From: Botryllus schlosseri
Taxonomy: Eukaryota
Reading direction: 5' to 3'
Assembly: GCA_051294905.1 (NCBI GenBank)
Contig: CM119371.1
Span: forward strand, 17,920,001 to 17,984,000
DNA: 64,000 bases
Part shown: in pieces, positions 1-64,000 of the stretch
Layout of the letters: every line of letters starts with the position of its first letter
Position numbering within the stretch: position 1 is the stretch's first letter
Notes under the pieces: model-generated
Database searches by the model: none
The model's input: the letters and a program-made list of their open reading frames with translations, nothing else
What the model was told of the DNA's origin: nothing
Program-made: the position numbers and the translations under genes

Positions 1-247
1 TTGTTTTGTAAGAATAGTTCATATGGTGCCCAAAAAGTTTCAAATGCACAGGGCTAGAATAAGGTGTCGCTAAAATTGTGAAACACGTCTCAGCCACTAT
101 CGCCAATAGCGACACCGATTCTGTGCCATTTGGAAACTCCATCATGTTGTTTGGCGGCTCCACACGCCCGGGCCTGGTCAAGAATTCTCTTTGTCAGCGA
201 TGGAGTGGGCAATGTGACGGAGGTAATGAATGAAATTAAATCAGATT

Positions 248-512
248 TCATTCGGCGACTATTCTGCCGTTGGGGTCCAAACGAAGATTATTTTGCAGAC
301 AATCAGAATTATCTTTTTCCGCCCATAACTTACGAACGGACACTGACATTGGTCGCTTGGGTGGCCCTGTGATAGGGAAATCTGTTTTGTTGAGGTCCCG
401 ATATGAAACTTTGTATGCATCGTCAAGGCGAATTCCGTGCAGAAAACGGCATATTTGACAATGGTGATATCTTCTCTTATAATGCGGGTGGTGTCGCCTT
501 TCGGTCCGCCAT
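248..512 (-). CDS. Fucosyltransferase copy 1, terminal coding exon 6
   Basis: ttttccag|A TGG CGG gives YFRWR..., then CQICRFLH, stop TGA at 248-250. Spliced CDS is 1266 nt = 421 aa plus stop. Confidence 0.9.
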
Positions 513-1965
513 CTGGAAAACCATTGTTATGGTCAATTGAATGTATATTTGTTAGATACTACTGCTCTATATATTCGTATGCAATTAAGCAACAAATGTC
601 ATATTCCATTATGTGACGCAGTCAGAAATGACACTCGAGTTATAAGGCTCAAAGTATTGAAATTTATCAGGCCCGAATCGAGTCCGCAGACAATTATTTT
701 GTATGTTACTAATAGTTCATCTTCGCTTAAATAGTCACAGAAATAGCATTTGATAAGAGTTTTCGTATAGTGTCACAAAGGAGGTAAATCTAGCTTCACG
801 GAAAATCCTCAAACGTTCGGTTTCCGCATTGACCAGACCAGTTGTTCCCAACGTGGGCGATATCGTCTCTCAGTGGGTGATTTTGAGAAAAAAGGGGTCG
901 AAAATACGAAAGGGGGCGAGAAGGGCGGGAATTTTAAAACGTCAAGTGAGATATATTTAATTTACACTCAGAAAACGCACGTGAAGACGACTTATTCTGC
1001 ATATGACGCGAAAAATAGTCAACTAAACGGAAAGTAGACGCGGAACCCAGATTTTCCGAGCACCTATCGCTTCAAAACATTGCATATTCTATTAAATTCG
1101 CCAGCGATCAGATTTAGGTGAATAAATTTCCCGTTTATATGTCCTCTTTTGCGGATCCGCAATTATACGAGCGAAAATTTGTGTTGAAATTGATAAAGGG
1201 GCGACGAGTCGAAAAAGGTTGGGAAACACACGGCTATAGATCATATCGTAGAACCGTCACACGCAACTCATGTCAGGAATCAGGTCTCACATCATTTCAT
1301 TAGTCATTCGTGTTAGATGAGAAGACATATCTTGCAATTGTGAAAGTATACTCATAGCCACATACAACTGACGACCTGACGCGTTCGTCCATGAAATTCA
1401 CTTTTTTAACAAATAAACCGGAGTACTTTTCACGCCATTTATTTTTGACATCTCCTTGAAGAAGCTTGAGCATCTATTGTAAATGGCGGCGTGTACACCC
1501 CATTGAGTATCAATTTACGATATCATCTCTGCATCTGCTGGAGTAGCAATGCTGACTGCTTTGACCGCATCTACACTCAACTCCAACTGGTATATGAGAG
1601 TGAAGTGGCTATAGTACCCCAAACCGTGGACGTTGCCATACATGACCAAGTAATGAATTACTGCGATGTCTTTGTACGACGATGTATAGTTGCATTGATT
1701 TCAGGTTATTGCTATTTCAGCCTTAAAGTGTGTTATAAATGTTTTCAAGATCCTCAAGTTGTGCTCGTAAACATTTGCCCACCGATGTTTTGATCGATAT
1801 GGATTATCACACCTTTATATATAGGACCAAACTTTATGGCGTCCGTAGCTGTGCCTTAGTAAAGTTAACCATACATTTGCATTCACGGGATTCGAATTTG
1901 GTGAAATTCAAATTACGGTTGGAGGACTTGCATATTATTGTTACTCCCGTAAAAGTATATTTCAC

Positions 1966-2475
1966 CTGAAATATTGCAGGTAAGCGGTGTCGTTGCGATC
2001 CAAGTAGTTCAAATGGTCAATCAGATGCTGCATAGACGGAAAGTCTTCCACGAAAATGAATCCGCTGGCGGGGATATGTGCTTCGTATACCTCTTTAGTA
2101 GAGCCCAATACAACCGGTACGACTCCGGCTCTTAAGGCACGGAAAAACTTCTCCGTCACGTAGTCTTTACAATGATAGGAATTCTCGAATGCGAAATAGA
2201 ATTTGTATTGCGATGTGTATTCTATCATTTCATTTTTCATGTAGTCATTTCGAGAAACAGGTGCTTTCCCAAAGCATCGCCCGAACGCTTCCAGCTTCAA
2301 GCCCATTGTCAGCAATTTCTTGACATAAGCAAGTCTGACAACTGCCCCTTGAGTCAGATCACAATTTGAAATTGCGATCAATGCCAGATGCTTCTTAATC
2401 GCCAGTGGCTTCTCCAATTCGGTTCCAGTTTCAGCTACTGCATTTCCATAAGTCAATTGAAAATCTGAGTCTCGT
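1966..2475 (-). CDS. Fucosyltransferase copy 1, coding exon 5 (GDP-fucose-binding domain)
   Basis: acag|A CGA GAC TCA GAT...TTC AG|gtgaa. Contains RDSD, ISNC, YKFYFAFENS.CKDYVTEK, VPVVLG and L..LD.N..AY..YF, which are canonical GT10 motifs. Confidence 0.95.
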
Positions 2476-4559
2476 CTGTCGTTGGTACGATATCGAAGTG
2501 TTAATATTGTGATACCATATCATACAGAAGTCCAATGTAATGTAATGACCATAATTATAGGTTACATTTCAAGTTGCAAACTACAGGGCAGATGATGAGT
2601 CGCAATGAATTTATTTCTAATTATGATACAGACCACAACTCATTGTAAATCAGTGCTGTGGACGCGGTAAAGTGTGCCACCGACTCCAACTCCGACTCCG
2701 ATTCCACACATTTTCAATATACCGACTCTGACTACACCAATCAAGGATAATCCGAGAATTATCATGGAAAAACTCAAATAACACTGCTTCTACTAGTTGG
2801 AATTGAGTCAAATTACCTTTGCATCGTCTTTGAAGACGACTCAACAATTCCATGGGGTTGACAGAAACATTAGAATTTTTTTTTTCAATTTTCCCTAATA
2901 AATTAAAATTTTCAATCGGATTTGCGGAGTCTTTTACTTGTTTGAATTTAACCAAATTTGGTACGAAGCGTTTTTCAGGGTAAGCTGACAATTTAATCAG
3001 TGAATGTCCGGAATCTGGAAAAGGAAGGTATTTTTGAACAACACTACTCCACAACCCTGCATTGTATCGCATCTTCCCCTATAGCTAATGTCTTCACATA
3101 TAGACTATCATTCTCGAAGATGCATTTTTAAGCAAACAGCCTCCACATTATCATGATCTCAATGTATTTTTCCATCGTTTTACTACGAAACCAAGTCTCT
3201 AAGAGGAGTTGCACTTATAACTGCACGGGTGTTTAAAACTTATTGCTTTATCACACTGTTTCCGCTTTGCCACGTAGAGACAATAATTCCCTCACTTATC
3301 GTAGGGAAATACTAGCTTCGAGATTGCATGTGCGCATATTTGCAACACTACGATAGCGTTGCCATACGTCCGGAATTTCCCGGACATGCCCGGAATTTCA
3401 CTGAAAAAAACTGCGTCCGGGAGGACATTCTAAAATATGCCTAAAAGTCCGGAATTTTAAAAGTTTGAAGTAAGATCATAATTTTTTCGTAAATCAACAT
3501 GAATAATATTATTTTGAAGCAGATTTGTGGTATTCGACATTTTTCTTCGTGCTGCGCGCGAGTTATTGCGACTTGTCTTGATATTAGTATGGGTACCAGG
3601 CACCGCCCTCGCCAAGAAAATTCAAACAAAAATATATATAAATAACCATCATTTACTGAAATAAGTCTAATTGTAATTGCAATTATAAGCTAACGGTATA
3701 TTCCTAGAGTTGGTTAAGGCCGATTAGATGCTTCCGTTAGAGGCAGCGGTTCCAAATCTCGGGGTCGTTTGCCTTTATCTAGACATCGCGATGATGTTGG
3801 ACGTAATCAGCTTCCTAGGCCGTAAGTGCGGGCAAGCCGATTTTTTTTAGTAATCAGCTTATTAAGTTTTGAGCTGGGCCACGGAACATTTTCAAGTTGG
3901 AAATGAGGCCGCGACCATAACAAGTTGAAAATCACCGAATGTGCAACCTGCTGGTGCATTTTATAGTTGCCTAATATATGGAAGAATCAATATTATTAAC
4001 GAAATTTATTCATAAAATTCAACAACCAGATGCATCTAGTAAGTGCTCCGAAAGTCACATCGATTACCATATGGTGGGCCCAAGATCAGTGCTTTTTGGA
4101 TCTGAAAAAATGTTGTTTTGGACATGAATAAAACACACAACCAGGTAGCCGCACCGACCTAACCGTATAGAAGGGCTGTCAAACACAATCCGACATGCCA
4201 GACGCGGCCGTCAGATGATCTCATACGGCCCGTGAAGAAATCTATTTCCGACCCTAGCTAGTAGCAATCACCAGAGCTCACATTACAGATGGCCCAATTC
4301 ATGACCTATGTTCCACTCCATTCCTGTATACAGTCGATGGAAAATGCCTTGCTAGTGTGACGTCGTATTGACAGACAATGTGTTATAACTCATTTTTAAA
4401 TCCGCTAGTGGGCGATAAAGAGTGTCCGTAATTTCGTCCACAAAAATATGGTAACCCTACGCTAGGATTGCAATAGGAGAAGGTATGTAATGACTTCAAT
4501 GCATAGCTTTGTAATCGCTTTGCACTGATACGGGACTTCGCCAACGCGTCAGTTCTTAC

Positions 4560-4676
4560 CGATAGGTTAGTGACGCGTTGAATCCTATTTGATCAGCCTG
4601 TTGTAACCAGCTGCTCCGAGACATATACGGTGGTGCCTCTGCGCAAAGCCATATCCAGTATTGATTAGGATTCCGT
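4560..4676 (-). CDS. Fucosyltransferase copy 1, coding exon 4
   Basis: tttcag|A...CG|gtaaga; 117 nt, RNPNQYWIWLCAEAPPY...FNASLTYR (GT10 Q.W.W...E.P and FN..MTYR motifs). Confidence 0.9.
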
Positions 4677-5571
4677 CTGAAATGCCACCCATAAGGATCA
4701 AGCATAACACAGTAATAACGCGCGGTTACGCTATGATATGCTGATAACGGATGCAACACGGCAATAAGCGGGTTTAATACAATGTATGGTAATAATATTG
4801 TAACGTTTTTCCACAGTGTAGGAGGCTACGTCTTATTGTCGTAATTTAATAATGCTCCAATTATCTCTCCAGTTATCCAATCTTGAGCAATTAGCATATT
4901 TATTTTGCACCACGCAGAGTTGGTACACAGTGTATATTCAACTATTCATACCTTAAAGGAGTTACATGAAACGAGATCCTACCTCACGATTATACCGCAT
5001 TATAAATTAATCGCAACATATTAATGCAAATGATGCCTGGAAAACTGTATCATAAGTACAAATGGAGTATAATGGAACCTAGCCACATAGGAACGTTGAT
5101 AGGTAGCCTATGCATGAAGTAAGGCGGACCATGGACCGACCGGGTATTCTAATTTTGGGCCGGAGCCGGATAAGTACTTTTTCGTATACGGCCGGAGTCG
5201 GATCGGAGCCAGATCAGTACTTTTCACTAACAATATGACAGCCACACCTTCTTCCCCCCTCGAATCAACAGTTAAAGGTAAACGTTGATGGGAATGAACC
5301 CCATGTTAAGTCCAAGTTGGCATAATTACTGCAGATACGGGTTGGGTTTGATCTTTGAGTTGTTAATGTCCTGTTTGCGTTCTTTCAATCAATATTCGAA
5401 ACCACCCTGTGAGTAGATAATTATTATCGGATGTTTTCGGGCCGGATCACGGTCATTTCAAGAATCCGGCCCAGGAGTCGGACCGTAGCTTTAGAAAACA
5501 CGACCGTAGTAGGACCAGAGAGTTTGTCGACCCGCTCCGCACTAGCACGAAGGTACGCATAGGATTTATAA

Positions 5572-6290
5572 CAGTGGTTCCCAACCTTTTTCGACTCGTG
5601 ACCCCTTGGCCGATATTTGAGCTAAAATCCCCCTCTATGAAAAAGTTGCCTGTGACTAAAAAATGTGCTTTTCGACGCGTAACCATTTGTTGACTGAGCA
5701 ATTAAAGGCCAAACATATTCAGATATGTCAGAACTATGGCGAATGCGGACAGCACTAAACTTTGGTAAAGTACGGTCAAATTTGACCTGTTTCTGATCGT
5801 TCGGGTAGCCGCTGACAAAAAACAAATCACCAAGTCCGCTTGCTATGGACTTGAGTTGAATCGACGAATTTGGTACGGCATGTTTTTCACGTTAGCTCAT
5901 ATGTTGGCTTAAAAGTTAAACAATTTCATCAGCGACCTTGTGCTGAATTCGGCTGGACGTTTTCCTGCTTAGTAACAATTTGGTCGAGAGGCTGTCGCGG
6001 ACCCAACGAAATCGTCTCGTGAGCGTCGCTTTATCAAGGGGTGTAATAGCTACGGACGGCATTTAAACATATACCTAGCTTGAAATCCGCCAAAGAAACA
6101 TACAATGGTAAATAACTAATTTCTACTTAACAGTTCTATACCATACAAATCTAAAAACCTTGTGAACCAAGTGTATCTTCCAATACAATGCCGAAGCCAG
6201 ATTTCCCCTGGAAATATTAAGCCAGATTTCCCACTAAAAATTTCAAAATTCCTCCCAAGAGGGGAATTCCCCCCCGTTTGGGAACCACTG
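5572..6290. mobile_element. hAT MITE
   Basis: TIR CAGTGGTTCCCAA; TSD ATTTATAA; absent from copy 2 near 50413-50420. Confidence 0.85.
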
Positions 6291-6937
6291 ATTTATAACA
6301 ATGCTTTAGTTTAAACGACGACTCAATCACAACCGTCTGTTCCGCGACGTAATGAAGAATTGAACGAGCGAAATCTTTAATATATACAGAGAACTAAACT
6401 TGCTGAATGATAGTTGTTTGTTTATTGGTATTCATGGCGCTTGTCGACTACTATGGTCATTTACACAGGGCAAATATTCTTCATTTTTTTCCCGTAACTG
6501 CCGACTTGCAGCGCGGCCCACTTCTAGGCTTTTTGCAAGACACCGCTAGCGCGGATGAGATGGTGAAGAGGAGCCTAGATAAACCCCCAACACTTAGGTA
6601 GGAATTCTGGAGTCGACCTCGGCCGTACTCGAACCCTCAAGCCATTGGTGCTGCAGCTGCGGATTACACCACTACGCTATCTCGCAACACGTCGATTGAT
6701 AGTAATGATAGGCTCAAATCGGCTCCGAATTGAAACACAGAATTTACGAAATCCTGTTCAGTCGGTATCAAGTCAAGGGGAATATTCGATATGTATCCCG
6801 TGAACTGGATTTTTGAATTGCGAGGTCACTTATCATCTTTAGGATGTCAATGCACACTTTTTCGGTAAGAGTGCAGGGAAGGTGTGTACCGTGCGACATT
6901 TCACTTCTGGTCCACCGTCAAGCATTTGGTTACTCAC

Positions 6938-7011
6938 TTCACTCGTGGAATATCTTGCAGGTTGGTTCGATCGTAATGAATGATGACGGCCTCCGTTCTA
7001 ATGTCGCTTAT
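6938..7011 (-). CDS. Fucosyltransferase copy 1, coding exon 3
   Basis: ttgcag|ATA...AA|gtgagt; 74 nt, ISDIRTEAVIIHYDRTNLQDIPRV (equivalent to the DAVxFH motif). Phase 0 to phase 2 fits both neighbours. Confidence 0.85.
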
Positions 7012-7455
7012 CTGCAATTATATTGACATAAATGTATGTTGGCGTGCTCTTAACGACATACTACAAGCGGACGTGGATAAATAACAGTAGCAACACTTCT
7101 GGCGGAAGGTTGCGTAGGTAGACAATAAATACGTGGGTGGAAAATAGGTTTAGTAACCAAATTTCCACCATAGCATAATGTGCAAATGATGCCACCTGCG
7201 CTTCTTGGTTGCAAATTTTGCTTCACCACCCATCGCAATTGGCGAAAACGAGTGACATACACCAATTCTTATAATGCAGATGTATACTAGCATTGTTTTT
7301 GCTGTAGTAGGCCTATTCATGTTATTTTTCGATTATATAATGGCCATTTACATAAGGACTACATTCTTTGTTATGATTTCATAGCTGCCGTCTCGTAGCG
7401 ACCTATAGCGACAATAGCGACCCATTTCTACGCTTCTATAAGACTCCGCTTACGC

Positions 7456-8827
7456 CAGTGGTTCTCTACCTTATTGTGTTCTCGTCCCCACCCTCTTTAG
7501 ACCGTCTCTAATCTCAGTGGACACCCCAGTTTTAACTCGATTATCATGCCCATGTGTTTTGTACAAATATTAACTGTATGCTAGTGATTAACAGCAACAA
7601 AATGACTTTTCTTAAAGAAAAAACACGGTACCATTTAGTAGAAAGTGCGGAGACTCTTATTATATTTCAAGCATATTCTGCAGTTGCATTTCCTGTCAAT
7701 CCGTCCGTAGATTTAATATGAACGAGTGCCGAAAATCCATTTCCACAAAGATAGGTGGTGGGGTGGCGGATGTAACAACCACGCGTAACGCTGCCAGGAT
7801 TATAATGACTCGAGTCTTGACTCGGCTCGAGTCCGACTCGAGGCAAGATTTTCTGATGACTCAACTTGACTCGAGTCATTTTCCCAAAATACGGAAATGA
7901 CTCGACTCCACTCGAGTCAATCGGTGTATTGATTCAAATTGGACTCGAGTCATTGCGCATGACTCGAACCAAGTCATATGACTCGAAATCAGACGGCCAA
8001 GACCGGCATTTCATTGTAATTTCGAAGAATAGTAAAGTTACCACACTATTAGGATTTCGTCTATTGGTACTGGTACTCGATAATGCGACCAGAAACTGCT
8101 AAAAGTGAGGAAATTAGTATATTAATAATACGAGCCATTCGATATCACCAAACAGAGCCTTAAAAGTGGGTTTAACAAGCCTGTAACTGGAAACTGAGCA
8201 GTCATCACAATGACTTGGACGCGGACTCGAGTCATAATGCCATGACTCAAACTCTACCCTCTGTTCTCTGACTTGGACTCGGACTTGACTCGGTGGTGAA
8301 TTGAAAATGACTCGACTTGACTCGAGTCAAAAGTATAAAAGTGAGATTGACTTGTGACTCGGAGTCTTGTGACTTGGTTACAACCCTATAACGCTCCCTT
8401 CGGTTGTAATCGCAACATATATATATTGCACCAAAATTGAGACACGTATTTTTAATGAACATATAACGTCCAGCCTAGCCATTGCAATCTAGCAGCTCAT
8501 CTTAAGGATATTCCGTAATAGCGGTAATGTATATTGCAGGAGAAAATGGATTTTTGTAAACAATTTTTTCCAAAACCTCAATAAAACATCTGTACACAGC
8601 AATATGTTTGTATCAATAGGCTATTCGCAATTTGGCAATTAAAATGAATTTGCACAGTAGAATATTTCATCTCAGACTGCCATTCTGTTTATGCGGCTTC
8701 TGAGTCTTTCGCAGTTATGAACCGAAACTGCCTCGTGCTATCTCTAATTAAAAAATAAAATCCAAATTGAGTCATCGATAGTTTTGCAAAATTTTGAGGT
8801 TTCACGGACCCCGGTTGAGAATCAGTG
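7456..8827. mobile_element. hAT non-autonomous element inserted in a SINE; contains a GACTCGAGTC MITE (about 7795-8388)
   Basis: CAGTGGTTCTC...GAGAATCAGTG; TSD GCTTACGC; same family as 56818-58504. Confidence 0.75.
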
Positions 8828-9050
8828 GCTTACGCGGTCCACATGGCGAGGATGGGCCTGTAATATAGATAAACCTCCAACACTATGTCGGACTCGAACC
8901 CGCAACCCATTGGTGTTGCATCTGTGAATCGTACAAGTACACTATTATACAGGGGTGTAGCAGGATCTTGTACCTGTACCACAATTTTGAGCAGCTAAAT
9001 CTCTTGTATTACTCATAACGGATACGAATGGAAACGCCGTACCACAGAGA

Positions 9051-9320
9051 GTGGCGAGATAGCGTAGTGGTATAATCCGCGGCAGCAAGACCAATGGGTG
9101 CGGGTTCGAGTCTATCCGAGGTCGGCACCAGAATTCCTAAGTCAGTGTTGATGGTTTATCTAGGCTCCACCTCGCCACCTCATATGCGTATAGCAGTGTC
9201 TTACAGAGAGCCTAGAAATAGGACATGCTATAAGTCGTCAGTTATGGGGGAAAATTTAGAATATCTGCCTGGAGTAAATGACCATAGTAGTCGAAAATAC
9301 CACAAGACAAAAAAACAAAC
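9051..9320 (+). mobile_element. tRNA-derived SINE family 1 (other copies about 6415-6686 -, 15650-15855 -, 50535-50780 -, 53002-53170 +, 55465-55580 -)
   Basis: A-box TAGCGTAGTGG, B-box GGTTCGAGTC, shared body and AAAC-type tail; multiple dispersed copies. Confidence 0.8.
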
Positions 9321-9738
9321 CGCATCACGACTAAAACAAGGGGCACAACATTGAAATATGCCAATTTGTATTGTCGTGCTAATTGTTAATAACAATTGGC
9401 CCAACGAAGATGCATCGTCATTTAAAGCTTGCCCCAAATTTTCGAAAATACCCTCTCCATCAACTCTACCGGTGAATCTGATCACGTGGGCTGAGAGAGG
9501 ATAAATGTATGATACTAATATGTTAAAATATTATTGACGAAATTCATTACTGAATCTGAAAAAAATTCGCGCTGCACGTGAACATAACAAATGACATACT
9601 ACTCTTGATTTCAGTGCGTATAGTAAGCCGATGTCATTGAATAGATTAGTCCGACGATCGCTACATTTCGGAGGCGAAATAAAATATCAGAAAAGCAGGT
9701 TTGATTAGTTCAACGAGCACGTATGCGGTACTATTGCT

Positions 9739-12180
9739 CAGTGTTGGGATCAAGTTACTATCACTACCTTTGAGTCACGAGTCATCTCGAGTCATTGCAC
9801 ATTTTGACTCGAGTCAAGTCAAGTCAATCGATTTTCGAAGGTGACTCGAGTCAAGTCAAGTCACCGTTTTTGGAGGTGACTTGACTCAAGTCGAGTCAAG
9901 TCAAGTCAAGTCCCGAGTCAAGTCACAATTAAAGTCAAATCGAATTTCGAAGTATGAGTGATGATTCAAAGCCATTACATTTTGCTAAATGTGTGAAAGA
10001 CAGATGAATTGGTCATTTGTCTTGAGTCAAATAACGAATATAAAGTTAAATACACATGCAAAAAGACACTGCATCGCCCACGCACACGTACAACTGCTAT
10101 TAGAATACGTGAGTAGCTGTACAGTTACATGCTACAGTCAGTTATAATCAGCCAAAATATAGGACCGAATACGAAGCCCCGAGAAGTTGAAACAAATTGA
10201 TTTGGTACTATAGCCTACACCAGCGGTTCTCAACTTCGCATGTATGGCGGGCCGCATTTTAACAGCAAAAGACGCTGCGGGCCGCAGAACATCATTACCA
10301 TGTATTTGTGGGCTATTATTACATTTAGGCTACTGCACAGTAGTATACGGGCATTTAGTACATTTTTATGCATTATAAAGAAATATTGGACGGCGTCGTA
10401 AGTTTGCAGTTACTGTTTTCTTTTCGTGATAATACGTATCTTCCATCGGCGCAAGTAAATCCCTTCGTGGATCGTGCATTGTATTCATAGCCAGGTCACC
10501 TTCCAATCGTTCCGGCAGAGAACGGAACACTCTGTTCCAATGCGTGAGCGAGCAAGTATAAAATTACCATAACTTTTTAGTCACAGAGGCCATTATCACT
10601 ATGAGCCCTCAGTGATAAAAGAAGTCTGGCGTTTCGCGGTCATTTCTGAGACAACAAACCAACCCTTCATTCCTTCAATGACTGAAGCCCTGCACCAATA
10701 ATTACAGAATCCAGCTTTCAAGTTGATGTTTTTGCTCGTCCCCTTCCCTCGTTTGTCTTGCCAGCATTTCCTCTGTGAATGTGTCCACTCCGATAAAATG
10801 CACCCAGATAATTAGCGATGAAATGTTTGTAGAGTCGGTGGATTCGTCCAATGCTAGGCTAAAGTATACTCTGCGCGGCAACGTGTTTCAGAACATGCGA
10901 TAAAATAGCGACTGACATTGCTGCTACTTTTCTGGTCACGGTTGAATCAGACAACTGTAGCCTAGAAATTTGTCAAGTGATATTGTCCTTGTTGGTAAAT
11001 TCCGGAAACAGTGAATATTCGAACATTATATTTAAGTTTTATTGAAATCACACCTTCTCTAGCAGATATCTTGGGTTTAGTGATAACCCAATGCCTCTGT
11101 AACGTCGTGGGGAATTTTGACAATGCCTCAAAATATGGATTGCTGGGCTTGCAACGTAACTGGCGATGTTTTTTTTAAGATCAGGCGATATGTATAACTC
11201 CAGAAGAAACTTTCGTGGTATCGTTAAAGCTTCTAGGCTTACGACAATTGTTCTTCGGAAAATATGACACATCCGTTTTCTATCTATATCTGAGATAGCA
11301 AATTTATTGTCCCACGCTGAGCTACAAACCGAATTTTCGCCGTTGAATTTCCCGTTCCTTGTTCCCGTTCCTTGTTCCGTTCCCGTTCCTTGTTTCTGTT
11401 CAACCCATTCGCAGTGAGTCAAAAACTCTTTAAAAGTGTACTACGCAGCGGAATTCACTTAAACCAGAGTCAACACGAATACCGATTCAAAACAATAACA
11501 ATGTATAAACTCGAGCATATCAAGAAACATAGAAAACATCAAATAATGAGTATTCAAACGAACATAGACGGTGCGATAAGAGAGCTAAGCAGCTGAATTG
11601 ATATGTAACAATGCCTTGCCTGTAGGAATTGCGTTCATCTTCACATAATGACAGATGTCGCGGGCCGCAAAGAACCCCTGGCCTACACTATACCCATCTA
11701 CACATCCGTAAGAATTTAAACGCACAGACTATATTTGTTCGATTTAAATCATACATGGTGGTTGGCAATAAAACTTAGCAATGCGCAATGTAAGCATTGA
11801 GCCGTCTATGAAACAGAGACACATTGCGATTAGATTAATCTGCTACTGGTACGACAACGTAAACTGTGATCGTTTCGTTTGCGGTCAATTTATTTGTGAT
11901 GTAACAATGGAGGATCAGTGTAACGTACAATCAGTGACTGATTGATTGCTCTCACAAGTGACACCGGCGTATCTTGAACAATCCGAACATACACAAGATA
12001 CATTGATTTAATCGACACTGTAAACTTAATGACTTGAAATTGACTCGTAAATTTTGTTACGAGTCACGAGTCAATGCAGATTTCTGCAGATCCGAGTCAA
12101 GTCAAGTCAAGTCATTTTTGCAAAGTGACTCGAGTCAAGTCAAGTCATACGAAAAATTGACTCGAGTCATCCCAACATTG
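9739..12180. mobile_element. hAT-type non-autonomous element rich in GACTCGAGTC motifs, with a nested element
   Basis: TIR CAGTGTTGGGAT...ATCCCAACATTG; TSD CTATTGCT. Empty site in duplicate copy 2 near 54083-54090. Confidence 0.85.
10221..11680 (-). mobile_element. hAT (Buster/Charlie/SPIN-like) deletion derivative with a transposase remnant
   Basis: CAGCGGTTCT...AGAACCCCTG; TSD GCCTACAC. Minus strand about 10790-10970 reads ISRLQLSDSTVTRKVAAMS and YFSLALDESTDSTNISSLIIWV. Confidence 0.85.
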
Positions 12181-12224
12181 CTATTGCTAGAGCTCACATA
12201 GTTCTGGGTCCCTGATATACTCAC

Positions 12225-12311
12225 CCATTTGTCTGCATTGCGTACAAGACATCCCCCACATTCTCTGGGCAGATCGACCGCTGGATCCGATGAATTCCAA
12301 GCAAGTATTAT
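12225..12311 (-). CDS. Fucosyltransferase copy 1, coding exon 2
   Basis: tatag|ATA...TGG|gtgagt; 87 nt, IILAWNSSDPAVDLPRECGGCLVRNADKW (GT10 N-domain ILxW...C..C pattern). Conserved in copy 2. Confidence 0.85.
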
Positions 12312-12707
12312 CTATATAGTTGTCAAAATATATAAGAAGAAGTTTTGACTTTCCTCTATCTATATGCGTCCTAGTTATTGTAGCCAGTCATGGTCCATTG
12401 ATGTAGAATTTTATACGAACCTATAGCAGTAAAATATGAGTCATTCGGTAATGAGCATGCAGAGATGTAGAAAAACTGACGGGAGGATTGACTTGACTGC
12501 TGCTCTTTTAGATTAATTAGGTCTATCGTTACACCTCATATTGCCTACTCAGGTTGGTTTGAATATGTGACATTGGTTACTAAACCTGGAAATCGGTTTC
12601 AGCAACAACATACAAATATAAATCAGTGATTCTGAACCTTTCTCGCCTTAACTAACCATAGTTTGCTTCGAGTCTCCAAATTTACATGGAGACTATGGAC
12701 AAATATG

Positions 12708-13051
12708 CAGGGTTACCATACGTCGTCTTTTAAGAGGACTTGTCCTATTTTTTGACTTTTTTGAAAGTGTCCTCGGAGGACGCCCAAATGTCCTCTTTTT
12801 GAGATTTTGCGCTCTTTTTTGAGAATTCTGGTTGAATATAGGGTAAAATGCAACTGAGATACAGTAAATCAGCCCTGAAGTAACGCCCTGGTGGCTATTT
12901 CAGGAGCTGGGCTGGAAAGTTGACTTGTTTAGTGAACCGACCACGAAGTGCAAAAAATTTACCATTTTTTGAGGATTTTTCTCCGGTATTGCAAGTCCTG
13001 AAATTTTGAAAAAGTGTCCTCTTTTCAGGTTTCCAAATTATGTTAACCCTA
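12708..13051. mobile_element. hAT-type MITE (AGGGTTACCATA family)
   Basis: Imperfect TIR, TSD CAAATATG. Relatives near 3355-4460, 47300, 54602 and 58941. Confidence 0.7.
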
Positions 13052-13912
13052 CAAATATGCCTCGCGTCGATTATTTATAACAAGCTGGCACCGCGTCCTG
13101 CGACCAAACCCCTTTTTTGCATTTAATTTTAGCGAATGAACAACGTAATTCGCTTTTAGACCGTCCTACGTCGCTTTGTTGACCATAATATTCTGTCAAC
13201 ACGACAAAAAATGTAATTTCGCAATAAGGGTCCAAACAAAATCGTGGTCTGAAGAGTCAGACATGGGTTTGCTATGGTTTCTTCAATACAGGCTGAATAC
13301 CTGATAAATCACCGGCGCTTCAAGCTAGCTTCCAAATGCACGGCAGGGCTTATGATTGTTGATTTGAATTATGACATGATACTGGTGAAAAGAATTCTCT
13401 GAGCCGGATACAGGTTGGTTTATAACGGCAAGGCTGTTCTCATTGTGTTCGAGTTTCGACGTGTTCCTGTTGAAGTGGGGGCGGAGGTTCAATTGGTGCG
13501 CTCACTTTGCACGCGATGCTCCAGAGGTCCGATACCTTTTTCGCAAAAGAGCCATATTGGTCTTATTTTTTCAATGGTAGTTGAGAGCCATACAGCGATG
13601 TCCACCAACTGCTACGTCACCATATCGAAGTTCACTTCATGGGGTCGTTATGTAATGTTGTAACAGCCGCCTTAGTGAAGCCGGTAGCCGCGCATCATTA
13701 GAGTATGACGTAGAATGAGAAGCGGTTGTTGAGCTACAGGGGTCGGGAACCTTTTGCTAGCTACCTAATTGTATTACCGTGCTAATTTATCAGAGAGTCA
13801 TATCATCAACGGAGTCATATATGGATCGCCAGCCATTGTTTACCATCCCTGCAATACGCTATAATGGTGGGAATTAACGAAATACACGACATTCGTTTAC
13901 AGTGTATTCTAC

Positions 13913-14125
13913 CTTTTTGGTGGCATTTTCTGCCTTTTCTAGTGCATTCTCGTATTCTCTTCCGTACAGGAATTCATACGCATCATCATCTTCTGGCAGC
14001 ACACCCGGCCTATAGACCATATCATTCTGCATTATGATCTCTTGCGAAGTGTTGTAGATAAATTGGACAAACAGACTTGCGATACATAGGCAAATCACTA
14101 AGAGAAGCCATCGATATTCTTTCAT
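13913..14125 (-). CDS. GT10 alpha-1,3/4-fucosyltransferase copy 1, coding exon 1 (type II membrane anchor and stem)
   Basis: MKEYRWLLLVICLCIASLFVQFIY...ENATKK is a short basic N-terminus followed by a hydrophobic anchor. Donor AAG|GTAGAA at 13912, phase 0, matches exon 2. Confidence 0.8.
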
Positions 14126-14210
14126 AGTATTCGATATAGTAATTCTGCGAAAGTCTTAGTGTTAGCGAATCCGCATTTGACAGTGTCTGGCAAACGTTTC
14201 AGCTCTAGGG

Positions 14211-14529
14211 CAGTGGTTCTCAACCTTTTTTCAGACACGTCCCCCTTTATGATAGTGAAAAATTTCGCGCCCCCCTTATCGTCATATCACAAAATCCAAC
14301 CGAGATGCTAGCAACCCCAACATATTGATTGATGGCATGGGAGGTTATGACTGTTGATGAAATAAATAAAAAATATGAAATTCGGTCAATATATAAAGAA
14401 ACACGCATGAATTGGAGAGGTAAATCGCGCAGAGCAAGAATTTTTTTTCAGTTGACCACTTCTTCGCGCCCCCTTAAGATGCTTTCACGCCCACCAAGGG
14501 GTGCGCGCCCCCCAGTTTGAGAACCACTG
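14211..14529. mobile_element. hAT MITE just upstream of the fucosyltransferase ATG
   Basis: TIR CAGTGGTTCTCAA; TSD CTCTAGGG. Confidence 0.85.
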
Positions 14530-16056
14530 CTCTAGGGGCTGCATACAATATTTCAATCCATTACGGCGCCGCACTACAGTAAACTTGAGATTATAAGACA
14601 AAACATAATCTTTTATATGTTTGTATAGTGACAGTGGACATGGAGTATACACTTAAAATACATCAAATATGGACTTGATGACAACGTACACCACGCGTCA
14701 CAAACATTAACGGGAATTTATAGGCTGGTCACTCTCATTAAGCAATTTGTCAAAATTCTGAATGATAGTAGGTTGCGCCGATTCTAAGAACAGGGGGAAA
14801 TTTCAATCCATGAGCAGCGATCCACTCATAGATTTACTGACTCAACTTTTCGTACTGTAAGATAGATAATGTAGACAGCTTTATAGCCATATGTTGCCTT
14901 CAAATACGCGTCAGCAAATAGCTTACTGAGCTACTGTGTAGAACTTGCCTTCTTCGCGTTCTTTTGTGAGTACGACATCAACATAATTTACTGATGTCTC
15001 AGAGATTTTATTAATTCGGTTACTTTATTGAGCAGCTAATCATTTGATAAATTGTGCCTATAGTAGGATGTCCGGAGACGGTGGTGTTTCAAATTGCGGC
15101 AACGGATTCATTTTAAGACAAATCATGCATTTCGCATTACCTCCACACGCCAAAACAGAAACACTTTTTATGTCGTTTCTTTTTTGAATGCAACGCATTC
15201 ATCTTCAACTCTTCGCTGTTTAGATTGCTTTGAACAACTTACTATGAATGAGTTGTGATCGAAGGTATGAAAGACTAGTAGCTAGCTGCATATCTATAGA
15301 GGACGAATCTATACCAAACCCACGCATGAAACAGATTTTTCAAGTACACAACTGAAGTTAATGATCTTGCAGGAGTGGCCAGTATAAAACTACACATTTA
15401 GGCACATTAAAATTAGGATGCTTAGCAACCGAAACCTTTCAAAATACGTGGGTTAAAATGGCATTGTAAGAATGTGATGATTACTGAAGACACTTGCTGT
15501 CAGGTGCTTGTTACTGTATTGGTTTACTTCGCTGTGTGGATTCTGTTCGTTCCACAGTTGCGTATGTCTGTGCTTGTCTGCTTATAGTTGATCGTATAGC
15601 CTAATTTTTGTTCATAAAATCCTAGAAATCGAACGTGTAGATTCGTACTTTGTTTGTTTTGGGGTATTCATGGTGTTTGTCGACTACTACGATCATTTAC
15701 ACCAGGCCGATATTCTTCTTATTTTCCGTAACTGCCGACTTATAGCACGGCCCACTTGTAGGCTTTTTGTAAGACACCGCTGACGGGGATGAGGTGGCGA
15801 GGAGGAGCCTAGGTAAACCTCCAACACTTAGGTATCAGAATTCGGAAGTCGACCTGTTTTCCTTGAAGGGTCACTAAAACTTTATCAGGTAGGCCTACTA
15901 TTGACACCAGCGACTTTCGAATGACTTTTTCTCAAGAGAAGTAGGCCTACAGTGCCGGCATAAAAATCTTTACATTTAGTTGGCTATATTACTGCAGACG
16001 TACATAAGGCCGAAGATGTGCGATATGTCTAATTGCCGGTCTGCATTCATCTGACT

Positions 16057-16089
<33 letters not shown>
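16057..16089. repeat. (GACA)n microsatellite
   Basis: About 8 tandem GACA units. Confidence 0.9.
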
Positions 16090-16090
<1 letters not shown>

Positions 16091-17314
16091 AGTTTATTTC
16101 CAGGTGCTACCTGGAATTAGATTGCGCATTTTCGGACATGAATAATTGCCCCTCGAAAAAGTCATGCGGATGGCGGACTCTCTTGAACAACAACTTTCTC
16201 GTCCTGTGAAATAAAGTCTGATACTGCTAACGTGGTTTCCCTAAATAAGGAAGTGATCCACACTCATAGGATCATTCTGAATGACTGAATCATTTCACTC
16301 GGGAATCTGGATCGTTTACAATACATGACAGGTTTTGCGGAAGGAAGATATAAATATGATGCGATGGCTGTATCAAATGAACAGGAAATTCGTTTACTTT
16401 GAAGCCTGTTCGTTGTTCATTAATATGCCACGATTACGCTGCCTACGTACCTGGCATGCGTAATTCAGATTCATAATAAATGCAATGTGGCAAAGTGTGA
16501 ATAGTAATTGAAGTCACTAGAAAACACTATTTCCATATAGCTTCCATATAGTTCAAACCTTCCTTGTTGACATTGTCACATTACGCATTATACGGTATGT
16601 GTTTCAATTTGTGACGTGATATGTTTCCAAATCCCTACTTCGTAAAACAAGTCCATCAGTGCTCGCGATTACTATACGACTCATCATATCTATCACGCAT
16701 AAAGGATTAACGGGCATGCCAAAAAAAAGCCGAAAACTGAAATTCAAAGAAGGGTTAGTATTAGAATTTAGAGCGCTAAATATTTCCATATACTGGAGTC
16801 AAGGGTAAACCCATCCTTTCATTTTTCGGCGATCATGTCGCCGAGAATAGGGATTTTAATTAAAGTAGGTCTTATGACAAAAGCACGAAACACTCGGTCA
16901 CGGGTGGGCCAAGTTCCGAAAAACAGCAAGTTTCACTCAACATAAAGGCTCTTTAACCTGCACACTTCTCGGAAGGCAGCGACCAAGAAAATAAGCTTTG
17001 TACTATTGCATGTAGGCCTACATTTCAGCGTAGGTGGTTATCGAACTGGGAGACGTGAAAGCATCGGAAGGGTAGCGCGAAGCCGAAGTTTGTTGAAAAT
17101 TTTTTCGCGCTCTGCGCGATATAACCCCAGCTTATATTCTCTCGTCAACAGCCATAATCTTGCATACTATCACACTATCCGTTGGGAATGCAATCATTCT
17201 GGTTGTACTTTTCAATATTTTGTGATATCGTGATAAGTGGGCGCGAAATTGTTCACTATCACGAAGGGACGCGAGCCTACAAAAGTTTAAGAACAACTGG
17301 TTTAGAGTCTTAAT

Positions 17315-18202
17315 CAGGGGTGGGCAATTATTTTCCTCCGCGGGCCAAATGAGAAGTAGAAAACACGTTGGCGGGCCGGGTGAATATTTTTTGCTATATT
17401 CCCAAGCATATTTTAATTTTATCTAATAATAACATTTTTAATAAATGCTGCTCAGTGAATTTGTTTAATGTTGATGTTTGGTAATGAGAAAGTGACGTTT
17501 AATTTAAAAGAAATGTATTTGCCGTCACGAAAAAAATTTCAATAATTTTCGGCTTCGCGCCCCCCCCCCCCTGCTGTCCCGCCTCCAGTTCGGAGAACCA
17601 CCGCACGGAAATGTATATGCAATGTATATGCAAATGTATATGCAAAGCTTATTTTCTTTGCCGTTGCCTTCCGAGCAGTGTGCAGCTTAAATAGCCTTGA
17701 TGTTGAGTGTTTCGTGCTTTTGGCATAAGACTGACTTTAAATAAAATCCTTAATCTCTGCGTGATGCTCGGCAAAAACTCAAAGGATGGGTTTACCCCTG
17801 ACTCCAGTCTAAAACGTATCACGTAACAATTTGTAACACATACCGTATAATGCGCAATGTGACAATGGCAACAAAGAAGGTTTAAACTAAACTATGTGGA
17901 AAGAGTGATTTCTTGTGACTTGAATTGCCACTCATACTTTGCCACATTGCCTTTATTTTGAATCTGGATTACGCATGCTAGATAGGCCTACGTGGTGCGA
18001 GGAACGCACGCAGCGTAATCGTGGCGTAATAATGAACAGACTTCAAAGTAAACGAGTTTCCTGTTCAGTCGATACAGTCGATGGTTTTAGTCATTCATAA
18101 AGCAAGTTTTATGTTTTGAATTCCAAGCAACCTTTCGCGGGCCGCACAAAATAGCATCGTGGGCCGCATTTGACCCGCAGGGCCGCACTTTGCCCAGGTC
18201 TG
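17315..18202. mobile_element. hAT non-autonomous element inserted inside an inverted older relative (about 16365-18480)
   Basis: CAGGGGTGGGCAA...TTGCCCAGGTCTG; TSD GTCTTAAT. Confidence 0.8.
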
Positions 18203-19578
18203 GTCTTAATAGAAGAACGTGGATATGGGTTCAAAGAGAGATAAAATGTATCATGTTTAACATTGTTTCGAATCATGACAGCTAATAGATATTTTTGTAA
18301 TTAACCTCCACTTTCTCATTACCTAATATCAACACATTCACCGAGCAGAATTTGTTACCAATGTAATTTAGAAATAAAATTAAAATACGCTGGATAATAT
18401 AGCTGAATTTTTTCACCCGGCCCGCCAACATGTTTATTTTTCTCATTTAGCCCGCGGAGGAAAATATTTGCACAACCCTGGTATAGGTAGTCGGCGAATG
18501 ATGCTTATTCAACCAATCAATGAATTGATATCGTCGTCTGATGTAAAAGATCTAGCAGGCGAACGGGGTAAATCTTGATTTCATAGGTTTATTGCATCAT
18601 AAAAACCAGATCCGTGCGATTTGGGGTGTGGGCTACTGCTGTATAACTTGTTAATGGGGTAATATCGGTAGCAAGTACAGAAACCCGTTTTACACTCTGC
18701 TCCATATCGACGTAGCAATACACGGACGCCGAATACATTGTCCGCTCTGGCCTAGACCGTTAAGATGCAGGCTTGTATTGCGCTGCAATCCGCTTCGAAG
18801 TTGTGGGCAAAGCGACGGAAGATATTGATTTTATGGGAATATTATATCATTTGATTGCCCAGTTGATACATTTGTTGACGTTGAAAACGTCAATATGTAC
18901 TTAAACATTGTGGTATTTTGTGGCCCGAGTCATCGCTAGGTTTCGTGTACATTAACATAGGCTAACACTGTACTGAAATGCAGGGTTGAAATTAGCAATA
19001 TGACGTGACGTCATGAGGTTCACGTTCGCGTTCGCACAGAACCTTTCAAAAAGGGTCTCGTTCACACGGACCTGAACCTTTCAGAGGTTCACACCATCCC
19101 TAATAGTAACGTTTACAATGCATTAAACAGAAAAGCCTTAGCAAACGTTTTACATTGCAGTAATTAGTACTGCAGGCTAATACCGACGTGTCTTAGCCAT
19201 GAGTTATTAGATTTATAGATACCGATGAAGCCGATACAGATTAAACAGATGAAATAATCAATACTCCCGGTCAAACAATCGCAGATTATTCTTCTCAAAC
19301 TCCCTACACCATGTTTTGACGTCACGAAAATTGCCGATATTCTTTATCTCAATGGCCGAGACCGACATCTTTTGCAAAGGGGTGATATCAACTCGATATT
19401 ATCGGCGAACCGATAATGATCTGTCGGACTAAGTCAGATCATTCTTCTCACCCAAATATTTTTATCCTGATACTACGCCTCTGCAGATCCCTAAAACACA
19501 GCACATATGTTGTATAAGAGATGATGTCGAATCTTTGATTTATCGCCGTTTACGACCAGTAGTATGGGAAGCCGTATC

Positions 19579-20897
19579 CAGAGGTGGTCAAAGTAGTCAA
19601 GAAAGCTACTCAAGTAGAAGTAGAAGTAGCCAGGATAAAATTTACTCAAGTACAAGTAGAAGTACTTCTTGAATAGGCCACCTAAAACTACTTGAAGTAG
19701 AAGTAGAATTGACTGACTTCAAATCTACTCAATTAAGTAAGTAGTTTTGAACGAAATTCACTTATGGACATTGAAAGTCATAGAAGTTCCAACCAATTGA
19801 ACTGCGGTACAATTCGTGTATTCTGTGTCCCAAAGTTGAACTTGGAAGCAAAGGCATACCACGAGTTGGTTGATATTGAACCTTATCAACAACTTCCTCC
19901 AGCGATTGAGCACTTGAGTGATGCAGAGTTCGAAGAATACCGCGAGAAGCCTCTGATTTTGTTTTATCCATGCCACAATCAAACAGTGGAACGACATGTA
20001 AAGCTCGTAACATAAGCATCAGCACAAGTTTCGGGATTTGAAAGACGAGATGGCCTCATTCAAATTAAGTCTCGTAAACTGATATAAAAATTTGACACTA
20101 AAATGCATTTTCAATAAGTCGTTAAATGTGAGTGTTTCATTATGATGTTTTGAACCGATTTTAAAAGGTCTGTGTTTTGAATATATTTGTATTATGGGCC
20201 CAATATTCGGTATTGTCAGTGTGTTCCTTTTCTTTTCAAAAAAACTGATGACAGATCACAATTCGTCAGAATAAATGCCGAATTTCAACAAAAATGCGCG
20301 TATATATTGTTTTTTGGCTATAACTCATTTTGTGTTCACAATAGAGAAAACTTTCTTCTTAAGACAGATAGAATCATGATGTTTCCGCAGATTTTGAGCT
20401 ATATATCATGACTCTACGACCAGCGGTTGCCGAGATGGGCCATATTGCCCCCCACGCGCAGAAATTGGGGGGTTGTCGGCAAAAAAATAGGGGTAATTCC
20501 CTGAACTCACATTTTATTGAAGTTTTAGGTCATTTATCAGGATTGAGGAAGCCCATTTTTCGATTTAAAAAAAAGTCATTTTCACTCCACCGGAATAACT
20601 ATTGTGCGCGAAGCGCAACAAAATTTCTGGGCTTTACTTGACTTTGATGAATATTAAATGTTGGTACGCCGTGAAAACAGCCCCGAAATTCCTCAGGCTA
20701 TCTTTCGTATTGGGGGATTAAACTACTTCTACTTGACAAACTGAAAATAGCGTAAAGTAAGTAAGTAGATTACAAAATAATACGAAGTAGAAGTAGAAGT
20801 AGAGAAAATCAGATCTAATTGAGTATGTACCAGAAGTAGAGGAAAACTACTTGAGTACTTCCAAAAAGTAGAAGTACTTCGTTACTGACCACCTCTG
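19579..20897 (+). mobile_element. hAT-type element with AGTAGA-rich ends carrying a transposase C-terminal fragment (19764 to about 20117)
   Basis: TIR CAGAGGTGGTCA; TSD GCCGTATC; internal PCHNQTVERHVKLVT*ASAQVSGFERRDGLI. Confidence 0.8.
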
Positions 20898-22149
20898 GCC
20901 GTATCTCAACGTATCAGATTCCATATCACGGTTAGGATTTAGGCTATTGAAGCAGGAAAATTTCAGGAGATGCAGATATGTGCATCGGGACTATGAATGC
21001 GGACGTCGCATCGGGGAAGTGCAGCAATGAAGAAGTCCGTGCCTGAAATTCCGCAAGTTATTAAGAAGAGATGACGAGCGATGACGCGTGGCATCGATAC
21101 TGCAGATATATACATACCAATGTGGGTGGTTCGTGAAAATTCTCTAGTCTAGTTGTAGTCTGAATCAGAGATGAGCATGGATTACGATTTGGGAACACTG
21201 GATTTGTGAAATGTTGGCGGGTTTTGTTCGGATAAGGATTTGAGATTATTTTATAAATGACTCAGGATTAGGATTGGATTTACCAATTTTCGGAAGATTG
21301 ATGTCCTGTGGCGAATGGTGACAAAGTTTTCGTCCTACCTAAGTTACTTCTGGCATTTGAGCACTCAAAAGCGTATTATTCATTTTACATAATCATAGGC
21401 ATAAGATGTAGGCTTTTTAAGTGGAATTCTAAGTTTGAATCGGATTGGGAATTGGGATTAGAGTTGAAAGCTTCGGATTTGGATTGTATTAGGTCAGGAC
21501 ATATCAAATCCGCTAATTTCCGGTCTGAATGAAGTTGCTTCCTGAAAATAATGGCTGATCCCATATTTATATTAACACTCTCGTCTTTGATTGGAAACCA
21601 CATCTTGTTTAGAGAGCAAAACCATTTTAAAATTAATTTCTGTAACTGTCACACAATGATATATATACAATGATTGGAAATTACCGTGAGCTCTGCGTTT
21701 CAGCGTGTACCAGGTCGCGCTTCATCGCATACACAGTTGTACTGTAAACAAAAGCTTCCTCAGCAATACTTCTTTATGGAACTAGCAATGATAAATGATA
21801 CATTGGGTATATTTATCAGTGAAATACAACGTTAACGTGTTGAATAGTTTTAGAAACGCATTTCTTACTCGCGGCTGGGATTTTTTTCTGATTAAGCTAG
21901 CGGACTACTGCCATATAAACGCGGTCAAGTTAGGTTGAATTTCGCGCGTCCTGCACGTATTGCAAATCCAATTCACACATTGACGACTCACGGTTATACG
22001 CAATCACAATGCAGTAGCCTTGTGACGGCCAACGCGGCGTACATTCACACAGCCGCGGACGTTCAACCACTGTTGCAAGTGACACAACTTTAATTTCAAA
22101 TTGAGGTGTCACTTTTCCATCATATTGGTACATCAATAACATCATATAT

Positions 22150-24370
22150 AAATAAATATCAAGTGGAGGTAGTTTTTAGAGAAGTAATTCTAGTTTTTCT
22201 GAGTACTCGAGTAGGTTTGCCTACTTCCTCGGGTAATTGCTGTGCTTCCATACCACTCACCAAACAACAGCATCACAACTTGGTTTTTGCCAGGGTTATC
22301 TAGATATCCCTGGGTTTTGAATGTATTTGAAAATAGCACCCACATATTCATTGGGTGGTCATTTTGTGGTAGTCATAAAAGCTTCACCCTCCAAAGTCAA
22401 AAGTGACTATTTCCAACTAACTGCGAAAGTCACAGATTTCTATTTTCGCTACTTCTATTTGAACCTGAGTAAATCATTGCAGCAATACTTCAGTAGCAAC
22501 GCTGTATACATCAATCGTCTATGACAAATTGTCGCCTATCCATGATCATTCCACAAAATCCAGGTCGACTTTTCAGGATCCCATCATGTTATGCAAAGTA
22601 ATGAGGAATGATAAAACAAGATACATATACTTAACAGATGTAACATTTACGAATGCAGTACTGAATTTTCAAATCCCTAATTCATGCATATATAAACGAA
22701 ATGATGCATGCATTTGAAAAACAAACATTAATATGCAACGGAACAGAAATAGATCGATTCAAAAGTAACAATGTGGACAACAAAAACAGTTCATGCGTGA
22801 TCTTTTAAGCAATAACAGTGCTAGATATCAATTTTTTTCATCTTCAACTTGAGAAAATTTCCTTCCAAAATGCAATAGTACACTCGCTTTCGTTATCTCA
22901 AAAGTGGCCAATTACGACCTGAATGATGCCTTATCTACTCGTGATGAAATATCCTGCCTTGTTTAGATGTTAACTTGCTCTTGCCCGAATCATTGGTAGG
23001 AAGGGGAACATTTTCTGTAACTGTATATGATATCAAGGTTAAAAGAGCCAGGAGGAGATAACGATGAATTGAATACTAAAACCTTCAATAAATGTCAGTA
23101 TGTCCACACACGTTGGGGCAGGAACTGTAAGCATTTCCCCTGAGCCTACATATGACATTCCTTTAGTGCGTGATAATACCAGCATATTTTGAACTATAAT
23201 TGTCACAGATGTGATTCCCTGGCAAACACAGATTATTCCAGCAATAGTGGCTTTCCCGCATCAATCGATCCGATGGCAGTTCCAGACTGGGAACGAATTG
23301 CACATTTTTCAATATCCTTCAACTTGTTTTAGTATGCAGCCCGTTCTTACTTGCACCCAGTTGGAGGCGGTGTCTGCGTGTTTCATACGAGCACTCTTTT
23401 CTGGTAAATTCAAGGTTGGAATTGTTCAATATACGCCCTGTCAACAAATACATTATAAGACATTAGATACGAAAGTCGTTTTGTCAGTTTTGCCAGTCAA
23501 CCATACCATTGGATCAAAATAAATAGTCATTTATGGTAACAAGTAACTTCTCAACTAACACGTGTGTGTACAATGTACACATTTAGACAAATCTTGCCGG
23601 CTTTCCTGCGAGCTTCTTTCAGGCCCAATATCGTTTTTTAACAATAATCTACACAGCACAAGAAGTCATGGATACGCAGTATTCCAAACATTTTCCGAAT
23701 TTTGAACAACCCTAGTGTACATGTAAAATCAGTGCAAATATATTCCAGTGTAAGATTTTTACAGAGCGGTGTTATATTGCTTGAAGAATAACTTACATCA
23801 AACGGAACATCATGCTGACTACCGGACACCAGTATTATTGCTGCATTATTTCACTCATGCACTTTGTTCTTCGAAATGCCAATTTTCCTTTTCAATGATG
23901 ATTTAAGAGAAGCGAAGAGGTTCCATTCCCCTGACCCGGGAAAAAGTTATAAAGTAGCCTGGTTGCTTTCTATTAGAATGGGTCTCATCGACTTCTAAGG
24001 TTGGCCACCCACCAGCAACAAGATCACTCATATAAGTATCTGAATCAGTAATAATTTTTTAAGCTTTTTCCGCTCATGTACAAATGCAAAAACATAAACA
24101 GCTAGTCAGTACCTGAACATTGCGCATTGGCGGAAGTTTGATTAGACCTTAGTATGTAGTACTGTCTCACTATGCTCGCAAAACTTGTTTGCAATCAACC
24201 AACAAACGAGAAAACAGTGAAATATCTGCCAGCAAAGGTGATAGCAGCACTCCACCACAGTCAACATTACTCAATGAAGTGTATGCAGTCAACCTTATCC
24301 GCGCACACGCTGATTTCGGCGGGAGTAAACCTTACAGCGTTAGGGGGCATGGCAGTTTCCAATCATTGTA
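22150..24370 (-). mobile_element. Highly decayed coding remnant, possibly a YqaJ-nuclease/SWIM ORF of a DNA transposon
   Basis: Minus-strand reading near 22420-22480 gives FTQVQIEVAKIEICDF, resembling the YqaJ Y.QVQ.Q.......CDF motif. Many stops; boundaries not resolved. Confidence 0.3.
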
Positions 24371-24373
24371 TAT

Positions 24374-26783
24374 TAGGGTTGTTCAGAATTGACCGACTTT
24401 CAAAAAGTCCAGGTTTTCAGTCCGATTCCCATGCCTTATACCTTAAAAACATATTCTAGCTACTTTCTTTTGTAACTCGTTCCCTGCATCCGTGTGCACA
24501 TTGAGCTGGAAGAATAGCAGCTGAAAATAGGGGATTCCCCTAAAATCTGAGTGTCACGATTTTACCTAGCCTAGTTAAAGTGACATATAACATGGATTTA
24601 TGCAGCTGTTGCGGTTTGGAGTGCTACAAAACCCCACTATATAAAGCATTCCTAGTTCAGGATATCATTTCCATGTCCCACACTGCCTTAGAACTGCTCA
24701 AAACTACCTAAAACTGATAGTCATTTTGTTGGATCACATATCCTACACCCCTCAAACCTACCTGGCCCTGTTCATCAATTTCCTGGATCCCCATGTGCAA
24801 TAATACAACTGTAAATGTAACATCCACTCACAGCCACATAATAAACATCACAGGAAACGAAAAATTGAGGCAAAGAAAGAGATCAACTTGGCAAAATATT
24901 ACATAAATCAGGTGGATGAAATGGTTGATTTCGAGAAATCTGCATATCTGTTCCGGTGATCTTCCAAAGCTTGTAGGAGGCTCGCTTGCTGTTTTTTGTC
25001 ATCCGTTATGAACGCAGCATAGTCGGTATTCAATTTTACCATACGCTCTGCTGCATCATTAACTACTTCAACAGTATTCACAAATTCTTGAGCAGTCACG
25101 AAATCCGGATCAGTATGCCATTCCGAAACTGGAAGACTCAACCAATCATATTCCACAAGTATAGCATCAAATAGAAACCACGATTCTAGCCCAATCAAAT
25201 CGACCATACTCATTGACTCAGAGACAGAGTCAGAGATCATACTGAGAGGCATAGGCTACCTCTGCGAAATTTTTCAGGGATTGGCATTTTCAGCAATTTA
25301 ACAGCCATCGCTTCCTTCAGTTTGTCAGGAATCTTTGGATTAGCCGAGAAGGTGGTAAATACCACCATTTCCTTAGTTAAATACCAATGATGTTTTCGCA
25401 ATTTCTTGTATGCCGCATCAGTTTTTCATGTCATGAAGGAATTTGAGATCATTCCAAGGTGCGTCACATGCAATACCAGTTTTCAACCAAGCTGGAACAT
25501 AAAACAAAGCAATGAATGTATTGATTCGTTCCAACTTTTCAATGAACTCTTCAGAATAGTCCATTTGCTCACTCCACATGAACATTTTTGACAGTACAGG
25601 ACTTGACTCAACATATTTGTCATCCAAAATCGCCAAGGTGCCTGTTGCACATTCTCTGTAGTCATCTCTTATCAAGGCTTCTTTCTGCTTTCCATCATTG
25701 GGTTTCATCAGTGGAATTGTATATTGCTTTGCTTCATCAGCTTTCATCGCCAACCAGCTGCCTTCAATAAACTTCAGCGTTTTATAGCTTCTTGATTTAT
25801 CAATATGTTTCCACTTCTTCTTGAAGGTACTAAAATCCGTGTTTTCGGGGCCTGTGGTTGTAGATCCAAACAAACACTTCCAAACCTCTCGAATGACCTG
25901 TTCATACATATGATGACGACAGGCATTGTAGAAAACTTTCCTGTTAATCAATTCTTCAAGTAACGGAACCGCACCTTTGTTTTTACCAGTGCTTGAGGAT
26001 GTTGTGTCAAACACAAGAGCTCTAACAGATTTTGTTAAATTCCAAAGTTCCAGCAGTTCAAATGATGCATCAGCCTGTGCTTTTCCTGTAGCACTTTAAT
26101 GATGCAGCAGAGCGTATGGTAAAATTGAATACCGACTATGCTGCGTTCATAACGGATGACAAAAAACAGCAAGCGAGCCTCCTACAAGCTTTGGAAGATC
26201 ACCGGAACAGATATGCAGATTTCTCGAAATCAACCATTTCATCCACCTGATTTATGTAATATTTTGCCAAGTTGATCTCTTTCTTTGCCTCAATTTTTCG
26301 TTTCCTGTGATGTTTATTATGTGGCTGTGAGTGGATGTTACATTTACAGTTGTATTATTGCACATGGGGATCCAGGAAATTGATGAACAGGGCCGGGTAG
26401 GTTTGAGGGGTGTAGGATATGTGATCCAACAAAATGACTATCAGTTTTAGGTAGTTTTGAGCAGTTCTAAGGCAGTGTGGGACATGGAAATGATATCCTG
26501 AACTAGGAATGCTTTATATAGTGGGGTTTTGTAGCACTCCAAACCGCAACAGCTGCATAAATCCATGTTATATGTCACTTTAACTAGGCTAGGTAAAATC
26601 GTGACACTCAGATTTTAGGGGAATCCCCTATTTTCAGCTGCTATTCTTCAGCTCAATGTGCACACGGATGCAGGGAACGAGTTACAAAAGAAAGTAGCTA
26701 GAATATGTTTTTAAGGTATAAGGCATGGGAATCGGACTGAAAACCTGGACTTTTTGAAAGTCGGTCAATTCTGAACAACCCTA
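24374..26783 (-). mobile_element. hAT-superfamily (hATm-like) element with ~690-bp inverted arms and a truncated transposase
   Basis: Ends TAGGGTTGTTCAG...CTGAACAACCCTA; 8-bp TSD TTGTATAT (24366-24373, 26784-26791). Transposase motifs FDTTSSSTG, ACRHH, HWYLTKE, VVNDAAERMVKL. Confidence 0.88.
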
Positions 26784-29700
26784 TTGTATATATATCATTG
26801 CTGTCACAGCACTTCAGGTACATGCAGTTGAGAACATCCCGTCCGATTTTCAAGTGCTTGAATTCGGAGTCATAGCACCTTGATAAACTTGAATCTCTGT
26901 GACCCCAAATGCTACATAGGCTACCGCACATACTAGGAAAACGTCCACTTATTATGTCACTAGCAGTCTTGTTGGTAACGTAATGACGTCGTACTTTATC
27001 TATTGACCCCTCCAATACATGATTACGTCACAAAGTCACAATTCATGAATTTGAGCGCGAGAATACCTTTTGCGAATTTTCAAGCAGACGGCGGATGTCA
27101 CAAACACAAAACTATTATGGATAGAAAGGTATATATTGCACATAAATCGTAACCATTGATACCTGCCGAAGAAAAAAATCTTCAGAGGTGGTCAAGTAGC
27201 CTACTCATAATTCGCTATTATGTAGAACTAGACGTACAAGAAACCTATATAAGAAAATTATAAGTAGTGATTTCCAAATATTCCAGGCGTCGTTTTCATA
27301 TACCACAACTGAGTAGAAGTGGAAATAACGCTAAAGCACTCACCACCTGAACGAGAAGTTCAAGTAGGCAAAACCTACTGGAGTACTTCAAAAAGGTACA
27401 AATATACTTCGCTACTGACAACCCCTGAAAATTACTTACGCCGACAGAATATTTTGGTAATTAGACATAAACAGTCCGAATAAAGAATTGGATTTAGAGC
27501 GCTGTTGATGGGGAGCAGCCCAACGGCCGACACAGTGTACGCAGTGCTCGAAATATCAAACCCGAACAAATGCTTGAACCCGAGTACACATAGAGGAACC
27601 CAGCATACGCAATCGGTGGCCACCAACAGAAATATGCGAGCCTGCATTTTCTGTATTTCGTTACGTCTCTTGATAAGTGTTTTACTCGTGTTCGATGTTT
27701 CGCTTCTCGTGTAGCGAGTGTATTTTCGTGACTTCCAAAACTTCTGCGAGCTGACAGTGGGCAGTCTACTGTTCCTATTCGTAGGTGTATTGTCGGGGCA
27801 CTTTTTCGACGGGCCGCGTTGAATAACCCTGCTGCTCTTCGACAGCTTGTATATGATGAGATACGCCGCGAAAATGTACCTAAAAGCCGCTAGATTTATC
27901 GATGAAAACACAGTGGTGTGCTTCCAAGACGAGTCTCCAATCGAGGCGAAAAGTGTCGGCAGGCAAACGCTGTGCGCGCTGTAAAAGCCGAAATATTTCC
28001 ACTTCGAATACGAGGGAAACAATTCCGCGGATAATCCCTCTAGCTCACCCCAGGACATATCGTTTTGTGAAACTCCGAATCCCGTAGAATTGTTTGAAAA
28101 CGCGATAGTCCTCAACAAAATGTCGTTGGCAGTCGTGCGGTTTACGACAGGCGGGCGTACGTGAGGCAAAGTTATCCAAGCTTCCGTGGCGTACGAATAC
28201 GCGGTGCCGGGCAAAACCGGGACAATCGCAATTAAGAGTGATAAGACCCAGATCGCGACGCACACTGCCGCCAGCACTTTCAGCCGTTTCAAAATCCGCA
28301 GTCCGAACGGCTTAACAACAGTCGCCAGGCGTAAAGTCGTCAAACCCCGAGAATCAGTACAGAAGTTTGGCTAGATAAAACCACTATCACACCGAGAGTC
28401 TGGCAGAGACAACTGGTCCTCCAAGCTCTGTCATGCTCCCATTAGTTTGAAGTCTTTGACAGCGACACGATTCCCAAAATTATCAGGTAGACCCCATCAA
28501 AAAGTCGGCCGTGGCGGGGTTCAAAATGAACACGCTGCCCCATATTCTAATCGACTTTTTCCACCCGCTCGGTACGCTCCTAGTCTTAACTTTACGAGAG
28601 ATATCATAAGCCTTGAAGCGGATGTGACATTCAGCTAATCGTGGTCGAGTTGATGAAGTCAGAGACATAGCCAGCGAACGTAACTTAGTCCAGGGGTGAA
28701 TGCGATGAAGCGTTAACAGTGACTGTAGGGTTTTGACGATTACCATTGAGTTTCCAAATATCGCAAATATTCCCACCAGCCACATAAAAGTCAAAACATA
28801 CCATCTTTCACTATTCTGTCCTTGGAGGCGAAAGACCATTTCCGCTGTTTGATTGCGAACCATTCGTCACTCGCGTCTTCGAATCGCTCACTCCGTCCGA
28901 TATTGCCGACGAATTCACGTAAAGAGGACTGCCGGAATGGCAGTAAAACCTCCGCGGGCACACCATCTCGTCAACGCCACCGGGACAGTCGATTTTATGA
29001 TCGCATATCAGGGACCTGGTCAGGGATTGATTGATTGATTCCGTGTCTAAGTACAGGATTGATTTGGCTGAGAAAAAGACGGAGAAATTTGGCGTAACTG
29101 CCGCGGCCAAGGCTCACTTCGTGATCGCCTTAATTCGAGATCATTCATCTACTGATTCATGGCTAGTCTGGAATTGTATTTGAATCCTGTGGACTTTGCT
29201 GTCTCAATAAATGAGTAGACACCAATTCTCAGAGATTCATATGTCTCGACAACTTTCGTAGCATTGTTGGACTTGTGTTTCTTTGGCCTTTCTTTACTGC
29301 TTCGCAGTCTGTCCTTCATATCTATTTCTCAGTACATTTCGTCCTCGCCTTCCTGACATTGGCGCACCCGGTCGCAAATCTCAATCGGGCTCACACACAT
29401 TTTGTATTTGTTAGATTGATTCGAGATACTGCGCTCCAGATAAAGAGATACACTGTAAATATTTTAGTGTCTTTAAAAGCATAAAAGATATCACGTTTCA
29501 TGTTCAAAAAGATATCACAATAAAATGTGCTTGATGCTGTGTATATTGTGATTTAAGATTTATGTGCTTTATATATAGTGCTTCATGATTCAAGCGCTAT
29601 CTGAGCTGTGCTACGGCTTGATATGGATTACTAAATAATCTGGCGTACTCGACGACTTATCCTGTTCGAAACCAGCAATATATGAACATTTTACTATAAA

Positions 29701-30485
29701 CGAAACAAGTGATGTGCATGCTTTCAACAAAACATGTTATCAAAAAAATGCACTTGTAGACATTAAACGAAATTTACAAATCTTGCACATCCTGAATGTA
29801 TAGCATAGAGGCCAAGATTGAAGAACAAACTTGTAAATTAACGGGCTAAGCAGCACTGAACTATTTGACAATACTTCCATTATGTCATGTGAAGTCATGC
29901 CAGACGTAGAACTTCAGAGGTGCAAATAAGTTATAGTACTTACTGATATCTAGATGTCATGGCCAAAGTGGGAACAAGTATAGACAAAAGATAAGGGACA
30001 CCGAACCATCAAGTTCCTGGGATACTTTCCATACTAGATTGCTTGTACAAGCCAGCACTAGAACTTCAATAAATACGAGGTGGTGCAAATTCAAAAGTAT
30101 TGACTGCCTTCACAGTTAGATGCCAAGTTAAAAGTAGGAACTAACATAACGAAAAGATAAGCGACACTGCTGGAATATTTGCAATGTCAGATTACTTGAA
30201 CATTATATGGCAAGACATGAGTAGAATTGCCAACTTCAAATGCGAATGGACCAACGAATGATTGTAAAACCTAATGGAATGCTAACAAAGGTCTTCTGCT
30301 GCAGCAGACTGTTCGAATTTATGAAAAAAATCAGATAGTTTGGTGGATACTTATTGATTATTCTTGTCACCGACAACGACATACTGCACGAACTCCAGGA
30401 GCTGGAATTCTTTGGGCTAAGACAGGTCCCAATATAGATATATCGACTTTCCATTAAATAAAAGGGCAAAAGAACATAAAGATAA

Positions 30486-30990
30486 TCAGTTTTGGGCCCT
30501 TGTTAAGCGCCTCCAGCGTGGACGATCGTGGGCGTCTTTGGGCGATAGCCCGCGTTGCGCTAGCTCGTTCTCTATTGTCGAGCGCCATGTGGTTCTATTC
30601 CAGCCACCTCTGCGCCATGGCTCCGTCGGAATGTGGTTGATGATGGCGGCAACTTGTTGATCGTATTGATGCCGCACTAGATGACCGATTAGGCGGAAGC
30701 GTCGTTTAGCAGCCAGCAAACGGCATGGGACCGTTTTTGTGAGTTTGCGCAGTGCATTGGTGGATATGTGCTCCGGGGGGATGGATGCCGAGTGCGTAGC
30801 GGAGGAGTACATCGTAGTTGGCGTTGAGCGTCTTAGCCAGCTTTTCTGTCAGCGTGAGTGCTTCTATTCCGTAGAGAAGAGCCCGCTCGACAGTGGCATG
30901 GAAAATGCGGGTCTTGAGCTGAGGTGAGGCACTTGAGTGGAAGAGGCAATGTAGCCGTCTTGTTGCGCCCCAGGCCTTTGCTCGTTTGGC
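30486..30990 (-). mobile_element. 5'-truncated RTE-clade-like LINE fragment (C-terminal region after the RT domain)
   Basis: AW.A...L...K.RIF.A.V...LLYG.E.LTLT...LLR.ALGI...HIS...RR.RL.GH..R...DR.RWR* across one frameshift; GC-richer than its flanks. Confidence 0.75.
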
Positions 30991-31683
30991 CATCAGCCAG
31001 AATCCATCCCTGTATCTTTCCATTTCCATGCTTTGAAACCACCAAATGTGGAGCTTCGGACGTTTTGCTGTTGATGTGAATGTCATGGGCCTGAAAATGT
31101 AGGCAAATTTTTTATTGTAACTACTCCAAACCATTTCGAGGGCCATGGGTTTACCGCCCCTGGTCTGCACAATCATCTGTGTTAACAGAAGGTGCTACGA
31201 AACTCATTGACATTACAACAATAATGCTCACAATAAAAACCTTCTTAAGGTCATCATAGTTATCAAGCTATTGCATGATTTTCAAATCATACATTCGTTA
31301 TAAACTGAAAGTTATATTAATCTTATAAACAAGTACCTGTAGTACTGATAACACAGATATTGCGGTCTTCTTTTTCGAGTTTATTCTTAGATCGGTCTAA
31401 CTTGTGATTGTAATTGTTGCAGCTTCACTTCATCAGTATTGGACTGAAAACATTGAATAATTGAGGGGTTATTATCAATCAAATTTAATTCAGAATGGAA
31501 TTGCGAGTTCGCATTTACCTCAAATATCTTATCCAATATGAGCATCATTCTTTCGTAGTATGTTCTGATCTCTTCAACTGTGGTTGGTGCGATCAAATTC
31601 CAGTTATCTTCCCTTACCTGTAAGAGAATGTATGTGTCTAAGAATGATTAGAATATGATCAGATCTATGAATATATTCATACA

Positions 31684-32396
31684 ACGGGGTTGTAATGACT
31701 CGAGTCATGACTCGATTCGAGTCGAACTCGAGTCACGATTTTCTGATGACTCGACTTGACTCGAGTCAATATGTGTATCGACTTGACTTGAACAATGTAG
31801 CTGTAAGCTTCGATCACTTTGTTTGCGGTCAATCTATTTGTGAGAGAACAATCGAGGCTAAGTGAAACGACCATTGAATGATTGGTCACTTTCAAGGGTT
31901 ACACCAGCGTTTCGCGAACCATTCGAGCATATGCAAGATACAGTGATAAATATAGACACCGATTACTTGATGACTTGAAATTGGCTAGTGAATTTTGCTC
32001 ACGAGTCACGAGTCAATCCGCATTTCTGATACGCCGAGTCAAGTCAAGTCATTTTAGCAAAGTGACTCGAGTCAAGTCATGACTCTAGTCATCCCAACAC
32101 TGCAAGATACTATTAAAAGTGAGGAAAATTAGTATATCATAAATGCGAACCATTCGATATCACCAAACAGAGTTATAACAGTGGGTTTAACAAGACTTTA
32201 TCAGGAAACTGAGCAGTCAACACAATGACTCAGACTCGGACTTGAGTCATAATTCCCATGACTCGGACTCGAACATCTGCTTGATGACTTTGACTCAATG
32301 GTGGCAATTGAAAATGACTCGACTGGACTCGAGTCAAAATTAAAAAAGTGACATTGACTTGCGACTCGGAGTCTTGTGACTTGGTTACAACCCTGC
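31684..32396. mobile_element. GACTCGAGTC-family MITE with a related nested fragment, inside the EnSpm-like element
   Basis: Ends GGGTTGTAATGACTCGAG...GGTTACAACCCTG match 7795-8388, 37253-39047 and 43146 onward. Confidence 0.7.
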
Positions 32397-34676
32397 CATA
32401 CACATACAGTGAAGAAACAGCCTTGGCACATAACCTCTATAACAAAGCAATAAGAAGTTGTCATAATTGCATGCATACTCACTAGTCTGATGTCGCCCAT
32501 GGTAGGGAACGTTCCAAGAAATCTCTTTCTTCGTTAGCTGAGAACGCCGGAGTCCGTATTGATGCTTGAATGGAGACAAGCCTTTGTGCCGATTGCGGTC
32601 TACATAAGCTGTGCGAGTGTACGTGATTCGAGCGCTTGCTGAACTTTGAAGCTGAATACCAGCAAGGGCATCGGAGGAACGAGTTCAGGGTCTTTGGGAC
32701 TGCACGACGGCTGCAATATTGATGGAAATATAAGATAGAATCTTACTAGAATTATGCGGATAAATACCATAACATCCAAATGGAGATCTGCATTGGTTGC
32801 TCCGGCATCTCCCCGAGATATGAGCTGCAGACACAGACAGTTTAGCTCAATTCATAGCAAAATTTCACAAAATAATGATTACTGGTATTGGCGTGGCTGA
32901 AGGTCCTATATCCTCCCGGACTGATGGCTTTATGGGTAGGGTGGTATCTGACTGCGCGAGTGATTCTACATCGATACGGAGCGACTCATCCACAGGCAAC
33001 GTGGTGTCCGACTCTGCAAGTGACGCTGATTCACCGCACGGATAGTTTGGGTCTGCGACTGAGAAAGATTCATGGCGTGTATTGTCTGGACCTCCATTAG
33101 TTGCTAGTTCCTCCCATAACTGTAACAACAAGATTTAGTTGCATGAACGGAGCTTCCATAGTTAATTAGCTCGTACTTCTTGCAGTCTCAACAGACGCCA
33201 GACGGTACGTCATTTGCCAAAGGTCTTTATCACGAAGCTTGGTGAAAATATCCGAATCTAAGTCATTCTCTGAGATATGAAATAATTTTGAACATAACAT
33301 TAATTGACAGAGCTTGCATGTATAAATCAGACTTGACGTTTCAGCAGATGTTTTGTAAGCCGATCTGAACTCCCAACAAAGGAGCACAACCAATAACAAG
33401 ACTGTCCGTTAGACATTTATCAAAAGTACACGCTAATAATAACCTAAGCTGCATAGTAACCATTCTAATAGATCACAATTGTCACCAGCATTCAACCAAC
33501 TCCACACAAGATGTACTGAATATAACTGCACAAGCTGCCTCGATTAGCTAGTTAACAGGGCACATTGCTGAAGCTATATTACATATATACTTACCTTCCA
33601 ATTTCTGGACGTGCTGCCATGAAATACCGTTACTCGCCAAGAAAGCTTCAAAATCCGCATGCTGATTCCCTGTCATCGCGATCACACCACATCGCAAAAG
33701 AGCAAGAAACGGCCGAAAAAAGAGGAAGTTTAAGAACAGCACTAAAGGTCACTCCCGGTCGTGGCGCTTTAGCACGATATTGTGCTGCCACAAGCGGCAG
33801 ATTTGGCGATTGCGCTTTATCTCATTTACAGTGTAGATGAAGAGCACAGGATGTCTTTGGGCTTGCATACATCGCACGGAGAAATGTCTGTACCGTTGTC
33901 CCACGTGAGCACTCTGCTTATCCCAGGTATGCACGCTCCGTTGAGGAAATCCAATGCGTTTCCCGGCGTTCGCAAATTCCCAAAGATATCGCGCAAGCTT
34001 TGTGCTTTACCGCGTCTGTTCCATTTACGAAATGTGCTGTTTCGTGACCGTAATACGTCCAAGCCCATGCTTATCACGTTGTTCATTTTCGGGTGGGTCA
34101 TAGTGCATAGGTATTCGTCGGATATGTCTGGGCAATGAAATTTGCCATCGCATACGTGCCTTTTCGCAATTGGGCGCGAAGTAGAGATGCAATACGCGGT
34201 GTCCGCGGCATTATTCCCCATATCTCTGGCGTCACTACGGGGCGGGATTTTGCACTGGTGCTTTTCGTTGCAAAGAGGAAGGTGCGGTCTCACGAATCGA
34301 TTCATTGGCCTCGACTCTGTTACGGTAAAGCAGTGTTGGTAATATCATATCTTGGTTGTATCTTCTACAGGATGGGCAAAATAGATTATTTGGTTGACTC
34401 GATTCCAATGCGAGTTGAATATTCGCGCATCACTCATTAAAACCATTCAGAAATATGGAAGAAATGGAAAGTTGAAATAAATATCTACTATGTGACCTCA
34501 AAGATACTGATGTCAGTTCTAAACGTATGGGCTAATGAAATCCTAAAACTTTTCCACTACGCCTATTCGATTATACTTTATGAAAATGCTGTGTGTTGAT
34601 CTGGACTGCAAAAAATATCATCATAAGTAACGTGCTCATAGCTTTGTACTACATGCTTTGGGTGCTGTGTTACGAC

Positions 34677-35205
34677 TAGGGCTGGGCGCAATGATTCGAG
34701 TACTCGAATCTGAATCGAGCATTAATTTTAATGATTCGAGTCGGGTAGTAAAAGACGATTTTTTCGAGAACTGAAATTATACGGTCCTCACCACTGAAAG
34801 TTGATTTATCAACGAGGAGTTTATCACGGATCAACGAGTTTATGTTAATTTCACTGTTGAAGCCTTGAAACCTTGATTGGCCGTATCGTAGCATACGAAA
34901 CATGAAGTACAAAGCTACGAACGTTACTGGAAATAGCACATTTCCGAAGTCATGATCATTCCACAATATTGTCACCAAGTGCAATGAAATCGGTATGGTC
35001 GAAAAAAATAACAAAGTATGCTTAATATGATGGATAACAGGCATTATATTCTTCGTGGTCGCTTAAAAGGTACATATTTGAACTTTGACAAATAATATTC
35101 TGCTATGACGTCATAATGAGTGATACTCGATTACTCGACTCGACTCGAAGCATTTTACGTGATTCAGAATCGAATCATCAAGGTACTCGATTTTGCCCAG
35201 CCCTA
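34677..35205. mobile_element. hAT MITE in intron 1 of GPCR copy A
   Basis: TIR TAGGGCTGGGC; TSD GTTACGAC. Confidence 0.8.
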
Positions 35206-37572
35206 GTTACGACTGATTGAAATTTCAGGGTAGACACCGCGGGAAAATGTGCCGAAACTATGATTTACGGTGATAATATATAATATAACTCTTAGTGAAA
35301 AAGAGGGTATGATTAGGTGCAATGAGAGGCGATCTCTTACCTGCGGTCCATCGGGGAGAGTAAAAGGCGAGTTCGACAAGTATGAGAAGGAATCGGCTTG
35401 CCATCGTAGAGTTATTTGGATTATCAGACTAGTTGTATTACCCTGCAATGCAACAGTTTCATACAGTTTTAAATGTTTAATCTTAACCATAGCTGGTCAA
35501 ATGTCGCATACAATGTCGTTGATTTGTTTGTTTGTTTGTTTGTTTTGAGGTATTCATGGTGTTTGTCGACTACTATGGCCATTTATTAACATCGAAAAAC
35601 TAAGTCGCATTGTATCACGCGCAGCGCGAAAAAAATTCCAAGAAGGAGTCAATTTCAGGAGTCAATTTATAAATTCAATTTGTTGTCGACGGCCTCCAAT
35701 ACATACTAATTGAATTACGTTTCCACGGCAGAACAAATTTCCTTCTGCGGCCGCAGGTTGGCTACCCCTTTATTAGAGAATGTCGGTAAATGACTAAGCA
35801 ACACTCCGAGATACAGTATGCATTCACCTTTATAGTAAAACAAATACCATAGATAGCACGAACAACAGCAACAACTAATGGCCGCGTGAGCTATACTCGA
35901 AACGGTGGTGTCGCGTTCGCTATCCGATATAACGGCGGCGATCCGCGTGGCGGAGATCATTCACAAACTTCAACCGGAAGCAGAAATATCGCATTGCTAA
36001 TCAGCAATATTTCGATCGTAATTTTCAAATCTCTCATTTTGGTATTTATGCATTTGAATTCGACATAATATTCCGACTGTACAGTATAGGAACGTCTCCA
36101 GTTGGATAATCTGAATTGACGCACCGATAGCAAATACCCTGTTCCGTCAAATAACGTAAGGTCGTTGTCCTGCCAAAGACTCTCTGAGTGAGATGCACTG
36201 TGATACTTGACGTTAAATTAAAATTGCTCTTATGGCCGTAAGCTAGGCAGATACTTCAGGTGATTGTCACCGCAGTGTGGCTCTACATCACGGTATATGA
36301 TTTAATGTTAGGCGGGTGCTTACGCATTCTACAACTGTGGAAATAGCTGCGGCAGGAGCAAAATAGAAACGAAATCCAAAGTGTTAGCGGAACGTACACC
36401 TGTCACCATCCACAAGCGCGACCCGGCAGAAGCATGTTAACCGAAAATATGACAGGGTCGACTCAAACATCGATAATCTTCACAATAAATAATATATTGG
36501 AGACATAATCAAAAGGAAGGGGTTTCGATTTCGAACCGCAATCGCCGCTGCGACTGACCCTGCACACGCACGTACCACCACAACAGTCATAATTAGACGA
36601 CTGACAGATCGTGCCTAATTCCCTGCAGTCAATGATCGCTAAAAGTGCCGAGTTATCGGGAATCATGACTCTAAACAAGTCAAAAGGTCCCGAGTCATAA
36701 ATCAAACTTACTTTTCTAATTTTGACTGTAGTAAAATTGATTCATTGTAACTCACCACCGAGTCAAGTCCGAATACAAGTTGAGGACAAAATTATCGAGT
36801 CCGAGTCACAGTGTTAAGACTCAAGTCCGAGTTCACGTCATAGTGTCAATATTCTTAACGAGCTCAAGTCAACTTCAACTGATATCGAAGGCGTCGCATT
36901 TTGCTCATTCTGAGAGCAGTTTCTGCACCTATTTTTCAAGTATTGGTCGTGATACACGAGACTTCGATCAGTTCATATATATTGAAATGTCTAGAGTCAA
37001 ATGACTCGGTCGAGTCATCCGCAATGACTGGAGTAAAAGTCGGTTCAATTCACCAATTGACTCGTGTAGACTCAACAAAAATTTGCGAATCGGGTCCACT
37101 CATGACTCGTGTCCTTGCAACCGCTGTCGCGTGTGTATGTCATGACCTCCAGAGAACCTCTGAGGGCTGTGCGGGCTCTGGTAATCCGTAGGGATCATTT
37201 CAATCCCAGTTAAGAACCTTTGGTATTGATATGCAGTTTGAGATATAGATTCACGGTTGTATCCAAGTCACAAGGCTTCGAGTCCCAACTCAATCTCACT
37301 TTTTTAGTTTTGACTCGAGTCAAGTACAGTCATTTTCAATTCACTACCGACTCAAGTCCTAGTCCGGGTCAGTGAGCATAGGGTCGAATCCTAGTCATGG
37401 TATTATGACTCGGGTCCGAGTCCAAGTCATTGTGCTGACAGCACAGTTTCCAGATGAAGTCTTGTTAAACCTACTTCTTAATACTCTGTTTGGTGATATC
37501 GAATGGTTCGCATATATAATGTACTACTATTCCTCACTTTTAGCAGTTTCTAGTCGCTTTGTAAAGTACTGG

Positions 37573-38812
37573 CAGAGGGGGTCAGTAACGAAGTACTTCT
37601 AATTTTTGAAAGTACTCAAGTAGTTTTCATCTACTTCTAGTACTTACCCAAGTAGATCTGATTTTCTCTACTTCTACTTCTACTTCGTAATATATTGTGA
37701 TCTACTTACTTACTTTTCGCTATTTTCAGTTTGTCAAGTAGAACTAGTCTAATCCTCCAATAAGAAAGATAGCCTGGCGAATTTCGCGGCTGTTTACACG
37801 GAGTACCGACATTAAATTTTCATAAAAGTCAAGTAAAACCCAGAACTTTTGTTGCGGTTCGCGCACAGTAGTTTTGGAGTGTCAAATATATACTTTCACG
37901 AAAGTATCGGTCAATATAATTTAGGCGTGGTTCCGCTCACACCGCATTGTCGCCCATTTCAAATATTTCATCACAGTAAATATCGCCCACCATAACGCTT
38001 GATATTACCGTTTCGCAATCTAGCAATTGCCTGCCACATCGTTATCTAGCAGCCCATGACATGTCCTAATCTGGAAAAGTGGACTCCGGCTTTTTTAACG
38101 TTACACCTGTTTTAGCAGACCAACTTTCCGGACAAAAGACGTGAAATGTATTTTCCGCTTTTTTATATTTCCATTTCAATTCCGAGTATCATACTTTGAG
38201 ATTTAAATAATTTCAATTCTTTCGTCTGTAGAACATACATGTTGAAGTATAGTAATGATTCTATTTCCGAAAATAAAGTTTCACTATGCACAATTTTACG
38301 ATCCACCATATTTTGTATTAACGTATACTGGTCGTGCAAAGTGTTGAAACCGTATCCGATATCACTTCTCCGTATTGCTCTTCGCCTAAACTATAGGGGC
38401 CTTATAATATGGGGTGGGGCGCTATGTGATGATATTTTCTGAAACGGGACGAGTAAACAAAGGGTTAATATGGAATTTTCATATCAATAATTTGCATCCC
38501 ATGATGCGGACGAATGCTTATTCTGTCGAAAATTGATACCTCCTGGGATGTATCAATATGAATTAAGTTCTCTGCACCTCCGGCATGCAGCTCAATTTGC
38601 TATACTTTTGACTGTCCATGTGAACGAATTACGACCGTTTTCAAAACTACTTACTTACTTGAGTAGATTTAAATTCAATCAATTCTACTTCCACTTCAAG
38701 TAGTTTTAGGTTGCTTCTGAAAGAAGTACTTATACTCGCACTTGAGTAGATTTTTTCGTCGCTACTTCTACTTCTACTTGAGTAGCGTACTTGACTACTT
38801 TGACCACCTCTG
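37573..38812 (-). mobile_element. Same-ended hAT-type element nested in a GACTCGAGTC MITE (about 37253-39047)
   Basis: CAGAGGGGGTCA...TGACCACCTCTG; TSD AGTACTGG. Shorter relatives at about 27183-27428 and 45254-45513. Confidence 0.8.
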
Positions 38813-39238
38813 AGTACTGGTACCATTAGATAAAATCTTAATAGTGTGGTTACTTTACTATTCTTCAAATTACAACGAAATGTCGGTCTTGGCCGTCCGA
38901 GTCTCGGTCATATGACTTGGTTCGAGTCATGCGCGATGTCTCAATTCCAAGTCGAGTAATACACAGATTGACTCGCGTCGAGTCGAGTCATTTTGGTATT
39001 TTGAGTCAAGTCGAGTCATCAGAAAGTTGTGAGTCAATACAACCCTGTATAGCTTTATCCACGGAGTTCGATGTTCCTTTGTCATGCCTACCTGAACGAG
39101 AGCATGCGTACCATACTTAAAGCACTCCATACAAACTCTTGCGTTTCTATATTATAGTTGTTTAGGATTAAACCGTATAAACTGAAATGTCGGATTACAG
39201 GATAATACAGGTCGTTTTGAAATAATCCAAATAACTCT

Positions 39239-39314
39239 ATGATGACGCGCCAACGCTTCCTTGTCGAGACTGTGCATGTCCAGCTCGTATTTTACTATCT
39301 CCAATGGACAGCAG
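39239..39314 (+). CDS. LDLa-GPCR copy B, exon 1 (leader/signal peptide-like)
   Basis: MMTRQRFLVETVHVQLVFYYLQWTA G|gtaaga. Homologous to the minus-strand exon 35341-35404. Phase 1 joins the acceptor ttacag| at 39651 in frame. Confidence 0.7.
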
Positions 39315-39650
39315 GTAAGAGATTGACTCTGATTGTGGATGATACAGTGAAAAGGTTACCGGTAAATTCGGCACTTCACAGACCAAACCACCGATATCAA
39401 TCGCCCCAACCGCTAATGCATAAACCAAACCCTCATCTCCAGCTGAATGTTTTGACTCGTACATGCTAACACACTGCCAAATTCACCACAATTCACGCTC
39501 ATATTTAAATGAAACATCAATTTTCTAATTCATTTATACAATATTGATGCATTGATTTCACCGAAACAAATATAGGTTTAACACTTCTAATGCCAAATTC
39601 ACCAAGTGCATTAATCATTGTAATCCTGACAACACTATGAATCGTTACAG

Positions 39651-40705
39651 AGTCGAGGCCAATGAACCTAGTCGGAATAACGGCGATTCCGATTTGCAAA
39701 AACAACCAAACATCGACGCGCGGGGATGAGGGAGACACCACGAATAAAATTGCTAACGAAGTGTATTGTATCTCGACTCTGGCCCCAATACCGAAGAGTC
39801 AGGTAAGCGACGGAATATTCAATTGTCGCGACCTATCTGACGAATACCTTTGCACGCTTACCAATCCGGAAACGGATACCTGGAGGAACGAGCACGTGGA
39901 CTCGCGGCCCCTCTCCCTGCCCCCAAACGTCACTTTTCTTGAATGGCAGAAACACCGTAAAGCGCAGAGCGTACGAGAAATCTTGCGAACGCCGGAGAAC
40001 GCCTTAGATTTTCCCAACAGAGCTTGCATACCGGGGATACACAACGAGCTGTTGCGGAAGGATGGTACAACTGTATCGCCATGCGATGTATGCCAGCCCA
40101 AAGAAATCCTTTGCCCGACATCGATCTTAGATATGGAGCACGGTATCGCTAAAAATAATCAATCTGGACAATACAAAATGTGCGTGAACTACATTGAGGT
40201 GTGCGACCGGGTGCAGCAATGCCCGCAGTGTGAGGACGAAATATATTGCCAAATGGATATCGAGCATAGACTGCGAATCATCGCTGAAAAATTAAAGAAA
40301 CGCAAGCCGAAAAACGTTGCTACAGTGGTAGCGACTTGCGAATCTTTAAGAATTGGAATACAATCGTTTCGCGAAGCCGCAAAGTCCAAAAAGGTACATC
40401 ATTGGCCGGGTCAGTCACATCAAATTTCCTCGAGTCTGTTCTCTTCAAAATCAAGTCTTCATTTGAACACCGAATCAAGCAATCAATCCCTGTCCCTGTC
40501 CCTAATATGCGACAGTAGAATCGACTGTCCAGGTGGACTTGACGAGATGGTGTGCCCCCGGAGGTTTTATTGCCAATCGGGCAGTCCTCTGTACGTGACT
40601 TCGTCGGTTATATCGGACGGAGTGAGCGATTGCGATGACGGGAGTGACGAATGGTTCACTATCAAACAACGAAATAGTCTTTCGCGTCCAAGGACAGAAT
40701 GGTGA
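39651..40705 (+). CDS. LDLa-GPCR copy B ectodomain with about 4 LDL-receptor class A-like modules
   Basis: Motifs SDGIFNCRDLSDEYLC, CDRVQQCPQCEDEIYC, CDSRIDCPGGLDEMVC, SDGVSDCDDGSDE; no LxxLxL LRR pattern seen. Confidence 0.8.
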
Positions 40706-42093
40706 AGGATTGGTACGTCCTGACTTTTATGTGGCTGGTGGGAGTATTCGCGATATTCGGAAACTTCATGGTAATCGTGAAAACTCTGCAGTCATTGCTC
40801 AAGCTTCATTGCATTTACCCGTGGACTAAGTTACAAACGCTAGCTATGTCTCTAATATCACCAAATCTACCACGATTAGCTAACAATAACAGCCACTTCA
40901 AGGTTGAAGATAACCCACGCAAAATTAAGACTAGAAGCGTAACGAACGGGCGAACAAAGTCGATTCGTATCTGGCACAGCGTTTTCATACTGAACCTCAC
41001 GACGGCCGACTTTTTAATGGGGTTATATTTGATTATTTTGGGAATCAAATCGTTGTCGACGACTTCAAACTATTGGGAGCACGACAGATCGTGGAGGAGC
41101 AGTGTTCTGTGCCAGTCTCTCGGCGTGATGGTGGTTTTGTCGAGCCAAACCTCGGTACTGACCCTTGTGGGTTTGACGACCCTACGTCTGGCGACTGTCG
41201 CGAAACCATTCGGGCTGCGACTTCTGGAACGGGGGAAAGTGCTGGTTGCGGTGTGCGTCGCAATATGGGTCGTATCACTGTTTATTGCGATTGTCCCGGT
41301 TTTGCCAGGTACCGCGTATTCGTACGCTACGGAAGCTTGGATAACTTTGCCCCACGTACGCCCGCCTGTCGTAAACCGCACGGCTGCCCACGTCATTTTC
41401 CTGAAGACTATCGCGTTTTCAAATAACTCAGTCGGATTCGTTCATCCACCAAACGATATGTCCTGGGGTGAGCTAGAGGAATTATCCGCGGATTTGTTTC
41501 CCTCGGATTCGCATTGGAAATACTTCGGTTTTTACAGCGCGCACAGTGTTTGCCTGCCGACGCTTTTTGTTTCGATTGGAGACGTGGCTTGGAAGCACAC
41601 GGCTGCGTTTCTATCGCTGAATCTAGTCGCTTTTATGTACATCCTCGCCGCGTATGTCATCATATACCGATGGTCGAAAAGAAGCACGAATATTCAACGC
41701 AACGCTGCGGAAGGACGCCCCGAAAGTGTCGTCGAAACACCCGCACATAAACACAAAAAAGTGCCGTCTACAGGTTTTCGGAAGTTTCGAAAATCGCGGA
41801 AAGACAGCCTCTCCGCGAAAAGTGAAAACTCGACCGCAAATAAAATCTCTATTAAAAAACATAGGGATATGCAGAGGATGCAGGTCAGCATATTCCTGCT
41901 GGTATCCACCGATTTCAATTGCTGGATTACAATTTGCGTGCTCGGTTTCATGCATATGTTTGGGTTTGAGATATCGAGCACCGCGTACACCGTGTCGGCC
42001 ATCGGGCTGCTCCTGGTCAACAGCGCGCTAAATCCGATTCTTTATTCGGACTGTTTGTGCGTGATTCCCAAATTGTTCTGCCGCCGTAAGTGA
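40699..42093 (+). CDS. LDLa-GPCR copy B 7TM domain (class A; LGR/RXFP/GRL101-like), out of frame with its ectodomain
   Basis: W..G.FA..GN (TM1), NL..ADFLMGLYL (TM2), W.SS.LC (ECL1), S..SVCLP (ECL2), TDF.CW (TM6), NSALNPILY (TM7). Single long exon. Confidence 0.88.
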   Translation: MVKDWYVLTFMWLVGVFAIFGNFMVIVKTLQSLLKLHCIYPWTKLQTLAMSLISPNLPRLANNNSHFKVEDNPRKIKTRSVTNGRTKSIRIWHSVFILNLTTADFLMGLYLIILGIKSLSTTSNYWEHDRSWRSSVLCQSLGVMVVLSSQTSVLTLVGLTTLRLATVAKPFGLRLLERGKVLVAVCVAIWVVSLFIAIVPVLPGTAYSYATEAWITLPHVRPPVVNRTAAHVIFLKTIAFSNNSVGFVHPPNDMSWGELEELSADLFPSDSHWKYFGFYSAHSVCLPTLFVSIGDVAWKHTAAFLSLNLVAFMYILAAYVIIYRWSKRSTNIQRNAAEGRPESVVETPAHKHKKVPSTGFRKFRKSRKDSLSAKSENSTANKISIKKHRDMQRMQVSIFLLVSTDFNCWITICVLGFMHMFGFEISSTAYTVSAIGLLLVNSALNPILYSDCLCVIPKLFCRRK

Positions 42094-45000
42094 CTTCCAA
42101 AGTGAATGTTGATTACTCGCACTACCAGGGATATCTAGATATCTAGATATCCCTGGCACTACTTCGTCAATTGGTTATCACTAGGGCAAGTTTTTGCTGC
42201 AGTCCAATACGTGGAAAGTTGTACTTATTTTTCATAAAAGTTGCAATAAAAAGTTGCATTTACGGAATAGTTCCTTGAAATTATCTGGATGTGAGATACT
42301 CGAATCGTTCCGTAATCAAGGCACTGTAGCAGAACTCAATGTTGTCGACTTCCACAAAATCAATAGGTTGAAAAAATTGATCATGTGAAAATATAATTTT
42401 CGGCGATCCAGCCTGAATGTTCTTCAAATCAGAAAGGACCTCAAATTTAAGCGACAGTGAAATAATTAGGCGACCTATTCACATGTAGTGCAAATTATTT
42501 CAGTAAAAGTTAGTTGCATGAAAAATCGAAAAAAAACAACTGGCAGAATATTGCATCAACAATTGAAAAAGTTGCATGAAAAAATGAAGAAAATTGCAAA
42601 AAGTTGCATTATAAGATTCCTCCAAACAGCTTAAAACACCATACCACATAACTTCTGAGTATTTAGGAGGCTGCCGGAAGTTGTGAAAAAAGTTTCAAAA
42701 GTTGTAAAAACTTGTCGTAGTCATGGCTATAGCCTAATAATATCATACCTCCACGTGTACTAGCAGTTGTTTGCACATGACTACGTCTGGGATAATTACG
42801 CAGGGCACTGCAAAATCATCACTTCTACTTGTACTTGTAGATGTTTACGACATTATTTCTACTTCAACTTGAGTACTTTGGACACATCTGCTGAATTTAA
42901 CCTCGAGAGGTATCGATAATTAGTGATTATGGCCTATATGTAGCGGTAAGAGGGTCACATATATATGATTACGTATGATTCACATATGGTTGATACCTGT
43001 CCGAGGTAATGGTGGCATAAGACTCCCTTGGACAAGACTCAATCGGGACATGCGGGCGGCCAGCTTGAATTTTTCAACCTGGTTTGAATAGGCGTAGTAT
43101 TATTCTGAATTACAGCTTCGGAACTCTGGAGACAAATATCTTTTCAGGGTTGCAACCAAGTCACAAGGTTCCGAGTCACAAGTCAATCATACTTTTATAG
43201 ATTTGACTTGAGTCAAGTCGAGTCATTTTTAGTTCACCCTCAAGTCAAGTCAAAGTCAAAGTCGGCGAGCAGAGGGCCGCGTCCGAGTCACAGTATTATG
43301 AGTCTCGAGTCCCAACCTATGTCATTATGTTTACTGTTCAATTTCGAGGTAAAGCCTTGCTAAACCCACTTTTTACAACTATGCTTGGTGATATCGAATG
43401 TTTCTATTTCATAATACGATACGTGACAGATCTACCCTTCCAGGACGAGTTTAACTGGGTGAGCACTAGGCATGCAACATGCATTACAAATACATTCTAC
43501 CTCTACCAGACTGATCTGCAATTCTGTATCACGTTTCGCTTTTTGGGTTATCTCAAATGTCAATGAATGCGCACAATTAAGCAATATTTCTACTTAATTT
43601 CACTTTTCGCGTTTGTTGTTTAGCTTTCTGTGACATGTACACAAGTGTCATCATGCCTAATACATATTATTTTGGGCGAAATGGTTCTCTGGACCTTCCA
43701 TATTAATATCGGCCAATGATATCAGTTATCGGCCCCGGAGTGTGTCAATAATCGGTATCGGCCTGCAAAATCAATATCGGTCGACCTCTACTCTGATCCG
43801 TGTACGGATCTTGTAAGTAATGTTGGCCGATACCATAGTTGACGTTTGGAATATTTGAATGCAAAATATGGGAATTTTGGCACATGTTGGTTGGCAGCAG
43901 AATTCTGCGTTTCTCATGTTGGCACTTTCTACTTTCTTCAACTGCAACAATTAGCACATTAAATCTGTAACAAGTGTTGTTTACTCGAGTACCTAACCAA
44001 GTATTAGAGGCTGTTAAAAATACAATTAGAGTACCCACATTTGTTGTCTTACGTCCGATGAATCTCTATCTTGCATTACATCGAATTATTAAGTCACTGG
44101 GCAGTTTATCTACTGAGCATAGCAATAACCTGTTTGTAGTGCGAACTACACCATTTAGGCTTAGACACGCTTTCCTGTTCTTGAACTGATGATATCAGGC
44201 CGACCCTAGATGGTTAAGTCATAGGCTTATATATAGCCTAGTTATTTGATGATGCCACTAAGCTTGCTGTTAGCTTGTTTGTGTAGTTCGTATCCGTCCC
44301 GCCTTTGTACTACAAACTCTGTAATATTGCACACCCTACTGATTTAGCTTAAGAACCCTTTGCAGAGCAAAATCAAATCCACCAAGAAGTTTGTCTTGCG
44401 ATATTCCGTCTGCAGCCTAATTTAAGCTTAATTAGACTGCTGAGACTTATTCTTCTTTTTGTATAAGGATAGTTGGGATATTCAAGATAATTTTATTTTA
44501 TTTCAGTCAGTTTGCCAATATTATAAGATTGCCCTAAAAGCCATCCCGCAGTTGGCAACCCTGGCCGATATAACTGTGCGTTAATCCTGAATCTTATGTA
44601 TGTATAATTATTCAAGAAGGTGAAAGTGTAGGCTTTGACAACCTCAAGGATACCGCAAGTTGTTATTGAAAGATATGAACATTTGTGTATTCCTGTATTG
44701 CATGGATCAGAAGTGAATGAAGCCTAAGCCTATCCATAAATAACCGTCATCAATTACTCGGATTGTGTGATTTGTATAGCAATGCATTCCTGTTTATAAC
44801 GCCCACCGAACTATCCAATCGGCTAACATATACCTTAGTACGGTGAAGCATATTTTCGAATGTTGTCAGAAAATGAACCAAAGGTGCTAGTCGCAACATT
44901 GATGCTACGATTCAAGTGCAGTTTCACTCTTTAGTGCGTTCTAAATGCGGACACATTCACATCGCGATGCCGTAACATGTCGATTTAGTGGAAAAGTGAT

Positions 45001-48000
45001 ATTTTGGATAAGCGTTCAGGATAGTTCTTAAAAACCCCCGGGCCATCCAAGCAAGTTCGTGTACAAAATCAAACAACGTATCTGGCGGAACAGGTCCTTA
45101 GTGCACTAGTGGACGTCAAAATGAAGAAAAGAAGTTGTTTTCCTGATGACACACTTGATGACCTGATTCGGGCGCCTTGGAGCAAGAAGTTGTGCCTAAC
45201 CTCTCTAAAATTTTCGAAAATATTCAGCAGCAACCGAGTCATTGACAAACCACCAGAGGTGGTCAGTAACGAAGTACTTCTACTTTTTGAAGCAGTTGAA
45301 GTAGATTTTGCCTACTCACACTACTTTTCAAGTAGTTATGATTTTAGACTACCTCTACTTGACAGTTTTCAGTTTTGTAGGAAAAAATAAGCGTAGAATA
45401 CCTACTTACTTACTTACTTGTGAACTACCACTCCTACTTCTACTCGAGTAGAAATTCCGGCGTTACTTCTACTTTTACTTGAGTAGAGACGTTGACTACT
45501 TTGACCACATCTGCATACCACTGGCCTACTTGTTGGACATTATTCAATTACACAACGGGTTTATTTCAATATGAATACACTATTGACTATTCATTCGTAT
45601 ATTGAAGCTCTGTACCTCCAAGAAGCTCTTCGAATACAAAAGTGAAAAGTTTCCTCATTTTGTTCTTGTGTAATAAATTTAGGCTGGCTTGTGCGAATGA
45701 AATTTATTTCTCAAAATAAAGTGCGAATCGAGCTCAAAAAAGTTGAAAAGTTCTGGGCTAGAATAAGGTGTGCCGTTAAATTTATAAGACGCTTCTCCGC
45801 AACTCTCGCCAACAGCTCCAACGATTTTGACCCATTTGAAAACTACGTTATTTTGATCTGGCGGCTTCATACGGCCGGCCTTTGACACAAATTCTCTCTG
45901 CCCGCGATGGAGTGTGTGATGCTACTCTGAGGTAACGAATGAAAAAAGATTTCATTCGGCGACGATTCTTCCGTTGGTGTCCAAACGAAGATTCTTTTGC
46001 AGACAATCAGAATTATCATTCTCCGCCCATAACTTAAGAACGGACACTGACATTGGTCGCTTGGGTGACCCTGTAATAGGGAAATTTGTTTTGTTGAAGT
46101 CCCGATATGGAACTTTGTATGCATCGTCAAGGCGTATTCCGTGCAGAAAACGACATATTTGACAATTGTGATATCTTCTCTTATAATGCGGGTGGTGTCG
46201 CCTTTCGGTCCGCCATCTGGAAAACCATTGTTCTGGTAAATTGAATGTATATTTATCAGCTATAGTACCGCAGTCAATATTCGTATACAATTAAGCACCA
46301 AATCTCATATTCCATTATATGCGACGCAGTCAGAAATAAAACTCGAGTTGCAGCTCCGAGTTATAAGGCTCAAAGTATTGAAATTCATTAGGACCGAATC
46401 GAGTCAGCAAACGATCATTTTGTATGTACTTAATGGTTCATTTTCGCTTGAATAGCCGCAGAAAGGGCATTTAATAAGAGTTTTCGTATAGTGCCACTAA
46501 TGAGGTAAATATAGCTTCACGATACATCCTCTAACGTTCGGTTTCGACACTGGCCATACCATTGGTTCCCAACGTGAACGATAACGTCTCTCAGTGGGCG
46601 ATTTTGAGATACAAGGGGGCGAGAAGGGCGAAAATTTTAAAATGATCAGTGAGATATATAAAATGCACGTGAAGACGATTTATTCTGCGTATAGGACGCG
46701 AAAAAGGGTAAACTCAATAGAAAGTAGACGCGGAAACCGGTTTTCCGAACACCTGTAACCTCGGAAATTTGGCCTATTTTAGTAAATTCACCAGCGATCA
46801 GAGTTAGGTGAATAAATTCCCCGTTTATATGGTATAGGGCCGTCACACGCACATCATGCACGGTATCAGGTCTCACATAATTTCATTAGTCAACCGGGTT
46901 AGATGAGAAAATATGTCTTGCAATTGCGAAAGTATACTTATAGTCTCATACAACTGACTACCTGAAGCATTCGTCCAAGACATTCACTTTTTCTAACTAA
47001 TAAACCTGAGTTCTTTTCACAACCATTTATTTTCGATATCTCCTTGAGGTAGCCGTAGCATATTTTGTGAATGGCGGCGTCTACACCCGATTGAGTATCA
47101 ATTTACGATATTATCTCCACATCTACGGGAGTAGCAATGCTGACTGCTTTGACCGCATCTATACTCAAATTCAACTGGTATATGAGAGTGAAGTGGCTAT
47201 AGCACTCCGAATCGAGGAAGTTGCCATACATGCGGTCAAGTAACGAGTTACTGCGATGTCTTTGTACGACGATGTAGTGGTATTGATTTCGGAATGTTGT
47301 AGGGTTACCATATTTTGGAACCGGGAAAAGAGGACACTTTTTCAAAATTTAGGCGTCCTCGGAAGACATTTTCAAAATCCCGAAAATAGAGGACAAATCC
47401 TCCCAAAGGAGGACGTGGTAATTGGTAAGGTGGTTTATTGTTATTTCAGCATCAACGTGTTTTATAAATGTTTTCCATGTTCAAGTTGTGCTCGTGAACA
47501 TTTGACCACCGATGTTTGATAGGAAAAGGACGTAGGTTATCTTTGTCCTTGATGTTTTTCGCCAATTATACACCGACTCATAATAAACATACTCACGATC
47601 TGTGCATATGCATACCATGAGTTCATGATGTACAAATGCCACTAGAAAAAGGAGGTGTGGATATAGCCTTGTAAGGCTTTCTAAGTCTTGCACCACCCAC
47701 CCATGCTATCCCAATAATGCATGAGCCCGAAACAGGGAAGTCATGGATACCAGTGTTACTAATCAGGTGTTTGGTCAAACCCGGTCGGGGATCGAACCCA
47801 CGACCTGCCGATCAAGAAGCCGGACCTTCACCATTACGCTACCTTGTCGGTGCTAGATATGGATTATCACACCTTCATTGCCTGGACCAAGATTTAGGTC
47901 GTCCGTAGCAGTACCTTAGTACAGTTTACCATACATTTGAAATCACGGAATTCGAATTTGGTGAAGCGCAAATTACGGGCAGCGGACGTGCATATTATTG

Positions 48001-48025
48001 TTACTTACGTAAAAGTATATTTCAC

Positions 48026-48535
48026 CTGAAATATTGCAGATAAGCAGTGTCGTTGCGATCCAAGTAGTTCAAATGGTCAATCAGATGCTGCATAGATGGA
48101 AAGTCTTCCACGAAAATGAATCCACTGGCGGGGATATGTGCTTCGTATACCTCTTTAGTAGAGCCCCATACAACCGGTACGACTCCGGCTATCAAGGCAC
48201 GGAAAAACTTCTCCGTCACGTAGTCTTTACAATGATAGGAATTCTCGAATGCGAAATAGAATTTGTATTGCGATGTGTATTCTATCATTTCATTTTTCAT
48301 GTAGTCATTTCGAGAAACAGGTGTTTTCCCAAAGCATCGCCCTAATGCTTCCAGCTTCAAACCCATTGTCAGCAATTTCTTGACATACGCAAGTCTGACC
48401 ACGGCCCCCGGAGTCAGATCGCAATTTGAAATTGCGATCAACGCTAGATGCTTCTTATTCGCCAGTGGCTTCTCCAATTCAGTTCCGGTTTCAACTGTTG
48501 CATTTCCGTAACTCAATTGAAAATCCGAGTCTCGT
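48026..48535 (-). CDS. Fucosyltransferase copy 2, catalytic exon (open frame)
   Basis: ORF 48022-48516 with YKFYFAFENSYHCKDYVTEK; near-identical to 1966-2475. Confidence 0.8.
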
Positions 48536-51502
48536 CTGTGGTTGGTACAATATCGAAGTGTTAATATTGGGATACGATATCGTACAGAAGTCCAATATCA
48601 TGTAGCGAACATAATTGTAGGAACATCTCACGTTTCAAACCACAGTAGGGCAGATTATGAGTCACAATGCTTATATTTCTAATTATGATACAGACCACAT
48701 CTCATTGTAAATCAGGGCTGTGTAGTCGGTAAATTGTACCACCGACTCCAACTCCTCTCCGACTACAGACCTTTTCATTATACCGACTCCAACTCCGACT
48801 CCACACATTTTCGATATACCGATTTCGACCAAATTTACCAAATTTCATGCCACAGTGACGGTTAAATGACTATCATATAACTATTAAACATATGCAAACA
48901 TTTGATTAACGATGGCCTGCAAAATTGTTTCTTTGTGGCACAGGTCGAATTATTCACTATGCCAGTAACATAAAAAGAATGCCTCTCTAAATATCCTTCC
49001 TTTCTTCATAGTTTATAAGTTTTTATAACATGGACTCTCTAATATCCTAATGTGTATGAATCATTGAAACATGACATATATCCATTCATGTATAATTAAA
49101 ATGTCCATAAAACAATCGAAGTGTAGCTCTTGTGTAATCGCTATGCACTGATACGAGACATCGTCAGCGCGCCAGTTCTTAGTCTTACCAATAGGTTAGT
49201 GACGCGTTGAACCCAATTTGATCAGCCTGTTGTAGCCAGTTGCCCCTAGACATATACGTTGGTGCCTCTGCGCAACGCCATATCCAATATTGATGCGGAT
49301 TCCGCCTGAAATGCAACCCAAAAGGAACAAACATAAACAGTAACAACGCGCGGTTACGATAATAATATTAATATTATTATTAATGCGCAACATTTCAGTG
49401 ACGCTTATCGCCATTTGTGACCTTTTGCATCACGACATTTGATATTGTAACGGTTCAATTTCAATGACTTCATATTTTCATTCGGTTGCAAGCGCTTCGA
49501 TCTTTCACTTTCATTCATCAGTCTCAGACTCTCTCACATCCATCCAACGAGTCTCTGGTGCCGACTTCGTACAGCGCGGCTTACTGTGTCTTGCGCTTTG
49601 ATATGCTGATAATGCCAGATGCGACACGGCAATTAGCGGGTTTAATACAATGTATAGTAATAATATTGTTAAGTTTTTCCACAGTGTAGGTGGCTAAGTC
49701 TTATTGTCGTAATTTATTAATGCTCCAATTATCTCTCCAGCTATCCAATATTGAACAATGAGCATAATTATTTTGCACAACGCAGAATTTTGGTACACAG
49801 TGTGTATTTAAGGTGGTTCAAGAAAAGAGATCCTACCTCACGATTATACCGCGGTATAAATTAATCACAACATATTATTCCAAATGATGCCTGAAAAACT
49901 ATAGCATAAGTACAAATGGAGTTTAACGGAACGTAGCCACATAGGAACGTTGATAGGTGTGAACGAAGTCTGATGGACCATGGACCGACAAGATTTTCTC
50001 ATTTTGAGCCGGATCCGGATCAGTAATTTTTCTGATACAGCCGGAGTCTGATCGGAGCCGGATAAGTACTTTTTACTAACAATATGACAGCCATACTTTC
50101 TTCCACCCTCGAATCAACAGTTAAAGGGAAATGCTGATGGAAATAAACCCCATGCTTAGTCCAAGTTGGCATAATTACTTCAGGCAAGGTTTGGTTTTGA
50201 TCTTTGAATTTCTAATGCCCTGTTTGCATTGTTTCAATCAATATTCAAAACCACACTGTGAGTAGATAATTACTATCGGAGATTTTCGGGCCGGATAACG
50301 GTCATTTCTAGAATCTGGCCCAGTAGTCGGACCGTAGCTTTAGAAATCACGACCGTAGTAGGACCAAAGAGTTTGTCGACCCGCTCCGCACTAGCACGAA
50401 GGTACGTATAGGATTTACAAAAATGCTTTAGTTTAATCGGCGACTCAATCACAACCGTCTGTTCCGCGACGTAATCAAGAATTAAACTAGCGAAATCTTT
50501 AATGTATACGGAGAACTAAACTTGTCGATTGATAGTTGTTTGTCTGTTTATTGGTATTCATGGCGCTTGTCGACTACTATGGTCATTTCCACCGGGCCGG
50601 TATTATTCATTTTTATTCCGTAACTGCCGACTTGCAGCCCGGCCCACTTCTAGGCTTTTTGTAAGACACCGCTTACGCTGATGATATGGTGAGGAGGAGT
50701 CTAGAGTAGACCTCGGTCGTACTCGAACACTCAACCCGTTGGTGCTGCAGCTGTGGATTACACCACTACGCTATCTCGCCAAGCGTCGGTTGATATAGTA
50801 ATGATAGGCTCGAATCGGTTCCGGATTGAAACACAGAATTTACGAAATCCTGTTCAGTTGGTATGAAGTCAAGGGGAATATTCGATCTGTATCCCGAGAA
50901 GTGAATTTTTGAATTGCGGGGTCGGTCATCACCTTTAGGGTGTGAATGCACACTTTTTCGCTAAGAATGCAGGGAAGGTGTCTACCGTGCGACTTTTCGC
51001 TTCAGGTCCACCGTCAAGCATTTGGTTACTCACTTCACTCGTGGAATATCTCGCAGGTTGGCTCGATCATAATGAATGATGACGGCCTCAGTTCTGTTGT
51101 CGCTTATCTGCAATCATATTGATATAAATGTATGTTGGCGTGCTCCTAACGACATAGTACAAGCGGACGTGGATAAGTAACAGTAGCAAAACTTCTGCCG
51201 GAAGGTTGCGTAGGTAGACAATAAATACGTGAGTGGCAAATAGGTTTAGTAACCAAATTTCCACCATGGCTTAATGTGCCACCTGCGCTTCCTGGTTGCA
51301 AATTTTGCTTCAACACCCATCCCAATTTGCGAAAACGAGTACCATACACAAATTCTTATAATGTAGATGCATACAAGGATTGTTTTTGTTGTAGTATTCA
51401 TGTTATTTTTCGATTATACACTGGCCATTTACATACGGCCCACATTCTTTGTCATGATTTCATAGCTGCCGACTCTTAGCGACAATAGCGACCCATTTTT
51501 AG

Positions 51503-52003
51503 TAAAGGTCGACCAATTGTCGACATGGCCGATTATCGAGGCAGATATTTTATATTCTGAAAAAAATCAAAAATGTTTGGAAATTCAATGCTCCGTGTTC
51601 TCAATCTCGAGAAATCGACGACGCAAAGTGCGATATATGACAGATTTACCCTTGCAGAACGAGTTTGGCTGGGTGAGCATGCAGAGAAACTATGCTTCCT
51701 GCATCACAATCTACCTTTTCTGGACTGATCTGCAATTCTGTATCGTATTTTGCTTTTTGGGTTATCACAAATTTCAACGAATGTGCACAATTAAGCAATA
51801 CTTCTTGTCAATTTCAGTTTTCTCGTTTGTTGTTCAGCTTTTTGTGGCATGTACAACTGCCATCTTGCCAAATATATAATATTTTTGGTGAAATTGTTCT
51901 CTGCTCCTTCCATATTAATATCGGCCTATGATATCGGTATCGGCCTTGTGAGCGAGCCGATATATCGGTATTGGCCTGTAAAAATCAATATTGGTCGACC
52001 TCT
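51503..52003. mobile_element. hAT-type MITE specific to duplicate copy 2
   Basis: TIR TA(A/G)AGGTCGACCAAT; near-TSD ATTTTTAG/ATTTCTAG; relative at about 43395-43790. Confidence 0.7.
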
Positions 52004-52672
52004 AATTTCTAGGCTTCTATAAGACTCCGCTTACGCCAGTGGTTCTCTACCTCATTGTGTTCTCGTCCCCACCCTCTTTAGACCGTCTCTAATCCCCACG
52101 GACACCCCGGTTTTAACTCGATTATCATGCACATGTGTTTTGTGCAAATATTAATTGTAGGCTAGTGATTGACAGCAACAAAATGACTTTTCTTGAAAAA
52201 CAAAACATGGTACCATTTATGAAGAAAATGGGAAGACTCTTATTATTTCAAAGCAAATTCTGCAGCTGCATTTCTGGATAATCCTTCCGGTCGATTTGAT
52301 ATGAACGAGTGCCGAAATCCACAAAGATAGGTGGTGCAGTGACGAATGTAACAACAACGCTTAACGCTCCCTTCGGGTGTAATTGCAACATATATATATG
52401 GCACCAAAATTGAGACACATATTTTTAATGAACATATAACGTCCAGCCTAGCCATTGCTATCGAGCAGCACATCTTAAGGATACTCCGTAATAGCGGGTA
52501 TGTATATTACAGGGGAAAATGGAATTTTGTAAGTATTTTATCCAAAGCCCTAATAAAACATCTGTAAACTGCAACAGCGGTTTAAGCGGTCCACATGGCG
52601 AGAATGGGCCTATATATTGATAAACTTCCAAAGTCGGTGAGACTCGAACCCGCAACCCATTGGTGTTGCAAC

Positions 52673-52865
52673 CAATGTTCCCTCTAAGCTGCGCACGTGC
52701 GCAAATGCGCAGTGCTGACACGGTCTCTGCGCACAGAAAATCTAAGTTGCGCACAAAAAATCCGAAGTGATGACCTTTTTTTAGTCGTTACGCACTATTG
52801 TCCAAGGGTCTGCGCAGTAAGTTGGTGAGTGTGCGCAGACTCCTCAAATATTAAAGGGAACATTG
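52673..52865. mobile_element. Small hAT MITE inserted in a SINE
   Basis: TIR CAATGTTCCCT; TSD GTTGCAAC; absent at the equivalent copy 1 site near 8915. Confidence 0.85.
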
Positions 52866-55858
52866 GTTGCAACTGTGAATCGTACCAGTACACTATATAC
52901 AGGGGTGTCGCAGGCTGTCTTTAACTGTACCACAATTTTGAGGAGCTAAATCTCTTGCATTCCTCATAACGAATACGCAGGGAAACGCCAGATCACAGAG
53001 AGTGGCGAGATAGCGCATTGGTATAATCCGCAGCAGCAAGACCAACAGGTGCGGGTGCGAGATCGGTACCAGAATTCGTACCTCAGCGTTGAAGGTTTAT
53101 CTATGCTCCTCCTCGCCACCTCATCTGCGTAAGCGGTATCTTACAAAAAGCTTAGAAGTGTGACGTGCTATATTTGAGTTTGATATGCCTCTGCTTTACA
53201 GTGTATATGTTGAAACGAAATGTTATTACTACGTTGTATCTCGGAAGCGAAGAACTTCTACCTTAGCTACGTTTAGCCCCAACTCATTAATGTACAATGA
53301 AATCCAAAGGATCGATGAGATGAATGAATAAATGAATCTGTCAATCAATCAATAGATCAGGGGTGACCTACCTGCGGCCGTAGAAGGAAATTTATACGGC
53401 CTTCGACACGTAGTTCAATTAGCATGTGTTGGCGGCCGTAGACATGCAATTTGAATTTACTAATTGACTCTCTAATTTTTGAGAGATTTTAATTATTCTT
53501 GAAATTTTCTTCGCGCTGCGTGCGAGTCAATGTGACTTCATTTTTCGATGTTATTATAGTAGCGCCCTGTGCAATCTGAGCCCCACAGACCACAGTACAG
53601 ATGCGAACAGCATAGGTAAATGATGCCCCCCCCTCCATATAGAAATACACACTCGGAATCGTGTCCTCTCCACTATACCTACATTCCTGATGGTAGGCCA
53701 AGAAATAACAGCACGAGACAAAGTGGTTAATAACCATTGGCCCAACAAAGATGGATCATCTTTTATCGATTGCCCCAAATTTTCGAAAATACCCTCTCCA
53801 TCAACTCTACCGGTGAATCTGATCACGTGGGCTGAGAAAGGATAAATGTATTATAGTGATATGTTAAACTACTGATATTAATGACGAAATTCATTACTGA
53901 ATCTGAAAAAAATTGCGTTGCGCGTGAACATAACAAATGACATACTATGACCACTCGCGATTTCGGCGCGTATAGTAAATCGATGTCATTGAATAGTTTA
54001 GTCGGACGATTGCTACATTTCGGGGGCGAAATAAAATACCAGACAGGCACGTGTGATTAGTTCAACGAGCACGTATGCGGCGATAATGCTAGAGCTCACA
54101 TAGTTCTGTGTCCCCTGGTATACTCACCCACTTGTCTGCATTGCGTACAAGACATCCCCCACATTCTCTGGGCAGATCGACCTCTGGATCCAATGAATAC
54201 CATGCAAGTATTATCTAAATAGAGTTCAAAATGTATTAGAAGAAGTTTCGACTTTCCTATACCTAGGCTATATGCGTCCTAGTAACTGTAGCCAGTCATG
54301 GTCCATTGATGTAGAATTTTATACGAGCCTATAGAAGTAAAATATGCGTCATTCGTTAATGAGCATGCAGAGATGTAGCAATACTGACACCAGGATTGAC
54401 TTGACTGCTGCTCTTTTAGATTAATTAGGTCTACTGTTACATCTTATAATGCCTACTCTCGTTGGTTTGAATATGTGTGTATGAATATATGTTTCAGCAA
54501 CAACATGCGAATATAAATCAGTGATTCTGAATCGTTCTCGCTTAACGAACCATAGTTTGCTTCGAGTCTCAAAATTTATATGAAGACCGAAGACAAATAT
54601 TTAGCGTTACCATACGTCCTCTTTTAAGAGCATTTGTCCAGTCTTTTTTGACTTTTTTAAAAGTATCCTCGAGGGACGCTTAAATGTCCTCTTTTTGAGA
54701 ATTCTGGTGGCATACACGGTAATATTCGACTGAGATACAGTATATCAGCTCTGAAGTACGCTCGGGCGGCAATTTCGGGAGCTGGGGCGGAAAGTTGACT
54801 TCTTTTTAGTCAACCGACCAGGAAGTGCAGAAAAGTTCCCATTTTGTCAGGATTTCTCTCAGGTTGTTTGCGATTGCGCATGTTCTTTTCTATCCTTCAT
54901 TTGAGGTCGTTTTAGAGGAATCAGTTAGTCTTTCAACTGTCCTTGTATTCCATGTTTCTACTAGTTGTATTTGTACGATTTTAGTGATTTGATTGTTTGA
55001 TTACTGTTTTAAATTGTCTTTTTTTCGCCAGTTTAAATTGCCGAATCTTGCTTGCATTAGCATTTTTGTACTTCTAACAACGGAATCTCAAGTCTACATT
55101 ATTCTTCGACTGGGGTCATTTGGTTGGATTAAATAGAATACCAGACTGATCCTCAGGTCAATCCTCAGGTTTGCCTAGTCCACGGTAGCAGATTTTAGTG
55201 CAGCAGACAGGATTCGACGCCTGGTAAATCGGCAACATACGGGGTGGGCAACATACGGCCCATGATAATGTGGCCCGCCTGCCCCAGTCTTCCGAGATTC
55301 CCCACTACTTGCTCACATACATTTTAGTGATTGTATGTTTTTATACACATGTATGCACACTGCACAGCGAGCGAGGGTGGAGCTTACGCGCAAGTTCGTC
55401 GAAGCCAGAAGACTTGCATCGGCATTTACGATGTACTGAACCCTAATGTCATTTGTGGTAATAATGGTGTTTGTCGACGACAATGGTCATTTACACCAGG
55501 CCGATATTTCTTATTTTTGATTCCGTAACCGTCGACTTGTAGCACGGCGCACACTTCTATGCTTTTGTGAGACACCGATTATGCCAGGTGTCGCCAACTG
55601 AAAACGGGTCGCGGGCCAATTTCAAATTTCGAGACCACGGCCCGCATAAATTCAATATCGAGATAAACAGGCCGCACAGTTTAACAACCACGCTATCTCG
55701 TCACCTACTTAATCCTAATGCATTGATATCTTGGTAAATTTGTGGTACCGGGCTTATTGAACGCCTTGAAATCTTGATGAAGGATTGCACCGTGTGTTGA
55801 TTGATCAGAGAGAAGCAGACATGGTGGTACCTGTATGACAGGGGTGGTACCTGTATGA

Positions 55859-56537
55859 CAGGGGTGGCCAACCTGCGACCGTAGAAGCAAATTTGTGCGG
55901 CCGTGGACACGTAATTCAATTAGTAGGTGTTGGCGGCCGTCGACGTGGAATTTGAATTTACGAATTGACTCCCAATTTCTTGAAATATTTTAATTATTCT
56001 TGAAAGTTTCTTCGCGCAGGGCGCGATTCAATGCGACTTTATTTTTCGATTTTAATATAGTTGCGCACTTTGCAATCAGAGCCCCACAGCACAGTTGCAA
56101 ACAGATGCGCCACATATAGAAATACCAACTCATAATCGTGTTCTCCTCACTATACCGACAATCCAGACGGGAGGTCAAGACATGCAAAGAACAGCATGCA
56201 ACAAAGTGACTAATAATAATTGGCCTGCCCTGACCGACCCTCAACCAACTCTACCGGTGTATCTGATCACATGGGATGAGAAATAATATGTAGAACTACT
56301 AATTTTCATGACGAAATTCATGAATGAGTCTGAAAATTTTTTCGCGCTTGGCGCGACTAGGAACAGCCTACATTATTTAATATATTAGTACGGAGTTCGC
56401 CGGAAATGGACATAGACACTTTAACATGAGTATTTGGCGTCCTGCTAGTTCATTACGACTATTCCCTGGAATGCGGCCGTAGGCTACATGAGTAGTCGAA
56501 ATGCGGCCGCGACTGGCAAAACGATTGGCCACCTCTG
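55859..56537. mobile_element. hAT MITE; relatives at about 53358-53920 and 9330-9560
   Basis: CAGGGGTGGCCAA...TTGGCCACCTCTG; TSD CTGTATGA. Confidence 0.8.
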
Positions 56538-56817
56538 CTGTATGAGAGTGCGGTTTCTTCCTTGTATACGTGGATAAATAGGCGAATAATGTATCGATTC
56601 AGCAATCCGGCCCGCCAAGTACTTAATTTTCCTATATCCGGCCCGCCGACTTGGAGAAGTTGCCCGCCCCTGCATTAGATCGAAGTGTCGCGTCGAAACA
56701 ATTCGCACTAAGGTTGTCCGGAATCAATTCGCCATAGCGCAGGCATTCAGTCTACATTCAGGACCCTGCTGCCCATCATGGATTGATCGCCTCTGCTCCG
56801 CATCGAATCTGCTACAT

Positions 56818-58504
56818 CAGTGGTTCTCAACCTTTTTGGCTTCGCGGACCCCTTTTGACCGTCACGGACCCTCGCGGACCCCCTCAAGTTTTAGTTCAAT
56901 TTTAGTGCTATTATGGTGCAACCTTCATATCTGTCTTGTGCAAATATGAACTGTAGGCTTGTGATAACCAGCAAAATAATGATTTTTCTTGAAAATAACA
57001 TCATACTATTTATGTAGAAATTGGTAGACTTTTGTTATTTCAAAGCTAATTTTGCTGCTGTGTTTCTTGAAATACGTGGTCTAATCCTGGAAATCCGCGT
57101 CTTCGTTTTGATATGAACGAGGAGTGCCGAAAACCATTTCGGCTAAGATAGATGGAGGCTAATGCAATGTTTACGCATAACGCATCCGACGATACTTTTG
57201 GTGTGATCGCAACATTTATAGCACCAAAATGAAAAAAACGATCGAGATAGTGTAATGGTTGTGCGTCCGGCTTATCGATCGGTAGGTTGTGGGTTCGATC
57301 CCCGGCCGGGTCAGACCAAAGACTCGAAAACTGGTATCCGCGGCTATCCTGCTAGGCGCTCAGCAATCACGGATAGCATGGAGGAGAAAAAACCGGGGGT
57401 GCAGACTAGATGACCTTACTATAAAGGCCGTATCGCACCTCCGTCGTCAAAGCATCTATGGTGCAGGCGAAAAAGAATACCATATCTCTCTCTCTCTTAT
57501 GAACATATCATGTCCAGCATCTAGCGCAGGGACGGGCAACATACGGACCACGGGCCGGATTCGGCCCGCAGAGAGTTTCTATCGTAAAAGTGAAATCCTA
57601 ATCTAAAAGTATCGACAAATTTTATGCGCCAATGAATGGATCGAAGTTTTCCAACCTAAGAAAAACTGTCCTGAAACGACTTGTTCTGTTCGGGTTTACA
57701 TATTTATTTAAGAGCAAACATTTTCGACCATCAACAATTGAACATTAACAAGACTAGGCTGCATACCAATATAACTGGTGATATGAATTTCAGAGTTGGA
57801 GCGTAATGCTTCGATAGCGATGAAACACTCCTTGTTCATCGAAAAAACTAGCCTTGTCGATAGGGCATCCGCAATAAGAATGCGCCAAATATGATAGCCG
57901 AGCTTTAAGAGCAGGTATATCATTGTCCGATTTATGACGAGTGTAAGCCAAAAATATTCGGGTTCATTTCAATATGAATATACTATCCAATTGTATATTG
58001 AAGTTCTGTACCTCCAAGAAGCCGTTCAAATACTGGTTATGTATATCACAGGATAAAGTGGAGTAGTGGCGAGGTTTCAATCCCTGCATTGAGACAAATA
58101 GGTTCGGAAATTTTTATTTCAAACGACTGTACACTAGTTTGATGAGACTGACAACTTCAAATGGAGAAGGTTTCGAAGACATCGCGAAGTCACCTTGATT
58201 ACCGTTGCTATCTCCATATTTTTATTTTTTCCACAAACCCCAACACAACGTTTTTAAACAGCAATGTGTTTGTATCAACAGGTTAATGGAAAATTAGCAA
58301 TGAAAATGAATTTCCACATCACGATAGTTTATGACAAACGATTATTCTGATGATATGAGTCACGAGGTTTTAGCAGTTGTGGTGCGAAACTGCCTCATAC
58401 TTTCTCAAATTAAAAAAAAAATTAGGTTTTCAACCATTTAAAAAATTTAGAGGTCTCGCGGACCCCCTGAAATTGCGTCGCGGACCCCCGGTTGAGAACC
58501 GCTG
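56818..58504. mobile_element. hAT non-autonomous element with nested SINE and fragments
   Basis: TIR CAG(T/C)GGTTCTCAACC; TSD TGCTACAT. Confidence 0.8.
57243..57500 (+). mobile_element. tRNA-derived SINE family 2 (related copy about 47690-47850 -)
   Basis: A-box-like TAGTGTAATGG, B-box GGTTCGATCCC, followed by CCGGGTCAGACCAAA...CTGGTATCC shared with the second copy. Confidence 0.65.
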
Positions 58505-60139
58505 TGCTACATCTTATGGTGTTACAAAGTTGAATGCTGTCAGAGACGCCTCAACTATTACGACGATGAATTCAACTTCTCCGATGGTCACGGATTTTGC
58601 CAACAGTGACGTTTCTTCCGACAGTGATCACCGTCATCAATCACTTGGGTAAAACGTTCGCGTTGGAGCCGCATTCGATTCTCCGTCACACTAACGTGCT
58701 CAACACTCGTAGAGCTGCCGGACGCCTCTTTACCATTCAAGGTGGTTTATTCTCGTCACTATAGCAGACTTGCTGAAAGCCTCCGTACGATTGAATGTGA
58801 TTTATTCTTATCAATAGTATAGATTTGCTGAACGCATGTCTGCCATTTAATGTGATTGGTTCTCGCCAGTAAGATTGCTGAACGCTGCTTTACCATTCAA
58901 AGTGAATTATGGAACGTTCGTGTTATCGGAGGTTATAGCCAGGGTTGCCATACCGTCCTTATTTCTAAGATTTGTCCTTATTTTGAAGGGCCACGTCTTA
59001 GAAAACTTAACTGTCCTTATTTCTAAGAAATGTCCTTATTTTCGACTTGCGTCCTTGTTTTGTCTTATTTTCAACCACTACAGAACTTCGAAAGTTTCCC
59101 TCTGGTATCTGTGTTGCATAATATTCTGAAATTATGCTTTTGCGTCGAGATGTTATGACATCATAAAGGAAATGAACTCTCGTGACGTACACATTATAAG
59201 ATTTGACTTCCAAGTGGTGAGACATCAAAGGCAGTGAGTGGTTTCGTCTGTACAAAGCAGTGGCGGCTCGTGACAATATCGGGTGGTGGGGCAAGGGCTG
59301 CAAGCGACTTTTATCAAGATGACGTCACAATGGCGTTTTCCAACGTAAACAAGTAACTTAATGATGGTACGGTAACATGAATTTCCCGGCAACAGTGATT
59401 TTAACGTATGTGCCACGAGAGGTCTGCTGGTGAGCTGTGACTTGAAGTGTGGTAACTGCGTAAACGGCGTACGGAACAAAGATTCAACACGGTTCATGTT
59501 CGCATTAGACCTGACTAATTATCTGCAGAAATGGAAATGACTATAACTCGAGAGATAGCGTAAGCCTAATTGGAAAGGTCAACGAATTCGGACAGATACG
59601 CAATTGGTATCTCATAGATTGGGCCTGTCCTATTGAATCCAACATCATTCTAAAGAACTAAGAATAGCAGCCTCGGAAATTTGGTCTCGGTAGTCGGTAC
59701 AGCATAAGAGATTTTGGCCTTGAAACTGGAGACTGTAACACGACACATACGTTTTTATTACTGTCTTATAGGTCTGCTGCGAAATCGCCTTTGGAAAATA
59801 TATTACCGAATAAATACGTGGATGAAAGCCTTAAACTTGGTACACTGTTACATGACATTATCGAGAAGTGGCCTCATGGCCCTTTTCGGTATGGTACACT
59901 TTCAAAATTAATGCGAACAGACCAACACCGAATTTTGCGTAAAATTTACTGAGGAATAGGCTGATCAAGTGATCAGCTGTTAGCCGCCATCGAAAACGAA
60001 ATAACTATCGCGCTTGACAGGGGGTTGTAAGCAAATGGCTTGAAGGCCACAATTTCACGGTGAAATTGACATTGGAGAATATAATATCAAAGTAAATATT
60101 TGAATGCAAACTGAGAATGATACTATCATCTCAGTTAAC

Positions 60140-63100
60140 GTTACCGCAGATACACCGGCTTTTGCGTGAAATCCGCAATGTGTTGTAGGCTAAAGTGTCA
60201 GATCGGAGCACATCTTTACCACACTCGACCTTGATAACGAAATTACTGCCCTAATCATTGAGTGTCAACCTTGAGACTTGGCACAGCGTTCGATAATAAA
60301 CTCAAGACATACCGTGCAAAAGCTTATGACAGATCTAGGTAAGGAGCATCGTTAAAATCAATAGAGACCAATACCGGCTTTGCGTATAATCTGTTAGCGA
60401 TAAATGACTAGTCAGGTCTCACTCGAATTAGGAAGTCAAATTACCACTAACACAGTTCAGTGACAAACTTAAAACTTGGTACAGCGTTCGATACTAACAT
60501 TAAGACTTGCCGTGCCAAATGTCATAACCGATCTCGGTATTGAACATCGTCAAAACCAATGGATACCAATACCGGCTTTTGAGTAAAATCTGTTTGCGAT
60601 ACATGACGGATCAGCACACACTCAACTTCGGAAACGGTATTACTACCCTAAACTTTAAGTAGAAACCCTGAAACTTGGGGCAGTGTTAAATACCACCATC
60701 ACGACATGACAGAACAAGTTTCAAGAGTTTTCATGGTGTGAAACCCCATTAAAATCGACCTATACCAGCAAAGGTCGACTAAACGCAGATGACGGTAACA
60801 GAGTTCAGCTATAGATACGATTGTTACATCACACCTTAAGGGCACAGAGCTATCGTGCCCCGGTTGCTCGGTAATTTTATGAATAGGAGAGAGTAAATCA
60901 CCGTTTCTTTATTGTGCGCGGCTTTGAGAGAATAGACAGTGAAAGCTTGTTATGAGCGCTACCGGGGCAAGCCCCGGCAGTAGTTAGTATGATCGCTCGT
61001 GACCTGGCAGGGGCTCTTATGGTGCGGTCGCACATCGTATGGAAAACTCGTGGTGGCACATCGTACTTTTTGACCCCCCTCTCGGTCGCACATCGTAACG
61101 CGTTCTTATGGGTGCGCTCGCACATCGTACTTTCAGGTATAGGCATCTGTCGCATATCGTATTGAAAACTCGTGTTGGCACATCGTACTTTTAGGTATAG
61201 GCATCTGTCGCACGTCGTACTTTCACATGTCGTATTTCGCGTATAGGCAGTGGTGGTGATTCCCAATGTGTTCTTATGGGTGCGTCGGCATATCGTACTT
61301 TCGGGTATAGACATCTCTCGACTGGTGTTGAATATGTATCAAGTAAATAGTCACGTGATTGACTCTTAGTTAATGTGTATATCCCAAATTATTATATATG
61401 ACCGATTCGAGTTAATCCCAACGTTTACGGTGAATGTGACTTCAATATATCGTTATTCTTATGGACACGGCGGTGATTCGTACTTTCGGTTATAGACTGC
61501 GGGCGGCATGTCGTACTTTCACCAAAAAGGGTGTGAAATAGTTTGCTAAATCTAGGAATCAGTCGCTTGGTAATTAGTTTACCACAGAGCCGGCGTAGAC
61601 GGCGATTCGAATACCAACAATAACCGCGTTCACAAACTAACACTCCAAAAAGGTGCGAAATATTGGTAAAATCCCGCGATCGCTCACAAGATAATACCTA
61701 AGACATAACCATCGCTCGCGACTCGCTGTTACATACATGCCGATCGTTGACAATGTAATATTTTGGTAATAAGTTTGTCACATAACTGGCGTAGACGGTG
61801 ATACCAACAATAGCCGCGTTCACAAACTAACACTTCAAAAAGGTGTGAAATAGGTTGCAAATCCCACGATCGCTCACGAGATAACACCTAAGACATAGCC
61901 ATCCCTCGCAACTTGTTGTTACATACATTCCAATCGCCACAATGTAATATTTTGATAATCAGTATGTCACGGAACTGGATTTCACTGGTAACATTTAATA
62001 AGTAACGAATAACAGAACCGTCGCAGACGGTGATTCGAATACCGACAAATTCTCACTTATTTCTGATCCAACCCTAATCCTCTGTGAAGTTGAGGCTTAT
62101 TCGAAAAGGTGTGAAATAATTGTAAAACCCTACGTCGCTGACAGGATAATGCATCAGACATAGCGATCTAGTTATAGCATGGTCGGGATCCATTCGGGTT
62201 CTATAGGTAAATCCAGATAATCCAAAATGAAATATTTGGACTTTGGCGTAGTGTGAATTGAAATAGGATTGACAAACAAGACTACCAAATTTCAACCCGG
62301 TCATATTTAGAGATTATACACATATTGATTTGAAACAAGTAATGAAACCTTACAACTCTATTCACGATCCGGCTTTCCGTTTGTCAAAGAGACATTTTAA
62401 CATCTTACCATACTCAAAAGAATTATTCATAATATCAACCGGTGTTAAAAATATAGTTTTCACTTACTTGATTATACCACTACAATTCACAAACTTGAAT
62501 TAATTCATCCTGGTTGTATTCGTATGATCGGTCTTTTTTATTCAATTGTAAAGGTTGTTACTATTCTGAAGACAAAGTATTTACTAATCGCTGCATATAC
62601 GATTCGACTTGAACATATTATATTTTGAGTATACGAGATTTGAATGTCTGAACAATAACTGACTAATAATTTATCACAATTAAATCCGTATATTACAGCG
62701 TAAAAGATATTTGAACGTCAGCAACTCTGTACGGTCATAGTTACTACCACTAATTTACCCGGCCAACTCGTCATGATCATTCCTGAAATCTACACAAACA
62801 TGACCACTGACTAGAGTTAACCACAAAATAGCATCGAGTTTTAAATCCAGTTGTAGCTTACGTATTATTTGAATGCGGGTTATGTTTTGTTATAATTGGG
62901 TATACGGATAAAGTATTAGGGCTCGACATTTTAACATTTTGCCATACTCAGTCAATCAGGAAAACATTGTCAAGTAAATCCGTTACCCGACCAACTCAAC
63001 AATATCCTTATGAAAAGTAGACAAGACTACGCGAGTAATCACTAAAACCTAAAATCCATAACAAGTTCGGTTTTACTCATATCCCTACGACGCATCATTT

Positions 63101-64000
63101 TTATTCTGCAAGACAAACTAATTACTACTCGGTATATTTTGTAAGACAAAAGTAATTACTCTTCGGTACAGGGGACTTGAGCTTAACATAATATGTTTGA
63201 GTATATGAGATTTGAAAGGTCGAGCAACGTAGTTAAGAATTCATTTCTTATACGATCAAACGCCGGTGTTACATCGAAAGTTATCATGCTGTAAACATAA
63301 GGATTGACACATTGATTTGACATATGTAATAGTTGATCATGACTTGATTATTAAATTATTCGCGTTAATTAGACCCGGTGTTGTGGTAAAGGTTATTATG
63401 ACAGCAACAAACTTTTCACTACCGTGGTTATTAACATATTGATTTGTAAAACTATACTTGTCTGAAATGTTCTTGATTTGAAAGATATTCCGTGTTGGTA
63501 CAAATCACTCTGCGTATTACGGATATCAGAAAATATTTTTACAAATGTAGTTGTTTCCAGTAACCAAGACTAAAGATGACACAACAATTTCGTTATTCAA
63601 ACATTGAACACCCGATGCAAAATGCTTTATTGGTCAAATTCGCAACGGGTAATTGAAACGACTAAGTGTAGAGTCAGTATATCACAATATCGTTACTATT
63701 GAATCCAGCAATTGATACGATTTATTGTCGGGATTTGTGATAGTACATTGAAACATACACAACTTACAGAGTGTGAAAATATCACTTTGTGTATCGAGTA
63801 CCGTTTGAAGCGTGCGATCAATACATAATTCCGTTCGCACTCTCTAAGACGTTGTGAAGTCTACAGATTTACACTTCAAGACTTTGATCAACACAGAAGC
63901 AATTTGGAATATCTTTACTGGACGCATCCTATTCTACTAGACTTGAGTAATACACAAAACTCATAGCATTAACAAAATCGCAATAGGCGCTACACTGAAA
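60140..64000. repeat. Block of several degenerate tandem repeat arrays
   Basis: Units of about 200 bp sharing ATACCGGCTTT (60150, 60371, 60569); short CATCGTACTTT units (61030-61320); a pair of about 190 bp (61590, 61787); further diffuse repeats to the window end. Confidence 0.6.

Follow-up and report, generated by a model that had tools for sequence, protein, structure and literature searches.

Structure of the foldback unit and its target site

The window, the 64-kb stretch of DNA analyzed here, contains a foldback unit of 2,410 bp (24374-26783) in which inverted arms of 689 and 688 nt enclose a spacer of 1,033 nt (Table 1). The arms are reverse complements with exactly two differences, one substitution (24763/26395) and one 1-nt indel (24508/about 26650), and both contain the last 50 codons of a transposase (NDAAERMVKL...TISST*). 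In the left arm the stop codon lies at 24908-24910. Poly(A) sites of the family mRNA fall at 24818 and 24796 on this arm, and at 26340 and 26362 on the right arm. The remnant of the transposase starts at 26095, 28 codons upstream of its FDTT motif, and TTGTATAT stands directly outside both termini. An earlier note on this DNA had described near-identical inverted arms of about 690 bp, the last 50 or so codons in each, a transposase cut upstream of FDTT where the second arm begins, and a perfect 8-bp target-site duplication (TSD) around the whole unit, and these descriptions agree with what we find. The junction is placed by parent-type records, which leave the window sequence after 26097, and by the start of the arm at 26096. 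The 13-nt stretch resembling the inner start of the arm forms a short natural inverted repeat in the parent, about 35 nt from the join, and is not itself used as the join. No further copies of the element were found within the 64-kb window.

Table 1. Coordinates and strands of the parts of the foldback unit, its target site and associated repeats.
Feature	Positions	Strand	Remarks
Left target-site duplication, TTGTATAT	24366..24373	+	Abuts left terminus; single-copy empty-site paralogue at 21654-21680
Left arm, native 3' end: terminus, 3' subterminal region, 3' UTR, last 50 codons	24374..25062	-	
Spacer, decayed C-terminal half of transposase (FDTT, CRHH)	25063..26095	-	
Junction, 2-nt microhomology (TT) between the coding sequence that continues in the parent and the first letters of the copied arm	26096..26097	+	
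Right arm, the element's own 3' end, inverted, replacing the 5' half	26096..26783	+	
Right target-site duplication, TTGTATAT	26784..26791	+	Abuts right terminus 26783
13-nt stretch matching the arm's inner start (26098-26110) at 12/13	26061..26073	+	
Related empty site: left flank, one TTGTATAT, right flank; exact 27-nt copy	21654..21680	-	39/44 over 21646-21688

The duplication has the 8-bp length of the hAT superfamily, and with the base composition of the window a particular 8-mer would stand at a set position by chance with a probability of about 4e-5. The 27-nt copy of the empty site had no match in 100 shuffles, against a background in which, of the 63,974 27-mers that lie off the element, 986 recur exactly. 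Because it carries a single TTGTATAT between the two flanks, this copy supports a true duplication upon insertion. No longer homology surrounds this inverted paralogue of the target site (21646-21688, core 27/27).

The transposase family and its copies in public runs

The remnant, on the minus strand, is without the N-terminal 360 or so codons, including the first catalytic Asp, and compared with other family copies it has indels near 25252, 25419, 25584 and 25610, the last of which deletes a conserved xHxARW stretch. FDTT, CRHH and NDAAER are retained, and the first D (HWDGK) and the ARW stretch are gone; judged from its letters, the window copy cannot be active and would make no transposase. 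The remnant matches residues of about 360-770 in proteins of 765-821 aa at 39-52% identity. These homologues carry HWDGK, FDTT, CRHH, ARW and NDxAER, which we take to be the hAT catalytic D, D and E together with the CxxH motif and the conserved W.

One homologue, P0001, is 46% identical to the remnant over 420 columns. The top 10 PDB matches of its predicted model (mean pLDDT 79) are all Hermes, with a best E of 3.1e-7; this fold comparison was run on P0001 and not on the broken protein of the window. A model that folds like Hermes, with its DDE transposase fold and insertion domain, indicates that the element family is hAT-like. No family name was returned by Pfam for three window fragments and 18 alignment members, by a PDB sequence search or by the ESM Atlas, and PF05699, the C-terminal dimerization domain, had no match in the three fragments or in any of the 18 alignment members, likely as a result of divergence. 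From the TAGGGT termini, the 8-bp TSD and the Hermes-like predicted fold of the homologue, the family is probably hAT of the hATm type. Elements of that type end in TAGGGT.../...ACCCTA with an 8-bp TSD, as does the window element, in the available text of Zhang et al. (2018, PMC6004678). When the 3' terminus alone is compared, the TAGGGTT of the window matches the hATm consensus 5'-TAGGGTG...CACCCTA-3' at six of seven bases; it differs in its seventh base, T and not G, and in having no PF05699 match, and hATm-4_CC likewise departs from the consensus at base 7 (PMC6004678, as excerpted). The same excerpts describe autonomous hATm-6 elements with TIRs of 417 and 575 bp, so that the premise of short hAT TIRs, on which the earlier note relied, fails for some hATm, and by our count by eye about 13 of the 28 termini listed there are inverted over nearly all of the 40 nt displayed (PMC6004678). 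The long TIRs of hATm flank an intact gene, whereas the window arm replaces half of one (PMC6004678, in the part available).

The region 25063-27400, which covers the spacer, the junction, one arm and the right flank, was compared with four (X1, X5, X21 and X23) of the 24 runs listed as containing the sequence; no listed run has an RNA label on record. In X1 the summed depth was 36,000-155,000 on the element versus 16-45 in six of seven flank-only bins (187 in the seventh), and in X5 it was 63-200 across most of the element versus 2 in the flank; these summed depths are not copy numbers, and those of X1 are inflated by overlapping short contigs. Poly(A) tails were found in X21 at 26340 (9 reads) and 26362 (16 reads), from family mRNA that is sense and polyadenylated. 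The family is thus abundant and still transcribed. Beyond 26783 the records run into many different sequences, with 27 X1 contigs at 0.41 agreement and 7 X5 contigs at 0.46, and this diversity of flanks makes 26783 the true terminus of the family. Continuity from 25063 into the native arm was present in all four runs, as an opposite-strand joint.

Parent-type records show what lay at the other side of the junction. One X5 contig matches the window with 0 differences over 25994-26097 and then continues for 214 loose nt, and 21 X23 reads match the window to 26097 and then diverge. Read by hand, the continuation encodes GKLLGIQTLE, in frame before SATGKAQA, and fits the GKLLGxQxLE of the homologues. 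Because these records run into ordinary 5' coding sequence at 26097, the 690-nt arm is not native, and the proposal that an inverted 3' end stands in place of the 5' half is borne out by the contig and the reads. The depth of X5 over 26096-26670 was 77, versus 63-67 in long spacer contigs. Since the arm is not at double the depth of the spacer, copies with two 3' ends are a minority in X5, and the undoubled depth speaks against a long native TIR. Past about 26670 the depth in X5 climbs from 77 to 148-189; a native TIR no longer than about 115-135 bp would account for this, as would short MITEs.

That the structure is an assembly artefact, from a foldback read or a mis-join, or else reproduces long native TIRs of the parent, we regard as very improbable, the two taken together. 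Foldback chimeras typically have inverted arms that are nearly perfect, and the exact junction of the window is not among the independent joints listed (16 of 11,965 pieces), one matching contig not being listed as a joint. However, the inversion reaches no further than the family terminus, next to which a direct TSD stands, the right flank continues the left flank in the paralogous empty site, the arms differ at two sites, and a sister junction (below) occurs in independent data. Native TIRs of 400-600 bp are found in some autonomous hATm (PMC6004678, in the text available), but the parent-type records enter 5' coding sequence at 26097 and the X5 depth stays undoubled over 26096-26670.

Several further observations were made on these runs. 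The depth rises steeply over 26701-26783, to 1,020 from about 70 in X5 and to 155,000 from about 55,000 in X1, pointing to many short MITE-like relatives or to other families with the same end. X1 has many different small deletion joints within the arm. X5, which bears another organism label, shows about 97-99% identity to the family and the right flank and is without two of the frame-breaking indels, and its source is likely a close relative with intact copies. In X5, one contig takes in the right flank from 26801 onwards and a further 396 letters that lie off the element; it seems to represent an allele without this end of the element. Searches for the 5' end of the parent gave 0 matches each for DNA patterns in metagenome, genome and viral contigs, and protein-seeded locus searches confirmed 0 of 76 and 0 of 1 candidates.

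Copying of the arm in cis and possible mobility of a two-tailed lineage

The timing of the rearrangement can be read from the variants that separate the window from other family copies. Forty of 198 variants were listed, 12 in the arm, 23 in the spacer and 5 in the flank. All 12 arm variants have the identical letter in both window arms, and for 8 of them at least 95% of the X1 depth carries the other letter. The same holds for 20 of the 23 listed spacer variants (at least 95% of the X1 depth carrying the other letter); the computed spacer set has 21 rows, without the 5 flank rows and without 26066 and 26068, two positions at which the window letter predominates. Given a decay of at least 1-2% from the family and arms only 0.3% apart, the last copying of an arm was recent and in cis. 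On the letters compared, the right arm was demonstrably copied from the element's own left arm after 1-2% decay from the family, and did not come from recombination between two family members. The private letters common to both arms thereby give a clear timing, with the arm copied in cis after the decay. At the level of the letters, the comparisons likewise establish that the 5' half was lost and that a copy of the 3' end, inverted and joined by 2 nt of microhomology, took its position.

Another route to the same symmetry would be an inverted head-to-head dimer, or palindrome, of one copy that was mobilized by its outer 3' ends and in which independent central deletions produced two junctions. 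Such a dimer would predict several junctions in one region, and identical arms if it arose from a single copy; dimer formation plus deletion is the route proposed for Rpmar17/49 by Filée et al. (PMC4678618, in the portion available). We nevertheless hold this origin to be improbable, since the 1,033-nt spacer has 20 listed private substitutions and 4 indels versus 2 differences between the arms. The dimer would have to be very recent and to come from an already decayed copy, and the X1 sisters are without several of the private letters.

We favor instead a copying origin in steps. A break at or near the right end of the element would have left a flank-side end able to prime on the other terminus through the shared terminal sequence; about 690 nt would then have been synthesized before microhomology rejoined the product to the interior, as in abortive gap repair with a template switch. 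Somewhat more loosely, an earlier founder with two 3' ends may have preceded the present copy, its junction persisting in another sample as a joint of 26097 to 26132, and its lineage may have been multiplied in trans by the transposase of the family. A later re-copying from arm to arm would have overshot by about 36 nt, and this would account for both the near-identical arms and the common inner breakpoint. For the whole chain, namely a non-autonomous hAT derivative, probably hATm, with an arm copied in cis and a mobilized founder with two 3' ends, we estimate a probability of about 0.5. The present copy is most likely inert cargo.

The sister junction was found in X1 as a same-strand joint of 26097 to 26132, an inverted junction related but not identical to that of the window; one contig shows the join as direct. 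Compared with the parent, this join was made through 2 nt of microhomology (CC) and lies 2 nt from the inner breakpoint of the window, and the sister arm is 36 nt shorter than the window arm. Six contigs carry it, with a summed depth of 254 (not a copy number) versus 12-45 in flank bins or contigs. Were all six to overlap on one path, the mean depth would be 42, about twice that of a single diploid locus (about 12-22), so that more than one sister copy is likely even with full overlap. The joint occurs in one of the four runs, X1, with a shorter side of 26 nt at a likeness minimum of 90, and short-sided joints in repeats are error-prone. Misalignment of the parent continuation was considered as its source and rejected, as only about 7 of 26 letters agree by eye. 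The residual X1 depth for the window-private letters 26391, 25415, 25677 and 25899 is about zero, so that the very copy in the window was not amplified there. As the simplest account of two junctions with one inner breakpoint, a common founder with two 3' ends is hinted at.

Alternatively, the unit could be a one-off rearrangement in place, in which a full-length insertion with its TSD decayed and then underwent a template-switch foldback, never having moved with two tails. On this view the X1 junction would have arisen separately, at a hotspot of breakage, or would be an allelic variant or an artefact of alignment. Repair in place keeps the TSD, the window-private letters are nearly absent from X1, and the 12/13-nt natural inverted repeat beside the join could form such a hotspot. 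Hermes requires asymmetric ends, and donors carrying two right ends failed to transpose in HEK293T cells (PMC10368747, in the section available), and breakpoints cluster in Rpmar17 with common descent unproven (PMC4678618, in the section available). Set against these points, two independent events would be needed within 2 nt at the inner breakpoint of a multi-kb element, and the summed depth of the six contigs, 254, exceeds that of one diploid locus even with full overlap (about 6 x 22). The long TIRs of the autonomous hATm-6 elements (417 and 575 bp; PMC6004678, as excerpted) also imply that symmetrical ends work within hATm. We therefore consider a one-off event unlikely, though not strongly so, and lean towards mobility of the sublineage with two 3' ends. 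The earlier suggestion that the element transposed as a unit is accordingly only partly upheld, with the related inverted junction of 26097 to 26132 and its multi-copy depth in X1 in its favor. The TSD is uninformative on movement, because it survives rearrangement in place.

Known systems, a possible silencing role and the neighborhood

Replacement of one end, with long secondary TIRs, is already known for mariner in both polarities and is seen here in a hAT-type family; in open-access full text, the scope of the search, we found no hAT element with such an end replacement. Rpmar49 and Rpmar17, mariner elements of Rhodnius prolixus, likewise have an inverted 3' part with transposase coding sequence in place of the 5' part and, like the window element, long secondary TIRs (Filée et al. 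2015, PMC4678618, in the part available). Rpmar49 was amplified, with 13 independent insertions, whereas amplification is only hinted for the window element, and Rpmar17 has several breakpoints clustered in one region, comparable to the two junctions here (PMC4678618, same part). Both belong to Tc1/mariner and not to hAT, Rpmar49 is less than 1 kb with a 221-bp arm versus 2.4 kb with 689-bp arms here, and it is for the window element that private letters common to both arms demonstrate copying in cis (PMC4678618, same part). The mariner MITEs Dromar7/11/28/36 of Drosophila are similar in that one end is the inverted other end and in having unusually long TIRs in amplified non-autonomous lineages, but their polarity is the opposite, the 3' end having been replaced by the 5' end (Wallau et al. 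2014, PMC4161770, in the portion available). In the "recombinant TIR" copies of Galileo in Drosophila mojavensis, non-autonomous copies had a TIR lengthened during break repair by copying past the other TIR, a model that fits the 36-nt overshoot proposed here; Galileo differs in belonging to the P superfamily, in its natively long TIRs and in that most recruited pieces are spacers without coding sequence (Marzo et al. 2013, PMC3573991, in the portion available). Ac is not known to move without one 5' and one 3' end, a requirement for which the open-access search listed no paper. If copies with two 3' ends were confirmed at several loci, this would be a natural hAT-type element that moves with symmetrical right ends, unlike Hermes, and would show how the long TIRs of hATm arise. 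If no second locus were found, the unit would amount to a commonplace accident of repair in a dead transposon.

The most consequential reading, without support so far, is that the locus has a silencing role. Mu killer of maize reportedly is an inverted duplication of part of an element that is transcribed, gives rise to siRNA and silences in trans. By analogy, read-through of the window locus could yield a hairpin RNA matching the 3' end of the transposase mRNA, and from it siRNA. The geometry allows this, since read-through from either flank would cross the antisense arm and end at the poly(A) sites of the sense arm. The predicted fold pairs 688 of the 689 left-arm nt, and as the poly(A) sites lie inside the arm, the predicted stem is 245-267 bp, which is the overlap with the 3' end of the transposase mRNA. 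Ac-killer alleles of maize provide a precedent, being likewise inverted duplications of part of an element that include mRNA-matching sequence (bioRxiv 10.1101/2020.01.07.897926, in the part available). They differ in having a known promoter, siRNA and trans-silencing, and in arising by alternative transposition with flanking rearrangements rather than as a TSD-bounded unit (same preprint, same part). We judge a role of this kind quite improbable at the window locus. The element's own 5' end, with its promoter, is gone; the RNA depth of the right flank is 0-0.95; the GPCR gene that faces the element across 649 nt is broken by several stops and frameshifts; and the family is transcribed in the sampled RNA. 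The window letter at 26191 was present in 0 of 770 RNA reads (71 in X23 and 699 in X21), with 3-6% of the two runs read and with sampled animals that may not carry the allele. A wider speculation, to which we attach equally little probability, is that hATm-type transposases, unlike that of Hermes, move elements with two 3' ends, that re-copying lengthens the arms, and that copies in transcription units produce polyadenylated anti-transposase hairpins. If true, this would be a mobile animal counterpart of Mu killer and Ac killer, and repeated re-copying from arm to arm would explain how some autonomous hATm came by their long symmetrical TIRs.

Other repeats and genes were noted in the window, whose gene content points to an animal host, presumably a marine invertebrate. 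A second terminus of the hATm type, with a match of 16/17, lies on the minus strand, ends at 23714 and is followed by GTGTACAT (23715-23722). This TIR-like end (23698-23714) was considered as the 5' end of the family but left unassigned, as it diverges past 17 nt and has no adjoining transposase 5' coding sequence. About 140 nt to the left of the terminus, a near-palindrome at 23566-23580 consists of GTGTACAT and its inverse, and presumably resembles a hairpin-type hAT excision footprint beside a retained end. The 8-mers beside the two related termini (24366-24373 and 23715-23722) have the common pattern nTGTAnAT, which suggests a target-site preference. A weaker terminus-like 17-mer at 3030-3046 has 3 mismatches and may be due to chance. 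Two rhodopsin-family GPCR genes, at 27426-34324 (minus strand) and 39641-42093 (plus strand), are inverted paralogues of about 79% identity. Cysteine-rich repeats, which we take to be LDL-receptor-like, lie upstream. In the minus-strand copy the coding sequence is interrupted by stops and frameshifts, and about 4.4 kb of repeats at 29421-33836 split the gene. An old segmental duplication pairs 28-12987 with 45732-54864 at 81-90% identity in pieces, and its ORFs at 1962-2519 and 48022-48597 are, by their motifs, presumably fucosyltransferase-like.
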